A stretch of DNA of 64,000 nucleotides. It comes from Callorhinchus milii (lineage: Eukaryota). Positions 1 to 64,000 of the stretch are shown piece after piece; the stretch's first letter is position 1, and every line of letters begins with the position of its first letter. The stretch spans positions 66,280,001 through 66,344,000 of the forward strand of contig NW_024704742.1 of assembly GCF_018977255.1 (NCBI RefSeq), written 5' to 3'. The notes below the pieces were generated by a model. The model had not been told where the DNA came from. It searched no databases and saw only the letters and a program-made list of their open reading frames with translations. Both the position numbers and the translations under genes were made by a program.

Positions 1-2228
1 TTGGTCCCCAATCCTTCTGAATCCAAACCCCAGCTCGGGTGCAAACCCTCAACTGTCTTGGAACATCCTCCTGACACGAAACTCGCTATATAAATGCAAT
101 TTGTTGTTATTATTGTTGTTGCCTGTACCCCTCACTTCTGATTCTGGTCATTTGATTGTTTCTCACTCTTTCCATCCCACTGTTTATGAGCAGATCTTCA
201 GCTTCTATGCCATGCTCTATGGAACTCTTCCCCCAAACCGTCTTATCTCGCTTCCCCTCTCCATGCCTCAAAATCCTTCTAAAAACATAATTTTTGTGAC
301 TTCTTTTGGTCAGCATTTCAAATTCATCCTTCTCCCTGCTTGTTGATGGATTACCTTTGAGACAGTCATCCTTTGTGTGGGACATTATTATGATTGTTGC
401 TCGTCAGGTTTGTGTCTGATCTCTACCAGATGCCCCCATCTCCTAATTCTGTGTCAATTCATGAAGTAGCTACATTTTTTGTATGCACACTGGCATTCTT
501 TAAAAGTATTGACCAAACAACAGGAAATGATCAGACTCCTATCACTGATGAGATAAGAATCTAGTTACACTGTGTAATTTTTTAAAATGGAGATAAAATA
601 ATTCTTGCATTTAATACAGCACCAATAATGTTGAAACGTCTCAAAATGCCCAATTTATTTGAAGGATTATTGGCCAGAACACTGGGAGAAACTCTATTCT
701 CTTTTCAAATACTGTCATGTGGTCTTTAAACACCTAAACATTGAACATACAAGGCAACCTTCTGACCCAGAGGCAAGTGTGCTACCAACAGAGATAAGCT
801 GACTTGCTTATGGTCACACAGGTTTTTGACACATACAGAAGCCCATCTGCATGCTTAATAGTATCGAAACCAGACCACACATGTTTGCTTCCTCCACACG
901 GAAATTTCCCTGAGTGTAGAATAGAATGCACACTCTCTTTCTGGAGGGACACATCCTACTCACTTAACTCTGTATGTTCAGTCATCTTCCTCTTCACCTC
1001 CCCCCGCCTCACCACCACAGTTCAGGAGTCCAGCCAGCTGTTTAAAGCATTTTGCGATGCCCTCCCAAAGTGAAAAACTTTATACAAATATTCACAGATT
1101 GGCTGCTGTGTTGTAATATAAAGTACAGTCACTGCACTTTACAATAAATCTTGTGAATCACTTTGAGACGATGATATGGAAAACATTATCAAATGCATTG
1201 ATTATTATTGTTGTAGCACAAATTTGGTGAGAGCCAAGGCTTGAGGTCCCCAGAGCATGTGTTTGAGTACTGCTGGAGTTTAACCAGCTAATCTAGTTTA
1301 TCATTGAGAGCACTGTTTGAGCTAAATTAACTCTAGAAGTTAGTATTTAAAGAGAACAGAGGAAAATCAGCTTTCAAATTAAGATTGAATTTGATAATTT
1401 TCCAGGTTGAATAAATTTTGCTATGCTGCTGAGGCCTAGCCAAATTCTTATCTGGTTAAACTCCAAGCCTTGGCTCTTGCCAACCTGTGCATAATCCTTC
1501 CCGGAATTAGGTAAGCAGGATGCATCCCTCAGGGAGAAAGCGCACATTCCATTCCAAACATTCTATCTCTGGGATTTCCATGTGTGGATGGGATGCATAG
1601 AAATCTCAGTTTGGTTTGGATGCTCTTAATCCTTACCGGCAAAAAGAATAAAATATCAATCCACCAACCAATCAATCAAAATGCAAAAAATATTTTTTTA
1701 AAAACTGAAGGGCAATAAAAGTCTATTTCTGGGTTACAAGCACAGCATCATTGCACATTTAGTCTGATGTTAAGCAGTGCACAAGTGTCTCGCAGCACCC
1801 CATCTCTGAAACCTCCTTCACCCATACCAATTCAGCCGTTCCCTTTACTCGGTCGACACTGGCCTAATCCGCATCTCCAGCTCTATCCACTCCACCGTTA
1901 GCAGGCGAGCTATCAGTTAATTTTTGCCAGGTCCCTTGAACTCCAATCCCTGGTCCCTCCGACTCTTTCAAAGCACATCTCAAAATATACTCCTTTAACC
2001 GCGCTTTTGGTCGTCTTTCCTGTCCTCATCCCACCCCTGCCCCCCTGCTTCCACCCTCAGCTCTGGTGCTCAACCATTATTTTGAGCATTTTGGGATGTC
2101 TTTCTGAAGTGAAAGGCACGATATAAATGTAACTTGTGTTGTTTTGACATGTTGGGAGTGGGTGGGAAGTAGGATGAGAACTTTAATCTGCTGCTTGTCC
2201 AAGTCCATGTATCTATGTTTATCCACAG

Positions 2229-2388
2229 GCTGAATTCAACTGAGTACGGAGAACTACGTGAGAAACTCCACATGCCAGTTCGAAATGCCCATAATGTGGT
2301 GATCCACCAGTCTCTGAGCGATATGTTTCTTGACACATTCAAAGTCCAGGTGGAACTGAACCAGCCTTATCCCCTCACTGGTAACCAG
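2229..2388 (+). CDS. TMEM129: TMEM129 E3 ubiquitin ligase, penultimate coding exon (earlier exons lie upstream of the window)
   Basis: ccacag|G acceptor and CAG|gtatat donor. Encodes (R)LNSTEYGELREKLHMPVRNAHNVVIHQSLSDMFLDTF..., matching TMEM129. The phase-0 end joins the next exon. Confidence 0.93.
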
Positions 2389-2478
2389 GTATATGTCACC
2401 TGATTGACAATGCAATACACTCCATATGTTTCTGTTTACCTAGTAGTAAGTAAGAACCCGGTTGTTAGTCAATAGTCA

Positions 2479-2783
2479 TGGAGTCCTGTAACTCAGTGGT
2501 TAGAGCACTCGCTTTGCAAGCAAGAGACCTGAGTTCAATTCCAGGCAGAGGGCGAAACCATGGGCAAGTTTCCTTACTCCACACTCCTAATAATAATCCC
2601 TCCAAAAAAAAATAATAAATTGTTCATTTTCAATTTACGACTGTTTGTGGGACACTGCTGTGCGCAATTGGCTGCCCACAAATATACAGTCAATTCACTT
2701 TACAGTATATTCTGTGAAACGCTTTGGGACGTCTAGAAGACATGAAAAGCGTTATATCAAATGCAAGGATTATTATTTATTAT
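2479..2783 (+). mobile_element. tRNA(Ala)-derived SINE nested in an older SINE (2418-2990)
   Basis: A box TAACTCAGTGG, TGC anticodon-like loop, B box GTTCAATTCC, L2-like tail, (att)n. Confidence 0.85.
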
Positions 2784-3135
2784 AGGGGGATCGCTTTCCA
2801 GGGGTAATAATCCCTCCCCCCCAAAAAAATTGGTCCACGACTATTTGTGGGACACTGGTGTGAGCAATTGGCTGCTGCGTTTCACCCATAAATACACAGG
2901 TAACACACTTTACAATAAGTTTGTGAAGCACTTTGAGATGTGTCAACGACGTGATAAGGCGCTATATCAAATGCAAGGATTATTATTATCAGGATAGATA
3001 CAGAGCGGACGGAGGTCAGGCGTTTCCAGAAGCCATCAAAAATAAGGGTGGCTAAATTTTGTGTGAAAGGATGTATTTATAGCATGAAATAGTACACAAT
3101 CTTCTCTAACTGAGATACATTTGCCTCTGGAACAG

Positions 3136-3384
3136 GAACTGGAGGCTTGCATTGGCTGCATGCAAACCGCTGCTAACATCAAGCTGGTCAAAGTCTGCCA
3201 GGAGCCGAACGGAGGTGAATGCCAGCAGTGTTACTGCCGCCCCATGTGGTGCCTGACCTGCCTGGGAAAGTGGTTTGCCAGCCGCCAGGACCAGCAACAC
3301 CCAGAAACTTGGCTTTCAAATCGTGTGCCCTGTCCCACCTGCCGGTCCAAGTTCTGCATTCTAGATATTTGTATTGTGCGCTGA
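3136..3384 (+). CDS. TMEM129: TMEM129 last coding exon (C4C4 RING), stop TGA
   Basis: aacag|GAA acceptor. ELEACIGCMQ...CQQCYCRPMWCLTCLGKWFASRQD...RVPCPTCRSKFCILDICIVR* is the characteristic TMEM129 RING C-terminus. Confidence 0.97.
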   Translation, partial: ELEACIGCMQTAANIKLVKVCQEPNGGECQQCYCRPMWCLTCLGKWFASRQDQQHPETWLSNRVPCPTCRSKFCILDICIVR

Positions 3385-6300
3385 ACGTCCGAGGGGTAAT
3401 AGTACTTTCTCTGTACAAAAGAATGTCTTCAATTGGTGAGACTATTTAACCGTTCCCTCATCTATCTTATGGACGACTCTGGTTGATTGGTTTCTGATTC
3501 TGGTGATTAGGCTGATTTTGCACCACCTCAAATATCCCTCATTTTCCTTTTCTTTCTCTTTAATTGCTGCCTTTTGACATTTGTGGCATTCTTCACCAAG
3601 GTTTCTTCTGAAAGGAGAAATTAGCAAGTGGAATTCTTCAAAACAAGTGCTATGACTATTCTCCCCACTTCCCCCCACCTCTTGCAAAATGGGAGTCCTG
3701 TGTTACCAAAAGCTAACCATTAGGTGGACTCAAGGGCTCAATCCTCCAGACTGCTGCAGCACTTGCATTACTAAACCACCAAATTCAAATTGAATGGCAC
3801 CCAAGTGGATTTGTATCGAGTCAGATTTATGCCAGGAATTCTGAATCCCATATAGTTCCTTTATGTAATAAGTCATTGGTATCTTTTGCAATTCTCCACC
3901 ATTTCCAACTGCATTCAGCAAATGCACAAAGTGTTTAATATTTTATAACAGGCTATTGTTAGGATTTCTACTTGATCAGTACTACAAAGAACTAGACCAT
4001 TTTTACTTTAATTTGCGCAATCCAAATTGAATATTTATGCTATTTTGATTGCTTTTTATTAACCCAGGCAACTTTCCTGAGGTGAAGCAGGGGAATTTCT
4101 GAGCATTATCTGTGTTTCCAGCTTTGTTTTTCATTTGAGCAAATCCGCTGCTTTTACAAGTTGCATCTAACTCATCTGAGACTTATAAGCATACACTTGA
4201 CATTGAGAGTTTGCACTTTTCTCACAGCCGCACTTTCTCCACAAACAGGAGAGCAATTGCATTGCCAGCACGTTTCTAATCTTCTGTGATTATTTTGTCT
4301 TCAGCAATGAAGTTTCTGCATTGTGCCCTGCGCAATTCCCCCCCTCCCCCCCAAAGATTTAATAAAGATCTTCCAGAGTTAACTATTCCATAGGTCGAAA
4401 TTGGTGTGAAGCATATTCTTATGAAATGGTGCCATTCTGAGAAAAGGTATTGTGTTGCCCTCTTAAAAACCAAGCTATTCAGCAGGATTTTACAACTAAT
4501 CACTTTACAGTCAGCAACAGAATTGCTGCTGAGCTGTCAATCGAACTCAAAGGGAGTGATTTGGGGCACATAGCTGCATTGCAGAATAAATCTAGGCTGC
4601 AGGTGTCTGGTTAGAGGACAGTGTCACTGTTCCCTTTATTTTCAAATTGCGCGCCATCAGAGCACATAACCTTGCCTCTCATAGAAAGTCGTGAGTTCCT
4701 GAGACTTCTATTTCTAACTCCATTCTGAATTTCTCATCTGTTGACATTCTTGGCCTCATCATCACGGTACACCTGCATTGCTAAAGTTACCTCCAAGAAT
4801 CCCAGTTTCCCATTCATGTCAAACACATCTTTTTCCTGTCAACAACTATTAACAGTCAGAAAATCTCCAAATTGACAATTTCCCCCATATTTAGAAATAT
4901 GGGGATCTCGTTGCTCACATTACTACAAGAAATAGCCTGTGGGCAAAGGCTTAGGGACCCCAGAGTGTATGATGAGTGTTTGAGTTTAACCAACTTCAAC
5001 TGCATAAGTTTCTATTGTGAGCACTGCCTGGCAAGCTTTCCACTGCTTGTCTGCCCTACCCAATAGGATTTTGGCTGGTGGGATTAACAGGAGCCGAGTG
5101 GGAAAAATCTCTGCCCAAGTGACTCATCTGTCCCTACAAATCCTGTCAATGAACCAGGGTGGCTGTTTTTTGATCAGCAGTACTGCTGAGCCACCTGTTA
5201 CAAGTGACCANTTTTTTGTTAATGAAATCTGACTAATGTTCCCTTTTTTTTTATTTCTGTAAGAAACTGAGATGCAGTTTTTTAATCTGATGTGTTGAAT
5301 CAGTAAAATACAGCACAGATGTTTTTCGTACACTTCATTTCCTATAACATTGTATGTTCTGCACAAACAAGTTGGAGGTGATGAGATTTGCTGTCATGGG
5401 TGCAAGCCAGATTATAACAAGTTTACATTATCAAGTACACGAGGGGTCCAATGGTCTTAAATCTTAAAAGCAAACCGGAGTAAACCAGTACCAATGTGAT
5501 ATCTTTCAACAGAGAACTTTCAAAATAAGTTAAAAAAAAAGCAACAAAAGAGAATAGGAAACACAAGAGCAAATTATTTTCAGTATAAGTGATAGGCATA
5601 TGGAGCAGAGTGCAGGTGCAGATGGTAGACCAAGATACATTGATGAGTTTGGATATATTCACGTTCACACATTTAGAGATATTAGATTAAGAAATAGATA
5701 TATCAACAGGACCTTTCGAGAAAATAGATGAGACTAGATGGACTGATGTCTGAAACTGTTACTCAATACTAACTTAGAAGCCAGTTTGTGATGTGTAGGT
5801 GATTAAAAAAATATTACAGAAAATTGCTGTCTGACCGTTTTGGAGTTTTTAAAATGCATTTGGTTAAAAGTTTGCATACGGAAAAGAGTCTAGTTTGCAT
5901 GAAATGGCGATTTGATGATGTGCCCCTTCTCTGTCTGTCCTACAGTGAAAGATGTGCCACAGTATGGTTTCTAAGATCCCACAAATCTGTGCAATGCTTA
6001 TTTGCATAAGATTCCCAACAAAGCTTTTCATTATTTCTACCATCCTGTTGGTATCACCGATCGTGCCTCTGTGAATTGTTTAAAAATACTGTATTTTGAA
6101 AAAATGAACACTCATCAAATTTATAATTCTATGTGCCCTGTGACCAATTAATCTGGGAGATTGCTGGCTTGAGCACTTGGAGAAACTCGCTCTTTTTTCC
6201 GAATAGCGTAGTAGAAAATAGTTTTAAATAATAAATAGTTGCTAAAACGTGGCGCTAACATGGGATTTTTATTAAAAACTTGCAGGAAGCAATCCTGGCC

Positions 6301-8744
6301 AAAACCTCCATGTAAACTTTAATGTGTCTCTTTTGTAACAGTTCATTGTGGTATTTGCTGTTGTGTCCTTGTATAATAACAGGACGGGATTTAATCCATT
6401 TTTACGATTCTGATCACCTTATTCCAATAAGGAATTATTTGGCATTGGTGAGGTCACAGGAAGGGACAACTAAATAACTATTTAATTGCCTCTTAAATTT
6501 GCTGACTCCATTCTACTCATTCATCAATCTCTTGAAAATAAATGAACTCTGAACTTCCCTCTTCTGAGTTTGCGTCCTTGTCCTCTTTTGCTTCACACTT
6601 CAGCCTATTTTGAAGTTGAAATTAAACCAAGGTCCTGTTTGCCTGCTCAAGTGGATAAGTGGCAATTTATTTTCTACTACAGTATTCAAAAGGAAAAGGG
6701 AGTTTCTCCCAAGTGCTCAAGCCAGCAATCTCCTAGATTAATTGGTCACGTGGAATGTAGAGCTAAATCTACTTAACTATGGAGAAACTATTCTGCTTTC
6801 CTTTCTGAGTTTCAGTTTATTTTGCAACGTAAATTAAGATCAGTGTCATCAGTTGGTATATTCTGGCTCCTGGCCCCATGTCCTTGCTGAGTCAGCAATA
6901 TGAGTGCACAAAACGCTTGATTTGAAATCTACAGCAAAAACCTTAACTGTAACATAGATATTGACAGGTGTGTAAGCCTTTCTTCAGCATTTACCCATGA
7001 GTAAAAGTTGACAACTCTGCAGGAATTGCAGCTTAAAAGATTAGTGTGTCCTTGAATACGAATGAAAGATTGCACCACAAGCATCGCTGAAAGATTTATT
7101 TTGTAACTGTGTGTTTCAATAAATATATTTTTATCATGATAAACATAACTCGCAGTTTATTTGTAACTACAACTCATGTACAGGACAAAAACAGCATACA
7201 AAGGTTACATAAGAACATACGAATTTGCAAGACAAGGAAAAATCAATTTCTTTGCCAAATAAATACATATACAGAATCCTATAGTATAGTGGTTAGAGAC
7301 CTCGCCTCACAAACAAGAGGATCCACGTTCGATTCCCAGATGGGGTGAAACCTTAGGCAAGTTTCCTTACTCCATATGCTTCTGTTTACCTAGCAGTAAG
7401 TAGGAACCCAGTTGTTGAGTGACCAAATTCTAACATTTTTTTTTAGGGCTTATTACACCCAGAAAAGTGAACTGCCAATCAACTAACAACTGTGTTCCTA
7501 TTTACTGCTAGGTAAACAGCGGCGTGTGGAGTAGGTAATTTACATAACATTTCGCCCTGCCCGGGAATCAAACCCAGGTCCTCTCGCTTGTGAAGTGAGT
7601 ACCCTAACCACTAAGACACAGATCTCCAAATTAAATGATCTCATGTGGTATAAAATCTGGCTTTATAGCAATGATAATTGTGCTTGTCTGCGTCTGCTTG
7701 TACTGATGAGTGTAGGATAGCATTTCACAAGCTACCTGTACTCTACAACAATGTGGTCTGCACCCTGCCAGATCTACCTCTTAGTGGTAGTAAATATTAC
7801 AGGGACAAGCTATGAAGATTAACCAATTAAGATAAGAGATCTTCAGCCTCAAAAGGAGACATGTCTTGGAGGAGAATGTTTGGAGGTATAAATGATGCTT
7901 TACAGGATGAAGTAACTGCAGAATTCCCAGATGTGCCAAGCTAATGGGACAAGCGGTCACTGGTTCAGCATTGTAAAGGAAGTGTATGGCAGAAATCAGG
8001 AAGTATTTCTTTGCCGAATTTAACTAACAGCTGGAACAGATAACAGGGAAGGATGGCTGAGGCCAGGATGCTGGATGTGTTTGTGAAACAGATTTGTGCT
8101 ATAATGGAAAGACTAGGATATTCTGGAAAGATGATACCAAATGAACCAAAATGCCTTCCACATTCAAACTTCTTTCATAATCTTGTGAAATACAGTAAAC
8201 TCCTAATTTCTCAGCACTCCCAAGGGAAAAGGGCTCAGTGATCAGTTATCCAGAGTGACAAGTTAGGGATATAAATTACATAAATAAATGCACCCAGAAT
8301 ATTGACAGAGTGATGACTTAAATGGTAGTGACAAGTTAAGCCACGGTTGAGTAATCAGGAGTTTACTGTAGATCATAGCTGCGTGTTCCCTGCCCTCTCC
8401 ACACCATCATTGGTAGCCAAGCTTTCAGATACTATGTTGTTGAACTCTGGAACTCCCTCCCTCTTTCCCTTTCAACCTTTCTCTTCTCTGTCATTTTATC
8501 TCTTCTATCTGTCTTTAAGTCCCATCTTAAAAAACTACCTCTGTGACTTCACCTACAGTTACCACCCCCCCACTCCAACATTCCCCCTCCCTTCTTTCTT
8601 GCTCAGTGCCAGGCTCTGCCTTTGTGATGTACTCTGAGATGTTATCCTCTGTTATGATTCTGTGGACTGTAAAACTACAGTCCTTTAACACAAAAGTCTT
8701 TAGGTAGACATCAGTACGTAGAAGAACTAACTGTTTTGTTACCA

Positions 8745-9380
8745 ACAACAACAAGATTACACTGTCCAGCGCCTTGGGACATCTATATAGAGCCTTTCAT
8801 GTCCGGAGGACGTCTCAAGGCACTGGACAGAGTACAGCATTTCAGATCCGAGCTGGGGTCGGGGGGGGGGGAGAAGGGAGGGAAAGGGGAGTGGCCGATG
8901 GCATGGTCAAAGAGGAAGGTCTTGAGGTGGGACTTGAAGGAGGCTAAGGAGGGGGCGAGGCGGAGTGATTGGGGGATGGAATTCCAGAGGTTGGGGGCAG
9001 AGTGGCTGAAGGCTCTCCCGCTAATGGTGGGGCGGGTGGGTCGGGGGATGTGGAGCAGGTCAGAGCCGGCTGAGTGGAGGGAACAGGCAGTTTGGTAGGG
9101 GGTTAGGAGGTCGCAGAAGTAGGGTGAGGCGAGGCCATGGAGGGCTTTGCAGATGAGGACCAGGTTCTTGAACTGGATCCTCTGAAGGATAGGGAGCCAA
9201 TGGAGTCGGGCGAGAGTGGGGGTAATGGGGTCACGGAGTTTGGTGCGGGAAAGGACACGGGCTGCAGAGTTCTGGATTATCTGCAGCCTGTGGAGGGAGG
9301 AGTTGGGAAGGCCGACAAGCAGGGCATTTGCGTAGTCGAGCCTGGAGGTGATGAAGGCATGAACAAGCAGGGGTATCGTG
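8745..9380 (-). mobile_element. L2-clade LINE, 5'-truncated 3' end
   Basis: ORF2 C-terminus LLVHAFITSRLDYANALLVGLP...LQIIQNSAARVL...ITPTLARLHWLPI...RIQFK, followed by the 3' UTR and a (TTG)n tail. Confidence 0.9.
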
Positions 9381-9706
9381 CTGGAGTGGTCTGGAGTATC
9401 GCTCTGGCACCTGAAATCCAGAACAGAGCTGTGCTCCAGCACTTCAGAAATAAAAATCTGTGTTGATGAATGAGATGCGTTTTTCATCATGATTCTGCTA
9501 TGGTTATCATCATGACTGATATGCAGAAGACATCACTTATCTCTCTGAGGAGTCAGCTATTGTGACAATATGTGAACCATGCATAATGCATCTGAAGAGA
9601 AACAAAGAGATAGATGGATGGTTGAATGAGAATGTGGAATTAGATGATGGACAGGCAGATGTGGGACAGGTTGTAGGGGTGGGGGGGAAGAGAAAAGTGG
9701 AAATCA

Positions 9707-10411
9707 AAGAAGATGCCACAAAATGCAAACCAATCATTGTTCCCAAGTCAGAGGGAGCCCAAAAAGCAGTCAATAATTATTGAGTGAAATTCCATTTTTT
9801 AACTACAGTTACATTTTTGCAGGAAAAGGTTATTCATCCCCTCCCTTGCCTCCTTCAAGGCCCATCTCAAGATTCTCCTCTTAGATCGTGCCTTTGATCA
9901 CCCTCCTACCCCTACCCTGCCCAGCCTCCTGATGCCAACCACCAGCTCGAGTGCGGATCCCTGACTGTCCAGCGCCTTGGGACATCCTGCTGATGTAAAA
10001 GTGCTGTAAAAATGTAATTTGTTATTGTTGTTCTACAGGACTCCAGCACTATAAAATTTAGCATTACGTCACTGCCAATAAGTACAAATATTGTGCTATT
10101 TTCACAGAACTCTGTGGCAAATGGCTGGCAGCATTACTTTAAACAGAATCAGCTACAGAGGCAATAGCTATTTGATGTAAGAAATGAAACTGTCTATCCC
10201 TGCTGCAGAGCAAAAATGTTCATTTCTCCACCCCACACCCCACTCAACATGAAATAAAATAAAAAGCAAAGTACCGAAAACTCCCATATAAATGTGTTAA
10301 AGATTTTGCTTTGCAAAATGTAACTGTTAAAAAAAATGGAATTTCACTCAATAATTAGTGATTGTTTTTTTGAGCTCCTTCTGACTTGTTTGCATTTTGT
10401 GGCATCTTCTT
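9707..10411. repeat. Inverted repeat pair (arms 9707-9821 and 10312-10411)
   Basis: aagaagatgccacaaaatgcaaac...ataattattgagtgaaattccattttttaac...acagttacattttt is matched in reverse complement by the right arm. Confidence 0.85.
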
Positions 10412-11457
10412 AGCTTCCTGCTTAGTGGGTCCAATTCTTATTCCTGACTCAAAAGTTTACCGAACATTGAAAGTTCCATACCAAAGTACCATCTCCCCCC
10501 CCCACACCCCATCCACCAGGCTGTGAGTTAAATTGAGCTGCAACTCGACAGGCTAGGCTTGCTTCCTATCAGTGACATACTTGAGTCCAGCGGCCAAAGT
10601 CCATTTGAATCGAGGGGACCTGAATAAGCTAACATTCATATACATACACACTTACACATATGCGTAACCCACATCCACACACATCCACTTTTTAGCAAGG
10701 CTTACTGGCTAATTTTTGTTTTCGCCACCTGGGTCTGACACACGCTGAAACCCATCACCATGCTTAAGAGTATCCAAACCAAGCTGAGAATTCTAAACAT
10801 CCCACTTACACATGGAAATCCCAGAGATAGATTGTGGGAATGAAATGTGCACTCTCTTCCTGGAGGGACACATCCTCTTACCTAATTCCAGAAAGTATTA
10901 GGCACAGGTTGGCAAGAGCCAAGGCTTGGGGACCCCAGAGTGTGCATTGGTGTACTGTTGGGCTAAGTGGGAGCTATTTTTGTGCCATAAAGGAAGAAGA
11001 CTGATTGGATTGAATCAGCCGCTCAACCTGTTGTGAGCTTTTTTATTGTAGCGCAGAATACAATTGTTTCTCTCTGCCTCACTTGTTTACAAATTCTGTG
11101 CAGTTCTGTGTGCATACAACACACATTCCTTTCTTATCTCTTAGAACAACCTGACATCGCTGTTGTATGTATCTAAGCTTTGTTACTTAATATAATCAGG
11201 CAGATAACTTGTGCTTACCCTCTCCGCTTCTGAGAACCCACTTTGACTTGCTACGTGAACCACTTTCCTCCACCCCCTCCACTCTCTACTTTGTGGGTTC
11301 TGTGTAGGAGGCGTATGAAACGCCCGCAGCAGCCAATGTCAGACAGGATGATGATGTGGACACTGCTGTACGGATGATGTACGGTGTAGCTACACTCTAC
11401 TCCTGAAGTAGTAGCTGCTAGTTTTACTTTGTGGAAAAAGGTCTCAGTCTGCCAGCC

Positions 11458-11545
11458 ATGGAGAGGAGGAGATGTGTCCGTCGTTTCCCAAGACTCGTTC
11501 TCGTCTTTCAGCTGATATTTCTTCTGACCCGATTACTTCACACTG
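11458..11545 (+). CDS. CD28H/TMIGD2-like IgV receptor, exon 1 (signal peptide)
   Basis: Strong Kozak context GCCAGCCATGG. MERRRCVRRFPRLVLVFQLIFLLTRLLHT has a basic n-region and a hydrophobic h-region. Phase-1 donor G|gtaag is in frame with the IgV exon. Confidence 0.8.
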
Positions 11546-12544
11546 GTAAGATACAAACTCTTCCAATAAGGGCTTTTTTTTAATATATAAAAAAAATTGA
11601 AAAATCTTGCTGACTCGCTGCACTTAATAATTTGATCGGTCAATCCACGACTACTTGTGGACACTGCTGGGTCCACAAATAGTCGTGTCTGCTGCATTTC
11701 ACCCACAAAATATACAGTCGATTCGCTTTACAGTATATTCTTTGAAGTGCTTTGAGAAATCTCGAAGATGTGATAAGGCACGATATCAAATGCAAGAATT
11801 ATTATTATTAATACTTTATATGTCCCTTTGTCTTTTCTTTGTTTGAAACCATTTCAAATAATAAGAGCTAAAATACTTAATATCATAATCCTTGTATATG
11901 ATGTAACATCTTTCTTGTCAAGAGAATGTCTGAAACTGCTTCACAGGATTTACTGTAAAACCCCCAATCTTCTGACCCAGAGGCAAGAATGCTATTAACT
12001 GCGCCTGGCTGACACAATATATATTTTGCCTCAATATTAAAATTACAAATGACATTTAAACAGGGAACAAAGTGATCATATTGACCCGAGAAGGACTGAA
12101 ACTACCTTCACAAATTATTTAGCATTAAGAATTTAGAATTAATTCACAGTTTTTTGGGGAGGATAAAGCAAAGGGCTTGCATAGTACTTTTAACATATTT
12201 AAATTCATTGTATGAATTTAGCATATTATGTGGGTTGAAGATAAATTAATCTCCAATGTTAACATTCATAGTTACAGTTCTGGTCATCGCGTCATAAGGG
12301 GGCTTGAGACAGTGCAGGGGAAAGTGATACAGATGATCTCCAGTGTTAGAGGAATGAGCTACGAGCAATGATCAGACAAGCTACGGTTCTTCAGTCTTGA
12401 GAGAAAGAATCTTATATAGTGGTGTATAAAGTTTTAAATGATTGAAAAAGTAAACCTAGAACAATACTTTGCGATGCAACAAAACAGGAGAAAAAGAGGG
12501 TGTAAGGCCTTTTGCATCTGAATTAACCTGTGATTTAATTTAAT

Positions 12545-13100
12545 TTCTCGGCTGGACTACTCTAACGCCCTCCTCGCCAGTCTGCCATCCACTACCATCC
12601 ATAAAATTCAAATAATTCAAAACTCTGCCACCTGCATTCTCAGCCGCACAAAACTCCACTCCCCGATCACCCCAGTCCTTGCCAGACTGCACTGGCTGCC
12701 TATTCCAGAGAGGATCAATTTCAAGATCCTCACCCTTGTATTCAAGTCCCTGCACTCCTCTGCACCCCCCTACCTCTCTGACCTCCTTTCTCCCCAAAAC
12801 AGAACCAGTTGCCTTCGTTCCTCCGGTTCTGGCCTCCTCCTCATCCCCCGAGTCCTCCGCTCCACCCTCGGTGGCCATGCCTTCAGTCACTATGCCCCAA
12901 GGCTCTGGAACTGCCTTCCTCACTCCCTTTATCTCGTTCTCTCCCTTCCCATTTTCAGGTCTCTGCTGAAGACCTTTCTTTTCGACTGCGACTTTGGTCA
13001 CTTTCCTCCCCCTCTCCCTGGCTCGGTCCCGGGATCCGTTACTGTAAAACACTCTGAGACGTGAAGGGCGCTATATAAATCCAAGTTGTTGTTGCTGTTG
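12545..13100 (+). mobile_element. L2-clade LINE 3' fragment
   Basis: SRLDYSNALL...LHWLPIPERINFK-like coding remnant. Ends in gtgaagggcgctatataaat and a (gtt)n tail. Confidence 0.85.
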
Positions 13101-13765
13101 ATCTCTTGTAAGTATGATAATAGTTTGGTACAGCGCCTTTCATGTCAGGAGGATATCTCAAAGTGTTTGACAGGATATATTGTAAGGAATATAGTGTAAA
13201 GATATACTATGTAGAGAACATATAAAGAGTATACAGTATATTATAACGTAATACCATAAAAAATGAAGAACAGTGGGAATTAAAATCACTGATGTATTCC
13301 ATTGTGATGGGCACCTCTATGTATTGAATCCTCCATTCTGTTTATTTTTTTCAGGAGCGGGTTGGGAATGATAGCTGAAAGTTTGGGATAAAGCTACATT
13401 CATAGCTCATGCCCCATTTGCTTCAGATAAAAACATAGAATGTTACTGCACAGAAGCAGGCCAAAAAACTTATTTTATCAAATGATTTCAGGAACACCTA
13501 ATCGCAGGATCACAAAATAAGTTTGGATGAAGGAGGCCCTTTGTCTGATCTGATCCTTTCAGAACACCGGCCCTTCCTTCCTCCCATCACAGCATCAAGC
13601 TGCTAGTGTCTTGGCTCAACTATCCTTCCTAGTAACCTCCTCCAATCGATTACTCTTTGGTTCCCCATCTTTGGTGGAGTCCTGCAACGTAGTGGTTAGT
13701 TAGTGCATTCACCTCTCAAGCATGAGGACCCGGGTTCATTTCCAGAGCGGGATGAAACCTTAGGC

Positions 13766-14112
13766 AATAATAATAATAATCCTTGCATTTGATATAGCAC
13801 CTTACCATGTCTTTGAGACGTCTCAAAGTGCTGTAAAGTGTATATTTTGTGTGCGAAATGCAGCAGACAATTGCGCACATCAGTGCCCCACAAACAGTCG
13901 TGGATTGAGTGACCAAATTATTATTTTTAAAACAATTTTTTGAATGGAAAACAATCCACCAATTGACCCACAACCTGCTTCCTACGTACTGCTGGGTGAA
14001 CAGAGGCGTGTGGAGTAAGAAAATTTGCCAAACGTTTCGCCTTGTCTGGGAATTGAACCCAGGTCCTCTCGTTTGCGAGGCAAGTGCTCTAACCACTGAG
14101 CTACAGGACTCC
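13766..14112 (-). mobile_element. tRNA-derived SINE (long type)
   Basis: Reverse complement of the same head and tail, with the internal segment present. Confidence 0.85.
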
Positions 14113-14526
14113 AAAAAGTACAGAAACCCTCTGCGTGCTTCAGGAAGCGACGCAGCCCGTTCATTTTTTATTCTCAGTTCAAACTTGCAACTTGTACATC
14201 AAAAATAAACAATAACAAACGCTCTTTATGCTGAGCAGATTCAGCCAAGCCTTGGGTGCTTATGTTGCTGTCACTCTGAACAAAAGCTCTGCATTGGGCC
14301 TTAGACCTGCAATACTCTCAACAGTATGAGAAAGTTAAAATGGTGCCTTCAGTCTCCTTTCTGTTAAAAATTACTGGTATCTCCATTAGAAATTCCAAAC
14401 ATCTTTTTTCTCCTTTTTAAATAAAAGCTTCCAGAACTCTGACTCTGAAGGAACACTATTTTTGTTTATTTTTTTGTTTTTGATTTTTGACAAATCTTTC
14501 CTTCAATCCATATTCAATCCAGGATT

Positions 14527-14853
14527 GTGGAGTCCTGTAGCTCAGTGGTTAGAGCACTCGCTTTGCAAGCGAGAGACCTGAGTTCAATTCCAGGCAGCGC
14601 GAAACCTTGGGCAAGTTTCCTTACTCCACATAGAGCCTAATAATAATCTCTCCAAAAACCAAAACAATAATAAATTGGTCATTTTCAATCTACGACTGTT
14701 TGTGGGACATTGCTGTGCGCAATTGGCTGCCGCGTTCGCCCACAAATATACAGTCAATTCACTTTACAGTGTGTTCTGTGAAGCGCTTTGGGACGTCCTC
14801 CCGACGTGAAAAACGCTATATCAAATGTAAGGATTATTATTATTATTATTATT
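14527..14853 (+). mobile_element. tRNA-derived SINE, young subfamily
   Basis: Near-identical to the copies at 40873, 53431 and 60997. Confidence 0.9.
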
Positions 14854-14884
14854 CATGCTCTTTTGCTCTCTTTCTCGCTTTGCA

Positions 14885-15143
14885 CTATTTCCTTGTTTTC
14901 TCTGTCTCGGCACAAAGTTTCTCAAAAGGCTTCTACCATCTCTGGGTCCATCTGATCATCTGACAGGACCAGATGTGCGACTCCGTCATCATCTGAGTAA
15001 CGTTGGAGAACCTCCTCCCTGTCAATCATCTCCTGGTACTTTTCTAGGTAATCTGGGTCTGCTGGTGTGAGGGCAATTCCCCCTGCTGAGTAAAATACTG
15101 GCTCATTCATGTAACAGTTAGAATCGTTTTAAGGCATGTTTCC
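14885..15143 (-). pseudogene. PAIP1: Processed pseudogene fragment of PAIP1 or a PAIP1-like gene (C-terminus)
   Basis: Minus strand reads P*NDSNCYMNEPVFYSAGGIALTPADPDYLEKYQEMIDREE...DDQMDPEMVEAF/EKLCAETEKTRK*. Human PAIP1 as recalled reads PENDPNYFMNEPTFYTSDGVPFTAADPDYQEKYQELLERE...DDEMDPEIEEAYEKFCLESERKRKQ. No introns, in-frame TAA at 15129-15131, +1 frameshift near 14924-14927. Confidence 0.85.
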
Positions 15144-15739
15144 TTAATACCCACCCTTCTATTTACGTAGTAGAAAGTAGGAACCCGGGTGTCAGTCTAT
15201 TGACAGATCACTTTCCGGGGGTAATAATCCCTTCAAAAATAAATAAATAATTGAATCACTCAATCCACGACTGTGCACAATTGGCTGCCGTGTCTCGCCC
15301 ACAAAATACAGTTAATCCACTTGACAATATATTCTATGAAGCGCTTTGAGACATCTCAAACATGTAATGAAGCACTGGATCAAATGCAAGGGTTATTATT
15401 ATTATTTTAAGATCTTCCTCTTCACATGTGCCTTCAGTCATCTTCCCACCCACCCACCTTGGTGCAAACCCTACACTGTCCAGCGCCTTAGGACGTCCTT
15501 CCAACTTGAAATGCACTATATAAATGTAATTTTGTTGTTGTTGTACAGTCTGTGTATATGACAGTATTGTTCTGGGTTACATTTTCCAATCCAATTTTAT
15601 AATGCGCAAATGTCACGATATACCTGGAGAGGCAGGTTTATTTAATCATCAAGATTATTTTATTTCGGCAAATCTGCTAAATCAAGTAACTAAAATATTG
15701 AGTATCATGTGGAGAAAAAAACTCCAGCATAGAGTCCTC

Positions 15740-15820
15740 GTGGAGTCCTGTAGCTTAGCGGTTAGAGCGCTTGCCTCGCAAGCAAGAGGACCTGAGTTTG
15801 ATTCCTGGGCAGAGCGAAAC

Positions 15821-15856
<36 letters not shown>

Positions 15857-16323
15857 CCTTGCATTTGGTGTAGGGCTTTTCACATCTTCTAGATATCGCA
15901 AAGCCCTTCACAGAATATGCTGTAAAGCAAATTGACCGTATATTTGTGGGCAAACGCGGCAGCCAATCGGACACAGTAGTGTCCCACAAACAGTCATGGA
16001 TTGAAAATGACCAATTTATTATTGTTTTTTGTTGGACAAGTTTCCTTACTCCATACCACTCTGTTTACCTAGCAGTAAGTAGGAACCCGGTTGTTAGACG
16101 ATTGTCGGATCGTTTTTTCAGGGGTAATAATCCCTTCAAAAAATAATAATAATAATTTGTTCGTTCAATCCACGACTGTTTTTGGGACACTGCTGTGTCC
16201 AATTGGCTGCTGCATTTCGCCCAAAAATATACACTTTACAGTATATTCTGTGAAATACTTTGAGACGTCTCGAAGATGTGATGAGGCCCTATGTCAAATG
16301 CAAGGATTATTCTTACTATTATT
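15740..16323. mobile_element. SINE (+) interrupted by an inverted, 5'-truncated SINE (15824-16030)
   Basis: The head stops at gcgaaacgtt and resumes at ggacaagtttccttactcc. The insert starts with an (aat)n tail. Confidence 0.8.
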
Positions 16324-17433
16324 ATCCACCTTCTGCTCCCTGTGAGGCCACTGAAATCATTCTGAGATATTTTGTTAGTCAAACTCTGCAGATACTTCAC
16401 ATAATATATACTGATCTATTACAGGTTACAAAGCCACTTGCAACCTTACCCAAATGTGGTTGAAACAACATGTTAGGAGGTTCAGTGTATTTTCTGTCTC
16501 AGTGGGTAACAGCTATATCTCTGAAACAGACAGTTGCGGCTTCAGCCTCCACACTAAATTTTAATCTCATATGCTTGAGCATGACACTGAGGGAGCACTG
16601 CATTGTTGGACGTGGCTCCTTCATCTAAGACGTTAAACCATGATTTCCTGTGCTGGTGGCTACTAAAGATCAAACAGCGCTATGTATTTCAGCCTCACTC
16701 ATTCAGTAATACCCTCGCCTCGATTCAGAAGGTTGTGGGTTAAATTTTGACCTCAGGATTTTGATCTGTGCTGACCCACCATTGCAGTGCTGGGAAGCCA
16801 TCCTTCAGATGAGACACTCCTTGAGGACTCCTTGAGGAGCAAGGCTGTGTAGGGCTTTGAAAGCTCCTCCCTATATTTGTGATCTGCTAACTTCATACTG
16901 CTCCCTCCGCTCCACCATCAGCACTCGGGCCTTCAGCCTTTCTGCTCCCACTTTTAGAACTCCATCACACAGTCCCTTTGCCTCCCTCTCTCCCTTGCCT
17001 TCTTCAAGGCCCATTCTAAACTCTCCTCTTTGATCGAGCCTTCAGCCACCCTCCTACCACTACCCACCCTGCCCTCCACCCCTCCTGATATCAACCCCGA
17101 GCTGGAGTCCAAATCCTTGACTGTCCAGCTCCTTGGGATGTCATCCTAAAGTGAAAGGCGCTGTACAAATGTTGTTGTAATCTTTCTCTGCTTTTCCTCC
17201 AAAGACCTTAATAGTCTAGTTTGTCAACTATGTGTAATGTCATCGCCCTCTCCCTTCACCCTTGCTCAGTGTCCAACCCCGCCATTGTGAAATGCTCCAG
17301 AACACTATCCTACATGAAGGGCATTATACAAATTCAAGTTGTTGTTGTGCTTTTCTGTCTTAAACGCTTCAAATGATTCTTCTACTTTTAGTAGTCCTGG
17401 GTGTCTGTTGATATCATGTTTTTTTTGTAACAG

Positions 17434-17766
17434 AGACGCACGAAGAGTTAAAAATAACCCAACACCCTGTGACAGTAAATGTGTCTGTGGGCGACTCTGC
17501 CACAATGACCTGCTCATGGACTGGCATGCAGATTGACCATGTTAGAGTTACCTGGAAAAAGGACGGCGAGCTGATTATTACAAAGACAAACAAAGATAGT
17601 CCCATTTCACATTCCAGAATGAACTGGGATATGCACAACTCCTCCTTCAATCTTATTATCAATAATGCTGATCTGAATGACTCTGGATGGTATTGTTGCA
17701 TTGTGGATGTGGAAATACCAATACACCATCAAGCTAAAGGAGATGGAACATTCCTACTAGTTTCTG
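17434..17766 (+). CDS. CD28H/TMIGD2-like receptor, exon 2 (VJ-type IgV domain)
   Basis: taacag| acceptor and G|gtaag donor, phase 1-1. Reads ETHEELKITQHPVTVNVSVGDSATMTCSW...VRVTWKKDG...DLNDSGWYCCIVDVEIPIHHQAKGDGTFLLVS. Has the B-strand Cys, C-strand Trp, DSGxYxC and GxGT; RVxWxKDG and VEIP recall TMIGD2. Confidence 0.92.
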
Positions 17767-18342
17767 GTAAGGACCTTCTTTGTATACCTTTAAATAAAGA
17801 GTGTTCAGTATTACGTGTGACTAATTCCAGTGTGTATCTCTATAAGAAAATAAAAAGAAGAATCCTTGCATTTGAGGATGTCAGGAGGACATAATAATAA
17901 TAATCTTTGCATTTGATATGGCACATTATCACGTCGTTGGAACGTCTCAAAGCGCTTCATGGAATATATTGTAAAGTGGATTGACTGTATTTTGTGAGCG
18001 AAACGTCTGAAAATGGCTCATTTGATTCATTGTGAAGTGTAGGTTATTGGGAGTTCAAGCCCCACATTAGGACTCAATCTCACGGTCTAGGCTGATACTC
18101 CATCGCAGCACGAGGGGTGGGGAAGTACTGCATTGGCTGATGTACTGCCCATAGTGCTATACCAAGGTCCTATCTGCCTTTTTTCAAATAGACGTTAGAG
18201 ATTCCGTGGCACTATTCATAATATGGTAATAATCCTTGCATTTGATATAGCACCTTCAGAGAGTGGGGCTGAAAACTACTGACTGATGGTGGGAAGGAGG
18301 CAAGCAGGGAGGATGTAGGGTGAAGCATGAGCATACACAAAT

Positions 18343-18685
18343 AACAACAACAACAACAAGATTCCATTTATAGAGTGCCTTTCACGTCGGGAGGACGTCC
18401 CAAGGCGCTGTATAGTTGGGTCAGGACCCGAGCATTGGGGGGAAATGGTCAGGGTGAGGGGAGGGAAGGGAGGGAGCGAGGAGGGGGTAGAGAGTCGAGA
18501 GGGGAGCTGAAGGCACGGTCAAAGAGAAAGGTCTTGAGACCGGCCTTGAAGGACGAAAGGGAGGAAGCGGCGAAGGCACTGGGAGATAGAGTTCCAGAGC
18601 CTCGGGGCTGAGAGGCTGAAGGCCTGGCCACCGATGGTCGGGGGTTGAGGCGGGGGATGTGGAGCAGACCGGAGCCAGAGGAACA
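18343..18685 (-). mobile_element. L2-clade LINE 3' fragment (a closely similar 3' end lies at 21511-21695)
   Basis: (aac)n tail and L2 3' UTR, near-identical to the 21511 copy. Confidence 0.8.
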
Positions 18686-19141
18686 ACACCTTCATGGAGG
18701 ATAATGCCTTGGATCGCTTTAATGTTATTGATTGGTCATAAGCAGGTCAGGATCGGATATTGAGCAAGGGAAGGCGCAGGTGAGTATAGGTGCAATTGAA
18801 GAGGGCTTTAAGGCGAGCCTTGAAGAGAGATAAAAAGGGGAGGAAATTCCAGCGTTAGGGGGGTATAACGGAAAACTAGGTCACTGATAGTGGTGCGCGG
18901 AGAGAGGGAAGAACATGCAGCAAGCTTAAAAGGTCGTTAAAGATTAGGTCGAGGATCTTGAAGTTAAATCTCTGGGAGGATAAAGCAAAAGGGGATTTTG
19001 GAAAGAGGGTGAGAAAGTCTTTGTAGCCGTAGTGGAGCAAGTGGATGTGCCAGCCAGAGATGCATAGTGAGACAGGCTGAGGGGACAGCTCAATCTCCAG
19101 ATGGCCTACTTATGACGAATCAGTAACATAGACAATTGTTT

Positions 19142-19400
19142 TTGGTCAGCTGGGTGCCTGACACATGCAGAATCCATCACCATGTTTAAGAGTATTCATA
19201 TCTAGCTTTTCATGCATCCCACCTCCACGTGGTAATCCCAGAAATATATTGTTGGAATGGAATGCGCACACTCCCCAGAGGGACGCATCCTGTTTACCTA
19301 ATTCTGGAAAGTATTAGGCGCAGAATGGTAAGAACCAAGGTTTGGGTACCCCAGAGTGGGTGTTGGGGTAACTGCTGGAGTCTAACCAGCTAAAACCACA
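19142..19400 (+). repeat. Unclassified ~300-bp interspersed repeat (other copies at ~815-970, 1215-1295 and 10725-10965 on +; ~1450-1630, 42580-42805 and 59320-59655 on -)
   Basis: Shared blocks catcaccatgcttaagag, catgcatcccac, ggagggacacatcc, acctaattc..gaaagtattagg and gagccaaggcttgggg.ccccagag. Confidence 0.75.
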
Positions 19401-19613
19401 TAGCTGGCCATTGATATTGCTATCTGGCATAGACAACCACAGCTCAGTTTCCACTTTACCATTTGCTTGTGCACTCTGTCTGACTTGTGGAGTTTTTAAT
19501 TGATGTACCATACCTAACTCGTGATTACATTTTCCATCTAATGTCATTTTTTAGCTTGCAAACAACAATAAAAGTTGGTATATGATGTTGCTTACATGTT
19601 TCTTCATTTGCAG

Positions 19614-19643
19614 GTATATTTGGAAATAAAAGTATGATGAAAG
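19614..19643 (+). CDS. Ig receptor exon 3 (10-aa stalk GIFGNKSMMK)
   Basis: tttcttcatttgcag| acceptor and AAG|gtatag donor. 30 nt, phase 1-1, contains an NKS sequon. It can be skipped without a frameshift, so it is less certain. Confidence 0.55.
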
Positions 19644-19914
19644 GTATAGTTACAATTAGTTAGTAAGCTTGTTCTGAGAATCTGTGTGTTTGGTAAAGTA
19701 ATACCACATGCCTGCATAGACCGTATGAGCAGGGGCTGTGAACTGGAACAGATGATGAACAAAATTTTCCACAGGAAACCTTTGATTCAGGTCACTAAAA
19801 TGCTGCTCTGATGTGCACTATGAGCAGAAGCCACCTTCTCATGACAATCTGAAGGCTCGAGAACTTCAACAGATGAGCAGTGCATTTTAGAGTTCATTCT
19901 TTGACTGGCTCATC

Positions 19915-20265
19915 GTAATCCTTGAATTTGATATAGCTCCCTATCATGTCGTTGAGACGTATCAAAGCGCTTCATAGAATATCCTGTAAAGTGAATTGAC
20001 TATATTTTGTGGGCAAAACACGGTGGCCAATTGCGCACAGCAGTGTCCCACAAACAGTCGAGAATTTAGTGATCTAATTATTATATTTTAGAGGATTATT
20101 ACCCCCAGAAAGAGATCTGCCAATCAACTAACAACCGGGTTCCTACTTACAGCTAGGTAAACAAATGTGTGGAGTAAGGAAACTTGCCCAATATTTCGCC
20201 CTGCCGGGAATCGAACCCAGGTCTCTCGCTTGCGAGGCGACTGTTTTAACCAATACACTGCAGGA
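19915..20265 (-). mobile_element. tRNA-derived SINE (long type)
   Basis: Full head-to-tail match on the minus strand. Confidence 0.8.
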
Positions 20266-20976
20266 CACTTTAATTTTTTGTAAACAAATATATTTATTGA
20301 TATGTAAAAAACATATTTCCACTTTAAGAATAACTCCATCCATATCAGAAAAAAGAAATTTTGCAAATACTCTTGTTACCAACCGCAACGGCCAACCATC
20401 CCCGTCCTCTTATTTCCCAAGCAAATGAATACATTTAACAAGATACGCACACTCATAACAAAAAAAGAGGAACTGCAACTTTAATTAGCAATGTGCTGTA
20501 GTTAAAGGGGAAGTGCATGTCTCATAATTACCACCGAATCCTAAAATGTATCAAGGGAGGTAGCTGCACTTTTACTGGTTGGTGAAGTCGAGGGGGCTGG
20601 GGGAGGAAAGACCACACTCACCCTAGAATTACTTCCTACAGAGATGTGTGTGTGTGTGGGGGGGGGGGGGGGGTGAGGGAGGGCGGGGGGGGTGGGGGCG
20701 GTGGTGTCAGTGGAGACAGATTCTATCAGCAAATTCAAGAGGGAATTGGATATTTGGGGAAGAAATTGATTGAGGGTACGATAGATAAAGTATTGCAGGA
20801 TTATTAATTTGTGTCACTTTGCGACCATCCAGATGTACTGCATTGGCCTTTATCGGGTCTGTATATTCCTATGTTCCTATGGTAAAATACTATTAATGTT
20901 CCCGGCAATGTTGGAATAGTGACTCTGGCAGCGAGGTTAGCCTGCCGAGCATTTGTTATAGCCCCTGAAGTAACTA

Positions 20977-21154
20977 CAGTCGAACCTCAATATAACAAAC
21001 CTTTTGCTTGTAACAAACCCCCAGTTTTAATAATCCCAATGTCAAGACCCGATATTTGCACCTCTTTGATAGCGAAATCCTGCTACAGTGAACCCCTTCA
21101 TATAACATCTTTTCTGATGGTCTCTAGTGGATTTGTTATAGTGAGGTTCAATTG
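20977..21154. mobile_element. Tc1/pogo(Tigger)-like MITE
   Basis: TA|CAGTCGAACCTCAATATAACAAA ... TTTGTTATAGTGAGGTTCAATTG|TA terminal inverted repeats with TA target duplication. Confidence 0.8.
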
Positions 21155-22628
21155 TATATTGTTGAAAAAATATTGCAATGTTGCTGTAAAACGGATCCTG
21201 TGACTGCAAATCACCTCAAAACATTTTGCAAAGGTGGAATGGGAGCCTGAGCTAGGAGGGAGATTGATAATAATAAAATAATAAACCTTGCATTTTGATA
21301 TAGCACGTTTCACGTCAGGGGGACGTCTTAAGACGTTTCACAGAATTTACTGGAAAGTGTAATTGTATTGTATAGGTGTACCCAACAGCTGATTTGCTCA
21401 CATCAATGTCCCACCAGCATGCATGAAATGAATGACCAATATTATTTAAGATTGTTAGCCAGGACACCAAGAGTAATTCCCTTTGCTTTTCGAGCAATGC
21501 CATGCAACAGGACAACAACAACAACAAGATTTAATTTATAGAGCGCCTTTCACGTCGAGAGGACGTCCCAAGGCACTGGACAGTTGGGTCAGGACCCGAG
21601 CAGGGGGCAAATGGTCAGGGTGAGGGGAGGGAAGGGAGGGAGCGAGGAGGGGTTAGAGAGTCGAGAGGGGAGCTGAAGGCACGGTTGAAGAGAAGAGGAC
21701 CTTCGTTTAACGTCTCATCCAAAATATTAGGGGGAGGTGGCCATAGGCACAGTTGAAGACAAGTCCTTAAACAGGTTTTGAAAGCAGAGAAGGCGGGCAC
21801 GAAGAGGGTGGGTGAAAGTGACTGAAAGCTCACCTGCCGATGGTAGTACAAAGCAAACTGAGGGTTACGAAGCAGGCCAGAGTTAGACCCCATGGAGTGG
21901 CTAGGGGAGTAGTGTCACAGCAGATTGAGGAAGATTGGTGTAAGGCAGTGGAGGCATATGAAGGTGAGTTCAGGGATATTAAAGTGGTATTTACAGTACA
22001 GATCCATTAAAGCAGAGGAAGACTTATAAGTTAGTAACATATAAACAGTGACGACAGAAGCTTTTTACTATGGGTGTGCGGGAGTGAGAATATCAAGTGA
22101 CCCCCTTCTCCCCCAATGAAATATACAAAGAATCGGTGTAATCGTTTGTTTAATGGCCAAACTGAAATATAGACAATTTGGAAATGGGAAGGAGGGCATA
22201 AACATACTCCTCCACCCAACGTTTTTATTGGTGAGGGCACTAGACTCTCTGCCCCCAGTTCTACCTCCACTGCATATAAATACTTCCCAAAAGAGCTCAC
22301 TTGTGCTAGTTACAAACCAAGTTTAGTTCTGTATTAACTTTAGTTCTGGGCTTTTTTTTTAATTTGAAAATTTCTGTGGGTTTCTGGAATGAACTCTCTG
22401 TGGTCACAGAAGCCAAAGGGTGAGCGAGAAGTGACTTCCTCTGACGTAGTCTGGTGTTGAGCATTAGCTAAATTGGTGCATACCTTATTCACCATTAAAA
22501 ACAAATTAACTGGTCCAAGTCAGCTTGAGACATTATGGCCCATTGAGGCTCATTGACTGTATATGTTGTGGGCGAATCTTAATGGAAAATAAAATAATTT
22601 CAACAACTTTTCTTTTCACTGAATACAG

Positions 22629-22748
22629 ATATCCACCCCGAGTCAAAGATTATTATCTGGTTGCTGGCAGCCCTCTGTCCAATAATGCTGGTCATCATCA
22701 TATCTTTATGCTACTGCTTCAGGCAAGAGCAAAAGCGACAACAGAATG
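22629..22748 (+). CDS. Ig receptor exon 4 (transmembrane)
   Basis: tacag| acceptor and G|gtgagt donor, phase 1-1. DIHPESKIIIWLLAALCPIMLVIIISLCYCFRQEQKRQQN is a hydrophobic helix followed by a basic stop-transfer segment. Confidence 0.85.
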
Positions 22749-24133
22749 GTGAGTCTCTTGATGCTGCTGGGCAGATCTTTGTATTACATTCCTTCAAACA
22801 TTCAGCTGTACATGTCCATTACCCCGACCTTGCCAGGCTCCACTAGCGCCCAGTACCCTGGGGTTCAACTTTAAGATCCTCGTACTGTTTCAGCCTGGAT
22901 CAGTTGGTACCATTCTTGCTTCTGAGTCAGAAGGTTGTGGGTTCAAGCCGCATGTTGGGAATTGGAGCTCATATAGACCAGGCTGGCACTCAAAAACATT
23001 TCTGGGGAAGCGTTGCATTGTCTGAGGTACCATCCTTTGGATGAGATCTGGGACGCTACCCCACATGAAGGGGGCTACATAAATGTAAGTTGTTATTGTT
23101 CAGATGTTAAACCGAGATCCTGTCTGCCTGTCCAGGTGGACATTAAACAATCCCATGATACTATTTGAAAATAGAAAGGAATTTCTCACAGTGACCTAGC
23201 TAAAAATCCCTCAAACAAAATTGATTATTTACTTCCTGGCAGTTTGTGGGGCATTGCCACATGCACAATTAGCTGCCATGTTTTTCCCACAAAATAAAAA
23301 CACACAGTCACCTCAATTTACAATATATCCTGTGAAGGGCTTTGAGACGTCCTCCTGATATGAAAAGTGCTAACCCAAATGTAAGGATTATTATTATGAT
23401 TGTTATTATCATTGTTCAAATCCCTTCATTATCTCTCTCCTCAATCTCCTCCAGTCTCCCACCTGTTCCCTCTACTCTTTTAACTCTGGTCTTCAGCTCA
23501 TCCCTTACTCTCTCTGACCAACCATATGTGGCCAAGCCTTCAGTCACTATGCCCCACATGCCCTCCTGAACACTCTCCGCAAATCCCTTTAGCTTGCTCC
23601 TTTTCTTCTAAACCCTCAAATTTCTTTGAATGTGAATTAAGTCAACACTTTTAAAACCCTCCTCCTGTCCTCCCTGCTCAGTGATCTCCATCATCCTCAT
23701 TTTGAGAAGCTCATCTTCCACAAAAGCCTGTATATAAACAACTACAATAACAAATTCCAATTGTATAGCACCTTTCACATTGAGAGGAGGTCCCATGGTG
23801 CTGGATACTCAAGGATTTGCACCTGAGCTGGGGTTGGGATCAGGAGGGGTGGAGGGCAGGGTGGGTAGAAGGGTGACTGAAGGCATGGACAAAGAGGAGG
23901 GTCTTGAGATGGGCCTTGAAACGGGCAAGGGAGGGGGAGAGGTGAAGGGACTGTGGGATGGAGTTCTAAAGGGTGTGGATGGAAAGGCTGAAGGTCTGAC
24001 CACCGATGGTGAGACGGGGGACATAGCCTGCTAAGTAGAGGGAGTGGAGTGGTCGATATAAGTTCAAATTGTTATTTTTGGAGAAAATGTAATCATACTT
24101 CATCAAGCAAGTTTTTGTTATGATTTCTTTTAG

Positions 24134-24158
24134 GATTGGCACCAAACTTAAGAAGAAG
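24134..24158 (+). CDS. Ig receptor exon 5 (cytoplasmic, GLAPNLRR)
   Basis: tttcttttag| acceptor and AAG|gtaatt donor. 25 nt, phase 1-2, supplying the phase change the next exon needs. Confidence 0.6.
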
Positions 24159-25097
24159 GTAATTATAAATGGACAGTGAAATGAATTGCTTTCCAATACG
24201 CCAAAGCAGCAGAACAAGAAGGAACAGGTCTGGGGTTTGCAAAGGAAAATTTCAGGACAAAAACTAGAAAGTATTTCTTTACCCAGATGGTAATTGACGA
24301 CTGGGACAGGTTGCTAGGAAAAGTGGTCGAGGCCAGAACATAAAACAGCTTGATGCTTTAATGGGAAGATGGCAGGGTCTGTGTTCTGAATGGATGGCTG
24401 AGGCTTCTTCATCCAAAACCTCTTCTTTGATAGCAGATAGTATAGATGGATTTAAGAGGACACTAGACATACACATGGGGAAGAAGAGAATCAAAGAGGG
24501 TAAAGAGAAGGTGAAGACTCAGGGAGTATAAACAGCTTCATGAATGGCGCAGTTAATAATATAATATTAATAATAATCCTTGCATTTGATATAGCTCCTT
24601 ATCACATCTTTGAGACGTGTCAAAGCGCTTCACAGAATATACTGTAAAGTGAATTGACTGTGGTTGGGCCGAATGGCAAGTTTCTGTGCTGTACAATTTA
24701 TGCAAATCTGTGTCATCTTGTAAATTTTTCTTAGGGTAACTTCAGCACTTTACAGAGGGAAGATCAAAAAAAAAGGGAGGAAGATCAAAAAAAAAGGGAG
24801 GTCCATCTGAGAACAGAGAGAAGAGGTGAACTACATCAAAGCAGTTTGGGATTAACTGGGTCAATACTCATGACAGGCAGTTTGGGGGCAGCTTGTTCAA
24901 ACAAGGTTAATGGCAATAATATCCCGTGAGATCCTCAGTAGGTTTATCCAGCACGTTTTTCAGTAAGTTTATCCACTGCTGAAACCTTTGAGAATGGAGT
25001 GAAGATGAGGAGGAGTTGTTGGGAGGGTCTGCCTGCACATCTGAAAAATTATGATTTTTTTTTAAAAAGGAAGAACAACTTTTTTTTGTATCTTTAG

Positions 25098-25156
25098 ATT
25101 GCATTCAAATGCTGCGGAACTCGCTGCATCACATGGGAAACTGCCACAAACAAAAG
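25098..25156 (+). CDS. Ig receptor exon 6 (cytoplasmic, RLHSNAAELAASHGKLPQTK)
   Basis: tatctttag| acceptor and AAG|gtaaaa donor. Phase 2-1, open. Confidence 0.62.
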
Positions 25157-26167
25157 GTAAAAGAGACATTTCTAATGGAAATGTTATACCAAGAAAGGTA
25201 AGTATGGTTAGATAGAAATTTACAGGAGTGGAATACAGACATTTATTTTAGGACTTTCACTAGGCGGGTGGAGGGAGGGGTAAACAGGAGCTTTTTCAGC
25301 CTCTGATAGGACTTTAGTGATGGGATTGAGAAAATAAACCTAGAACAATGTTTTCAGATATGACAAGGCAAAGGGACCAAAATACACAGACTGTGAAGAA
25401 TAGTCATTAGGGCAGACACCAGGAAGTATTTGTTTGCATAGCGGGTAGTTAACAGTTAATGAGTTACCAGGAAGGGTGGTTGTGCCCATGCCACTGGCCT
25501 CCATCTGGGGATACTGCACACTAGCACATAAAAGCACCAAATATAATTCTATGATTCTAGGTGGTGTCAGGTTTCTGTACATGTCAATGAAGTGACTGCC
25601 AGAAACTATTTCCACCTGCTGGCAGGAAGACTCTCCAGTTCATTTCTGTCAACACCAACCTGATCCTAACTCAAAATAAGAATGACAAAAGTTAATAGAA
25701 AGTGCAGGAGAATTTTAAAAAAAATTAGGGGGCTTTGATAGGCATGCACACTTTCAGGAAATTGAATATACCCATTAACATCCACTAGAACTGACAGACA
25801 GTACCTCGGTTTAACATCTCATCTGAAGGACAGCACCCCCAACAATACAGTGTTCCACCAGCACTGTATTGGGATGTCAGCCTAGGCTATGTGAGTTCAA
25901 AGCCCCGAAGTGGGGCTTGAACCCGCAGCCTTCTGCCTCATCGGTCAGAGTGCCATCAATTGAGCCAGGCTGACACCTGAATAATATCAGGATGATAATA
26001 AGTCACGTTTATCAATGTTGAATTGATCTTTACAATTGCAATGAGTTACAGCGGGTATTGAGTTACAGCAGGTATAAAGCTCTGTGGATAAATTTGCGAT
26101 ATGTTACAGATTTCAGTGCCTATTGAGTGGTTACTAATATTAAGTTCATTTCATATTTTTTGAACAG

Positions 26168-26231
26168 CCAATTCTACATTTGAACCCAAGTCTGTAATAA
26201 TTGATACTGTTCAATGCAACAATAGGAAAAG
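26168..26231 (+). CDS. Ig receptor exon 7 (cytoplasmic, ANSTFEPKSVIIDTVQCNNRK)
   Basis: ttttttgaacag| acceptor and AG|gtaaga donor. Phase 1-2, open. Confidence 0.68.
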
Positions 26232-27354
26232 GTAAGAAATTCATAAGAAAATAAGAATTGTTAGGCAAAAGAAGACCAAAGTCCATCCAGTTCGCCTTTC
26301 ACCATCCTGGCAGTCGCATGACATGTTGTGCCCCAAACTAGATATAGAAATTCCCTGCTGTGTATTGAAGAAAAAGTTCCAGCACCACATAAGTGGAGCT
26401 CTATAGGGTCACAAAAGAAAAAAATAATGCTTGCCAAATGCTTGATTGCCTACAAAATACACAGTAACTACAATTTATCGTAAATTCTGTGAACCCCTTT
26501 GAGACATCCTCCTGATATGAAATACGCAATATCACATGCAAGATTATTACTTTCAAACGGCCATAGCGCCCCGAGTCATTTACTCCCAGCAGACTGGATC
26601 ATTAAGGCCTTCAATCTGCTTAGTACCTCTCACCAGTTCTTCCAACTTCATATAGATGGGTCTTTCTGCTATGGCCTGCCTGTTCAGAAACTATCCCTCT
26701 ATATTGTTCTCTCTGGATCCAAAGGACACACAAGGGGACACCCACAGGGACTGAGCAAATCCATCTCTATCCAGTTTACATCCTTTGACTCTGATTTCAC
26801 AAGATCACAATATTGATCTGGACAAAGAAGGCCCTTTGGGCCATTTGATCTCATCCTCCTAGATACTTAAAGCACTCGCCTGGCAAGCGAGAGACCTGGG
26901 TTCAATTCCCCCGGCAGGGCGAAAACTTGGGCAAGTTTCCTTACTCCACATGTGTGAAATTGGGCTCAAGTGTTTGTCAGAAACCACACCAAGGATATTG
27001 TTAAAACATTTTATTAGCAATTATAAAACCACATAAGCATCACATTACACCCAGCGCATAATCATTACTCGTCGCACTTAAATGACTACTAAAGCACTAT
27101 CCTAACAAGATAGTTAATTCTAAAATTCTATTGATATAAAAAAATTAAGTGATATATGAAATGTGGCTAAATCATCACTAACTGTTTTGTATGTATGTTG
27201 GTTGCGTGTTTTAGTAAGTAGGAAAGATACTACCAAGCAGGCAGGAAGTCGTGATGAAGTTCTAAGGCTGGCACATAAGTTAAACACTGTCTCTGGTGTG
27301 CTGCTGGCTGCAAATGTCTCTGGCTTGCTTCCAGCTGCAAATGTCTCTTGGTGG

Positions 27355-28115
27355 TCCAGGTCTCCCTCCCACCTCTCCGCTTTCCCTCACCCCTACACCA
27401 CCCATCCCCTATGCTCGGGCCCCGACACCTGACTGTTCAGTGCTTTGGACCATCTTCCCGACGTGAAAGGCGCTCTATAAATGTAATTTTGTTGTTGTTG
27501 TTGTCCACTCTGGCGAGAGCTGGACTTGTCCTCTTTCCCTCAAAGACGCTCTTCTTGCCCAACTCCACTGGCTTCCCATCACACAGAGGATACAATTCGA
27601 GATCCTGGTCCTCATATTCAAAACCCTCCACGGTCTTGCTCCCCCTACCTCTCCGATCTCCTAACCCCCTACCACCCTGTTTGCTCCCTCCACTCAGCGG
27701 GTTCCAGCCTGCTTCATGTCCCCCGCCTTGCTCGTCCCACTATCGGCGTGCGGGCCTTCCGCCACTCTGCGCCCACCCTCTGGAACTCCATCCCACAGTC
27801 CCTCCATCTCGCCCCCCCCTCGCCACCTTCAAGACCCACTTCAAGACCCTCCTCTTCGACTGTGCTTTCGAACTCCCTGCTTCCCCCCCTTCGCTGCACC
27901 CTCTCCCACCCAAACCCTCAGCTTGAGTCCGTAACTCTGTCTGTCCAGCACCTTGGGACGTCCTCCCGACATGAAAGGGGCTATACAAATGCGACATTGC
28001 TGTGCACAATTGGCTGCCACATTTCAACCACAAAATATATAGTCAATTCACTTTACAGTATATTCTGTGACGACGTGAAAAGTGCTATATCAAATGCAAG
28101 GATTATTATTATTAT
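27355..28115 (+). mobile_element. Tandem L2 3' fragments plus a SINE tail
   Basis: Two L2 3' ends and an LHWLPITQRIQF remnant, followed by a SINE tail ending (att)n. Confidence 0.75.
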
Positions 28116-28253
28116 TAATATCCAACATATCGTCTTCTCTTTTAATATCATTTAAACTAACGCAAACATAGCAATTCACGGCCTCAGTAACAATTGGCAA
28201 AAGCTTGATTAATTCTGTGCTTTGAACCTGTGCTGTTAAAATGTCTGTTGCAG

Positions 28254-28318
28254 CTCTCAATTTTATGTAAACAGCAAAGAACTAAGCCAGGCCTGTGGGC
28301 AAATTGAGGACAAAACAG
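28254..28318 (+). CDS. Ig receptor exon 8 (cytoplasmic, SSQFYVNSKELSQACGQIEDKT)
   Basis: ctgttgcag| acceptor and CAG|gtaaga donor. Phase 2-1, contains YVN. Confidence 0.72.
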
Positions 28319-30626
28319 GTAAGAGCAAGCTATACCGTCTAACAAACTGTAAACACTGCCTTCTAGTTAATTGAATTGAATATATTGCTTATGAGATACA
28401 CGTAGTTGTTACAACTTTGTCTCTTGGGGATGGATTGAGACCGGCTTCACCTTAATTTAACTTGTCTAATAGTGCTTATAATTATCTCCCTATTGACATA
28501 TGGCTCCTCAGCCACATCACAAAGGCTGGGTTGCAATTCCACAGGAACTGGTTGCAACTCAGATACCCTCCCCAAGTAGCTATGTGACTAGCTGATAGTG
28601 GCTATCAGAGATGGCGTCACATCAAGACTGACATTGCCTCATCCAGGTCTCACACACTCAAACCACCAGCAGAGGGGGCTAAAGAGGGGCTCGGAGCAGG
28701 AAACCTGGCTGTTTTTCCCCTCTCCAGCTCCAGGAAGGATGGGGCCATTTAGCTTTCCTCAGAAGCCCAGATGAGACCACCAGCAAATTCACGATTTGAA
28801 CCAGGGAGCTCCAGGTCCACAATCTGCAGTCCTACCCACCTCTTGAATATTACATTATTTTGTTCTTCATTTACCCCCAAAATCATTGCAAATAACGTAT
28901 CCCTAGTGGGATGAAAAATCTTTCATTCCTTTTCTCTGGGTGGCAACTATTTAAGGACATTTTGTTAATAATAAAAAATAAAGATATTAATCCTTAATTT
29001 TGGTACAGTACCTTACACGTCAGAGGATGGCTGACAGCAATTTAGAATATATACTTAAAGTGGAGTACCTGTGTATTTTCTGGGTGAAATGGGCAGCCAA
29101 TTTGTTTGCATAGCAATGTCCCACAAACAGCCATGGAGTGAGTGACCGATTTTATTTGGGGGTTTGTTGGCCAGGACACTGGGAGAAACCATCTTCTCAT
29201 TTCAAGTAGTGCCATGGGATTTTTAAAGTCCACCTGAACAGGCAGATGGGACCTCGGTTTAACAACACAACAACAAGGTTACATTTGTATAGCGCCTTTT
29301 ACATCGGGAGGACGTCCCAAGGCGCTGGACAGTGTACAGCATTTCAGACCCGAGCTGGGGTCAGGGGGGGAGAAGGGAAGGGAAGAGAGGTGACTGATGG
29401 CATGGTCGAAGAGGAGGGTTTTGAGACGGGACTTGAAGGAGGCTAAGATTTCATCCTAAGGGCAGTGCTTCCAAAAGTACAGCGCACTCCTAGCACCATA
29501 TTGCAGTGCCAGCATCCACTATTTGAGTTCCAAGTGTCGACGTGGTAGTGGAACCCACAACCTTCTGTTAACTGTTTAAATTGTAATGTTTAGTAAATTT
29601 CCGCTCTTCACAGTGAGGGAATCTCCATCAGCTTTTAATATCAGCAACAAACACCCCCAAGTCCAGTTAAAGCTGCATACAAAGTAATACTAGGTCTTGG
29701 AACAACACCCCCTGCCGCACCAATGTGACACTTCAGGCCATATGATAATACTGTCACACATCATGATTATTATTGCTACGATTGTTATTACTATCTTCAA
29801 AGTTAGTAACTGTTCTTCAAAAGTTAATGGCTGTTCTTCAATGTTTGTGAATGTTCTTCATTGTTTAATAACCTCCAACTCAGGTACAAACCCTTGATTG
29901 TCCAGTGCCTTGGGATGTCCTTCTGCCATGAAAAACGCGATACAAATGTAATTTGTTGTTGTCTGTGACTATTTTTCAAATTTTGGCTCTTGAAAGTTAG
30001 TAACTATTCGTGAATGTTAGAGACTATACTTCAAAGTTCAGGTTCAGAGGACCTGTGTTGAGATTTTTAGCGTTTCACTGGTTGTGACACCTGCCCATCA
30101 AGCCAGCAGCAACAACAACTTGCATTTATATAACGCCCTCCACGCAGAGAGGCATCTCGGAGCACTTAACAGTGGTGGAGTCTGACACCAAGCTGGGTGG
30201 AAGGGGGAGGTGACTGTAAAAGGAAGGTATGCAAGCATGCCTGAAATGGGGGGAAGAAGGGAGCAAGGCGGAGGGATTGAGGGAGAGAGTTCCAAAGTTT
30301 ACAGTTAATGAAATTCATTTGTAACAATACAGTTTGGTCCTCGATAAACAGTGTTGAGCATGGAATCAAAAAAAGGGAAGCGATAAGTTTTAAAGTTAGA
30401 AAATAAAGTTTAGGTAACAAAAGTAAGTGAAACGTAAATGCGGTGAAATATGAAATAGCTTTATTATTGTAATATTAATGGGCTTTTCATCATCACTTTC
30501 GGGGGTAATAATCCCCTAAAAAACAAGAAATTTGATCACTCAATCCACGACTGTTTATGGGAACAAAAACAGAGAGAGCTGGGAAAACTCAGCAGGTCAG
30601 GCAGCATCAATGGAGAAAGGAAAGTG

Positions 30627-30663
30627 AGTCAACATTTCGGGTCCACGACCCTTCATCAGAACT
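30627..30663 (-). ncRNA. Minimal type I hammerhead ribozyme motif in a Penelope-type repeat (30562-30663)
   Basis: Minus strand AGUU-CUGAUGA-A-GGGUC-GUG-GACCC-GAAA-UGUU-GACU has both core boxes, a perfect 5-bp stem II and a 4-bp stem I. Stem III is minimal. Activity is unproven. Confidence 0.6.
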
Positions 30664-30961
30664 ATTTATTCTGCTGTTTATACTGCTGTGCACAATTGGC
30701 TGCTACCTTTCACCCACAAAATATAGAGTCAATTCACTTTACAGTATATCCTGTGAAACGCTTTGAGACGTTTCAACGACATAAGGTGTAATATCAAATG
30801 CAAGGATTAATATTATTATCATCACTTTCCATGGGATAAATGCTTACAGATCAATTTGCTCAGAGATAGAAATCTGAAAATTCTTATGGCCTTGAGACTA
30901 ATGCCAGAAAATCTAAGATCGTGCAGAATTTTCCAAATGTTTCTTACCTTTTATTTTCCAG

Positions 30962-31056
30962 ATCATGTCTACAGAAACACGGCAGACATAGAATGGGAGA
31001 AACGGCAGTCGTCAGCAAACAGGACAAAAGACGGGGACGTATATCAGAATACGTAA
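30962..31056 (+). CDS. Ig receptor exon 9 (terminal, DHVYRNTADIEWEKRQSSANRTKDGDVYQNT*)
   Basis: Strong polypyrimidine acceptor ttattttccag|. Phase-1 start, YRN and YQN motifs, stop TAA. The nine-exon model totals 879 nt = 292 aa plus stop. Confidence 0.72.
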
Positions 31057-31419
31057 AGGTTTCACATTGGGACCCTTTGAGTAACTGTATAAAGCTAGGC
31101 TTCAGTATTCTGTAGTATATACATTCTAGTCTGATTAAACAGCATTGCATATGTGATATAAGTGGAATGATGCACACTGATGAAAGTGCTGATTTCTATG
31201 TGTAAATACTGGGTGTTAAACTTACACACCCTATATATCCATTTATTACTGTCTCTTTTACTGTCATTGCTATAAAGATCCATGTCTGTGGCATCTTACA
31301 ACCTCACTTTCTACTGTTATCTCACTATGTTGATGTGGGTTTTCTTCAATCTATCAAATGCACATTACAGTTGTTCCCCTCCCCACTTTGTCCTCTCCAC
31401 AGGGCTTTGGACTCCTTGT

Positions 31420-31765
31420 TTCATGGTCAGGGAGCCCTCCTAACTGAGCAGCCATTATTTGTATCTGAGCATCGACAGTGACAGGCTATTTCACCAGGGA
31501 GGTGGAGAGGGATTAGGAGCAACACAGATGAGCCTGATCTTGTCCTTCCCTGGCAATCCCATTTGTGCAGTGCAGTTCAGGCAGTGAGTCTGTGGATTGT
31601 GATTGGGAGCAAGAACCCAGCCTGATTATCCCACTCCCTAACCCAGGGGCACTGAGGCCAATTGTAGCATCTGGGCTTCTGCCCCATCTGAGAGAAATCA
31701 GCTTGTTCAGCACAGACCGTGATTCGAACTTATATTCCCTATATGGCTCACCACAGTGATTTATC
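31420..31765 (-). mobile_element. Ancient tRNA-derived SINE of a second family (related copy at ~28500-28835)
   Basis: The two copies share ggagcaggaaccctggctgattttcccctcc-like cores and a B-box remnant. Family name not assigned. Confidence 0.5.
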
Positions 31766-34700
31766 CTCTAGTCGAGACCATCTTTATGGTCTTGTTGAAA
31801 TGCATCATTTTTTTTATCACGCTGGTCAGGTGTCTGGGTTCACAGCTTCCTTACAATGACTAATAATCTTCCAGATAAAATTGGTCATTCACTTTATGGC
31901 TATTTGCGGGACATTGCTGTGCACAAATTGGCTGCCATGCTCCCCCACAAAATACTCAGTCAGTAAGTTTTACAAAAAATCTTGCAAATCACTTTGGGAC
32001 ATGCCCCTAATGCGAAAAATGCTACAGTATATCAAATGTAAGGTTACTTTTTTAATTTAATGATCATTGTCGCTGAATTCCCACAAATTGATATAAGTTA
32101 TTTTAAAGGGAATTATGTTGGATTTTTATCTCAGTTTCTTCCCATTATGGCTGAGCTATCATAGAGGAGGTATGTCCACGTACCTTCTGTCAGTGGTACA
32201 ATGACCTGTCATCTCCTTGATTATTTGCATTACGTTATTAAGCTGGGCACCTCACATCAGTGTTCAATAATGTGAAGGTTCAATGAGATCTTCCACTCCC
32301 ATTGACAGGGTGGGTGTAGGGGAGGAATATGATTGCTCCCTCACACAAGGAACCAAACCTAGATCTCAACACCATTGGAGTTGAAAATTTTTTTTTGTTT
32401 CTAAGCATGTAAATCATGTTGTTTTGTCTCATAACAACCATCGCAAGGAGCTGAGGTAAGAAAAATGGTTCAAATAATTTGTCCCTTGGTTTGAATCTTT
32501 TATTCTCTGAGCCAGGGACAATCAAAGCTAACTTCAGGTTAACCTGCTTTGTGTCTCTCATAGCCTCAGTCAAGTAAGTTTTTGCTCTGTGTTGTTGCTC
32601 CACCACCCAAGGAGGCCCCAGCAGCAATGTAGCATACAATGCAACAGCAACGTTAGGAACTGTCACTTCCTGTGTTGTTAAAAGATGTCTAATCACAAAG
32701 AAAAAACTGAACGGACAGCAAAAAATGTTAGTAACTTGAGACAGCATTTAAGAATTGTCCAGCATTCTGGACAGTTTTACTTTTTAAGACAATGAAGTAT
32801 TTCAGGCCTTTGAATGTCTAAGTGAATGAATCACTTGCGCTCTGGGACTCTACCCTGTGTGAGGGGCGCTATATTAATGCAAGTTGTTGTTGAATCAGGT
32901 GGCCCAATTGGAGGGAGTTCACTATTCCATGGCACCAATGTTTAAGAATTACAATAATTGATTGGCACAATGCACACATTGAGCAGTCGCTATTACGAGC
33001 AGGGCTTAACCAGCGGGGGAACCTAAAAGCTAATTCCCACACCATCTTTCATGAACGAAATATACTCATACATACAAGGATGGATTTTATTGACCAGTTT
33101 CATTCTTTCCATCGGGTTCATTTCAGCTTAAGGGGAGCTCCGGAGCCCATTCCTTACTTGTGCAGATCTGATACTTTTACGATTTATCCTTTCAATGCGT
33201 TGCTTGGTGAAAATGTGATGTGTGATTTTAATCCTTTTGGTGAACAAAACAGAAGTGATTCGACTGAGCTGGTGCATGATTGAGTTTGTGTGTAAAATGC
33301 AAATGGTATCAAATCTTCAGTTTTCTCTACAGTTTCAACTTTTGTGTCATAAGGCAGTATCGTGCTTCTGTGCTTTGGATGACACAAGATCCTAGCTGCC
33401 TTTTAAGGTGGATGTTAAAGATCCCGTGGCACTATTCGAAAGAGGAGGAAGTTTGGCCCAGTGTCCTGGCCAACAATGCCCCAGATAAAATTGGTCTTTC
33501 ACTTCACGGCTGTTTCTGGGGCTTTGCTGTGCACAAATTGACATCTGATTTGCCTGCGAGATATATAGTTACTATACTTCACAGTAAAATACTCTGGTGA
33601 GCTCTGGGACATTCTTGTAACGTGAAATTGAATGTAAGGAGTGTTACTTTTATTATCTGCTGAGATCATCTTATTCCAATGTACCACTGTACTGACGACA
33701 TGTATTGGTTCTTTATCTTGACTTTAACAATAAAGAAATTAATGTTAAACACCTGCAATGTTTTCTTTCTGTCACTCAGATTCAGAAACTATGGCAGGCT
33801 GGTTTAGTTAGCAGCACTCTCACATCCAGTTCAAAAGATTGTGGGTTTAAGCTTCAAGTTGGGACCTCAGCTCAAAGTCCGGGCTGATGGGCATTGTGAG
33901 GAGTGTTGCATTTTAAAGTGCTGTCTTTCACATGAGACATTAAACCGAGGTCTCGTCTATCTGTCCAGTTGGAAGTTAAAGATCCCACAACACTATTTAG
34001 AAGGGGGTTTCTTCTGGTGTCCTGGCCAACAATCTTCCAGATTAATTGGTCATTCAATGTGTAGCTGATTTTTGGCTCATCGCTCCGTAAAACACTCCAA
34101 ACAAACTTCTGCCTTATCGCTCTTTGGAGGAATTAAATTGACTCCTCTATTCACTTAGTTCCCAGCAGGTGGAAATAATTTCTTCCGATTTGACTCTATT
34201 AAAACCCCTCATCCTTTTAAAGACCTCTATCAGGTAATCAACCACCTCTGTTCTAGTGAAAATAAGGCCACTTCCTGTAGTCTCTGTTCACAGGTCAAAC
34301 CACTCATCACTGGTATAATTCCCATAAATAAAAAAAATTGATCCCTCAATGCACGACTGTTTGTGGGACACTGCTGTGTGTAGTGGGCTGCTGCGTTTCA
34401 CCCACAAAATAGACAGTAAATTCTTTGAGTCGTCTCAATGTTGCGATACGGTGCCAGATCAAATGCAAGGATTATTTATTATTATCATAATAAGGACTAC
34501 AAAACACACAACTGCACTTTACAGTGTATTCTTATATCCTGTGAAACATTTTGAGACGTCCTCCCAATGTAAAAGGTGCTATACATAAACACGATTTTTT
34601 GTTGTAAAAGGTGCAATACCAAAGGTAAAGAGAGTAGGGGCATAATTCAATGCTTTCTCTGGGAAAAGATCGCACAACTATTTTATTTTGCTGCAAAGTC

Positions 34701-35350
34701 ACCTAAGACACTTAGAACAACAACAACAACTTGCATTTATTTATATAGGGCAATATATTTTTATATTAATTTATTTATATGTTTATTTACATAGGGGCGG
34801 CGTCCCAGAACGCTTAACAACGGTAAAGGACAAATGTAAGTTGCACGACGAAAGTTTGCTTGGGTTGGGGGGGAGGGAAATAAACTGCCCGACCGCGCGA
34901 TGAAAGCGAAGCGTCCGCCCGGACCGCAACACAAAAGATCGATTTACTTTTTTTTTGTTTGATTGATTGACGGGAAGAAAACAAGGCGGGCGGCGACCCC
35001 CGGCCCCATTCAGGAGCCGAGTGGCGGCTGTGAACCAATCAGAGAGGAGCGGTGTGAAAAAAATAAAAGGAGGCGAAGGCGGTGGTGGGGGGAGGGGGGC
35101 GAGTTCAGTAATAATACCGCGCGGGGGGGGGCAGAGTGACAACAAACCTGTTAACAAGTGCCCAACATCATAACGCGCATCGTATTATAGCTTTTGTAGC
35201 TGAGAATAACACATAGTTGGATTGTAGTGTGACTTTACTGTGTGTAATCTCACAAGTTCCCCCCCTTCCCCTCTGTGTGTGTGTGTGTGTGTGCTGGACC
35301 CCTGGACGGGTGGTACGGTCCGGCTGCTTGGCGGGGCTGTGAAAGAGAGA

Positions 35351-35381
<31 letters not shown>

Positions 35382-35620
35382 GCTTTAAGGTCAGAGCCGA
35401 GCGGTCGGTGTCTCTCTCTTTCTCCCCCGCATTTGTCTCCCCTTTCGGAGACTTTTTCTTTCAACGAGTTTCACCGTCACTGAACTCAGTGTCGCTTCAC
35501 CGGGCGACCGCGATAATATCGAGTTGCTATTTTCTGGACGGCGGTGGGTGTGTGAGTGAGTGAAGGGGGAAAAAACCAGGAGCGGCTCGAGACTCTTTCG
35601 AGTGACGGCGACTTCGGAGG

Positions 35621-35673
35621 ATGTCGGCGTCGCAGCCCGAACACCAGGCCTGTCCGAGAAACGAGCGCTTCAG
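35621..35673 (+). CDS. SLBP: SLBP exon 1
   Basis: ATG within the CpG island; MSASQPEHQACPRNERF; AG|gtaag donor, phase 2, in frame with exon 2. Confidence 0.72.
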
Positions 35674-36725
35674 GTAAGAGTCCCCGACCCCGCGGAGGCT
35701 GTTGTGTGTGTGTGTGTGTTTTTGGAGGGGGTCATTTATTTAAACCTCTCCCCCTCTCGGCGTCGGGCTCCGCCGGTGTGGAGCGCCCCGCGGGCGGGCG
35801 GGAGGGCGGGCGCTGTGCGCTGCTGTTGGAGCCGGGGCTCGCGCGGCGGCGGTTATTCGGAGCGCGGGGTTTGAAAAGGGCGCGCGGCGGAGCTGGCGGG
35901 AAACTGGCGACCACCGCCACACAGCCTCCCCCCCCCTCCCCCCCGCGCACACACCGGGCCGAGCACAACCCTCCCCTCTCCCTCCTCCATCGTTTACAAT
36001 TCTCTCCCGGTAAGGGCGCGGCAGACTCGGGATACACGCGGTTAATACCGCCGCACACACACACACACACACAGCACTGGTGTGAAGTGGGACGTTGGGC
36101 GCCCTTTGTGTGCAACCCATCTCTCGTTTGTATTTAACATGTCGGTTGGCTTTGGGCCCGAGCTTGGTTTGTGTTAGTTTGTGTTTTATATATATATATA
36201 TATATATATGTAAAAGGAGAGCAATCTGGGGAGTATTTTATTTCAAACTGGGAATTAAATCTTCCATCCCGTGTTGTCGGAAAGGAAGGGCGAGTTTGCA
36301 CGAATTTTGCGGCCGTCTATCTGTGGCAGCGCTTTTGCATTAATTACGTGTAAAAAGGTTTTACTGTGCGTTGACGCTTCGTCTTCGGATCGCGCGTAGT
36401 GTGTGTATTCAATGTGCGTTTATTTGGGTGGATGGAACCTCAAATAGACTTTGTGTGTTGCAGTTCTCGCTGTTCCTGTGGTATCTGCGATGCGCCTTTG
36501 CTTCAGTAAAACCGGAGTGAACGTCCACAGTTGGTGTTGAGGAGGGCGGGAGCTGGGGACGGCTCTTTCGGTTCGCTTGGCGCGCAAAGTAACTGTTAAC
36601 GTCGGGTGAAGGAAGCGCTTATTGCTGGGCCGATACGGTTTTATCTCTCCCCCCCCCACTCCCCCCGGGGGGAGGACGGACTGTGCAGCTCCCGCATTGA
36701 GATCTTTTTGCCTGCATCCCGGCAG

Positions 36726-36878
36726 CAGGAGGAGGCCGCCGCCATGTCGCTGGTCCTGCGGCAGGAAGCGCGGGGCCGACGGCAAACTCAGGCGACAGGA
36801 CGACTCGGACGCCACCGTCTTCGACGAGAGCAAGGACTGGTCCGCGGACTCTTCCCAGGCGGATATCAGGGTCACCAG
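36726..36878 (+). CDS. SLBP: SLBP exon 2
   Basis: PPPCRWSCGRKRGADG matches the SLBP RWSxGRKRxADG motif. Tandem CAGCAG acceptor (start 36726 or 36729); AG|gtgag donor. Confidence 0.88.
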
Positions 36879-37160
36879 GTGAGGAGGGCCTTCTGATCCG
36901 AGGGAGGGGGAGAGAAGAGGGAGCACCGAACACCCCTTCCCCCGCAGACGGCTGTCCGGTTGCAGCGCGTTTCTGGAATATGGCGCATCTCATTACAACC
37001 ACAATACTCAAAAACTCGGAGCAGTCGCTGGGTTTGGGGTGTGGGATTATTTGTTTCGCTATCTGTAACTTCAATTGTTTTAAATCCCCCCTCATACAAA
37101 TGGTGACCTGAGTATATTGACACAGCTGCCCGGTGACCTGCTCCACAAGGAACTGTGAAT

Positions 37161-37637
37161 AAAAGGCAAAATACTGCAGATTCTTAGCTTTTATCTTAAA
37201 AAAAAACAGAAGTCGCTGGGAACACGCAGCAGGTCAGGCCTCTACGGAGAGAGGAAACCGAGTTAACGTTTCAGACCTTTTGTCAGAATTGGGAGATGTT
37301 GGAAGGGAGCAGATTATAAGGAGAAGTGGCAGGGAAAGAAAGACAAAGGTAAAGTTTAGGTGGGGGCAGAAGATGATGAGATCAGAGGCGTTGATGGTGC
37401 AAGACAAAAGAAGGTAATAGTGGGAGCCTTTTGTCTTGCATCTGCAACACCTCTGATTTTATCATCTTCTGTCCCCCACCTGAATTTTTCTTTTGTATTT
37501 CTTTCCCTGCCCTCTTCTCCGCTCATCCTTATAATCTGCTCCCTTCCAATATCCCTTAGTACTGATGAAAGGTTATCAAACTGAAACGTTAACTCGTTTT
37601 CATCTCCATAGATGCTGCCTGACCTACTGCGTATTCC
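37161..37637. mobile_element. Fold-back element made of inverted Penelope-type terminal repeats
   Basis: Arms at ~37219-37410 and 37428-37637 are reverse complements. They contain gatgctgcctgacc and CTGATGA...GAAACGTT. Confidence 0.75.
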
Positions 37638-38030
37638 CTCTCAACCCCATCCTCACCCGACTCCACTGGCTTCCCATCACACAGAGGATACAGTTCAAGA
37701 TCCTGGTCCTCATCTGCAAAGCCCTCCATGGTCTTGCTTCCCCCCTACCTCTGTGACATCCTAACCCTCTACCATCCTGCTTGCTCCCTCAGCTCAGCGG
37801 GCTCCGGCCTGCTTCATGTCCCCGCCTTACTCGCTCCACTATAGGCAGGCAGGCGTTCTGCCACTCTGCCCCCACCCTCTGAAACTCCATCCCGCAGACC
37901 CTCCGCCTTTCCCCCTCCCCTGCTTCCTTCAAGACCCTCTGACAGTGCTTTCAATCACCCCACCCTGAAACTCTGACTGTCCAGTGCCTTGGGATGACCT
38001 CCCAATGTGAAAGGCGCTATATAAATGTTC
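37638..38030 (+). mobile_element. L2-clade LINE 3' fragment
   Basis: PILTRLHWLPITQRIQFKILVLICKALHGLA and the conserved L2 3' end. Confidence 0.85.
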
Positions 38031-38422
38031 TGTTTTTATTCCACAAGGGGCTGTGCTTTGCTGACAAGTCTAAACAACAGACTATCTGATTTGAGAAGTG
38101 TTGCTGAATAGTATGCTTGGTTTCTTCCCCTTTTTGTTGTGGGATGATTGGCACCAAACTGCTGTTGCCAATTCAACCGTTGATCCCACCTTGTTAACTT
38201 ATCTCCCCCCTCCCTCACTGTTTGCCTTTTGATTCTGGTTTACCCAACTACTTTGACTGTTTATACTCCACACAAGCCCACTATCACCCCTCCTTGTTGC
38301 AGGAGAAATGTTTATAGGTGCGGGACCTCACTAATCTGCATAACTTTAATGTTAGTATATGCAAAATCACTGCACTTTTTTAAAAAATTTGGTGGTTTTA
38401 ATGTTAGGTTTATTTTTTCCAG

Positions 38423-38533
38423 TTTCACAACACCAGAGAGTGAGGGTCCAGTCTCCAGATGTTCCTCTGGTGACTGGGGATCTGCAGTTGAAGAAGAGGA
38501 AACGCGACAGACCATTTATCAGGATTTAAAAAG
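38423..38533 (+). CDS. SLBP: SLBP exon 3
   Basis: Contains the SFTTP phosphodegron and the DWGSAVEEE translation-activation (SLIP1-binding) motif. Phase 2-2. Confidence 0.95.
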
Positions 38534-38742
38534 GTTTGTATACTTACTACTTTTGGAAGAAAGTATATTTTTAAATAAAGTGAACTCAGGTATATCAAAA
38601 GAATAATTGAGGGGGTGGTTAAGATTCTGTATTGGGGTGCTATATGCTTTTTTAAATCTGTCTTGGCCCCTGATTTTATCATGACTGCATTAGTATAATT
38701 TTCTATGTGTTGGATTAATGGACTGTTTTTAATCTGTTTAAG

Positions 38743-38805
38743 ATATAGAAGAAGGCTGTTGCTAAATGACTTCAATGAACAGGAAAAGGATTGCTCTTCT
38801 GAAAG
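38743..38805 (+). CDS. SLBP: SLBP exon 4
   Basis: RYRRRLLLNDFNEQEKDCSSE versus human RYKRKLLINDF (RxL cyclin-binding region). 63 nt, phase 2-2. Confidence 0.93.
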
Positions 38806-39805
38806 GTATTTACTTATGTGCCTGTTGCTCCAGTGTTGTGATTGTTAGTCCTAAAATAGCACTCTGTTAGACAGAGTAATCTTAAATCATTGTAAGGCAT
38901 TGAGTGGAGACCGTTTAATGGGCTGTAGGTTGCTTGTTGCCAGACCAACGTCATGATAGTATTTAAAACAATGTTTTTTGGCTCTTGGGGTATGTTTTGC
39001 CTACAAAATATACAGTCAATTCACTTTACAGTATATTCTGTGAAGTGCTTTAAGATCTCTTGAAGACGTGATAAGACACTATATCAAATGTAAGGATTAT
39101 TATTATTGCATGTCTGTCCCATTTTTCTCCCTAGAAATGCAAAGAGCCCTGTGACTTACCCCTAACATAAAAGAACCAGTTGTGGAAAGACTCTTGTACT
39201 AGTTTAAACAGGGTGGCTGTGCAGCCTTTGCAGTGATAGGATCCTAGAGAATGAGTTCCTGGATATAAATGCTTCATTAGGGATGATTTTTTCTTTGTCT
39301 AAAACAGAACTCTTTAAGAATCTGCTCTGTTAGATGGGTTTTTAGTTGCCCTCCACTTCTCCAAGTAGAATAAATAAAGCTGCTGCAAATTCAAGCAGTG
39401 CAATGAGATGGTATTGTGGAATACAACAACCACAAGATTACATTTGTATAGCGCCTTTCACAACGGGAGGATGTCCCAAGGGGCTGAATAGGCCCGTTGA
39501 GCCTGTTCTAATACTTGTCTCCATCTCTTAATACTCTTCTTTCCCATGCTCTGGGGCAGTGTTTTCATATCTTATGTGAAAACATATTTTCTAGTTTAAC
39601 TCTAACTCAATTTTATTTCAATTATACCCCAGTGAAGTGGCGTTTCGAATAGCTTTTATTGGTAACTGTAGTGAGAGCATATTGCGTAATTAATAAACAA
39701 ACTGGTTATTCCTTTTGGAGTTTTTTCCTATTTCCCAAATCCCAGCCAATTACAAGAGTTTGGGGAGCAGTAACTACTGAATGTGTAATAATTGACTTCT
39801 TTCAG

Positions 39806-39940
39806 TTCCAGTTGCTCCAGGGAATCATTGGTATCTTCAGAACTTGAAACTGATGAAGTAGTGCTAATGAGAAGACAGAAGCAGATCAACTATGGGAAGA
39901 ATACAATTGCATATGATCGATTCACACGAGAAGTTCCAAA
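39806..39940 (+). CDS. SLBP: SLBP exon 5 (RNA-binding domain, first half)
   Basis: [31 protein letters not shown], with canonical splice sites. Confidence 0.97.
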
Positions 39941-40504
39941 GTAAGGCTGCAATTATAATAAGTTCTTGCTGAGTTCTGGTTTGAATCCACAATGTGTGCC
40001 TAAGCTTTTGTCATTGGAGGGGATCTTAACCTATGGCTGTTTGGTTAGTTCAGTACCGATTGTTAATTGTTGGGTCTCTATTCACTTATATAATATGATA
40101 ACATGAAGGAAAGGGATTCTTGGTAGACTATATACACATCTGAGAAGTTCTTGTTAACCTGTTCCTTCACCTTCATGAAGTGACTAATCAAACTTAGTGA
40201 ACATGGGTGAAATCTGTTTCAACAAAGGTGTTCTTGGTCAGGAACTATATTCCATATACGGTAAAGTTGCAAAATTGAGCCATATAAATTAGTTTGTTGG
40301 CATTTGCTTCCTGTTAAACCATCATCAAATCTGGCTGTTAAACAACAGTCCAAGTGTCATCTGTTACTAATGGATTAAGTGAATTAGATTACCGTCTTGT
40401 TAATTAATTAAATGTTATTCTTTAATCATGGATTTCCAGCTTCAACTCGTCACTGATACTACAAATGAAAATGAGTTAGACGTATTTGTGCAATTTTCTT
40501 ACAG

Positions 40505-40651
40505 GCACCTTCGGAAGCCAGGTGTTCATCCAAGAACTCCCAACAAGTTTAAGAAGTTCAGTCGTAGGTCCTGGGACCAGCAGATTAGGTTGTGGAGGAT
40601 TTCACTGCATGACTGGGATCCACCAGCAGAAGGAAGTGATTTACAGGCAAT
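40505..40651 (+). CDS. SLBP: SLBP exon 6 (RNA-binding domain, second half)
   Basis: [40 protein letters not shown], including the TPNK motif. Confidence 0.97.
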
Positions 40652-40872
40652 GTATGTGTATTGTTTAAGTATTTGCTGATACTAAAATGATCTAGCTTGC
40701 AGGTTGTAGTTTGTGGTATTGATGTCTGCATAAGGATGGAATTTGAGAATGTGGATTGAGTTGTTCCATTGAGCTGCTAGTATCACTTAGATTATATTTA
40801 ATCTATTAATCTGTAATAATAGATCTATTAATCTATTAATTGATCTATTAATCTATTAGATTATATTTAATT

Positions 40873-41189
40873 GTGGAGTCCTGTAGCTCAGTGGTTAGAG
40901 CACTCGCTTTGCAAGTGAGAGACCTGAGTTCAATTCCAGGCAGAGGGCGAAACCTTGGGCAAGTTTCCTTACTCCACACAGAGCCTAATAATAATCCCTC
41001 CAAAACCAAAAACAATAATAAATTGGTCATTTTCAATCTACGACTGTTTGTGGGACATTGCTGTGCGCAATTGGCTGCCGCGTTCGCCCACAAATATACA
41101 GTCAATTCACTTTACAGTGTGTTCTGTGAAGCACTTTGGGGCGTCCTCCCGACGTGAAAAGCGCTATATCAAATGCAAGGATTATTATT
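40873..41189 (+). mobile_element. tRNA-derived SINE, young subfamily
   Basis: Near-identical to the copies at 14527, 53431 and 60997. Confidence 0.9.
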
Positions 41190-42131
41190 TAAAATGCTGC
41201 ACTTGTTGTTTCTGCCATTGTTATACTGCATGGTTCTGTATGCCATTGGTTCCCTAACTGGGATCCATGAGATGGTTTTGGGGGGTCCGCATAGGACTTG
41301 TTGCGACCTTCTGCGCTGCTTCAGACCTGCTCTGCCTCTCTCATCCTGTTGTTTCTCATGCTGCCTTGTTGAGCTCTGATCTACCAGGAGATCCTTACAG
41401 TCATTTCTCAGCCCAAAGCCAGGCTCACAGTAACTAGCAGTGCAGTTTGTGCAGTGAGAAGTTGTGCTCCATGCATGTTCTCAGGCTGTACAATATCATC
41501 GAATCCCTGGGAAACAGCACCAGTCTGTACTGGGGCCATGAGGACTAGTGCCTTTTTCAGCCACTACGCCCCGAAACTCAGCATCCCTCAGTCTTGCCCA
41601 TTCTTCCCCATATTCAGATCACACCCGAAGACCTTCCTCTATGCCAACTCTACAATCACCACTCCCTGGCTCTGCGTTGTGCTCTGCCATTGTCAAACGC
41701 TCTGGGGTGCTACTCTGCGTAAGGTGCATGAACATGCAAGTTGTTTTTCTTGCCCTCTCAACGACCATGTCTCACTGCCCCTGCAGGAAACCCATGCAGC
41801 GGCACAGCCTTAGTGGGGGTCTTCGTCAGGATACGTAATGATTGTAGGGGCCCTGAGCCCAGAAAGTTTGGGGACTCCTGGTGTATCGATAGTTAACAAT
41901 AAAGCAGTGTGTAGGTATTAAGAAAGGTTCCTAGGTTGGCGATGGCTTGATCTTCTCTTAGACGTTTCTTTTTCTAGCTACGAGTTAGGTAGAGGCAGAG
42001 GTGGGGAGTTCCAGGTGTTGGGTTCATAGTATCTATTTGAATGCATATATACCATTGCTGGTGTAGAGAGGGTGGGGGACCCGCAGCTGTGATCTACAGT
42101 ATGCACTTCGTAGCTTAACTTGTCGCTGCCA

Positions 42132-42260
42132 AGCAACAGGCATATAAGCAAATACCTTTCAGAAGAGCAATCCTTTTTCTGGTCATTGAAGTCATTTAGC
42201 AACAGCCTTCTATATCTTAAACAGATTAAAAACAATCAATTAAACCAACACACACAAAAT
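42132..42260 (-). repeat. Inverted duplicate of SLBP exon 4 plus flanking intron (source 38698-38829)
   Basis: By hand, the reverse complement aligns with 9 substitutions and one 3-nt gap over 132 nt. The exon-equivalent part is 42156-42215, with AG and GT retained. Confidence 0.95.
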
Positions 42261-42387
42261 CATTGTGTTGTCAATATCCCACCAGCATTTATTTATGCGT
42301 TTGTACATCTGCCTGATTTGCCATTCTTGGTAACTCATCACTGAGCCCTTTTCCTTTGGAGTGATGCGTTATCAGGAGTTTAATGTA

Positions 42388-42562
42388 CAGTAAAACTTGC
42401 ATAAGTCTGATTTGTTTAAATTGTGTAGTTGCCTAAATTGTACATCTACCCAAGTCATGTTCTCAAGAGTTTATATTCTATGCAAATTTGACATAACTCT
42501 TATCTTGCATGAGTCGTATTACATGTATTGTCCCAGCTGTTATATTTATGTGAGATTGACTG
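42388..42562. mobile_element. Tc1/pogo-like MITE
   Basis: TA|CAGTAAAACTTGCATAA ... TTATGTGAGATTGACTG|TA imperfect terminal inverted repeats. Confidence 0.6.
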
Positions 42563-42948
42563 TAGTAAGCATTTTGGGTGAGAACAACAATGGGTCCCAA
42601 AGCCTTGGATGTTTCCAACCTGTGCCTAATATTTACTGTAATTAAGGGAACTGGATACGTCCGTCCTGAGAGAGAGTGCATACCGTTCCAACTATTTGTC
42701 TCGGATTTCTGTGTGTAGGTGGGATGCATGGAAATCTCAGCTTGGTTTGGATACTCTTAAGCACGGTGATGGATTTCCATATGTGTCAAGACACCCAGGT
42801 GACCAAAAAAATTAGGAAGATGAGAAAAGATTATTTGACCTATGAAGCTCATCTCTCTACTTGTGTTTCAGTAGTGTTTTATATCCTTCTGTTTTACAAC
42901 AAATGCTGTTTTAAGTAAAACTTTGATCTTGATTTATCTGTACTCTAG

Positions 42949-43066
42949 CACAACGCTTGATCTCGATGATGTAATGGAAACTGAGTCTGTAAATGGCTCC
43001 GGTGAAAGTGGAATAAGTTCCCTTGGTGGGAGAGGATGCACTCCAAACAACATGCCATCCTCTCAG
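42949..43066 (+). CDS. SLBP: SLBP exon 7
   Basis: ctctag| acceptor and CAG|gtatg donor. Phase 2-0, acidic and Ser-rich: ITTLDLDDVMETES...PSSQ. Confidence 0.8.
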
Positions 43067-43210
43067 GTATGCTTCTTATAATTAACCCCAAGTGCACTGA
43101 GTGAGTCGTTTTTATCTCATTTGTTATTTTTGGTACCTTTGGGGAAGTGAGATGAATACTCTTATTTAATGAAAGAAAATATTGTCCAAAGATAAATGAT
43201 CCTTGATGTA

Positions 43211-43611
43211 CAGTAAACTAACTAACTCGACCCTGGCTTAACTTGTCACTATGGTTTAGCTAGTCATGCCGTCAATATCCAGGCTGCTGCCCATGCAAAA
43301 TTTTAATAAAGGACGTAACTTTACTCGTCACTCCACTTAACATGCAACTTGTCACGTTGTAGATATTCTTGTAACTGCTTAAAATGCAAAATTGATTGGA
43401 CAACTTGTCCTATAAGACAGTGTTTTGTATCACAGAGGCCACCTGCCTGGTCATGTGACTGTAGTGGGCCCTCAGCAGAGGCATGCTGCCCGAGTAGAAG
43501 AATGGCGCCTGGTAGCATAAGGTGACGAAATATGGCCAATTCATCATCACATTGGATAATTCATCACTGGGCCCTTTTCCCTTGGAATGATAAGTTGCCT
43601 AGAGTTCACTG
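43211..43611. mobile_element. Tc1/pogo-like MITE relic (related relic at 42097-42385)
   Basis: TA|CAGTAAACT ... AGTTCACTG|TA ends with repeated taactcgtcac-like subterminal motifs. Both ends are shared with 42097-42385. Confidence 0.55.
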
Positions 43612-44293
43612 TAGTTCCTTCCTAGGAGGATCCCTTGAGCATTTCACAGGATTCAGTGTAAAGTGTAGTGACTCTGAACTTGTAGGTGAATAAAGTAGCC
43701 AATTTACACACAGTAGTCTCACAATAAGCAAGGAAATATATTACTAATTTCAATTTTGTATCACTGGATATAATTAGCGGTAAAGTGGAAACTCGCCAAG
43801 AGCACGCCACTAAATATGGTGAACTTGCTCATATGGCTACTTTTTGGAATCTTCATTTTTCAACACTATAACGCAGTGGAAATTCCAGTTAGTTAACTAA
43901 TGAGATTCTACTGGACATAGGTCTTAATTTATCACTTGTTGCATCAGAGCAGCTTACTTTTGATTTCCCCTTAAAAATGACGGACATCCAAGTTGTCTGG
44001 TTGCTGCTGTCATTTTATGCATAGGAAGCTGTTACTTACTGTGTACTGCACTCTTAAGGAAGTGCCATTAATGTCACTTTGTGAAGGAAGTGATTGATGT
44101 GCATTGCGCTTTCTGTGCATGTGCAGGAAGTGATATTGGTGACCACCTGGAATTGGCCTTTTTTTACCACAGGAAGCCACAGTGCAACATGCCGGAACTT
44201 TCCATATTGTAATTGACAGATTTGTGATTTCATGTGTATATCCTGAGTTCTCCAGATATGTACTTATAGAACATTTCTTTTTTTAATATATAG

Positions 44294-44413
44294 GTCTCTT
44301 CCTCAACTACTCCAATGAAGCCCAAAGAGTTTACATCTTTTGATGAAAGGAATGAATTTAATTTGCAGGACTGTTTGGCTGACACAGATGAAGTTGATTC
44401 TTTGTTGAGCTAG
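44294..44413 (+). CDS. SLBP: SLBP exon 8 (terminal), stop TAG
   Basis: VSSSTTPMK...NEFNLQDCLADTDEVDSLLS* versus human TPTK...DEFDLEACL. Total CDS 900 nt = 299 aa plus stop. Confidence 0.88.
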   Translation, partial: VSSSTTPMKPKEFTSFDERNEFNLQDCLADTDEVDSLLS

Positions 44414-44766
44414 TCACTAAAAAAAGCTTGCTGTTTTTTATGAATATTTTGATATTGTTAAATAATTACTCTTTGTGTTATCTTCATATAAAAGGAGCTT
44501 GTGATTTTCTAAGATTGAATTCTGCTTTTTTTAAACTCCCATGTGGGGTCAAATCTTTGGCATTATTAGACTTCAGATGGACTCCCCTGTATGTTCAGAA
44601 CTGCTGGTTTTCTGTTTACAACAATTGCAAGGTGAACAAATCCTTGTTAAGGGGTGACTTCCAGCAACAAGATTGCATAAAGTGTCTTAGTTTTAGTCAT
44701 TTGACTCATGGATGCAATGAGCTTATTTTTTTCAAAATAAATGACATTACATAAATGTAATGTGAG

Positions 44767-44978
44767 AATAAAGGTCGAAGCAAATAGAAAAGTTCTCCTT
44801 ATGGAATTCAAGATTTTTTAATTTTGGATGTAATGTGACTTTAGTCCCTACACTTAGTCATCCTCTAGTTATCACAGGTATTCAAAATTTTTCATTGTTG
44901 AAATAAATTGTTGAATTCTTTATTCAAAAGGTATCCATCCTTTGGTTTTTGTAAAGGTTGCTGAAGCTGTGCAATAAA
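44767..44978 (+). terminator. SLBP: Candidate SLBP polyadenylation signals
   Basis: AATAAA at 44767, 44902 and 44973, in unique AT-rich sequence after the stop codon and before repeats resume. Confidence 0.55.
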
Positions 44979-45539
44979 GTGGATTACAGCTGAACTTGTC
45001 TTTGATTATTCTGTTCCATAAATGATTTTAGATTTGACCATATCAGTTTAGAATGAATAATTCTGTACATGACTGAAAGCATTTGTGAAGAGATAGGTCT
45101 TGAGCAAGCCTTTAAAAGGGGTGAGATGAAGCTTTGATTGTCCACCAATCGTGGGGCAATTTGGCTGTGGGACATAGAGGAGAGCCATTGGAGCTGAGTG
45201 AGGTTGGGTGTGAGGAGAAAGGACATGGGCTCTTGATTCAACGGGGAAAAGCTCGAGTCCAGTGAACAAGGCATTGGGATGTTCAACATTGGCTTTCAAC
45301 TACCTCAAGTTTCTGATTTACCAGTGTGTGCAGCAGAAGGTGTTGATTATTGTGTTTGACAGACAGATTTATTCTGTGGTGGTTACTCCAGCAGATACCA
45401 TTTGCCAGAGTGCTTATTTTTGGTCAGATGGATATTTTGATATGCAGAGACCGTCTCACCACCATAAAAATTTGTTAGGCAAACAAAGCTTCCACCATCC
45501 TGGCAGTTGCTTGACAGGTTGTGTCCCAAACTATACAGT

Positions 45540-45995
45540 ACTGTATCCTGAAATATTTTCTAGCAGAAATCTCTTAATTTGTTCTTGAAACAAACAACAT
45601 TTTCTGCTTCCACCATCTCCTTGGGGAGCCTGTTCCGTAAGTTTACTACTCGCTCACTGAAGCAATGTTTCCGCAGATTTGGTGAATTTACCCCCCACTT
45701 CAATCGTAGGCTGCGTCCTCTGGTTCTATCGTTTAGTACAAGATAAAACAGCTCAGTCCCCATTCACATGAGACACTTCCCCCGTGTGAAGTGTGCTTAT
45801 ATAAATGCAAATTGTTGGACATTGTCTATTCCCTTCAGAATCCTAAAGCCCAGTTTATCTAATCACTCCTTGTAGTCCAGTCCTCCATCCTCTCAAATCA
45901 ATTTGGTTGCCCTCCTCTGTATCCTCTCAATTCCTGCGATATCCTTTTATATTTTGTGGTGACCAGAAATGTGCACTGTATTCCAAGTGCAGTTA
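45540..45995 (-). mobile_element. CR1-clade LINE 3' fragment
   Basis: RTRGRSLRL...LRKHCFSERVVNLRNRLPKEMVEA matches the CR1 ORF2 C-terminal motif. Confidence 0.75.
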
Positions 45996-46384
45996 AGAGT
46001 ATTAGCCAATAAATTTTGATCCTGATGATATTTCTGGGAATAGTAGAATGGCGGATACTATTAAATCTTTGCTTTTGGTATAGCTTCTTTCATGTCGGGA
46101 GGATGTCTCAAAGTGCTTCACAGGATTTAATGTAAGTAAATATTTGTGGGTGAACGAGGCAGCCAAGTTACATGCAGCAATGTCCTACAAACAACCATTG
46201 AAGTGTGACCAATTTTATTTGAGGGTTTGTTGGCCAGGAGATGGGACCTTGGCTTAGAATCTCATCTGAAAGAAGACCCTCCAACAATGCAACACAACTG
46301 TAGCACTGCAATAGTGTCAGCATAGACGAGATGAGTTTGAGTCCTGACGTGGGATATGAACCAACAACCTTTTGATTCTCTTTC

Positions 46385-46770
46385 AAATTTATAGAGCGCT
46401 TTTCATGTCGGGAAGACGTCCCGAGGCGCTGAACAGTCAGGTGTTAGGGCCTGAGCATGGGGGTGTGGTGGTGTCGGGGCGAGGGAAGGCAGAGGTGGGA
46501 GGGCGACCAAAGGCACGATCGAAGAGAAGGGTCTTGAGACCGGCCTTGAAGGAGGCAAGAAAGGAAGCGAGGCGAAAGGACCGTGGGATGGAGTTCCAGA
46601 GTGTGGGGGCAGAGAGGCTGAAAGCCCGGCCACCGATGGTAGGATGGGTTGGGCGGGAGACATGGAGCAGGCCAGAGCCCGCTGAACGGAGGGAGTGGGC
46701 AGGTTGGTAGGGAGTCAGCAGGTCAGAGAGGTAGGAGGGGGCAAGGCCATGGATGGTGTTGAAAGTGAGA
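46385..46770 (-). mobile_element. L2-clade LINE 3' fragment
   Basis: HGLAPSYLSDLLTPYQPAHSLRSAGSGLL...GGRAFS...PTLWNSIP...FKAGLKT on the minus strand. Confidence 0.85.
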
Positions 46771-47282
46771 GCCACACTGCTCATGAAAGATGAGTAATAA
46801 TAATAATCCTTGCTTCCCAAAATGTGGTAAAGTGAATTTACTACATTTTATAATAATATTGTGGGTGAAACAAGTCAAAAAGGAAAGCCCAGAAATTTAT
46901 GTACTTACACACAGAATGAAAATCCAGGCTAAGTGTTCTGAAGTAAAAATATACCTCAGGGTTAAGGTCATTTTGAACCATACCCTTGATCCCTCAAGCT
47001 ACAACCTTACAAATTTTGTACATTGTCCTACAATGTCATTAGAAGATTGTTGGTTCTAGAATCAACTGCTCATATACATTTTGCCCATGTATTTTTTAAA
47101 TGCTTAAGTGGTGTGTTGAGCAATATTCTGCTTCTGTATGTGATACAGCAAATCATGATTACTTGTGATGGTGGTAATGGATTTTATACATGTGAGGTCT
47201 AAATATTGTAAGGATGATATTGACTCACTATGTGGCCAGATTCACAGTTCTGCAGCATTACAGACTTCAAAACCCTCATCCC

Positions 47283-47638
47283 TGGAGTCCTGTAGCTCAG
47301 TGACTAGAGCACTCTCCTTGCAAGCGATAAGACCTGGATTTGATTCCTGGGCAGGTGAAACGTTGGGCAAGTTTTATTACTCCACACGCCTGTTTACCTA
47401 GCAGTAAGTAGGAACTCGGTTGTTAATAGACTGGCGGATCACTTTTTCGGGATAATAACCCCTCAAAAAATAATTGGTCGCTCAATCCACGACTGTTTGT
47501 GGGACACTATTGTACACAATTGGCTGCCGCGTTTCACCCCCAATACAGTCAATTCACTTTACAGTATATTCTGTGAAGTGCTTTGAGATGTTTCAAAGAT
47601 TTAAGATGCTATATCAAATTCAAGGATCATTGTTATTG
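47283..47638 (+). mobile_element. tRNA-derived SINE (long type)
   Basis: Head, internal ctgtttacctagcagtaagtaggaac segment and tail are all present. Confidence 0.85.
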
Positions 47639-47762
47639 AATTGTAGGTGCCTTCGGTCACCCTCTTTCCCCTATCTTCCACCCCTCCTGATCCCAACTCC
47701 CCGCTCGGGTCCAAGTCCCTGACTGTCCAGTGCCTCCGCCCGATGTGCAATGTAATTTGTTG

Positions 47763-48020
47763 TAGAAACGCAAGTGGCCGGGAACACTCAGCAGGTCTGG
47801 CGGCATCCGTGCGGAGGAAAGTGAGTTAATGTTTCAGGTCTATGATCGTTCGTCAGCATTTTCAGCTCATCAATCACAAATGCAAGGATTATTATTATCA
47901 TCATCGACCTGACACGTTCTCGTTTGGCCTCTCCATAGATGCTGCCTGACCTGCTGCGTGTTCCCAGCGAGACTCCTGTTTTTAGGTCAGAGTTCCAGCA
48001 GCAGCAGTATTTTGCCGTTG
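47763..48020. mobile_element. Inverted Penelope-type terminal repeat pair
   Basis: Same family as 37161-37637 and 30562-30663; arms inverted around a short SINE-tail insert. Confidence 0.7.
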
Positions 48021-48059
48021 TGTCATTTGTTTTGTTTTGTTGTTGTTGATTAATCCTTA

Positions 48060-48720
48060 ACATGTTGGTACAAGCGCCTCCCCCCCCCCTCAGGAGGCTG
48101 TGGGCCGCCCAAGAGCTCAATGGCGGCCGCTCTTAGCGACGCGGGCGCCCGGTTGCTATGGGGCCGGCGACCAATGGGAGGACGCGTTGCTGGTCTCGGC
48201 GCGCGCGCGCGGCGCGCGCGCTTCCTGCCGTCGCCAACGGTCGCGGCGCGAGGCCGGCGGTTGGAGTCCGTCGGCCGTTGTTTCCGAGAAGCCGAGCGGC
48301 CACCGACACAGCGATACCGACCGACCGACCCGGGAGGGGGGGGGAGAGGAGGAGGAGGAGGTGAGTGAGTGAGTGAGTGAATAAATGTGGGAGGAAGGGG
48401 AGGGTGCGTTTGAAGTAATGATAAGCCCCTGTTTCCCGGCTCTGGGCCTTGTACAGCGGCGCTTAGCAACCACCACCAGCCCTGCCTCCTGCCGTCTCCC
48501 TCCGCGCGCGCGCGCGTGTGTGTGTGTGTGTGTGAAACATAAAGACCCTTTGCTGTTTTACTATTATATTATTGGCTCTTTATAACTCTCCCTCCCATTT
48601 CCTCCTCTCCCCCTCTCGCTCTCCAGATCCGCCGTGTGCCACCGACAGTGGGAGGGAGGGAGGGAGGGGGGGGGGCGCGGCTGCGTCCTTCCTTACCCTG
48701 GTTACAAACAGTCGACATTT
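48060..48720. promoter_or_regulatory. CCDC142: CpG island / promoter and probable non-coding first exon of CCDC142 (donor GAG|gtgagt at 48360)
   Basis: CpG-dense block, CCAAT at 48171, YY1-like AATGGCGG near 48119, X-box-like half-sites, and a strong donor site. Confidence 0.7.
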
Positions 48721-48932
48721 TGGGTATCTGGCCACGGTTTATCGAAATAAGTTCAACTGAGTAAATGCAACCGCCTGGGACCTTCACCAGTCCAAATGGG
48801 ACTGATTTGCACCTACACACCGATGAAGCTGCCCCCCACCCACCCACCCCGACTGAGCCACACTGATCATATCCCCCCCCCCCCCCCACGTTTCCCCTAT
48901 AGCCCTGAGCCACATTGATGTTAAACAGCTTA

Positions 48933-49385
48933 TAATAATAATAATAATAATAACCCTTGCATTTGATACAGCGCCTTTCACGTCGGGAGGATGCCCCAAC
49001 GCTTGTTGGTTTGCCGGATTTTTGGTAACAACAATAATCCTTGCGTGTGGCGACGCCACTTTATCACGCTGTCGAGGCATCTCAAAACGCTTCTCAGAAT
49101 ATATTGTAAAGTGCGGTGACTGTGTACTTTGTGGGCAAAACGCGGCAGCTAATTGCGCTCAGCGGTGTCCCACAAACAGTCGCGGATTGAGTGACCAAAT
49201 TCTTCTTATTTTATTTATTTATTTTTTGGAGGGATTGTTAGCCCCATGAAAGAGATCCGCCAATCAACTAACAGCCTTACTGTCGAGTAAGGAGACTTGC
49301 CTAAGGTTTCGCCCTGCCCAGGGATCGAACCTGGGTCCTCTCACTCGCGAGCCGAGCGCTCTAACCAATACGCTACAGGACTCCA
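48933..49385 (-). mobile_element. tRNA-derived SINE with an additional SINE/L2 tail
   Basis: Minus-strand head at about 49300-49385 and two tails. Confidence 0.75.
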
Positions 49386-51650
49386 CCCACGGCCTGGACT
49401 GGAATTGCAAATCTTTAAGTTATTGGAGGACTGCATATGGCACAGACACTTTTCAGACCCAGCTAATGCAGTTCAAAGTTGGAATTCTACATTACATTTT
49501 CTGCTCTTATTTACTCAAAGCGGTCTTGCTTCATTCACTTTGCTTTTACTGCGTGCAGCTACATGCTGTATTTGGTGATAGGTATCTAATATGACCATTT
49601 TAGATACCTTCAGATTGGGCACCTGGTGCTTTATGAATTAATAAAAATTGTGTACAATCATCACAACTTGTATCAATCACAGATGAAAAGAAACCTGAAA
49701 TTACAGGTCTCCATGGGAGGGGAAATGCACTACTGTAGAAAGTGAAGTATGTTTATGTAAGTACATTAAATATAATGGAGTGCTTTGTACTTGGAATTCT
49801 CTTACTTTTATTTTCTCTTAAAATGTTGAATTTTATCCGCACACGATTTGATGGAGCATATTTGAGGATGTCTGATAACTTTTTACTTTTTAGATCACAG
49901 TTTCGACTTGCATCTTATGTGATCTTATTAGTTTCCACTGTAATTAACTGTAGGTTACAGTTGTAAACAATTTTAAGTAGGTAATGCCATGCAAATTCTG
50001 GTCAAACTGTAGGATGAAGAATCCGATTAAGTCTATTAATAGGCAGTCTTAAGTATACTACTGATTTACAGGTTAGTGATGCATCATGGCAGGAATAAAT
50101 AGTCTGAGAGGAAACAACGCTCAATAACAAAAAGGTAAAATTTCAGTTAGTGAAAATAATTAATTGCCAGTATTATGATATGCAATTTACTATTTACCTT
50201 ATCTGAAATTTAGACACATATCTAGACTGATGATATGACTATGCAGCTCTGGGTAATCTATCTGTCGTCTCCTCAGTATTTCCTGGAAGGTGAGATATTC
50301 CAGATTAATCGTGCTACACAGAGAGGAGAGTGAACTTTGGGGTTCAAGTGTTTTGGTTCAAAATGTATCCATCTCCTCAACTTTGTCAGCCTTCTACCTC
50401 CAAACATGCATTTAGTACTGCAGCGTAACAGCGAGCAGGAGGAAGCAGTATAAGCACAACAATGAAACTGCAAGCAACTTTGGTGACTTGATGACTCAAG
50501 TACTATTGTTTGTTCTTGGCAACATGATGCAGGAGACTTCTTGGTTGCATACATTGAATGACAATGCAATTTCACAATAACAACAACAATAGTTGCCCTT
50601 CCTGCAGATAGCATCTTGGAGATCTTAAATAATTTAAACAATTTAAGAGATTGTATTTGGATATTCTGGCAGTCTGACTCATTATTAAAAAAATATTAAT
50701 TTACACTTATTTCTTCTTCCAAAGCATATTAGAATTACACAAACATATCCTTGAAATTATAATTGTTTGACTAAATTACCTGAAAGCATTCAATTTACAT
50801 GTAATCAAGATACCCTATATAGATTCTGATTAAAGTTTTATGGATATCTGTGGGTTATTATATCCCCTATTTATCTAATAATTTGATCTTAAAGAGCAAT
50901 AAACTCTTTCATCCAGGGTGAAACCTCGGGCAAGTTTCCTTGCTTCACATGCCTGCTAATAATCCCTCAAAAATAACAATAATAATTTGGTTACTCAAGT
51001 GTTTCGCCAACAAATATACAGTCAATTCACTTTACAGTATATACTGTGAAGCGCTTTGAGAGGACTAGAAGACGTGAAAAGCACTATATCAAATGCAAGG
51101 ATTATTATTTTATTTTTATGTTCTCAATCTTTGTTGCATTGCCAAATAAGAGACTATTCATAAGATTCATCATTTTCTCCCAGAGCAAAGATTTTTCAAT
51201 TTACACATTAGCAGTGGCAAGACAATGATGAATATTCTACAGTCTGCTGAAATTTATATGGATATCCTATTGGATTAAATTTGTTGCATGTTAGAATTTT
51301 TTTGTTAATGTTTGTACTTAAAGGCAAGTGATTCTCAATTTCAAGGTCCTCACCTTCACCTACAAATCTGTTTCACTCCCTGCTTATTTGCTCCTTATTG
51401 CTTTGATCTCCTTCTACCCTACTTCTCTCCACTCAGGTAACGTGGGCTTGCTGTGGGTCCTCCATCTCCGCACTATTATTGTTGGCCAAGCCTTCAATTC
51501 CTATGACCCAAACATTTGGAACTCCCTCCCTATGCTGCCTTGCCACTTTTCTGTCCTGCCTTAAATCCAACCTCTTTAAACATGTCTTCTATTGCTTCCC
51601 CCATCTTCCTCTGCCCCCATCGATGTCTAAACATGTTCTTGAGCACTAAA

Positions 51651-51955
51651 TAATAATAATAATCCTTGCATTTGATATAAGGCTTTTCACGTCTTCTAGA
51701 CGTCTCAAAGCGCTTCACAGAAAAGACTGTAAAGTGAATTGACTGTATATGTGTGGGTGAAATACGGCAGCCATTTGCGCACAGCAGTGTCCCACAAACA
51801 GTCATGGATTGAAGTGACTATTGTTTTTTTTCTTGAGGGATTATTATCAGGGGTGTGGAGTAAGGAAATTTGCTCAAGGTTTCACCTGCCGGGACTCAAG
51901 CCCAGGTCTCTCACTTGCAAAGCGAGTGCTCTAACCACTGAGCCACAGTAATCCA
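51651..51955 (-). mobile_element. tRNA-derived SINE
   Basis: Minus-strand full-length short-type copy. Confidence 0.85.
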
Positions 51956-52388
51956 AGATGTTCCTCTACGTGAAGGCACTATTAAATGCAAATTGTTGTT
52001 GCAATGTAAAACATTTGTATTTTTGATATCTAGTTGAAGTATCCAGTTCTGCCCAGTGGATGCTTTTCTTTCATTTTATTCTGAACTAGTCCATTTGCCA
52101 GAGGTAAGAAGAGTGTGCTAATTTACTTTATCATTCAGTTTCCTGCCTCAATATTTGTTACCACACTTTTTAAAAAAAAGTAATTTTCTTCATTTTTTTA
52201 TGGGCACAAAATGATTTTATTACATGCTTGTCTTTAATATGTAATGACATTGATACAAGTGTATTACAAATTAGCCAGTACTGTAGGTTTATTGAGAAAT
52301 AATTATTGACTGAGTATGTTTTTATGTTGCAGGAAGCTGACAAAGAAAGTTCAGGGCTGCATTTTGGCTTCAACTTCACAATTGGCAG

Positions 52389-52500
52389 ATGTCGCAGGCG
52401 TCTGGTGGGATGTTGTTTCCTTTGAGCACGCTAGTGGGACAGAAAAGGGTATCTCCAGCTGAAATGGAGGACAGAGAAGTGGAGGATCTCCTAGAATCAG
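52389..52500 (+). CDS. CCDC142: CCDC142 first coding exon (exon acceptor at 52333)
   Basis: MSQASGGMLFPL resembles the human start MAQAS. CAG|gtaag donor, phase 1. Confidence 0.72.
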
Positions 52501-53430
52501 GTAAGGAGCTGAATACAAAGTTTTCTTTATTGACCGACATTCTGTGGTTAAAACACCTTAATTGAAGTAAATAGGAATGCTGTTTTTTATAAATAAACAC
52601 AAATAGAAGTTGTTTTAATTAATTTGGTGTAGAAAGACTGGAGCGCTGTGAGATTGAAAATTTTCATTGGAATCAGCTGGGTTGAGTCTCCTTACAAAAC
52701 AGGGAACAAAATATTAGGCAGTCTCAAAGAGGGAAAAAGAACTACCTTTTCCCTGTGGAGAAATGTTTGGCATGCACTAACTGTATTCTGATAATGACAT
52801 ATTAGAGCTTGCTTGCAGATAGTATTGGGCAAAAGCAAGTGTCCTACCACTCTATGTGGAGCACTTTGGAGCTCAGCTATCCTACAGAAATTGAATACAG
52901 TAGCCTTCAAGCACAACATTCAGTGTAGCTAGTCCTTCACCACAGCCAATAAACAAATGATCCTTGTCTCAGATGTCTTGTGGTTGTAAATCATAAGGAC
53001 AGAAATTAATCAGAACATTTCTCCAATAGGCAAAAATCCATTTGGGTTGAAGCAAAAATAAAGGTTACAATACAAAGTCAGTATTGATTACTGCAGCTCC
53101 ATGTTTAAAATGAAGATGATAGATACTGAAGAAGTGCGTCAGATTTATGAATGGGGTGTGAGAATATATGTTATCCTCTCTCAATGCTGTCACCAATAAT
53201 TATAAATAAGACAGTGAGAAGAAGGGTGCAAAACTAAAAATAAAACTGAAAAGAGAATTTTTTTTGAACCCAAGAGCTGTGACATTGTACAGTTTTTTCT
53301 CCAGGCCCTGATCTCACTGTAATTTTACATGGACAGGGCTCGCGCTCTTCCTCCCCCTGCTCTGATTCGGCATTGGTACCAGCCATTCAGCCCAACCAGA
53401 ATTCGTATAAATATTTAGAATCCGACAATC

Positions 53431-53745
53431 GGAGTCCTGTAGCTCAGTGGTTAGAGCACTCGCTTTGCAAGAGAGAGACTGAGTTCAATTCCAGGCAGAG
53501 GGCGAAACCTTGGGCAAGTTTCCTTACTCCACACAGAGCCTAATAATAATACCTCCAAAACCAAAAACAATAATAAAAATTTTCAATCTACGACTGTTTG
53601 TGGGACATTGCTGTGCGCAATTGGCTGCCGCGTTCGCCCACAAATATACAGTCAATTCACTTTACAGTGTGTTCTGTGAAGCGCTTTGGGACGTCCTCCC
53701 GACGTGAAAAGCGCTGTATCAAATGCAAGGATTATCATTATCATT
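53431..53745 (+). mobile_element. tRNA-derived SINE, young subfamily
   Basis: Near-identical to the copies at 14527, 40873 and 60997. Confidence 0.9.
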
Positions 53746-55472
53746 AATACCAGTAAATACCATTATCACTAATGTTTTCACAGTTGGCCTGTTACACCCT
53801 TCTTTTCCCTCCATCTCTCCCTCAAATAAAATTAGTACATTACAATTTTCTAATGATGGAAAATGGCAGCTGTTCAATTTTACCAGTCAAATGTCGCTTT
53901 CCATCTTGATCTTGTTTGTTTGTTTGGCAGAAAGCAGTTTGCAGCTTGTTTAGATATTGCCCTTTTAACATTTTGTGAGGCCTAGGGCTACAAAGCTCTG
54001 TTAACCCTTCATCTTTTAACCTAAAGTAGAGTAAGAAATGTAAACCCCAGAATGTAAAATGTGATAGGAAGTGAGAGTATTTATAATAATAAATATTCTT
54101 GCATTCAGTATAGCGCCTATAACATTGAGTGCTCTGCAAAGTTTCGATAAAGTGTAGTGACTAGTTTTAAGAAGATGTGACAGCAAATTTGTGGACAGCA
54201 ATTTCCACAGACAAGGGAATGACTAATTGTACCTCCCCCGGAACCGCAAAGGAGTGTCAGCCTGGATTATTAAGTCAAAGTGTCAAATGTGGGGTTTGAA
54301 ATCCACAATCTTGTAACCCAGAGGCGAGAGAGAGTACAACCAACTGAGCCAGGTTGACATCTAGTTATGGAGAAAATGCAGGGAATAAAATATTCACCTT
54401 AATCTTAATAAAATTTTGAAAAAGATCACTGAGTCAAATGGCATATTCTGCTATTCTTTATGTTCTAGAGAGAGACATGACCTCAAGCCATCCTCCTATA
54501 CAGATGGCCCTGGACATGGCTTACACAGAGTAGGTCAATCGGAATCACAGTTTAAACGTCTTAAACTATCCTTTCAGGGAAAGGTTCATTTGGAGATCAG
54601 GTGGATTAAAAAATAAATTGCTTGAAGGCTTTAACAGTCTCTGAAACAATAAATTGCTTGAAGAGCTCCCGACGTGAAAAAAAATAATTTTGTTATTGAA
54701 GGCTTCAACAGTGCCTGAAAGTTATACTGTGTTTGGTTTGGGCCTGAGAGAAATTTTCTCCTCAGGGAGCAGCCTTATTTATAAAGGATACTACACAAGA
54801 GAATTACATTAGCAATCCTTTCATAGAACTATTAGAACTTCCAGAATGAAGGACTCTTACTCCAATTGTAGTTGCTTCGTCAACTCAGACCTCATTTGTC
54901 ACAAATAGTATTGGAAAAGATCATAAGTTACTTTCTGATACCCAGAAATTCCAGTGATTGATATTTCATTTTGGATCTATGTCCATTTTCTCAAAAGAAG
55001 AAAAATTCAGAATCATAATACTGCCTCAGAGAAATTAGGTCTATTGCAGCAAGCTAATATCTATAATGACTGGCCCACTAAATCTAGCATTAATGATGCA
55101 GTTTTTGATCACAGCAGAAATAAAATCTGCATATGTCAGGCTTCCTGGAAGTAGTTACCTTTATCGTTTCCTACACCAGATTGCATAATCCGAATAGTGA
55201 TAACGCTTCCATTTGATACAGCATCTTTCATGTTGGAAGGATATCTCAAAGTGCTTCACAGGATTTTCTGTAAAGTGTGTATTTTGTGGGTGAATTTAGC
55301 AGCCAATTTCTGTGCAGCATAAGAACATTTCTCCATATCTCATACAGTGAGTCCCTCACAGGGACTCTCTATCAGTTGGTTAACAGGAATCCTATTATGA
55401 TCTCCAATGGTGGGGAACTTGGAACATGTGTAGTATGCATATGGCTGTAGTTGATATAATTTTATTTTTCAG

Positions 55473-55537
55473 ATAAGCGAGAGTCATCTTCTCCAAAGGC
55501 TCTTGAATTGCAAATGATCCCATCAACTGAAGATAAC
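55473..55537 (+). CDS. CCDC142: CCDC142 coding exon (DKRESSSPKALELQMIPSTEDN)
   Basis: tttttcag| acceptor and |gtaagt donor. Phase 1-0. Confidence 0.65.
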
Positions 55538-55792
55538 GTAAGTCTATTTTTAAAAATATTTTATTTGACCCATTTTAGTTACAGATACGATGTTTACAAT
55601 ATTTTATTGCCAAGCATGTCACCTTGGGGCCAGTGCAGAACTAAAGAAACCCAGTTTACCTTTTTGACAAGGAGGAAAAGTACTAATAAAAAAGAAGTAT
55701 TGGGTCCTTTTTTTTGGTTACTTAATAATAATAATTCTTGCATTTGCTATAGTACCTTATCACGTCTTTGATCTTAGCTTTATTTATTTCAG

Positions 55793-55934
55793 GATGATGT
55801 AGCAGTTATCACACCACCAGATGATACAGAAGACATCAAACCCCAGATGAGATCATTAAGCCCCTTGTCATTGACAAGCATATCACCAGATGAAACTGTG
55901 CAAAAAGAAAAACCTGATCATTTAAATGGGCCAG
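55793..55934 (+). CDS. CCDC142: CCDC142 coding exon (DDVAVITPP...HLNGP)
   Basis: atttcag| acceptor and CAG|gtgggt donor. Phase 0-1, links in frame to the large exon. Confidence 0.68.
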
Positions 55935-56658
55935 GTGGGTTTGTTACTTTTAATTGTTATGAAGCACAGAGCAGTGAGATATGTGGATGATTTCTTGAAG
56001 GTAAATCTTTAACTTAACAAACTTTAAAAAGTGCTAAATTATTCCTAAATACATCATCAACATATTAAAATGACCTGCATTTGTAAATGAGCCTTCAGTT
56101 TTATTTTGACCGTTATAACTATATGTTCCTGATTCTCGTGTCAGTTCCACAGATGCATCAGGTTAATTTCCACCAACTTTCCAATTCAGGCATCAATTAA
56201 CCAGAATTTAAGATTTTCTTGATTGAAAAATTAAGATCTAGCTGGACCTTGAACTTTTACAACACGAGATGAAAGATTAAACTTGAACCCACAACTTTGT
56301 GACTTGGTGGCAAGAATGGCAGCAATTGAGCCAAACTGATGTTACATCATCCAAATATATACATAAGCTGACTTATTAGGAGAAATATTTATTTGAATAC
56401 AAATCTGTAATCTTTTATAATTAATGTATTACATTATCGTAGGGCTCTAAAATGACCATAAGATAACTGTTCCTCATGCCTTTAAATTTTGCGCCCTAGA
56501 CAGAGTGCATCACTGGACATTCAACCTGTTAACTCACATTGTTAAAGGTGCTTCGCTTCATAGAATTTCTTTCCGTATCCAGTATACACAATACAATTCT
56601 ATCACAAATGTCTGAATGTTACCTGTGTTAATGTGTGTATTATACTCTTTATTTCCAG

Positions 56659-58368
56659 GTTCAGGGCCACCATACAGTTTTACAAAGTCGTTGCAGAAGG
56701 CTGAAGCTCTACTGTGGAATAGACTTCAACCTGGATGGAAATGGCTAATGAAGCAACGAGCAGAAGGTGGTTTTTCAGAAGTGGATAGTGATGATTCATT
56801 GTTATCTTCAGATCCAGATGGCATCTCCATCTCAGGAAAACTGGCTAATGTGGAGCAGTTTATCTTAGGCCTGAATAAATGTTGTCAACTACAACGAGGT
56901 TTAAAAGGTGCTTTGCTTCAGGGTCATGTGAAATCATTATCCTCAGATGTTCCTTTTATCTCTGAGTTTCATTACCATCCATCCATTTCTAATTTGGGAA
57001 AGCATTACGCCAAGCTTCATTTACTAATGGAGACCAGATCTCGTCTCGTTCTCAATAAAGTGTATGCCAGCCGTTTAATGGATGCATCTGAATTTGTACG
57101 AAGACTGACTGGTTTGCTGATGCACCAAGAGCATGAAATGTCAAAAATAGAACTGGATGATATAAGTGTCACATCTGTTAAGGGACTTGGAGGTCTTTGC
57201 GAGGAGCTAAAATGCCATACAAACCACTGGAAATGCCTTGGTGAAAAAATTAGAAACGACCCCTGGCTAAGTCCTCAACTTTTGTATATGAAAGAAAACC
57301 TTCAATATATGAACAAGACTTTGACATTATTAAGCTTGTATGCTGTTTTTCTTATGGAACAATATATTTGCACAATAATTTGTACTTTAGCTTGCTCCCA
57401 GCCATCTAGTATGTCCTCAAAATCCCTCTGGGAATTTTTTCATGGTCTGGAAATATTCAACAACATTGTATCAGAGTTCAAAATAGACCACTCATATCTT
57501 AAACTGCAAAACCATGTTGAAGAAATGAATGTAAATGAATCGGATTTACTCTCCCAAAGCCTGAAAGTAAACATGTGTAGGCGGAATGGGAACTGGCATA
57601 TTGAACCATTTCTTATAGATAGAGTGTTGAGGATTTTGGCTGATGAACGAGGAAGAATAGCAGCCCAACATTTTTATGAAGTTATCAGTACAAATAATAC
57701 ATTTCTTTCAACCGCAAACCAAAATGGTTTGAACAGCCTAGAATGGGAAAATATAAATGTGCCTTTTCTTCAGACAGATATGGGTGACGACCTTAATTTT
57801 TTTTGTGGTAAAGAAATAAAAATAAGTCTATGTCGACCAAAACTGGGGGCTGGTCAACTGGCATTGGGACCTTGTAGCTCAATAAACTCCATCCAGGAAT
57901 TCTGCTTGGAGGACAAGGAACTCATGAACTATATTTTTGAGGGTCTTATTACCTCTAACATGCTTTGGCAGCTTGTTCTAAACCGACCCAAACCTGATCA
58001 ACTGCAGGAAAGTAAATCTGGTGGCCTGCAGATACAGGGCAACGTAATGCCTTTAGCAGAAAACTACCCTCAACGAGGCTCAGAAACAAAGCAAAATGAC
58101 GAAATAAATCCAAACCCTCATTTATCCCCAATCAGGAGAAAATCTGTCCACTGGCAGGACTCCTCAAATTCTGAAGGAAAAGCTCTGCTGCTTTCAAACT
58201 ATAGGAATATGATGTGGAAAGCATTTGGAACCCATTTGAGAGATCAGTTCTACTTACAGCCATGGCTTTCTTATGACCCTTGTAACAATGCCATTGGAAA
58301 TATAGACCAGTGCAAAGCTCAGATCACTGTACTACTTACTCAAGTATTGCATGAAGCATGTTATAAAG
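56659..58368 (+). CDS. CCDC142: CCDC142 large 1710-nt coding exon
   Basis: Long ORF. PFLIDRVLRILADERG and LLSNYRNMMWKAF align with recalled human PFPTSRVLRLLTGERG and LWSQYWTLLWAAC. ttccag| acceptor and AAG|gtatgt donor. Confidence 0.9.
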
Positions 58369-60616
58369 GTATGTGAGTAGGCCATGTATTTTCACAATAT
58401 GTCTAGTGTGATAGTTTTTATAGAATAATATTTTTTGGGAAGACATCTCAAAAGTGCTTTACATGATATACTTTGAAGTGTAGTGACTGTATTTTGAGGG
58501 CAAAAGGTCAATTTGCACACAGCAGCATCCCACAAACAGACATGAACTGAATGGTAAATATTCATTATATTCATAAAATGGAAATGAAGTGTTTATAAAA
58601 TAATAAAATAATCCTCACATTTGTATTTGAGGCAATCCTTACCTCATCTTCATAAAGTACAATATTCTATATTAAATTGCCAGATATCAGCTTGGCTCAG
58701 TTAGTACCACTCTCACTTCTGAGTCAGAAGATTGTCATAGTCCATGTTGCAAAACCAGTGCAGTACCAGGGATGTGCTGCATTGCCAGAGGTGCCACCTG
58801 TTTGGATGAGACATTGAACATTGGTTTTGTCTGCCTGCTCAGGTGATATTTGAAGATCCCATAGCACTATTTGAAAAGAGAATGAGGTTTTTTCTGATGT
58901 CCTGCAAAACAATCCTCCCAGAAAAATTGGTCATTCTGTTCAAATCCTGTGAAGTGCTTTGAGATGTTTGTCGACATGATCATAATAATCCTTGTATTTG
59001 ATAGAGTGCCTTGTCATGTTGTTAAGGTGTCTCAAAGCGATTTACAGGAATTACTGTAATGACTGTGTATTTGTAGGTGAATGTGACAGCCAATTTGTGC
59101 ACAGCAATGTCCCACAAATAGCCATGAAGTGAATGACCAATTTTATCTGAGGCACCATATTAAATGCAAGGATTATTATTATTATCATTATCTAATGTCC
59201 AGGGTAGAGCTTTGATTTAGCATACTTCTGATATGAGTGTTGTGCCAGGATTACATCCTGCATACAAACTCTTAGACAAGTAAGAATACTGCAGTTGAGG
59301 TTGTGTGATTCTAGTTAGTTAGACTGCAGCAGAACCCCAATGCACACTTGGGCCCCCAAGCCCTGACTCTTGCCAACCTGAGTAATACTTACTGGAATTA
59401 GGTAAGCAGGATGCATCCCTCCAGGGAGAGAATGCACATTCCACTCCTACAATCTATCTGGAATTTCCATGTGTAGGTGGGATGCATGGAATTCTCAAAA
59501 CAAAAACAGAAGTCGCTGGGAACACTTCTGTTTTTGTTTTCAGATTTGCAGCATCTGCAGTATTTCGTATTTTTTTTGCATGAAATTCTCAGTTTGGTTT
59601 GGGTGCTCTTAAGCATGGTGATAGGTTTGTGCATGTGTCAGACACCTGGCTAACCCTTCCTACCCCCTCCCCCCTACACACACACACACACAACAAGTTG
59701 ATCTAGTAGGCTTAGCTGGTGATTATTTTTGTTGTTTTAGTTAACTCATTGATATGTGGATTGCAAAAGAATAGAGTAGGAAAATCAATTCCAGTGATGT
59801 ATCATAGAAATGTAGGAATGTACAAAACTGGAAAAGACCTATGGGTATGTCGAGTGGGCCTCAAAAGTTTTGAAAAAATATATAACCCTATACTGTACTT
59901 CTCATATCCTTTAATTGATTTATTTGCCAAATAGCTATCTACTTCCCTGTCTCATTTTACCTCCATTGACACTCTTGGTAGTCTATGCCAGATATTCTCC
60001 ATTAACTAAAATAATTAAATTCATACTGCTTGCTTTTGTGTTCTGTAAAATAACTATTGAAATTGATTTTGTTTCTGCAAAATATTCTGTATCTTGGGTG
60101 TTATATTTTGGAGGTAATCAAAAATACTGAATTATAACATTAACAAAATAACCTCTAGATTTCCATTTAGGAGAACACAGTACACGAAAAGTTAATAATT
60201 TAATGGCTGCAGTTTGATGCTGTAGCACCACCGCGTGGTCTAAATATGTTACATCAAGTGATGCTCAGAAACAAATATATTCTAGGCTTTTGTTTTGGTC
60301 AGCTATTTAAGAGTATTGAAGCTAAACTAAGTGATCCATGCATCCCATCTATACGTTCACCCACAAAATACATACAGTCATGCCACTTTACCGTATATCC
60401 TCATGAAGCATTTTGAGACCTGTTAAGGCCCTCAATCAAATGCAAGGATTATTATATTATTATAGTACGAGTATCAACGTGGCATGGGTCATGAGTACAA
60501 TGCTGAACACCTGACCCCCAGATTGATCCACGGATTTAGCTCAAATCCAGTGATACATGGAAGATTCTTTTCTCAAAGGAGGAAGATCTTTGGCTGCCGC
60601 GTTTCGCCCACATATA

Positions 60617-60996
60617 TACAATCAATTCACTTTATAGTATATTCTGTGAAGCGCTTTGAGACGTCTGGAAAACGTGAAAAGTGCCATATATCAAATGCAA
60701 ATATTATTTATTATTATGTTAAGAGCCACAAAATCTTAATATATTGCTCACATATATATTGGTTGCCTGTGTTGTGTCAGGTTTAAATATTCAATCAATG
60801 TACTATTTACAATCAATTCACTTTATAGTATATTCTGTGAAGCGCTTTGAGACATCTGGAAAACGTGAAAAGTGCCATATATCAAATGCAAATATTATTT
60901 ATTATTATGTTAAGAGCCACAAAATCTTAATATATTGCTCACATATATATTGGTTGCCTGTGTTGTGTCAGGTTTAAATATTCAATCAATGTACTA
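60617..60996 (+). repeat. Tandem duplication, two ~189-bp units (60617-60805 and 60808-60996)
   Basis: The units look identical by eye apart from one G/A difference. Confidence 0.95.
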
Positions 60997-61320
60997 GTGG
61001 AGTCCTGTAGCTCAGTGGTTAGAGCACTCGCTTTGCAAGCGAGAGACCTGAGTTCAATTCCAGGCAGAGGGCGAGACCTTGGGCAAGTTTCCTTACTCCA
61101 CACACCTAATAATAATCCCTCCAAAACCAAAAACAATAATAAATTGGTCATTTTCAATCTACGACTGTTTGTGGGACATTGCTGTGCGCAATTGGCTGCC
61201 GCGTTCGCCCACAAATATACAGTCAATTCACTTTACAGTGTGTTCTGTGAAGCGCTTTGGGACGTCCTCCCGACGTGAAAAGCGCTATATCAAATGCAAG
61301 GATTATTATTATTATTATTT
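60997..61320 (+). mobile_element. tRNA-derived SINE, young subfamily
   Basis: Near-identical to the copies at 14527, 40873 and 53431. Confidence 0.9.
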
Positions 61321-61759
61321 CTGAACTTTAATAAATTGCCATGATATTTGATATTTGCATGGAAACTACAGTTACAGTTATTACAGTTATTATCAAAGTC
61401 CTAGATTTCTATTCTTGGTAGGCAGCTCGGACATAACTTCCATAAGACTAAGACGTTTTTCAAAGAGGAAGGGAAAATCAAGAGGTTGAGCCAGTTTTCA
61501 TATAATCTAGCGGCTGGCTCAAGAATCGCAGAGGCCCATTTACCATCTGAGGAGATGGTAATCATGTTTAGCATGGGGGAGCAGGAAGAAGTGAAACATA
61601 ATCTTAGCGAAAGATGAAATTAATAACAGTCAAATAAGCAAAATTGCTCGGCATTGTTTGCGCGATTTTCTCACAGTTCGAGGCAAGCAATTCATGTGAT
61701 ATATTTTGAGAATTATTCTACTTTTAAAATATTTCATTGCTGTCTATTCATTCTTTCAG

Positions 61760-61846
61760 GATTACTACCAGGGGATTGCGAGCCAGTCATAAAGGATCTT
61801 TGTCTCCACATGCTCTCAAGGGTTGCCCTCATTCATTGGGATCAAG
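61760..61846 (+). CDS. CCDC142: CCDC142 coding exon
   Basis: GLLPGDCEPVIKDLCLHMLSRVALIHWDQ versus human SLPQECEKELASLCHRLLHQSLIWSWDQ. Phase 1-1. Confidence 0.9.
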
Positions 61847-62295
61847 GTATGTAAACAAAAACATAAAAGGATTTGGTCAGTAGAGGGCAGCAATACATCA
61901 TCCAATCATTTGGAAGTCTGATATGAGTTCAGCAAACTCTTGTAATACTCCAGCCTATAGAGCTATATATAACACGATATTTTAATGGCTGTTGTTTTTT
62001 ACTCTAGCTCTATAAAAGAGTTTGTTTGAGCCGACTAATTCAAAATAGAAACTTTTTTCCCATGAACTGAACTCCATTGTATTGTCCATTCCACGTAAGA
62101 CTTCAACATTTTCTTTAATTTCATTTTTAATTTGGATCATTTGTAAGTAATTAAAAGAAATTGTTGCGAAATGTATTATAAGTAATTATAGTAAATATTA
62201 AAAGAAAAAGCTAAAACTATAAAAAGTACCAAAAAGGAAGATAAAACGCAAGCTGCCATTGCATGATAGTTTAATGATTTGAACATTTGTTTTAG

Positions 62296-62460
62296 TTTTC
62301 TGCCATGCCTTGGGATCAGGGTTGAAGGACAGATGTTTTTGTGATCCTGAGAGCATTGGAGACGGAGTGAGAAGCAAGACAGCTGGCCTTTTCCTGGAGC
62401 TTTTTCGCCCTCTTTGTGCGATACTGACCTGGTTGAACTTGGAACAAAATCAGCGTGAAG
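62296..62460 (+). CDS. CCDC142: CCDC142 coding exon (gene continues past the window)
   Basis: VFCHALGSGL...KTAGLFLELFRPL versus human GFCQALGSAL...TAELLQQLFPPL. tttag| acceptor and AAG|gtcagt donor. Confidence 0.88.
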
Positions 62461-63229
62461 GTCAGTAAATAAATTTGGGATAGATGATGAGGTCTTGGGA
62501 CACCAAAAGTATTTTTGTGGCAATTTAATTCTAAAAATAGTGNTTTTTTTCAGCTGCGGATCTCATTATCAAGACATAGTGGATTGTAATTTTAGCAATG
62601 AATGTATGCTTTAGCATCCATTGTCTTAAAATATAGAATATGTATTGTAAGTGTTTTTTTCAGCTAAATGTATTTCAAAACTTCAAACTCAAGGCTTCTT
62701 CAGTTAAGAAATCCTTTACTGTTGCCAGTAACATTTTCCTAGGAAGGTGCACCAAAAAAAGTAGAAGCTGAAGGATATAACATTTTATATAAGGAATTTC
62801 TTTCCTGCAAGTAAGACATTCCTGTTAAGTTACTTTCACTGCATGCGAGCATGAGCCCTTGAATCAGTGTATCTGTGCTTCATGAGTTTTACACAATGAA
62901 ATATGCTTGAAATTAGTTTTATTTTTAACCTTGTGTAACTTATCCTTGCAATGGAAGGAGGAACATCTTGAAGATAATACTCGAGATCATGTTAAGCTCT
63001 GCTTTCTGAGAATTTCTCGAATATCTATCGCCATCTTTCAGATAACTAAACTGGTTGCTCTTTCAGCAAGAATGTAAAAACATAGGGGCACATGTTTATC
63101 AATAGGGGCTTCAAAACGATTGGAAAAGATTGTATTGTTAAAATATGCATTGAGATATTTCAATTCCATGCAATTAAGTGTCAGATACTTTAATTATATT
63201 TATATTTATAATACTATAATTATATATAT

Positions 63230-63420
63230 CCAGAAGGCTGTGGATTGAACATATTCAAGACTGAGATCGATAGATTTTTAAAAACTAAAGGGATTAAGGG
63301 ATATGGGGAAAGGGTGGGTAAATGGAATTAGGTTAGAAGATCAGCCATGATCTTATTAAATGGCGGGGCAGGCTCGAGGGGCCAAATGGCCTACTCCTCC
63401 TCCTATTTTGTGTGTTCTTA
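63230..63420 (+). mobile_element. CR1-clade LINE 3' end
   Basis: gatcagccatgatcttattaaatggcggggcaggctcgaggggccaaatggcctactcct..., the typical chondrichthyan CR1 3' UTR. Confidence 0.75.
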
Positions 63421-63501
63421 TAATTAGTATAGGCATGAGAAATCACAAGAAGCAATCATGTGTGAGATGGAACCTTTGTACTCTCATGGGGGTGGGAGGG
63501 A

Positions 63502-63895
63502 CCAGCCTGGCTCAGTTAGTAGCACTTTATGATTTAACCTCATATTGAGTCTTTGAGCTGATAGTTTCAGCTGACACTCTAGTGCAATGCTGGGGGTGCC
63601 GCTAGATCGTCAGAGCTACTGTCCTTCGGATGAGACATTAGATTCCATCTGCCTGTTCCTGTGAACAATAGAGATCCTGTGGCACTACTTAAAAAGAAAA
63701 GGGAGTTAGTTTCTCTTGGTATCCTGCCAAGAGTTCCCAAGATAAAATTGGTCATTCACTTCATGGATGTTAGTGGGACATTGCTGTACGCAAATTGGCT
63801 GCTGCATTTGCCTACACAATACAGTCACTGCACTCAATAGTAAACCCTGTGAAACGTACTGACATTTTGTCAATGTAACAATGTGCAAATGCAAA
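63502..63895 (+). mobile_element. Old Deu-domain (SacSINE1/AmnSINE1-like) SINE; other copies at ~22897-23400, 33795-34055 and 58687-58935 (+), and ~25793-25975, 29042-29260 and 46070-46375 (-)
   Basis: tRNA-like head, then gatgagacattaaac...tctgcctg...gatcccatggcactattt...tcctggccaa, a core resembling the Deu domain. Confidence 0.65.
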
Positions 63896-64000
63896 CCTTG
63901 TTATCATGAAATCTGCAGGATATCGGGGATACACCTATAATACTGTCATAAGAAAATATGAGAAAAGACCCTTTGGTTCATGAAATCCTCTCCTCCGACA

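Follow-up and report, generated by a model that had tools for sequence, protein, structure and literature searches.

In the present study, an intact gene for a type I membrane protein of 282 aa with a germline V-J-type Ig domain was found on the + strand between TMEM129 (upstream) and SLBP (downstream), in a window of 64,000 nucleotides of Callorhinchus milii. Taken together, the evidence makes it very likely that this gene, which encodes a CD28-family receptor with YxN tyrosines in its tail, is a holocephalan orthologue of CD28HL2. Receptors of this family provide the second signal when lymphocytes are activated, and the account of their early evolution is currently under revision; the elephant shark is a standard model species. 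What is new is a CD28HL2-type gene in a chimaera genome where it had been reported missing; this is a small advance and not a new kind of receptor, because CD28HL2 was already published at the same synteny in 2024, in the portions of Quiniou et al. (Front Immunol 15:1501934, PMC11599192) drawn on here, as a paralogue of CD28H (TMIGD2) added to the CD28 family. The original prediction had counted its novelty as lost if a CD28H-like gene was already described at this locus; according to those portions, such a gene at the slbp/tacc3/tmem129 locus had been named CD28HL2, and the claim of novelty therefore fails.

First, the gene consists of eight exons, all bounded by GT-AG sites in consistent phases, and runs from an ATG at 11458 to a TAA stop at 31054-31056 in an open frame of 282 aa. 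The product comprises a leader, one V-set Ig domain encoded by a single exon, a cysteine-free and very short stalk, one TM segment (hydrophobic, 24 residues as read from the model sequence) and some 110 aa of tail. Exon 1 (11458..11545, 88 nt) carries the start codon and signal peptide, ends in phase 1 at a GTAAG donor and gives weak tblastn matches to shark and ray leaders. Exon 2 (17434..17766, 333 nt, phase 1-1) encodes the whole V-set domain (Pfam V-set, E=2.4e-12) and matches great white shark CD28HL2 (tblastn E=1.7e-22); as predicted, it contains RVTWKKDG, VDVEIP and a J-like GDGT but no MYPPPY, and its FG loop, YCCIVDVEIPIHHQAKGDG, is followed by the J-like G strand. The Ig hallmarks are kept in invariant columns C26, W40, D82, Y86, C88, I94, P95, G102 and G104 of alignment A2, and the AF2 model of this exon has a V-domain fold with a pLDDT of 92.1. 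When this model was searched with Foldseek, the top matches were TCR V-alpha domains, with mouse CTLA-4 at rank 16 (TM 0.81/0.82) and PD-1 at ranks 28, 40 and 43. Exon 3 (22629..22748, 120 nt, phase 1-1) encodes the short stalk, the TM helix (IIIWLLAALCPIMLVIIISLCYCF) and a basic stop-transfer stretch; it is collinear with the orthologues, with tblastn matches to proteins P0060 (E=1.3e-7) and P0016 (E=3.9e-6).

The remaining exons, likewise on the + strand, encode the tail. Exon 4 (24134..24158, 25 nt, phase 1 to 2) lies between a ttttag acceptor and an AAG|gtaatt donor, and its LAPNLRR aligns with NISNLRR and IISNLRR of the catshark and Heptranchias proteins. Exon 5 (25098..25156, 59 nt, phase 2 to 1; RLHSNAAEL...), identified by alignment to the orthologues, is the upstream copy of a duplicated "YINS" exon in which His replaces Tyr. 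Exon 6 (26168..26231, 64 nt, phase 1 to 2; NSTFEPKSVI...), with strong splice sites including an AAG|gtaaga donor, corresponds to the "YENS" exon of sharks and no longer has its tyrosine (FEPK). Exon 7 (28254..28318, 65 nt, phase 2 to 1, ACAG|gtaaga donor) carries YVNS, the counterpart of the CD28HL2 YINS motif, and has tblastn matches to P0060 and P0065. Exon 8 (30962..31056), the last coding exon, encodes YRNT, the C-terminal YQNT and the stop, and aligns to the shark C-terminus ...IYQNT. Thus, the predicted spliced gene with GT-AG sites and consistent phases was recovered, with eight exons and 282 aa supported rather than the nine exons and 292 aa first proposed. When the IgV-TM, TM-exon 4 and exon 7-last exon intervals were scanned, no in-frame exon of 27-33 nt with a good acceptor tract and donor was found, and there is no place for ten extra residues, since the eight-exon product and its shark orthologues can be aligned over their whole length. 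The remark that only three exons appear among the open reading frames agrees with the ORFs of 160, 82 and 81 aa seen at a 60-aa threshold.

Second, transcript-like contigs and collinearity together support the model. Contigs of two runs, X1 and X2, flagged as "RNA? (a guess)" and hence probable RNA, map to 11353-11544, to 17433-17765 and 17439-17765, and to 30960-31173, with a further X2 contig on 31103-31302, and they break off where exons 1, 2 and 8 begin or end. The X1 contig on exon 1 continues with 21 letters that do not match the adjoining intron, and the two contigs on exon 2 continue with 30 and 40 letters that do not come from the adjoining DNA. A contig of the DNA-type run X3, by comparison, spans 17113-17916 unbroken across both borders of exon 2. 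The same contigs extend the 5' UTR to at least 11353 (X1) and the 3' UTR to at least 31302 (X2). Support from probable RNA therefore covers exons 1, 2 and 8, whereas exons 3-7 are without transcript contigs and are supported through exon-by-exon collinearity with shark orthologues. Over its full length, the 282-aa product can be aligned with Scyliorhinus isoform X1 (identical at 106 of 277 aligned positions) and with a Heptranchias protein (122 of 274), and the gaps of three further shark proteins and a ray protein fall between the exon boundaries of the model. Overall, identity to the elasmobranch orthologues is 34-45%.

Third, the properties published for CD28HL2 can be compared directly with this gene. 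In the portions of PMC11599192 drawn on here, CD28HL2 is recognised by an IgV-TM-IC domain order, a CDR3 region with Y-x-C...E-I-P, a YxNx motif towards the C-terminal end and the neighbouring genes slbp, tacc3 and tmem129, to which Supplementary File S6 adds FAM53a and ccdc142; no Y motif is described as well conserved immediately behind the TM, and the CDR3 consensus has degenerate positions, [E/K/Q/N] after Y-x-C and [P/A/L/V]-[P/F/L] after E-I-P. The receptor has a single V domain, a TM and a cytoplasmic tail in the model, in the Pfam V-set match and in the AF2 V fold. The core of its CDR3 region reads YCCIVDVEIP, with E-I-P three residues after Y-x-C; at the degenerate positions it has Ile, which is not polar, after Y-x-C and I-H after E-I-P, and we treat these as divergence and as no ground for exclusion from CD28HL2. 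The tail of the 282-aa model has exactly three tyrosines, each in a YxN context (YVNS, YRNT and the C-terminal YQNT), and contains no ITIM, ITSM, YxxM or YxS; the part encoded by exons 3-6 is without tyrosine.

The predicted position between TMEM129 and SLBP was confirmed by Pfam matches on the + strand on both sides. Upstream, the last two coding exons of TMEM129 (2173..3381) match Tmpp129 on the ORFs 2173-2400 (E=2.3e-16, profile positions 202-264 of 349) and 3088-3381 (E=8e-44, positions 264-349 of 349), with coding residues identical to the Callorhinchus milii TM129 protein. Downstream, the exons for the RNA-binding domain of SLBP (39792..40676, + strand) match SLBP_RNA_bind on 39792-39941 (E=6.8e-10, positions 1-31 of 70) and 40404-40676 (E=1.6e-14, positions 27-70 of 70), and CCDC142-family exons (Pfam CCDC142, E=1.3e-5 and E=8.3e-8) follow at 61627..62465 on the + strand. 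The order is therefore TMEM129, receptor gene, SLBP and, further on, CCDC142, with all mapped exons (two each) on the strand of the receptor gene; TACC3 and FAM53A were not seen within the 64-kb window.

A word-based search of the protein collection returned no close match to the receptor among proteins of 194-2000 aa. Among 1.84 billion representatives, the closest single-domain match to the IgV exon, with the whole query covered, was P0016 at 50% identity; this is the great white shark protein XP_041039503, which is aligned as CD28HL2 in PMC11599192. In a full-length tree that left out bony-fish CD28HL2 and full-length CD28H, the receptor and seven elasmobranch CD28HL2-type proteins, of which XP_041039503 is the one known to belong to the set in the consulted portions of PMC11599192, form a clade at 97/99. 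The receptor is sister to an electric ray plus six sharks (97/96), which is the species-tree position of a holocephalan, and its terminal branch is long (0.65). A tree from the IgV alone (115 columns) does not settle its position, and the support for the clade therefore comes from the TM and tail columns, synteny and motifs. On this combined evidence, we assign the receptor to CD28HL2 with high confidence.

Two other identities were weighed against this assignment. The idea that the gene is CD28H (TMIGD2) itself, relocated in this lineage, is already largely refuted and highly improbable. The E-I-P loop core and the YxN tail tyrosines are common to the receptor and CD28H (PMC11599192 S4, in part), and an IgV-only AU test does not reject a grouping of the receptor with the CD28H-type IgV of its own genome (p=0.26). 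However, an IgV exon with the exact elephant-shark CD28H loop motif given in S4, YVCEVFIEIPSLHRDSGNG, lies on another contig (G000:C21:2.71 Mb), the synteny reported there for CD28H is fsd1/stap2 rather than TMEM129/SLBP, and each tail exon has its collinear counterpart in shark CD28HL2 proteins. A transposed CD28H, one of the two options originally offered, is thus not borne out, and the other, a paralogue of CD28H type at a locus absent from mammals, stands. It is scarcely credible, too, that the gene is of CD28HL1 type or arose recently, in this lineage alone, by duplication of CD28HL1 within the chromosome. The same contig does carry IgV exons whose loop motif is exactly that published for elephant-shark CD28HL1 (S4), at C1:26.73/26.74 Mb, about 40 Mb from the receptor gene at C1:66.28 Mb; these exons are 38-39% identical to the receptor IgV. 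Nevertheless, an AU test rejects a grouping with chondrichthyan CD28HL1 (p=0.0085, the group having been named after the tree was seen), SSRGSxQW...YESF is absent from the tail, and the CD28HL1 markers man2b, kiaa0232 and tbc1d14, as reported in the same source, do not flank the gene.

A third alternative accepts orthology with CD28HL2 and proposes that the copy is decaying or changed in role, transcribed without classical signalling, e.g. as a decoy or a weakly expressed relic; we regard this as unlikely. The long terminal branch, the loss of P-x-P after E-I-P and of the exon-6 tyrosine, the lack of a protein for this gene in the collection (none among proteins of 194-2000 aa by the word-based search, 50% identity for the best single-domain match over the whole query) and the shallow RNA-like contigs (depth 3-6) are consistent with such a change, which could also account for the gene's lack of annotation or detection. 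However, the reading frame is uninterrupted through all eight exons and the splice sites are canonical, the Ig hallmark residues and the three YxN tyrosines are retained, and the AF2 model of the IgV is confident.

The assignment to CD28HL2 bears on the losses proposed for this gene. In the portions of PMC11599192 drawn on here, early diversification of the CD28 family was followed by lineage-specific loss, cd28hl2 losses were proposed for chimaeras and rays, and the elephant-shark chromosome-level assembly was searched (S1) with no cd28hl2 reported. Since the published CD28H and CD28HL1 motifs lie at other loci of this genome, the third gene contradicts the reported loss in chimaeras, and a missing gene model may explain the reported absence. 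An electric-ray protein also groups with CD28HL2 in the full-length tree. We therefore consider it probable that CD28HL2 was not lost in chimaeras, which keep an intact, transcribed copy at the ancestral TMEM129-SLBP locus, that a ray member exists too, that the published "losses" are annotation gaps, and that the gene is ancestral to all three chondrichthyan lineages. With CD28HL2 kept in Holocephali and apparently also in a ray, two proposed losses are removed and the gene joins the ancestral chondrichthyan set. Moreover, with an exon model for a gene without a close match in the protein collection searched, it becomes possible to study its expression and ligands in the elephant shark.

Herein, we propose a mechanism by analogy with known receptors. 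The FG ("CDR3") loop, built around E-I-P, would form the face that binds a B7-family ligand on another cell, as in CD28, CTLA-4 and CD28H. Once phosphorylated, the tail tyrosines in YVNS, YRNT and YQNT would recruit SH2 domains of GRB2/GADS-type adaptors, and this recruitment could deliver a positive signal in lymphocytes. A co-stimulatory role through the three YxN tyrosines is thus put forward tentatively. The remodelled loop (EIPIH, no P-x-P) and the lost exon-6 tyrosine suggest that, in the holocephalan copy, ligand or signalling may have shifted relative to sharks.

Compared with known systems, the receptor shares with CD28 and CTLA-4 a single Ig domain of V-J type, and mouse CTLA-4 is its best non-TCR structural match. 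It differs from them in its loop (VEIPIH, no MYPPPY), in having neither YxxM nor a stalk cysteine for a disulphide-linked dimer, and in lying between TMEM129 and SLBP, outside the CD28/CTLA4/ICOS cluster. The NCBI name of the great white shark orthologue is "cytotoxic T-lymphocyte protein 4-like". CD28HL1 resembles the receptor in its E-I-P loop, one V domain and the same chromosome-scale contig, but has GNG and an SSRGSxQW...YESF tail (in 7/7 elasmobranch CD28HL1-type proteins, one with YQSF; YESI in the Callorhinchus protein), whereas the receptor has no YxS and other synteny. CD28H/TMIGD2, the receptor of B7H7/HHLA2 with the human E-I-P loop YVCWAAVEIPELEEAEGNI (PMC11599192 S4, in part), shares the loop motif, one V domain and YxN tail tyrosines and is, by analogy, the likely model for how the receptor works; it differs in its fsd1/stap2 locus (human 19p13, according to the same source), in the layout of tail exons and motifs, and in having a separate CD28H-type exon elsewhere in this genome. 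From CD28HL2 of sharks, the receptor differs in the loop EIPIH without P-x-P, in Ile for the polar residue after Y-x-C, in FEPK for the YENS tyrosine and in its presence in a holocephalan-type genome, where the portions of PMC11599192 drawn on here state that the gene is absent. With CD28HL2 it shares the IgV-TM-tail architecture, the Y-x-C...E-I-P FG loop, G-[acidic]-G in the G strand (GEG in shark members, GDG here), the C-terminal YxNx and the tmem129/slbp position with ccdc142 nearby.

The family and locus of the window gene, a CD28HL2-type receptor gene, were already published in 2024, and the new finding is a corrected loss in chimaeras. In Quiniou et al. (PMC11599192), four new CD28H paralogues are named, and CD28HL2 is defined by a slbp/tacc3/tmem129 synteny block, with FAM53a and ccdc142 also shown in S6; its loop motif is Y-x-C-[E/K/Q/N]-xxx-E-I-P-[P/A/L/V]-[P/F/L], a YxNx lies close to the C-terminus, and XP_041039503 is among its sequences. 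The window gene shows the CD28HL2 architecture and synteny, together with the Y-x-C...E-I-P core and a C-terminal YxNx. Its loop deviates from the consensus at three degenerate positions (Ile, then I-H), and CD28HL2 members listed in S4 themselves deviate from it. The original prediction, which placed the gene in the CD28H family, was correct in this reading. PMC11599192 reports cd28hl2 as absent from chimaeras and states that it is not in rays. The window locus contradicts the absence reported for chimaeras, which most likely reflects a missing gene model, and the remaining interest of the gene lies in this correction. In the searched literature, the name CD28HL2 occurred in PMC11599192 only, no report pairing CD28H with Callorhinchus was found, and only PMC11599192 was relevant by title and abstract for TMIGD2 in sharks or CD28H in teleosts. 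In the S4 text extracted from the PDF, where table columns can be misread, the accessions given for the two shark CD28HL2 entries seem to have been exchanged or mistyped: XP_041039503 is listed next to 'Epaulette shark' though it is a Carcharodon protein, and XP_060678526 is given both for great white CD28HL2 and for epaulette CD28HL1.

The predicted location between TMEM129 and SLBP was borne out by Pfam matches on the + strand, with TMEM129 represented upstream by its final two exons (2173-2400 and 3088-3381) and SLBP downstream by the two exons of its RNA-binding domain (39792-39941 and 40404-40676). In their coding residues, both TMEM129 exons agree fully with the TM129 protein of Callorhinchus milii (matches of 83/84 and 56/64, with mismatches only at or past the coding ends, where the ORFs run into intron), and identity to sharks is 92% at most. 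CCDC142-family exons were also found by Pfam on the + strand at 61627-62465 (61.6-62.5 kb). A 586-aa + strand ORF with no Pfam match (56616-58373), 3 kb upstream of these exons, may be a large 5' exon of that gene. GC-rich islands were observed at 34000-38000 (GC 0.50-0.52), which fits the SLBP 5' end, and at 46000-50000 (0.45-0.50), against about 0.40 elsewhere in the window. The same assembly (G000) also carries, on the contig of the window (C1), two tandem CD28HL1-type IgV exons at 26.73 and 26.74 Mb, with the exact elephant-shark CD28HL1 loop motif, and, at 2.71 Mb of contig C21, an IgV exon with the exact elephant-shark CD28H loop motif; the window gene (C1, 66.28 Mb) is therefore a third, separate E-I-P gene of this genome. 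Judged by TMEM129 and these loop motifs, the genome is that of a holocephalan and cannot be told apart from the elephant shark. The tandem exons (L003, 26728865-26729182, and L002, 26742412-26742729) are 13.5 kb apart; one equals protein P0048 across the whole IgV region, and the other departs from it at a small number of positions, one of the changes being VELP in place of VEIP. A further IgV exon on contig C5 (L007, 68158691-68158987), with the loop YRCELAIALPPPTNTNMGTG, looks CD28/CTLA-4- or CD28X-like.

All eight exons of the window gene, on the + strand, have GT-AG borders and compatible phases, and the joined frame is open over 282 aa. Exon 1 (88 nt) starts with the ATG at 11458 and is closed by a GTAAG donor; exon 2 (17434-17766, 333 nt, phase 1-1) holds an entire V-set Ig domain (Pfam V-set, E=2.4e-12); and exon 3 (22629-22748, 120 nt) codes for a short stalk that lacks cysteine, a hydrophobic helix of 24 residues and a basic stop-transfer segment. 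Four small exons, 4 to 7 (24134-24158, 25098-25156, 26168-26231 and 28254-28318), lie between this TM exon and the last, exon 8 (30962-31056), which ends in ...VYQNT-stop. The strings RVTWKKDG, VDVEIP and the J-like GDGT on which the prediction drew are present in exon 2, and MYPPPY is absent. The predicted nine exons and 292 aa were not recovered: when the introns concerned were scanned for an in-frame exon of 27-33 nt, no candidate had both a good acceptor and a good donor, and the orthologues have zero extra residues between IgV and TM or ahead of the last exon. The prediction is therefore borne out in part only, the gene being real and its exon count and protein size being eight and 282 aa. 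The segment 21934-21963 has the strongest donor among the candidates for a ninth exon, yet it was rejected for its poor acceptor tract and the lack of matching residues in orthologues. In the translated model, the tail contains exactly three tyrosines, all of them YxN (YVNS, YRNT and YQNT), and no ITIM, ITSM or YxxM; the exon that corresponds to the YENS exon of sharks has lost its tyrosine (FEPK). Exons 5 and 7 are paralogous: each matches the shark 'RLYINSAEL...' exon and runs from phase 2 to 1. They go back to an old duplication of the 'YINS' exon within the gene, which catshark and Heptranchias share, with His for Tyr in the upstream copy of all three.

The window gene model is backed by two lines of support, namely public sequencing runs and orthologue collinearity. 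First, contigs of the runs X1 and X2, both from one study and flagged 'RNA?' as a guess of the tool, with the RNA status of neither on record, map to 11353-11544, 17433-17765, 17439-17765, 30960-31173 and 31103-31302, and the first three continue with 21, 30 and 40 letters that do not match the adjacent intron. An X3 contig crosses both exon-2 borders without break (17113-17916). Among sampled words of 17300-17900, of which the exon makes up 55%, the fraction present was 0.54 in X1 and 0.52 in X2, 0.78-0.95 in the DNA-type runs X3-X6, and almost none in X8-X12. The X1 and X2 contigs look like spliced RNA and reach exons 1, 2 and 8 only. No exon-exon joints were observed in the depth and joint tables of the mapped runs, which were swamped by high-copy intron repeats, the source of thousands of false joints. 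These very high-copy interspersed repeats lie at 13.3-16.7, 18.0-18.7, 24.0-24.7 and 28.0-28.7 kb of the window, and the summed contig depth over them is about 16,000-230,000 in the two RNA-like runs and about 85,000-650,000 in the DNA-type run. Second, the window protein is collinear over its full length with catshark isoform X1 (P0161) and a Heptranchias protein (P0162), and the gaps in the Cetorhinus, Hemiscyllium, Stegostoma and Narcine proteins fall between exon boundaries of the model, corresponding to exons 4+5 in Cetorhinus and Narcine and to exons 5+6 in Hemiscyllium and Stegostoma.

In a tree of full-length proteins with 23 rows and 276 columns, the product of the window gene groups with seven elasmobranch CD28HL2-type proteins (support 97/99), as sister to Narcine plus six sharks (branch 97/96). 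The AU test rejects placing the window protein with chondrichthyan CD28HL1 (p=0.0085), a group chosen after the tree was seen. In the IgV-only tree (115 columns, own-genome paralogues added), the placement of the window protein was without resolution, and grouping with the CD28H-type IgV was not rejected (AU, p=0.26). The CD28HL2 assignment is therefore based on synteny, on the collinearity of the tail, on the motifs and on the tree of full-length proteins, and not on the V domain alone. The protein of the electric ray Narcine bancroftii (XP_069779858, P0065) groups with shark CD28HL2 (97/96) and carries the motifs YENT/YKNI, and its contig equals that of Narcine TMEM129 in size, which together suggests that rays also retain CD28HL2.

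Against 1.84 billion representatives, the IgV exon gave 607 matches at E<=0.001 (E for the whole library), and the best single-domain, full-coverage match was great white shark XP_041039503 (P0016; 50% identity), named 'CTLA-4-like' by NCBI. A word-based search (proteins of 194-2000 aa) gave no homologue at E<=0.001 among 59 candidates; a protein for the window gene itself was not found in the collection by this search, and single-domain, full-coverage identity among representatives was <=50%. The profile search added uncharacterised proteins of Cetorhinus, Scyliorhinus, Heptranchias, Hemiscyllium and Stegostoma, together with a separate set of proteins, belonging to sharks and one sawfish. 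P0060/P0161, P0159, P0162 and P0164 (Scyliorhinus, Cetorhinus, Heptranchias and Stegostoma) are CD28HL2-type, annotated only as 'uncharacterized protein', and absent from the S4 list of PMC11599192, which gives great white and epaulette shark only. P0063, P0132 and P0138 combine an E-I-P-P-P V domain with a C1-set-like domain, TM and tail, a V-C1 architecture outside the CD28 family as described in PMC11599192. Proteins including P0004, P0008 and P0035, which we take as teleost, carry E-I-P V domains in tandem, two to four per protein, with CD28HL1-type tails (SSRGSSQW...YESF) in P0004 and P0035, and may be genuine tandem-domain receptors or fused gene models.

PDB sequence searches do not separate CD28-family members. 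With the single IgV exon, ROBO, antibody light chains and pIgR rank highest; with the family profile A1, the 60 matches listed are mostly antibody chains, with titin, CEA, pIgR/secretory component and Dpr-interacting protein, and nothing is concluded from the absence of TMIGD2, CD28 and NKp30 among them. AF2 models the V domain with confidence (pLDDT 92.1) as a canonical V fold. Its best Foldseek matches in the PDB are TCR V-alpha, mouse CTLA-4 being ranked 16 and PD-1 ranked 28, 40 and 43, and VIA-align likewise gives TCR V-alpha (Z 16-17); TMIGD2 is absent among the 50 fold matches listed, from which no inference is drawn. These matches show a generic V fold, and do not show what the protein does. 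If the protein works as CD28, CTLA-4 and CD28H do, its E-I-P-bearing FG loop would contact a B7-family ligand. In PMC11599192, the YxNx of CD28H is a GRB2/GADS-type motif held to favour positive co-stimulation, and the tail motifs YVNS, YRNT and YQNT, being of the same YxN type, might signal similarly. Finally, the G-x-G in the G strand of the window protein has an acidic residue (GDG), as it does in the shark CD28HL2 members (GEG), and in CD28H and CD28HL1 it is mostly GNG.

What the first reader, a model, noticed from the sequence alone, without database searches (positions are those of the whole stretch)
38698..42260. SLBP pre-mRNA carries a built-in antisense copy of its own exon 4
Seen: 42132-42260 in intron 6 is the reverse complement of 38698-38829, covering the 3' splice region, all of exon 4 and its donor. 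There are 9 mismatches and one codon-sized gap in 132 nt. The pair brackets exons 5-6, which encode the RNA-binding domain. Established: exon 4 encodes the RxL cyclin-binding motif involved in SLBP destruction after S phase. Long intramolecular duplexes can mask splice sites, recruit ADAR and promote back-splicing. Inference: pairing could cause in-frame skipping of the 63-nt exon, giving a more stable SLBP, or circularise exons 5-6. That would be a self-contained cis-antisense control of histone mRNA processing.
Basis: partly seen in the sequence, partly recalled or inferred. Interest (0 to 1): 0.78.

Follow-up and report, generated by a model that had tools for sequence, protein, structure and literature searches.

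The report
Backwards exon copy in shark SLBP intron
The elephant-shark gene for the histone-mRNA stem-loop binding protein really does carry a backwards copy of one small exon in a later intron, but it most likely is ordinary DNA-copying debris, and no effect on the gene has been shown.

Summary
Window 38695-38829 covers the last 48 nt of intron 3, the 63-nt exon 4 and the first 24 nt of intron 4 of Callorhinchus milii SLBP. It recurs as a reverse complement at 42132-42263 in intron 6, with 10 mismatches and one 3-nt gap. These are the only two copies in the 991-Mb assembly. They are not a transposon, and their borders are sharp.

- Exon 4 carries the RxL-type motif.
- Skipping exon 4 keeps the reading frame.
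- Exons 5-6, which encode the RNA-binding domain, lie between the arms.
- The predicted RNA duplex is very stable (-180 kcal/mol).

Indirect evidence favours a neutral by-product:
- An arbitrary 200-kb block of the same genome held three non-transposon local inverted duplications.
- The differences lie where the parent is least constrained.
- Only 2 of 10 mismatches keep RNA pairing.
- All three database entries for this protein include exon 4.

The scan noted similar exon-bearing inverted copies before: CLNK in this genome (partly re-checked here) and slit, HCFC1, RIM-BP and pericentrin in other genomes.

Verdict: a new member of a known kind, of low to moderate interest.

The parts
35621..44413 (+). 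SLBP coding region, start codon to stop codon, 8 coding exons
   Evidence: The exon model translates exactly to P0001, 299 aa. P0001 is named histone RNA hairpin-binding protein [Callorhinchus milii] by its sources.
38695..38829 (+). Arm 1, the parent: last 48 nt of intron 3, all of exon 4, first 24 nt of intron 4
   Evidence: exon borders.
38743..38805 (+). Exon 4, 63 nt. It encodes (R)YRRRLLLNDFNEQEKDCSSE with the RxL-type motif. Its acceptor is AAG and its donor is gtattt, without G at +5.
   Evidence: alignment.
42132..42263 (-). Arm 2: inverted copy of arm 1, 132 nt, inside intron 6. It lies 1480 nt after the exon 6 donor and 685 nt before the exon 7 acceptor.
   Evidence: The flanks 41900-42131 and 42264 to about 42380 are unique in the genome.
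39806..39940 (+). Exon 5, first half of the RNA-binding domain, between the arms
40505..40651 (+). Exon 6, second half of the RNA-binding domain, between the arms
40652..42948 (+). Intron 6, 2297 nt. It hosts the copy, a tRNA-derived SINE (about 40881-41189) and an old interspersed repeat (about 41555-41753).

Best explanation
This is a lineage-specific local inverted micro-duplication that does not involve a transposon. A 135-nt piece of the SLBP gene (exon 4 with its splice-site flanks) was copied backwards into intron 6, 3.3 kb downstream. The likely cause is a replication or repair template switch (inferred). The copy has since drifted by about 8%. Because both arms lie in one pre-mRNA, they can in principle form a 132-bp imperfect duplex. 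That duplex would cover the branch-point region, acceptor, exon and donor of exon 4. I judge that this has no selected role. Any editing, exon-4 skipping or exon 5-6 circle it causes would be a tolerated minor by-product. The anatomy, the copy number, the predicted duplex energy and the genome base rate are shown. The origin mechanism and the absence of function are inferred.
For: - Only two copies exist in 991.5 Mb, both local and inverted.
- The immediate flanks are unique sequence, the borders are sharp, and no other homologous block links intron 6 to the rest of the gene.
- Base rate: an arbitrarily chosen 200-kb block (C1:20000001-20200000) gave 5 candidate inverted pairs. Three of these 5 were non-transposon, two-copy, local inverted duplications: 243 nt/97%/887 nt apart, 90 nt/87%/93 nt apart, and 50 nt/100%/400 nt apart. 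The other two were transposon-related. That is about 15 per Mb (Poisson 95% about 3-44 per Mb), or thousands genome-wide. Some should therefore enclose a small exon by chance.
- A second exon-like case 27 Mb away was re-checked: 102 nt, 96% complementary, two copies only.
- Six of the 10 mismatches lie in the distal intron-3 part (38697-38723). None lies in the last 19 nt before the acceptor, and 2 lie in 60 aligned exon columns. Differences thus accumulate where the parent is least constrained.
- Only 2 of 10 mismatches keep a G:U pair.
- The 3-nt gap is loss of one unit of an AGAAGAAG triplet repeat, so slippage explains it without appeal to the reading frame.
- Both exon differences change the amino acid in the copy.
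- All 3 of 3 cluster members for this species' protein contain exon 4.
Against: - No RNA data were seen, so an effect on splicing, editing or circularisation is not excluded.
- The duplex is very stable: -179.6 kcal/mol against -32.7 +/- 4.7 for 100 shuffles. It is the most complementary inverted pair in the gene. It is also the only high-identity local pair in the 64-kb window whose arms are single-copy there.
- Exon 4 has the weakest-looking splice signals of the gene by eye: the only AAG acceptor and the only donor without G at +5. It could therefore be sensitive to masking.
- The exon part differs less (2 of 60) than the intron parts (8 of 72). This is in the direction expected if pairing mattered, but it is equally expected from constraint on the parent, and it is not significant (Fisher p 0.11).
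- The base rate rests on one 200-kb block, whose pairs are more closely spaced (93-887 nt) than this one (3.3 kb).
Confidence: 0.68

Rival explanations
1. Cis-antisense splicing switch. Once intron 6 is transcribed, the copy pairs with exon 4 and its splice sites in transcripts where exon 4 is not yet committed. This hides the exon and yields an in-frame SLBP without the 21 residues that carry the RxL cyclin-binding and nuclear-import motif. Such a protein might escape end-of-S-phase destruction.
For: - The duplex covers the branch region, acceptor, exon and donor and is very stable.
- Exon 4 has weak-looking signals.
- Skipping keeps the frame.
- Entries lacking exactly this segment exist in 4 of 77 vertebrate SLBP entries that carry both flanking motifs.
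- Human KRKL in exon 4 is described as the cyclin-binding site and a nuclear-import element (PMC3764509, passages).
Against: - No exon-4-less entry exists for this species (3 of 3 cluster members contain it).
- The variants on record in sharks and rays (3 of 8 aligned entries) lack exon 3, not exon 4. The human variants reported lack exons 2 and/or 3 (PMC3764509).
- The second arm is made only after 3.3 kb more transcription, past two short introns (209 and 1000 nt).
- There is no sign of selection for pairing.
- The same kind of duplication is common in this genome.
Confidence: 0.1
2. ECS-like ADAR substrate. The intronic copy acts like an editing-site complementary sequence, so that adenosines in exon 4 or its flanks are deaminated before intron 6 is removed. 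This would recode the motif region or alter splice signals.
For: - A 132-bp duplex with uninterrupted runs of up to 32 bp is predicted.
- Even after introns 3 and 4 are removed, the exon alone still pairs at -94.9 kcal/mol.
- Three of the mismatches are A:C, a context that favours editing (recalled). All three lie in the intronic parts.
Against: - Editing was not observable here.
- The database protein equals the genomic translation of exon 4, so these entries show no recoding at consensus level.
- Known ECS elements are conserved (recalled), whereas this copy looks young and decaying.
Confidence: 0.09
3. Loop-out of exons 5-6. Pairing brings the exon 5 acceptor and the exon 6 donor together. 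This would give a 282-nt circular RNA of exons 5-6, or a linear in-frame mRNA without the RNA-binding domain.
For: - The arms bracket exons 5-6.
- 135+147 = 282 nt, and skipping exons 5-6 keeps the frame.
- Inverted repeats in flanking introns are known to promote circles (recalled).
Against: - No back-splice data were available.
- A search of the paper library for circSLBP terms found 0 papers.
- The arms lie 1000 nt and 1480 nt from the relevant splice sites.
- Several SINE-derived inverted pairs in the gene compete.
Confidence: 0.08
4. Assembly artefact: the inverted copy does not exist in the animal's DNA.
For: Only one assembly was examined, and no independent reads were laid.
Against: The arms differ at 10 positions plus a 3-nt gap and sit 3.3 kb apart in unique sequence. 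Artefactual fold-backs are expected to be identical and adjacent (inference).
Confidence: 0.03

Closest known systems
Template-switch / templated inverted insertions. Short template-switch mutations: PMC5453318, PMC7954356. Creation of RNA hairpins by template switching: PMC8794818. For all three only the search listing and start of abstract were seen. FoSTeS/MMBIR is recalled.
   Same: A nearby stretch is copied in reverse complement without a transposon. This creates a potential RNA helix, and many such events lie scattered in a genome.
   Different: The event here is longer (132 nt) and lies farther from its source (3.3 kb) than the short-range events named in those titles. Junction microhomology and the empty ancestral site could not be examined.
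ADAR editing-site complementary sequences. GluR-B exon-intron duplexes: PMC1920255. Distant intronic element of Gabra-3: PMC3479170. For both only the search listing and start of abstract were seen.
   Same: An intronic stretch complementary to an exon of the same pre-mRNA forms double-stranded RNA before the intron is removed.
   Different: Those elements are defined by observed editing and, as I recall, by conservation. Here editing is untested, the element is a recent wholesale copy including both splice sites, and it shows decay.
Inverted-repeat (SINE/Alu) pairs that loop out exons and drive circular RNAs or exon skipping (recalled). Conserved long-range pairings linked to splicing: PMC8052449, PMC2724269 (search listing and start of abstract only).
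   Same: Long-range complementary arms in one pre-mRNA bracket exons (here exons 5-6).
   Different: The arms are not transposons, one arm is itself an exon with its splice sites, and no conservation or junction evidence exists.
Known SLBP alternative splicing (PMC3764509; abstract and passages read)
   Same: In-frame loss of an N-terminal exon that carries degradation or localisation signals changes the protein's properties.
   Different: The reported human variants lack exons 2 and/or 3 and are linked to replication stress, not to an RNA duplex. Exon 4 loss is seen only as database entries in four other species.
Earlier notes of this scan (unchecked AI notes): exon-bearing inverted copies in CLNK (same genome) and in slit, HCFC1, RIM-BP and pericentrin (other genomes)
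   Same: The anatomy is the same: a backwards copy of an exon with flanks in a nearby intron of the same gene. Those notes read it as rearrangement debris of unproven function.
   Different: The genes and sizes differ. Only the CLNK pair was re-checked here, for existence and copy number.

Membership tests
SLBP (histone RNA hairpin-binding protein) gene | SLBP RNA-binding domain (Pfam PF15247) | tested here: met
   P0001 residues 143-211, E 1.6e-28, 99 bits against a cutoff of 27. These residues are encoded by exons 5-6.
SLBP (histone RNA hairpin-binding protein) gene | The exon model in the window reproduces the protein on record | tested here: met
   The 900-nt spliced frame equals P0001 exactly.
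SLBP (histone RNA hairpin-binding protein) gene | RxL-type cyclin-binding motif encoded by exon 4 | tested here: met
   RYRRRLLLNDF in exon 4 aligns with RYKR(R/K)LL(L/I)N(D/E)F of other vertebrates. Human KRKL in exon 4 is called a cyclin-binding site in PMC3764509. Binding itself was not tested.
Non-transposon local inverted micro-duplication | Exactly two copies in the genome, near each other, in opposite orientation | tested here: met
   Two places only in 991.5 Mb, 3.3 kb apart, on opposite strands.
Non-transposon local inverted micro-duplication | Not carried by, or bounded by, an interspersed repeat | tested here: met
   41900-42131 is unique. 42264 to about 42380 is unique before a common repeat starts. 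The nearest repeat on the other side ends near 41753.
Non-transposon local inverted micro-duplication | Sharp borders and a single block | tested here: met
   The local alignment stops at 38695/38829. A sensitive blastn of 41501-43000 against 35500-41500 finds only this block at E below 0.1.
Non-transposon local inverted micro-duplication | Junction microhomology or an empty ancestral site in a relative | not testable with these tools
   No related genome is held (one search states no relatives). By eye there is no clear microhomology or target-site duplication at the junctions.
ADAR editing-site complementary sequence | Exon pairs with an intronic complement in the same pre-mRNA | tested here: met
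   Predicted duplex of -179.6 kcal/mol; exon alone -94.9 kcal/mol. This is a prediction only.
ADAR editing-site complementary sequence | A-to-I editing observed at the paired exon | not testable with these tools
ADAR editing-site complementary sequence | Pairing conserved across species | not testable with these tools
   No relatives are held. Within the pair, only 2 of 10 mismatches keep a wobble pair.
Inverted-repeat-driven circular RNA / loop-out skipping | Complementary arms on both sides of the looped exons | tested here: met
   Arms at 38695-38829 and 42132-42263 bracket exons 5 and 6.
Inverted-repeat-driven circular RNA / loop-out skipping | Back-splice or skipping junction in RNA | not testable with these tools
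   No reads were laid. 0 papers were found for circSLBP terms.
Structure-regulated cassette exon | An isoform without the exon exists in this species | tested here: inconclusive
   All 3 of 3 entries in the protein's cluster contain exon 4. Database entries cannot show absence of a minor isoform.

The most novel reading that the evidence does not exclude
The backwards exon copy is a built-in, self-contained switch. Whether it pairs with exon 4 before that exon is spliced would depend on transcription speed or on helicase or ADAR activity. The gene would then toggle between normal SLBP and a form without the cyclin-binding/nuclear-import motif that outlasts S phase, or a circle of the RNA-binding-domain exons. 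Histone mRNA handling would thus be tied to the state of the transcription machinery. If exon-bearing inverted copies proved enriched over the genome's background of such duplications, this would be a general way to make new regulated exons.
Probability: 0.07. Interest if true: 0.75.

Novelty: new member of a known kind. Interest (0 to 1): 0.24.

Why it matters
If it were functional, this would be a clean natural example of a gene regulating one of its own exons through a copied antisense segment. The exon concerned controls when the master histone-mRNA factor is destroyed. As it stands, its main value is as a well-defined test case: two arms, known junctions, in-frame outcomes. It also points to a background process. 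Small non-transposon inverted duplications seem frequent in the elephant-shark genome, at roughly 15 per Mb in one sampled block. They will sometimes enclose exons and so create raw material for RNA-structure-based regulation.

Tried and rejected
- **RNA evidence.** The look-up of sequencing runs listed 14 runs, with no RNA holder on record. Junctions, back-splices, editing and independent confirmation of the assembly therefore remain unexamined. The small word shares of the unlaid runs are not used as evidence.
- **Relatives.** The genome tool holds no relatives of this assembly, so presence or decay of the copy in other chimaeras could not be checked.
- **Transposon origin: rejected.** There are two copies only and the flanks are unique.
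- **Larger eroded duplication or complex rearrangement: rejected.** There is one block only, with sharp borders.
- **A coding role for the copy on the minus strand.** The frame is open (85 aa stop to stop), but it has no Pfam match. Both substitutions change the residue, and no minus-strand gene is known here. This was not pursued.
- **Rfam scan of 30000-52000.** It gave only three tRNA-like hits, which are SINE heads.
- **Wider base-rate sampling.** The estimate therefore rests on one block.
- **Earlier notes.** Look-ups by place and by sequence returned nothing.
- **Literature.** 0 papers were found for circSLBP terms. No paper on an exon-4 antisense copy in SLBP appeared in the listings of the SLBP splicing search, which held 70 papers of which 15 were listed.
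Full report
**What is there.** Reading both places and the repeat finder show that window 38695-38829 on the plus strand recurs as its reverse complement at 42132-42263. A local alignment with extra flanks gives 135 against 132 nt, with 10 mismatches and one 3-nt gap, and it stops sharply at both ends. The whole 991.5-Mb assembly contains only these two places (E 4.7e-63 and 5.5e-45). The repeat is therefore real, far beyond chance, and not a repeat family.

- An eight-exon model translates exactly to that protein: 35621-35673, 36726-36878, 38423-38533, 38743-38805, 39806-39940, 40505-40651, 42949-43066, 44294-44413.
- The copied block is therefore the last 48 nt of intron 3, all 63 nt of exon 4 and the first 24 nt of intron 4.
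- The copy lies in intron 6 (40652-42948), 1480 nt after the exon 6 donor and 685 nt before the exon 7 acceptor.
- Exon 4 encodes (R)YRRRLLLNDFNEQEKDCSSE, which aligns with RYKRRLLLNDF in sharks and rays and RYRRKLLINEF in Xenopus.
- Pfam places the RNA-binding domain at residues 143-211, which is in exons 5 and 6.
- Skipping exon 4, skipping exons 5-6 and skipping exon 3 all keep the frame. Exons 5+6 total 282 nt.

**Not a transposon, not a complex rearrangement.**
- The 232 nt on one side of the copy (41900-42131) are unique in the genome.
- On the other side, about 115 nt are unique before a common repeat begins near 42380.
- The nearest repeat upstream in the intron ends near 41753.
- A sensitive blastn of 41501-43000 against the rest of the gene finds only this one block at E below 0.1.
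- In the 64-kb window this is the only local pair (at least 88% identity, at least 40 nt, within 10 kb) whose arms are single-copy in the window. All others belong to multi-copy SINE-type families.

**What the RNA could do.**
- ViennaRNA predicts a duplex of -179.6 kcal/mol for the two arms, against -32.7 +/- 4.7 for 100 simple shuffles of one arm.
- The spliced exon alone still pairs with the copy at -94.9 kcal/mol.
- The longest uninterrupted run of Watson-Crick or G:U pairs is 32 bp.
- The duplex would cover the branch region, pyrimidine tract, acceptor, the whole exon (including a GAAGAAG stretch) and the donor.
- Exon 4 has the only AAG acceptor among the seven acceptors and the only donor without G at +5 among the seven donors. 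By eye it is therefore the exon most likely to be sensitive to masking.
- Against an effect: the second arm is transcribed 3.3 kb after the first, past two short introns of 209 and 1000 nt. Exon 4 may often be committed before pairing is possible (inference).

**Signs of selection or decay.** (All counts are unless stated.)
- Six of the ten mismatches lie in the distal intron-3 part (38697-38723). None lies in the 19 nt before the acceptor. Two lie in the 60 aligned exon columns and two in the 24 nt of intron 4.
- Exon against intron gives 2/60 against 8/72, Fisher p 0.11.
- This pattern is expected if the parent is held by its own coding and splicing constraints while the copy drifts.
- Only 2 of 10 mismatches leave a G:U pair. 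There are six transitions and four transversions.
- The 3-nt gap removes one unit of AGAAGAAG, a slippage-prone triplet repeat, so its codon size needs no selective explanation.
- In the copy's frame both substitutions change the residue (E to D, E to K).
- At the first of these the copy carries D, the residue of all eight shark and ray entries aligned. That change probably happened in the parent after the duplication (inference), which suggests the event is not very recent.
- Nothing in the pair points to maintenance of pairing, but with ten differences the test is weak.

**Base rate in this genome.** I took one block at an arbitrary round coordinate (C1:20000001-20200000). I searched it for local pairs of at least 85% identity, at least 40 nt and within 10 kb that were single-copy in the 264 kb at hand. 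I then checked all five inverted candidates against the whole genome.

| Pair | Identity | Spacing | Result |
|---|---|---|---|
| 243 nt | 97% | 887 nt | two copies only |
| 90 nt | 87% | 93 nt | two copies only |
| 50 nt | 100% | 400 nt | two copies only |
| 150 nt | 88.7% | 655 nt | transposon-related |
| 89 nt | 91% | 383 nt | transposon-related |

- One direct pair of 95 nt was also two-copy.
- Three events in 200 kb is about 15 per Mb (Poisson 95% about 3-44 per Mb), or thousands to tens of thousands genome-wide.
- In the SLBP gene itself, about 1.3% of start positions would make a 135-nt segment enclose a whole internal exon. This figure is my own arithmetic from the exon lengths (117 of about 8800 start positions).
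- Genome-wide the fraction must be several-fold lower (inference from recalled typical exon densities). Tens of exon-enclosing inverted copies are therefore expected without any selection.
- The estimate is rough. It rests on one block, and its pairs are closer together than the SLBP pair.

**Earlier notes of the scan.** A word search returned five earlier notes of the same anatomy: one in this genome (CLNK) and four in other genomes (slit, HCFC1, RIM-BP, pericentrin). Their follow-ups read them as rearrangement by-products of unproven function. These are unchecked AI notes. I re-checked only the CLNK place:
- A 102-nt inverted pair, 96% complementary and 344 nt apart, exists at L008:3485-3586 and 3931-4032.
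- It has only those two copies in the genome.
- It encloses an exon-like segment with an AG acceptor and a GT donor.
- I did not verify the gene name or its splicing.

**Isoforms on record.**
- For this species, all three members of the protein's 90% cluster contain exon 4. One differs only by a longer N-terminus and one residue.
- Among the 120 listed vertebrate SLBP entries, 77 carry recognisable motifs on both sides of exon 4. Four of these 77 lack exactly the exon-4 segment: a mole-rat entry, a horse entry, a pika 'isoform X2' and a catfish entry. The other 43 entries lacked one or both motifs and were not scored.
- An exon-4-less form is thus on record in other species. Whether their introns hold a similar copy was not examined.
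- Three of the eight shark and ray entries aligned lack exon 3, the SFTTP exon. This matches the human exon-3-less variant described in PMC3764509.
- Predicted database entries cannot show that a minor isoform is absent.

**What could not be done.** The run search listed 14 runs, none on record as RNA. Exon-4 skipping, the exon 5-6 back-splice, A-to-G editing and independent confirmation of the assembly are all untested. No relatives of the assembly are held.

**Verdict.**
- Best-supported reading (about 0.68): a neutral, lineage-specific local inverted micro-duplication of the template-switch or templated-insertion kind. For the related papers PMC5453318, PMC7954356 and PMC8794818, only listings and abstract starts were seen. 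The duplication happens to enclose a small, weakly defined exon, and any RNA consequences are tolerated by-products.
- Functional readings together hold about 0.27: splicing switch 0.10, ECS-like editing 0.09, exon 5-6 loop-out or circle 0.08. Each is directly testable with the junctions given.
- An assembly artefact is unlikely (0.03), because the arms have diverged.

The case works like long-range complementary elements known from ADAR substrates, inverted-repeat circular RNAs and structure-regulated exons. For PMC1920255, PMC3479170, PMC8052449 and PMC2724269, only listings and abstract starts were seen. Membership in any of those functional classes is unproven. I rate it a new member of a known kind, with low to moderate interest.

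Noticed in passing
G000:C1:39289485-39290032 (L008:3485-3586 and 3931-4032): A second inverted pair in the same genome: 102 nt, 96% complementary, 344 nt apart, only two copies genome-wide. It encloses an exon-like segment with an AG acceptor and a GT donor.
   Followed up: partly
G000:C1:20065631-20067002; 20193368-20193639; 20169181-20169679 (L015, L028, L025): Three non-transposon, two-copy local inverted duplications lie in one arbitrary 200-kb block: 243 nt/97%, 90 nt/87% and 50 nt/100%. This suggests that such events are frequent in this genome.
   Followed up: partly
window 37977-38028 and 39440-39491: SINE tails in opposite orientation (52 nt, 81% complementary) lie in introns 2 and 4 and bracket exons 3-4. 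They form a conventional inverted-repeat pair that competes with the exon-4 pair.
   Followed up: no
window 37249-37606: A nested set of inverted repeats in intron 2, with arms of 26-66 nt and 77-92% complementarity, forms a roughly 360-nt palindromic element. It may be a hairpin-type mobile element.
   Followed up: no
window 40881-40943 (+), 49310-49381 (-), 51886-51948 (-): Three tRNA-like Rfam hits, probably heads of tRNA-derived SINEs. The first lies in intron 6 of SLBP.
   Followed up: no
window 40647-40649: The window and P0001 have Ala (GCA) in DLQAI, where two other database entries of the same species (P0121, P0122) have Thr. This is probably a polymorphism or a difference between assemblies.
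   Followed up: no
proteins P0002, P0004, P0007: Shark and ray SLBP entries of 255-259 aa lack exactly the exon-3 segment (SFTTP...DLK). This parallels the human exon-3-less variant and hints at an old, shared alternative splicing event.
   Followed up: partly
window 60613-60994: Tandem duplication of a 191-nt unit at 99% identity.
   Followed up: no
window 18344-18531 and 21512-21698: A direct pair of about 189 nt at 92.6% identity, 3 kb apart and low-copy within the window. It includes a purine-rich stretch.
   Followed up: no
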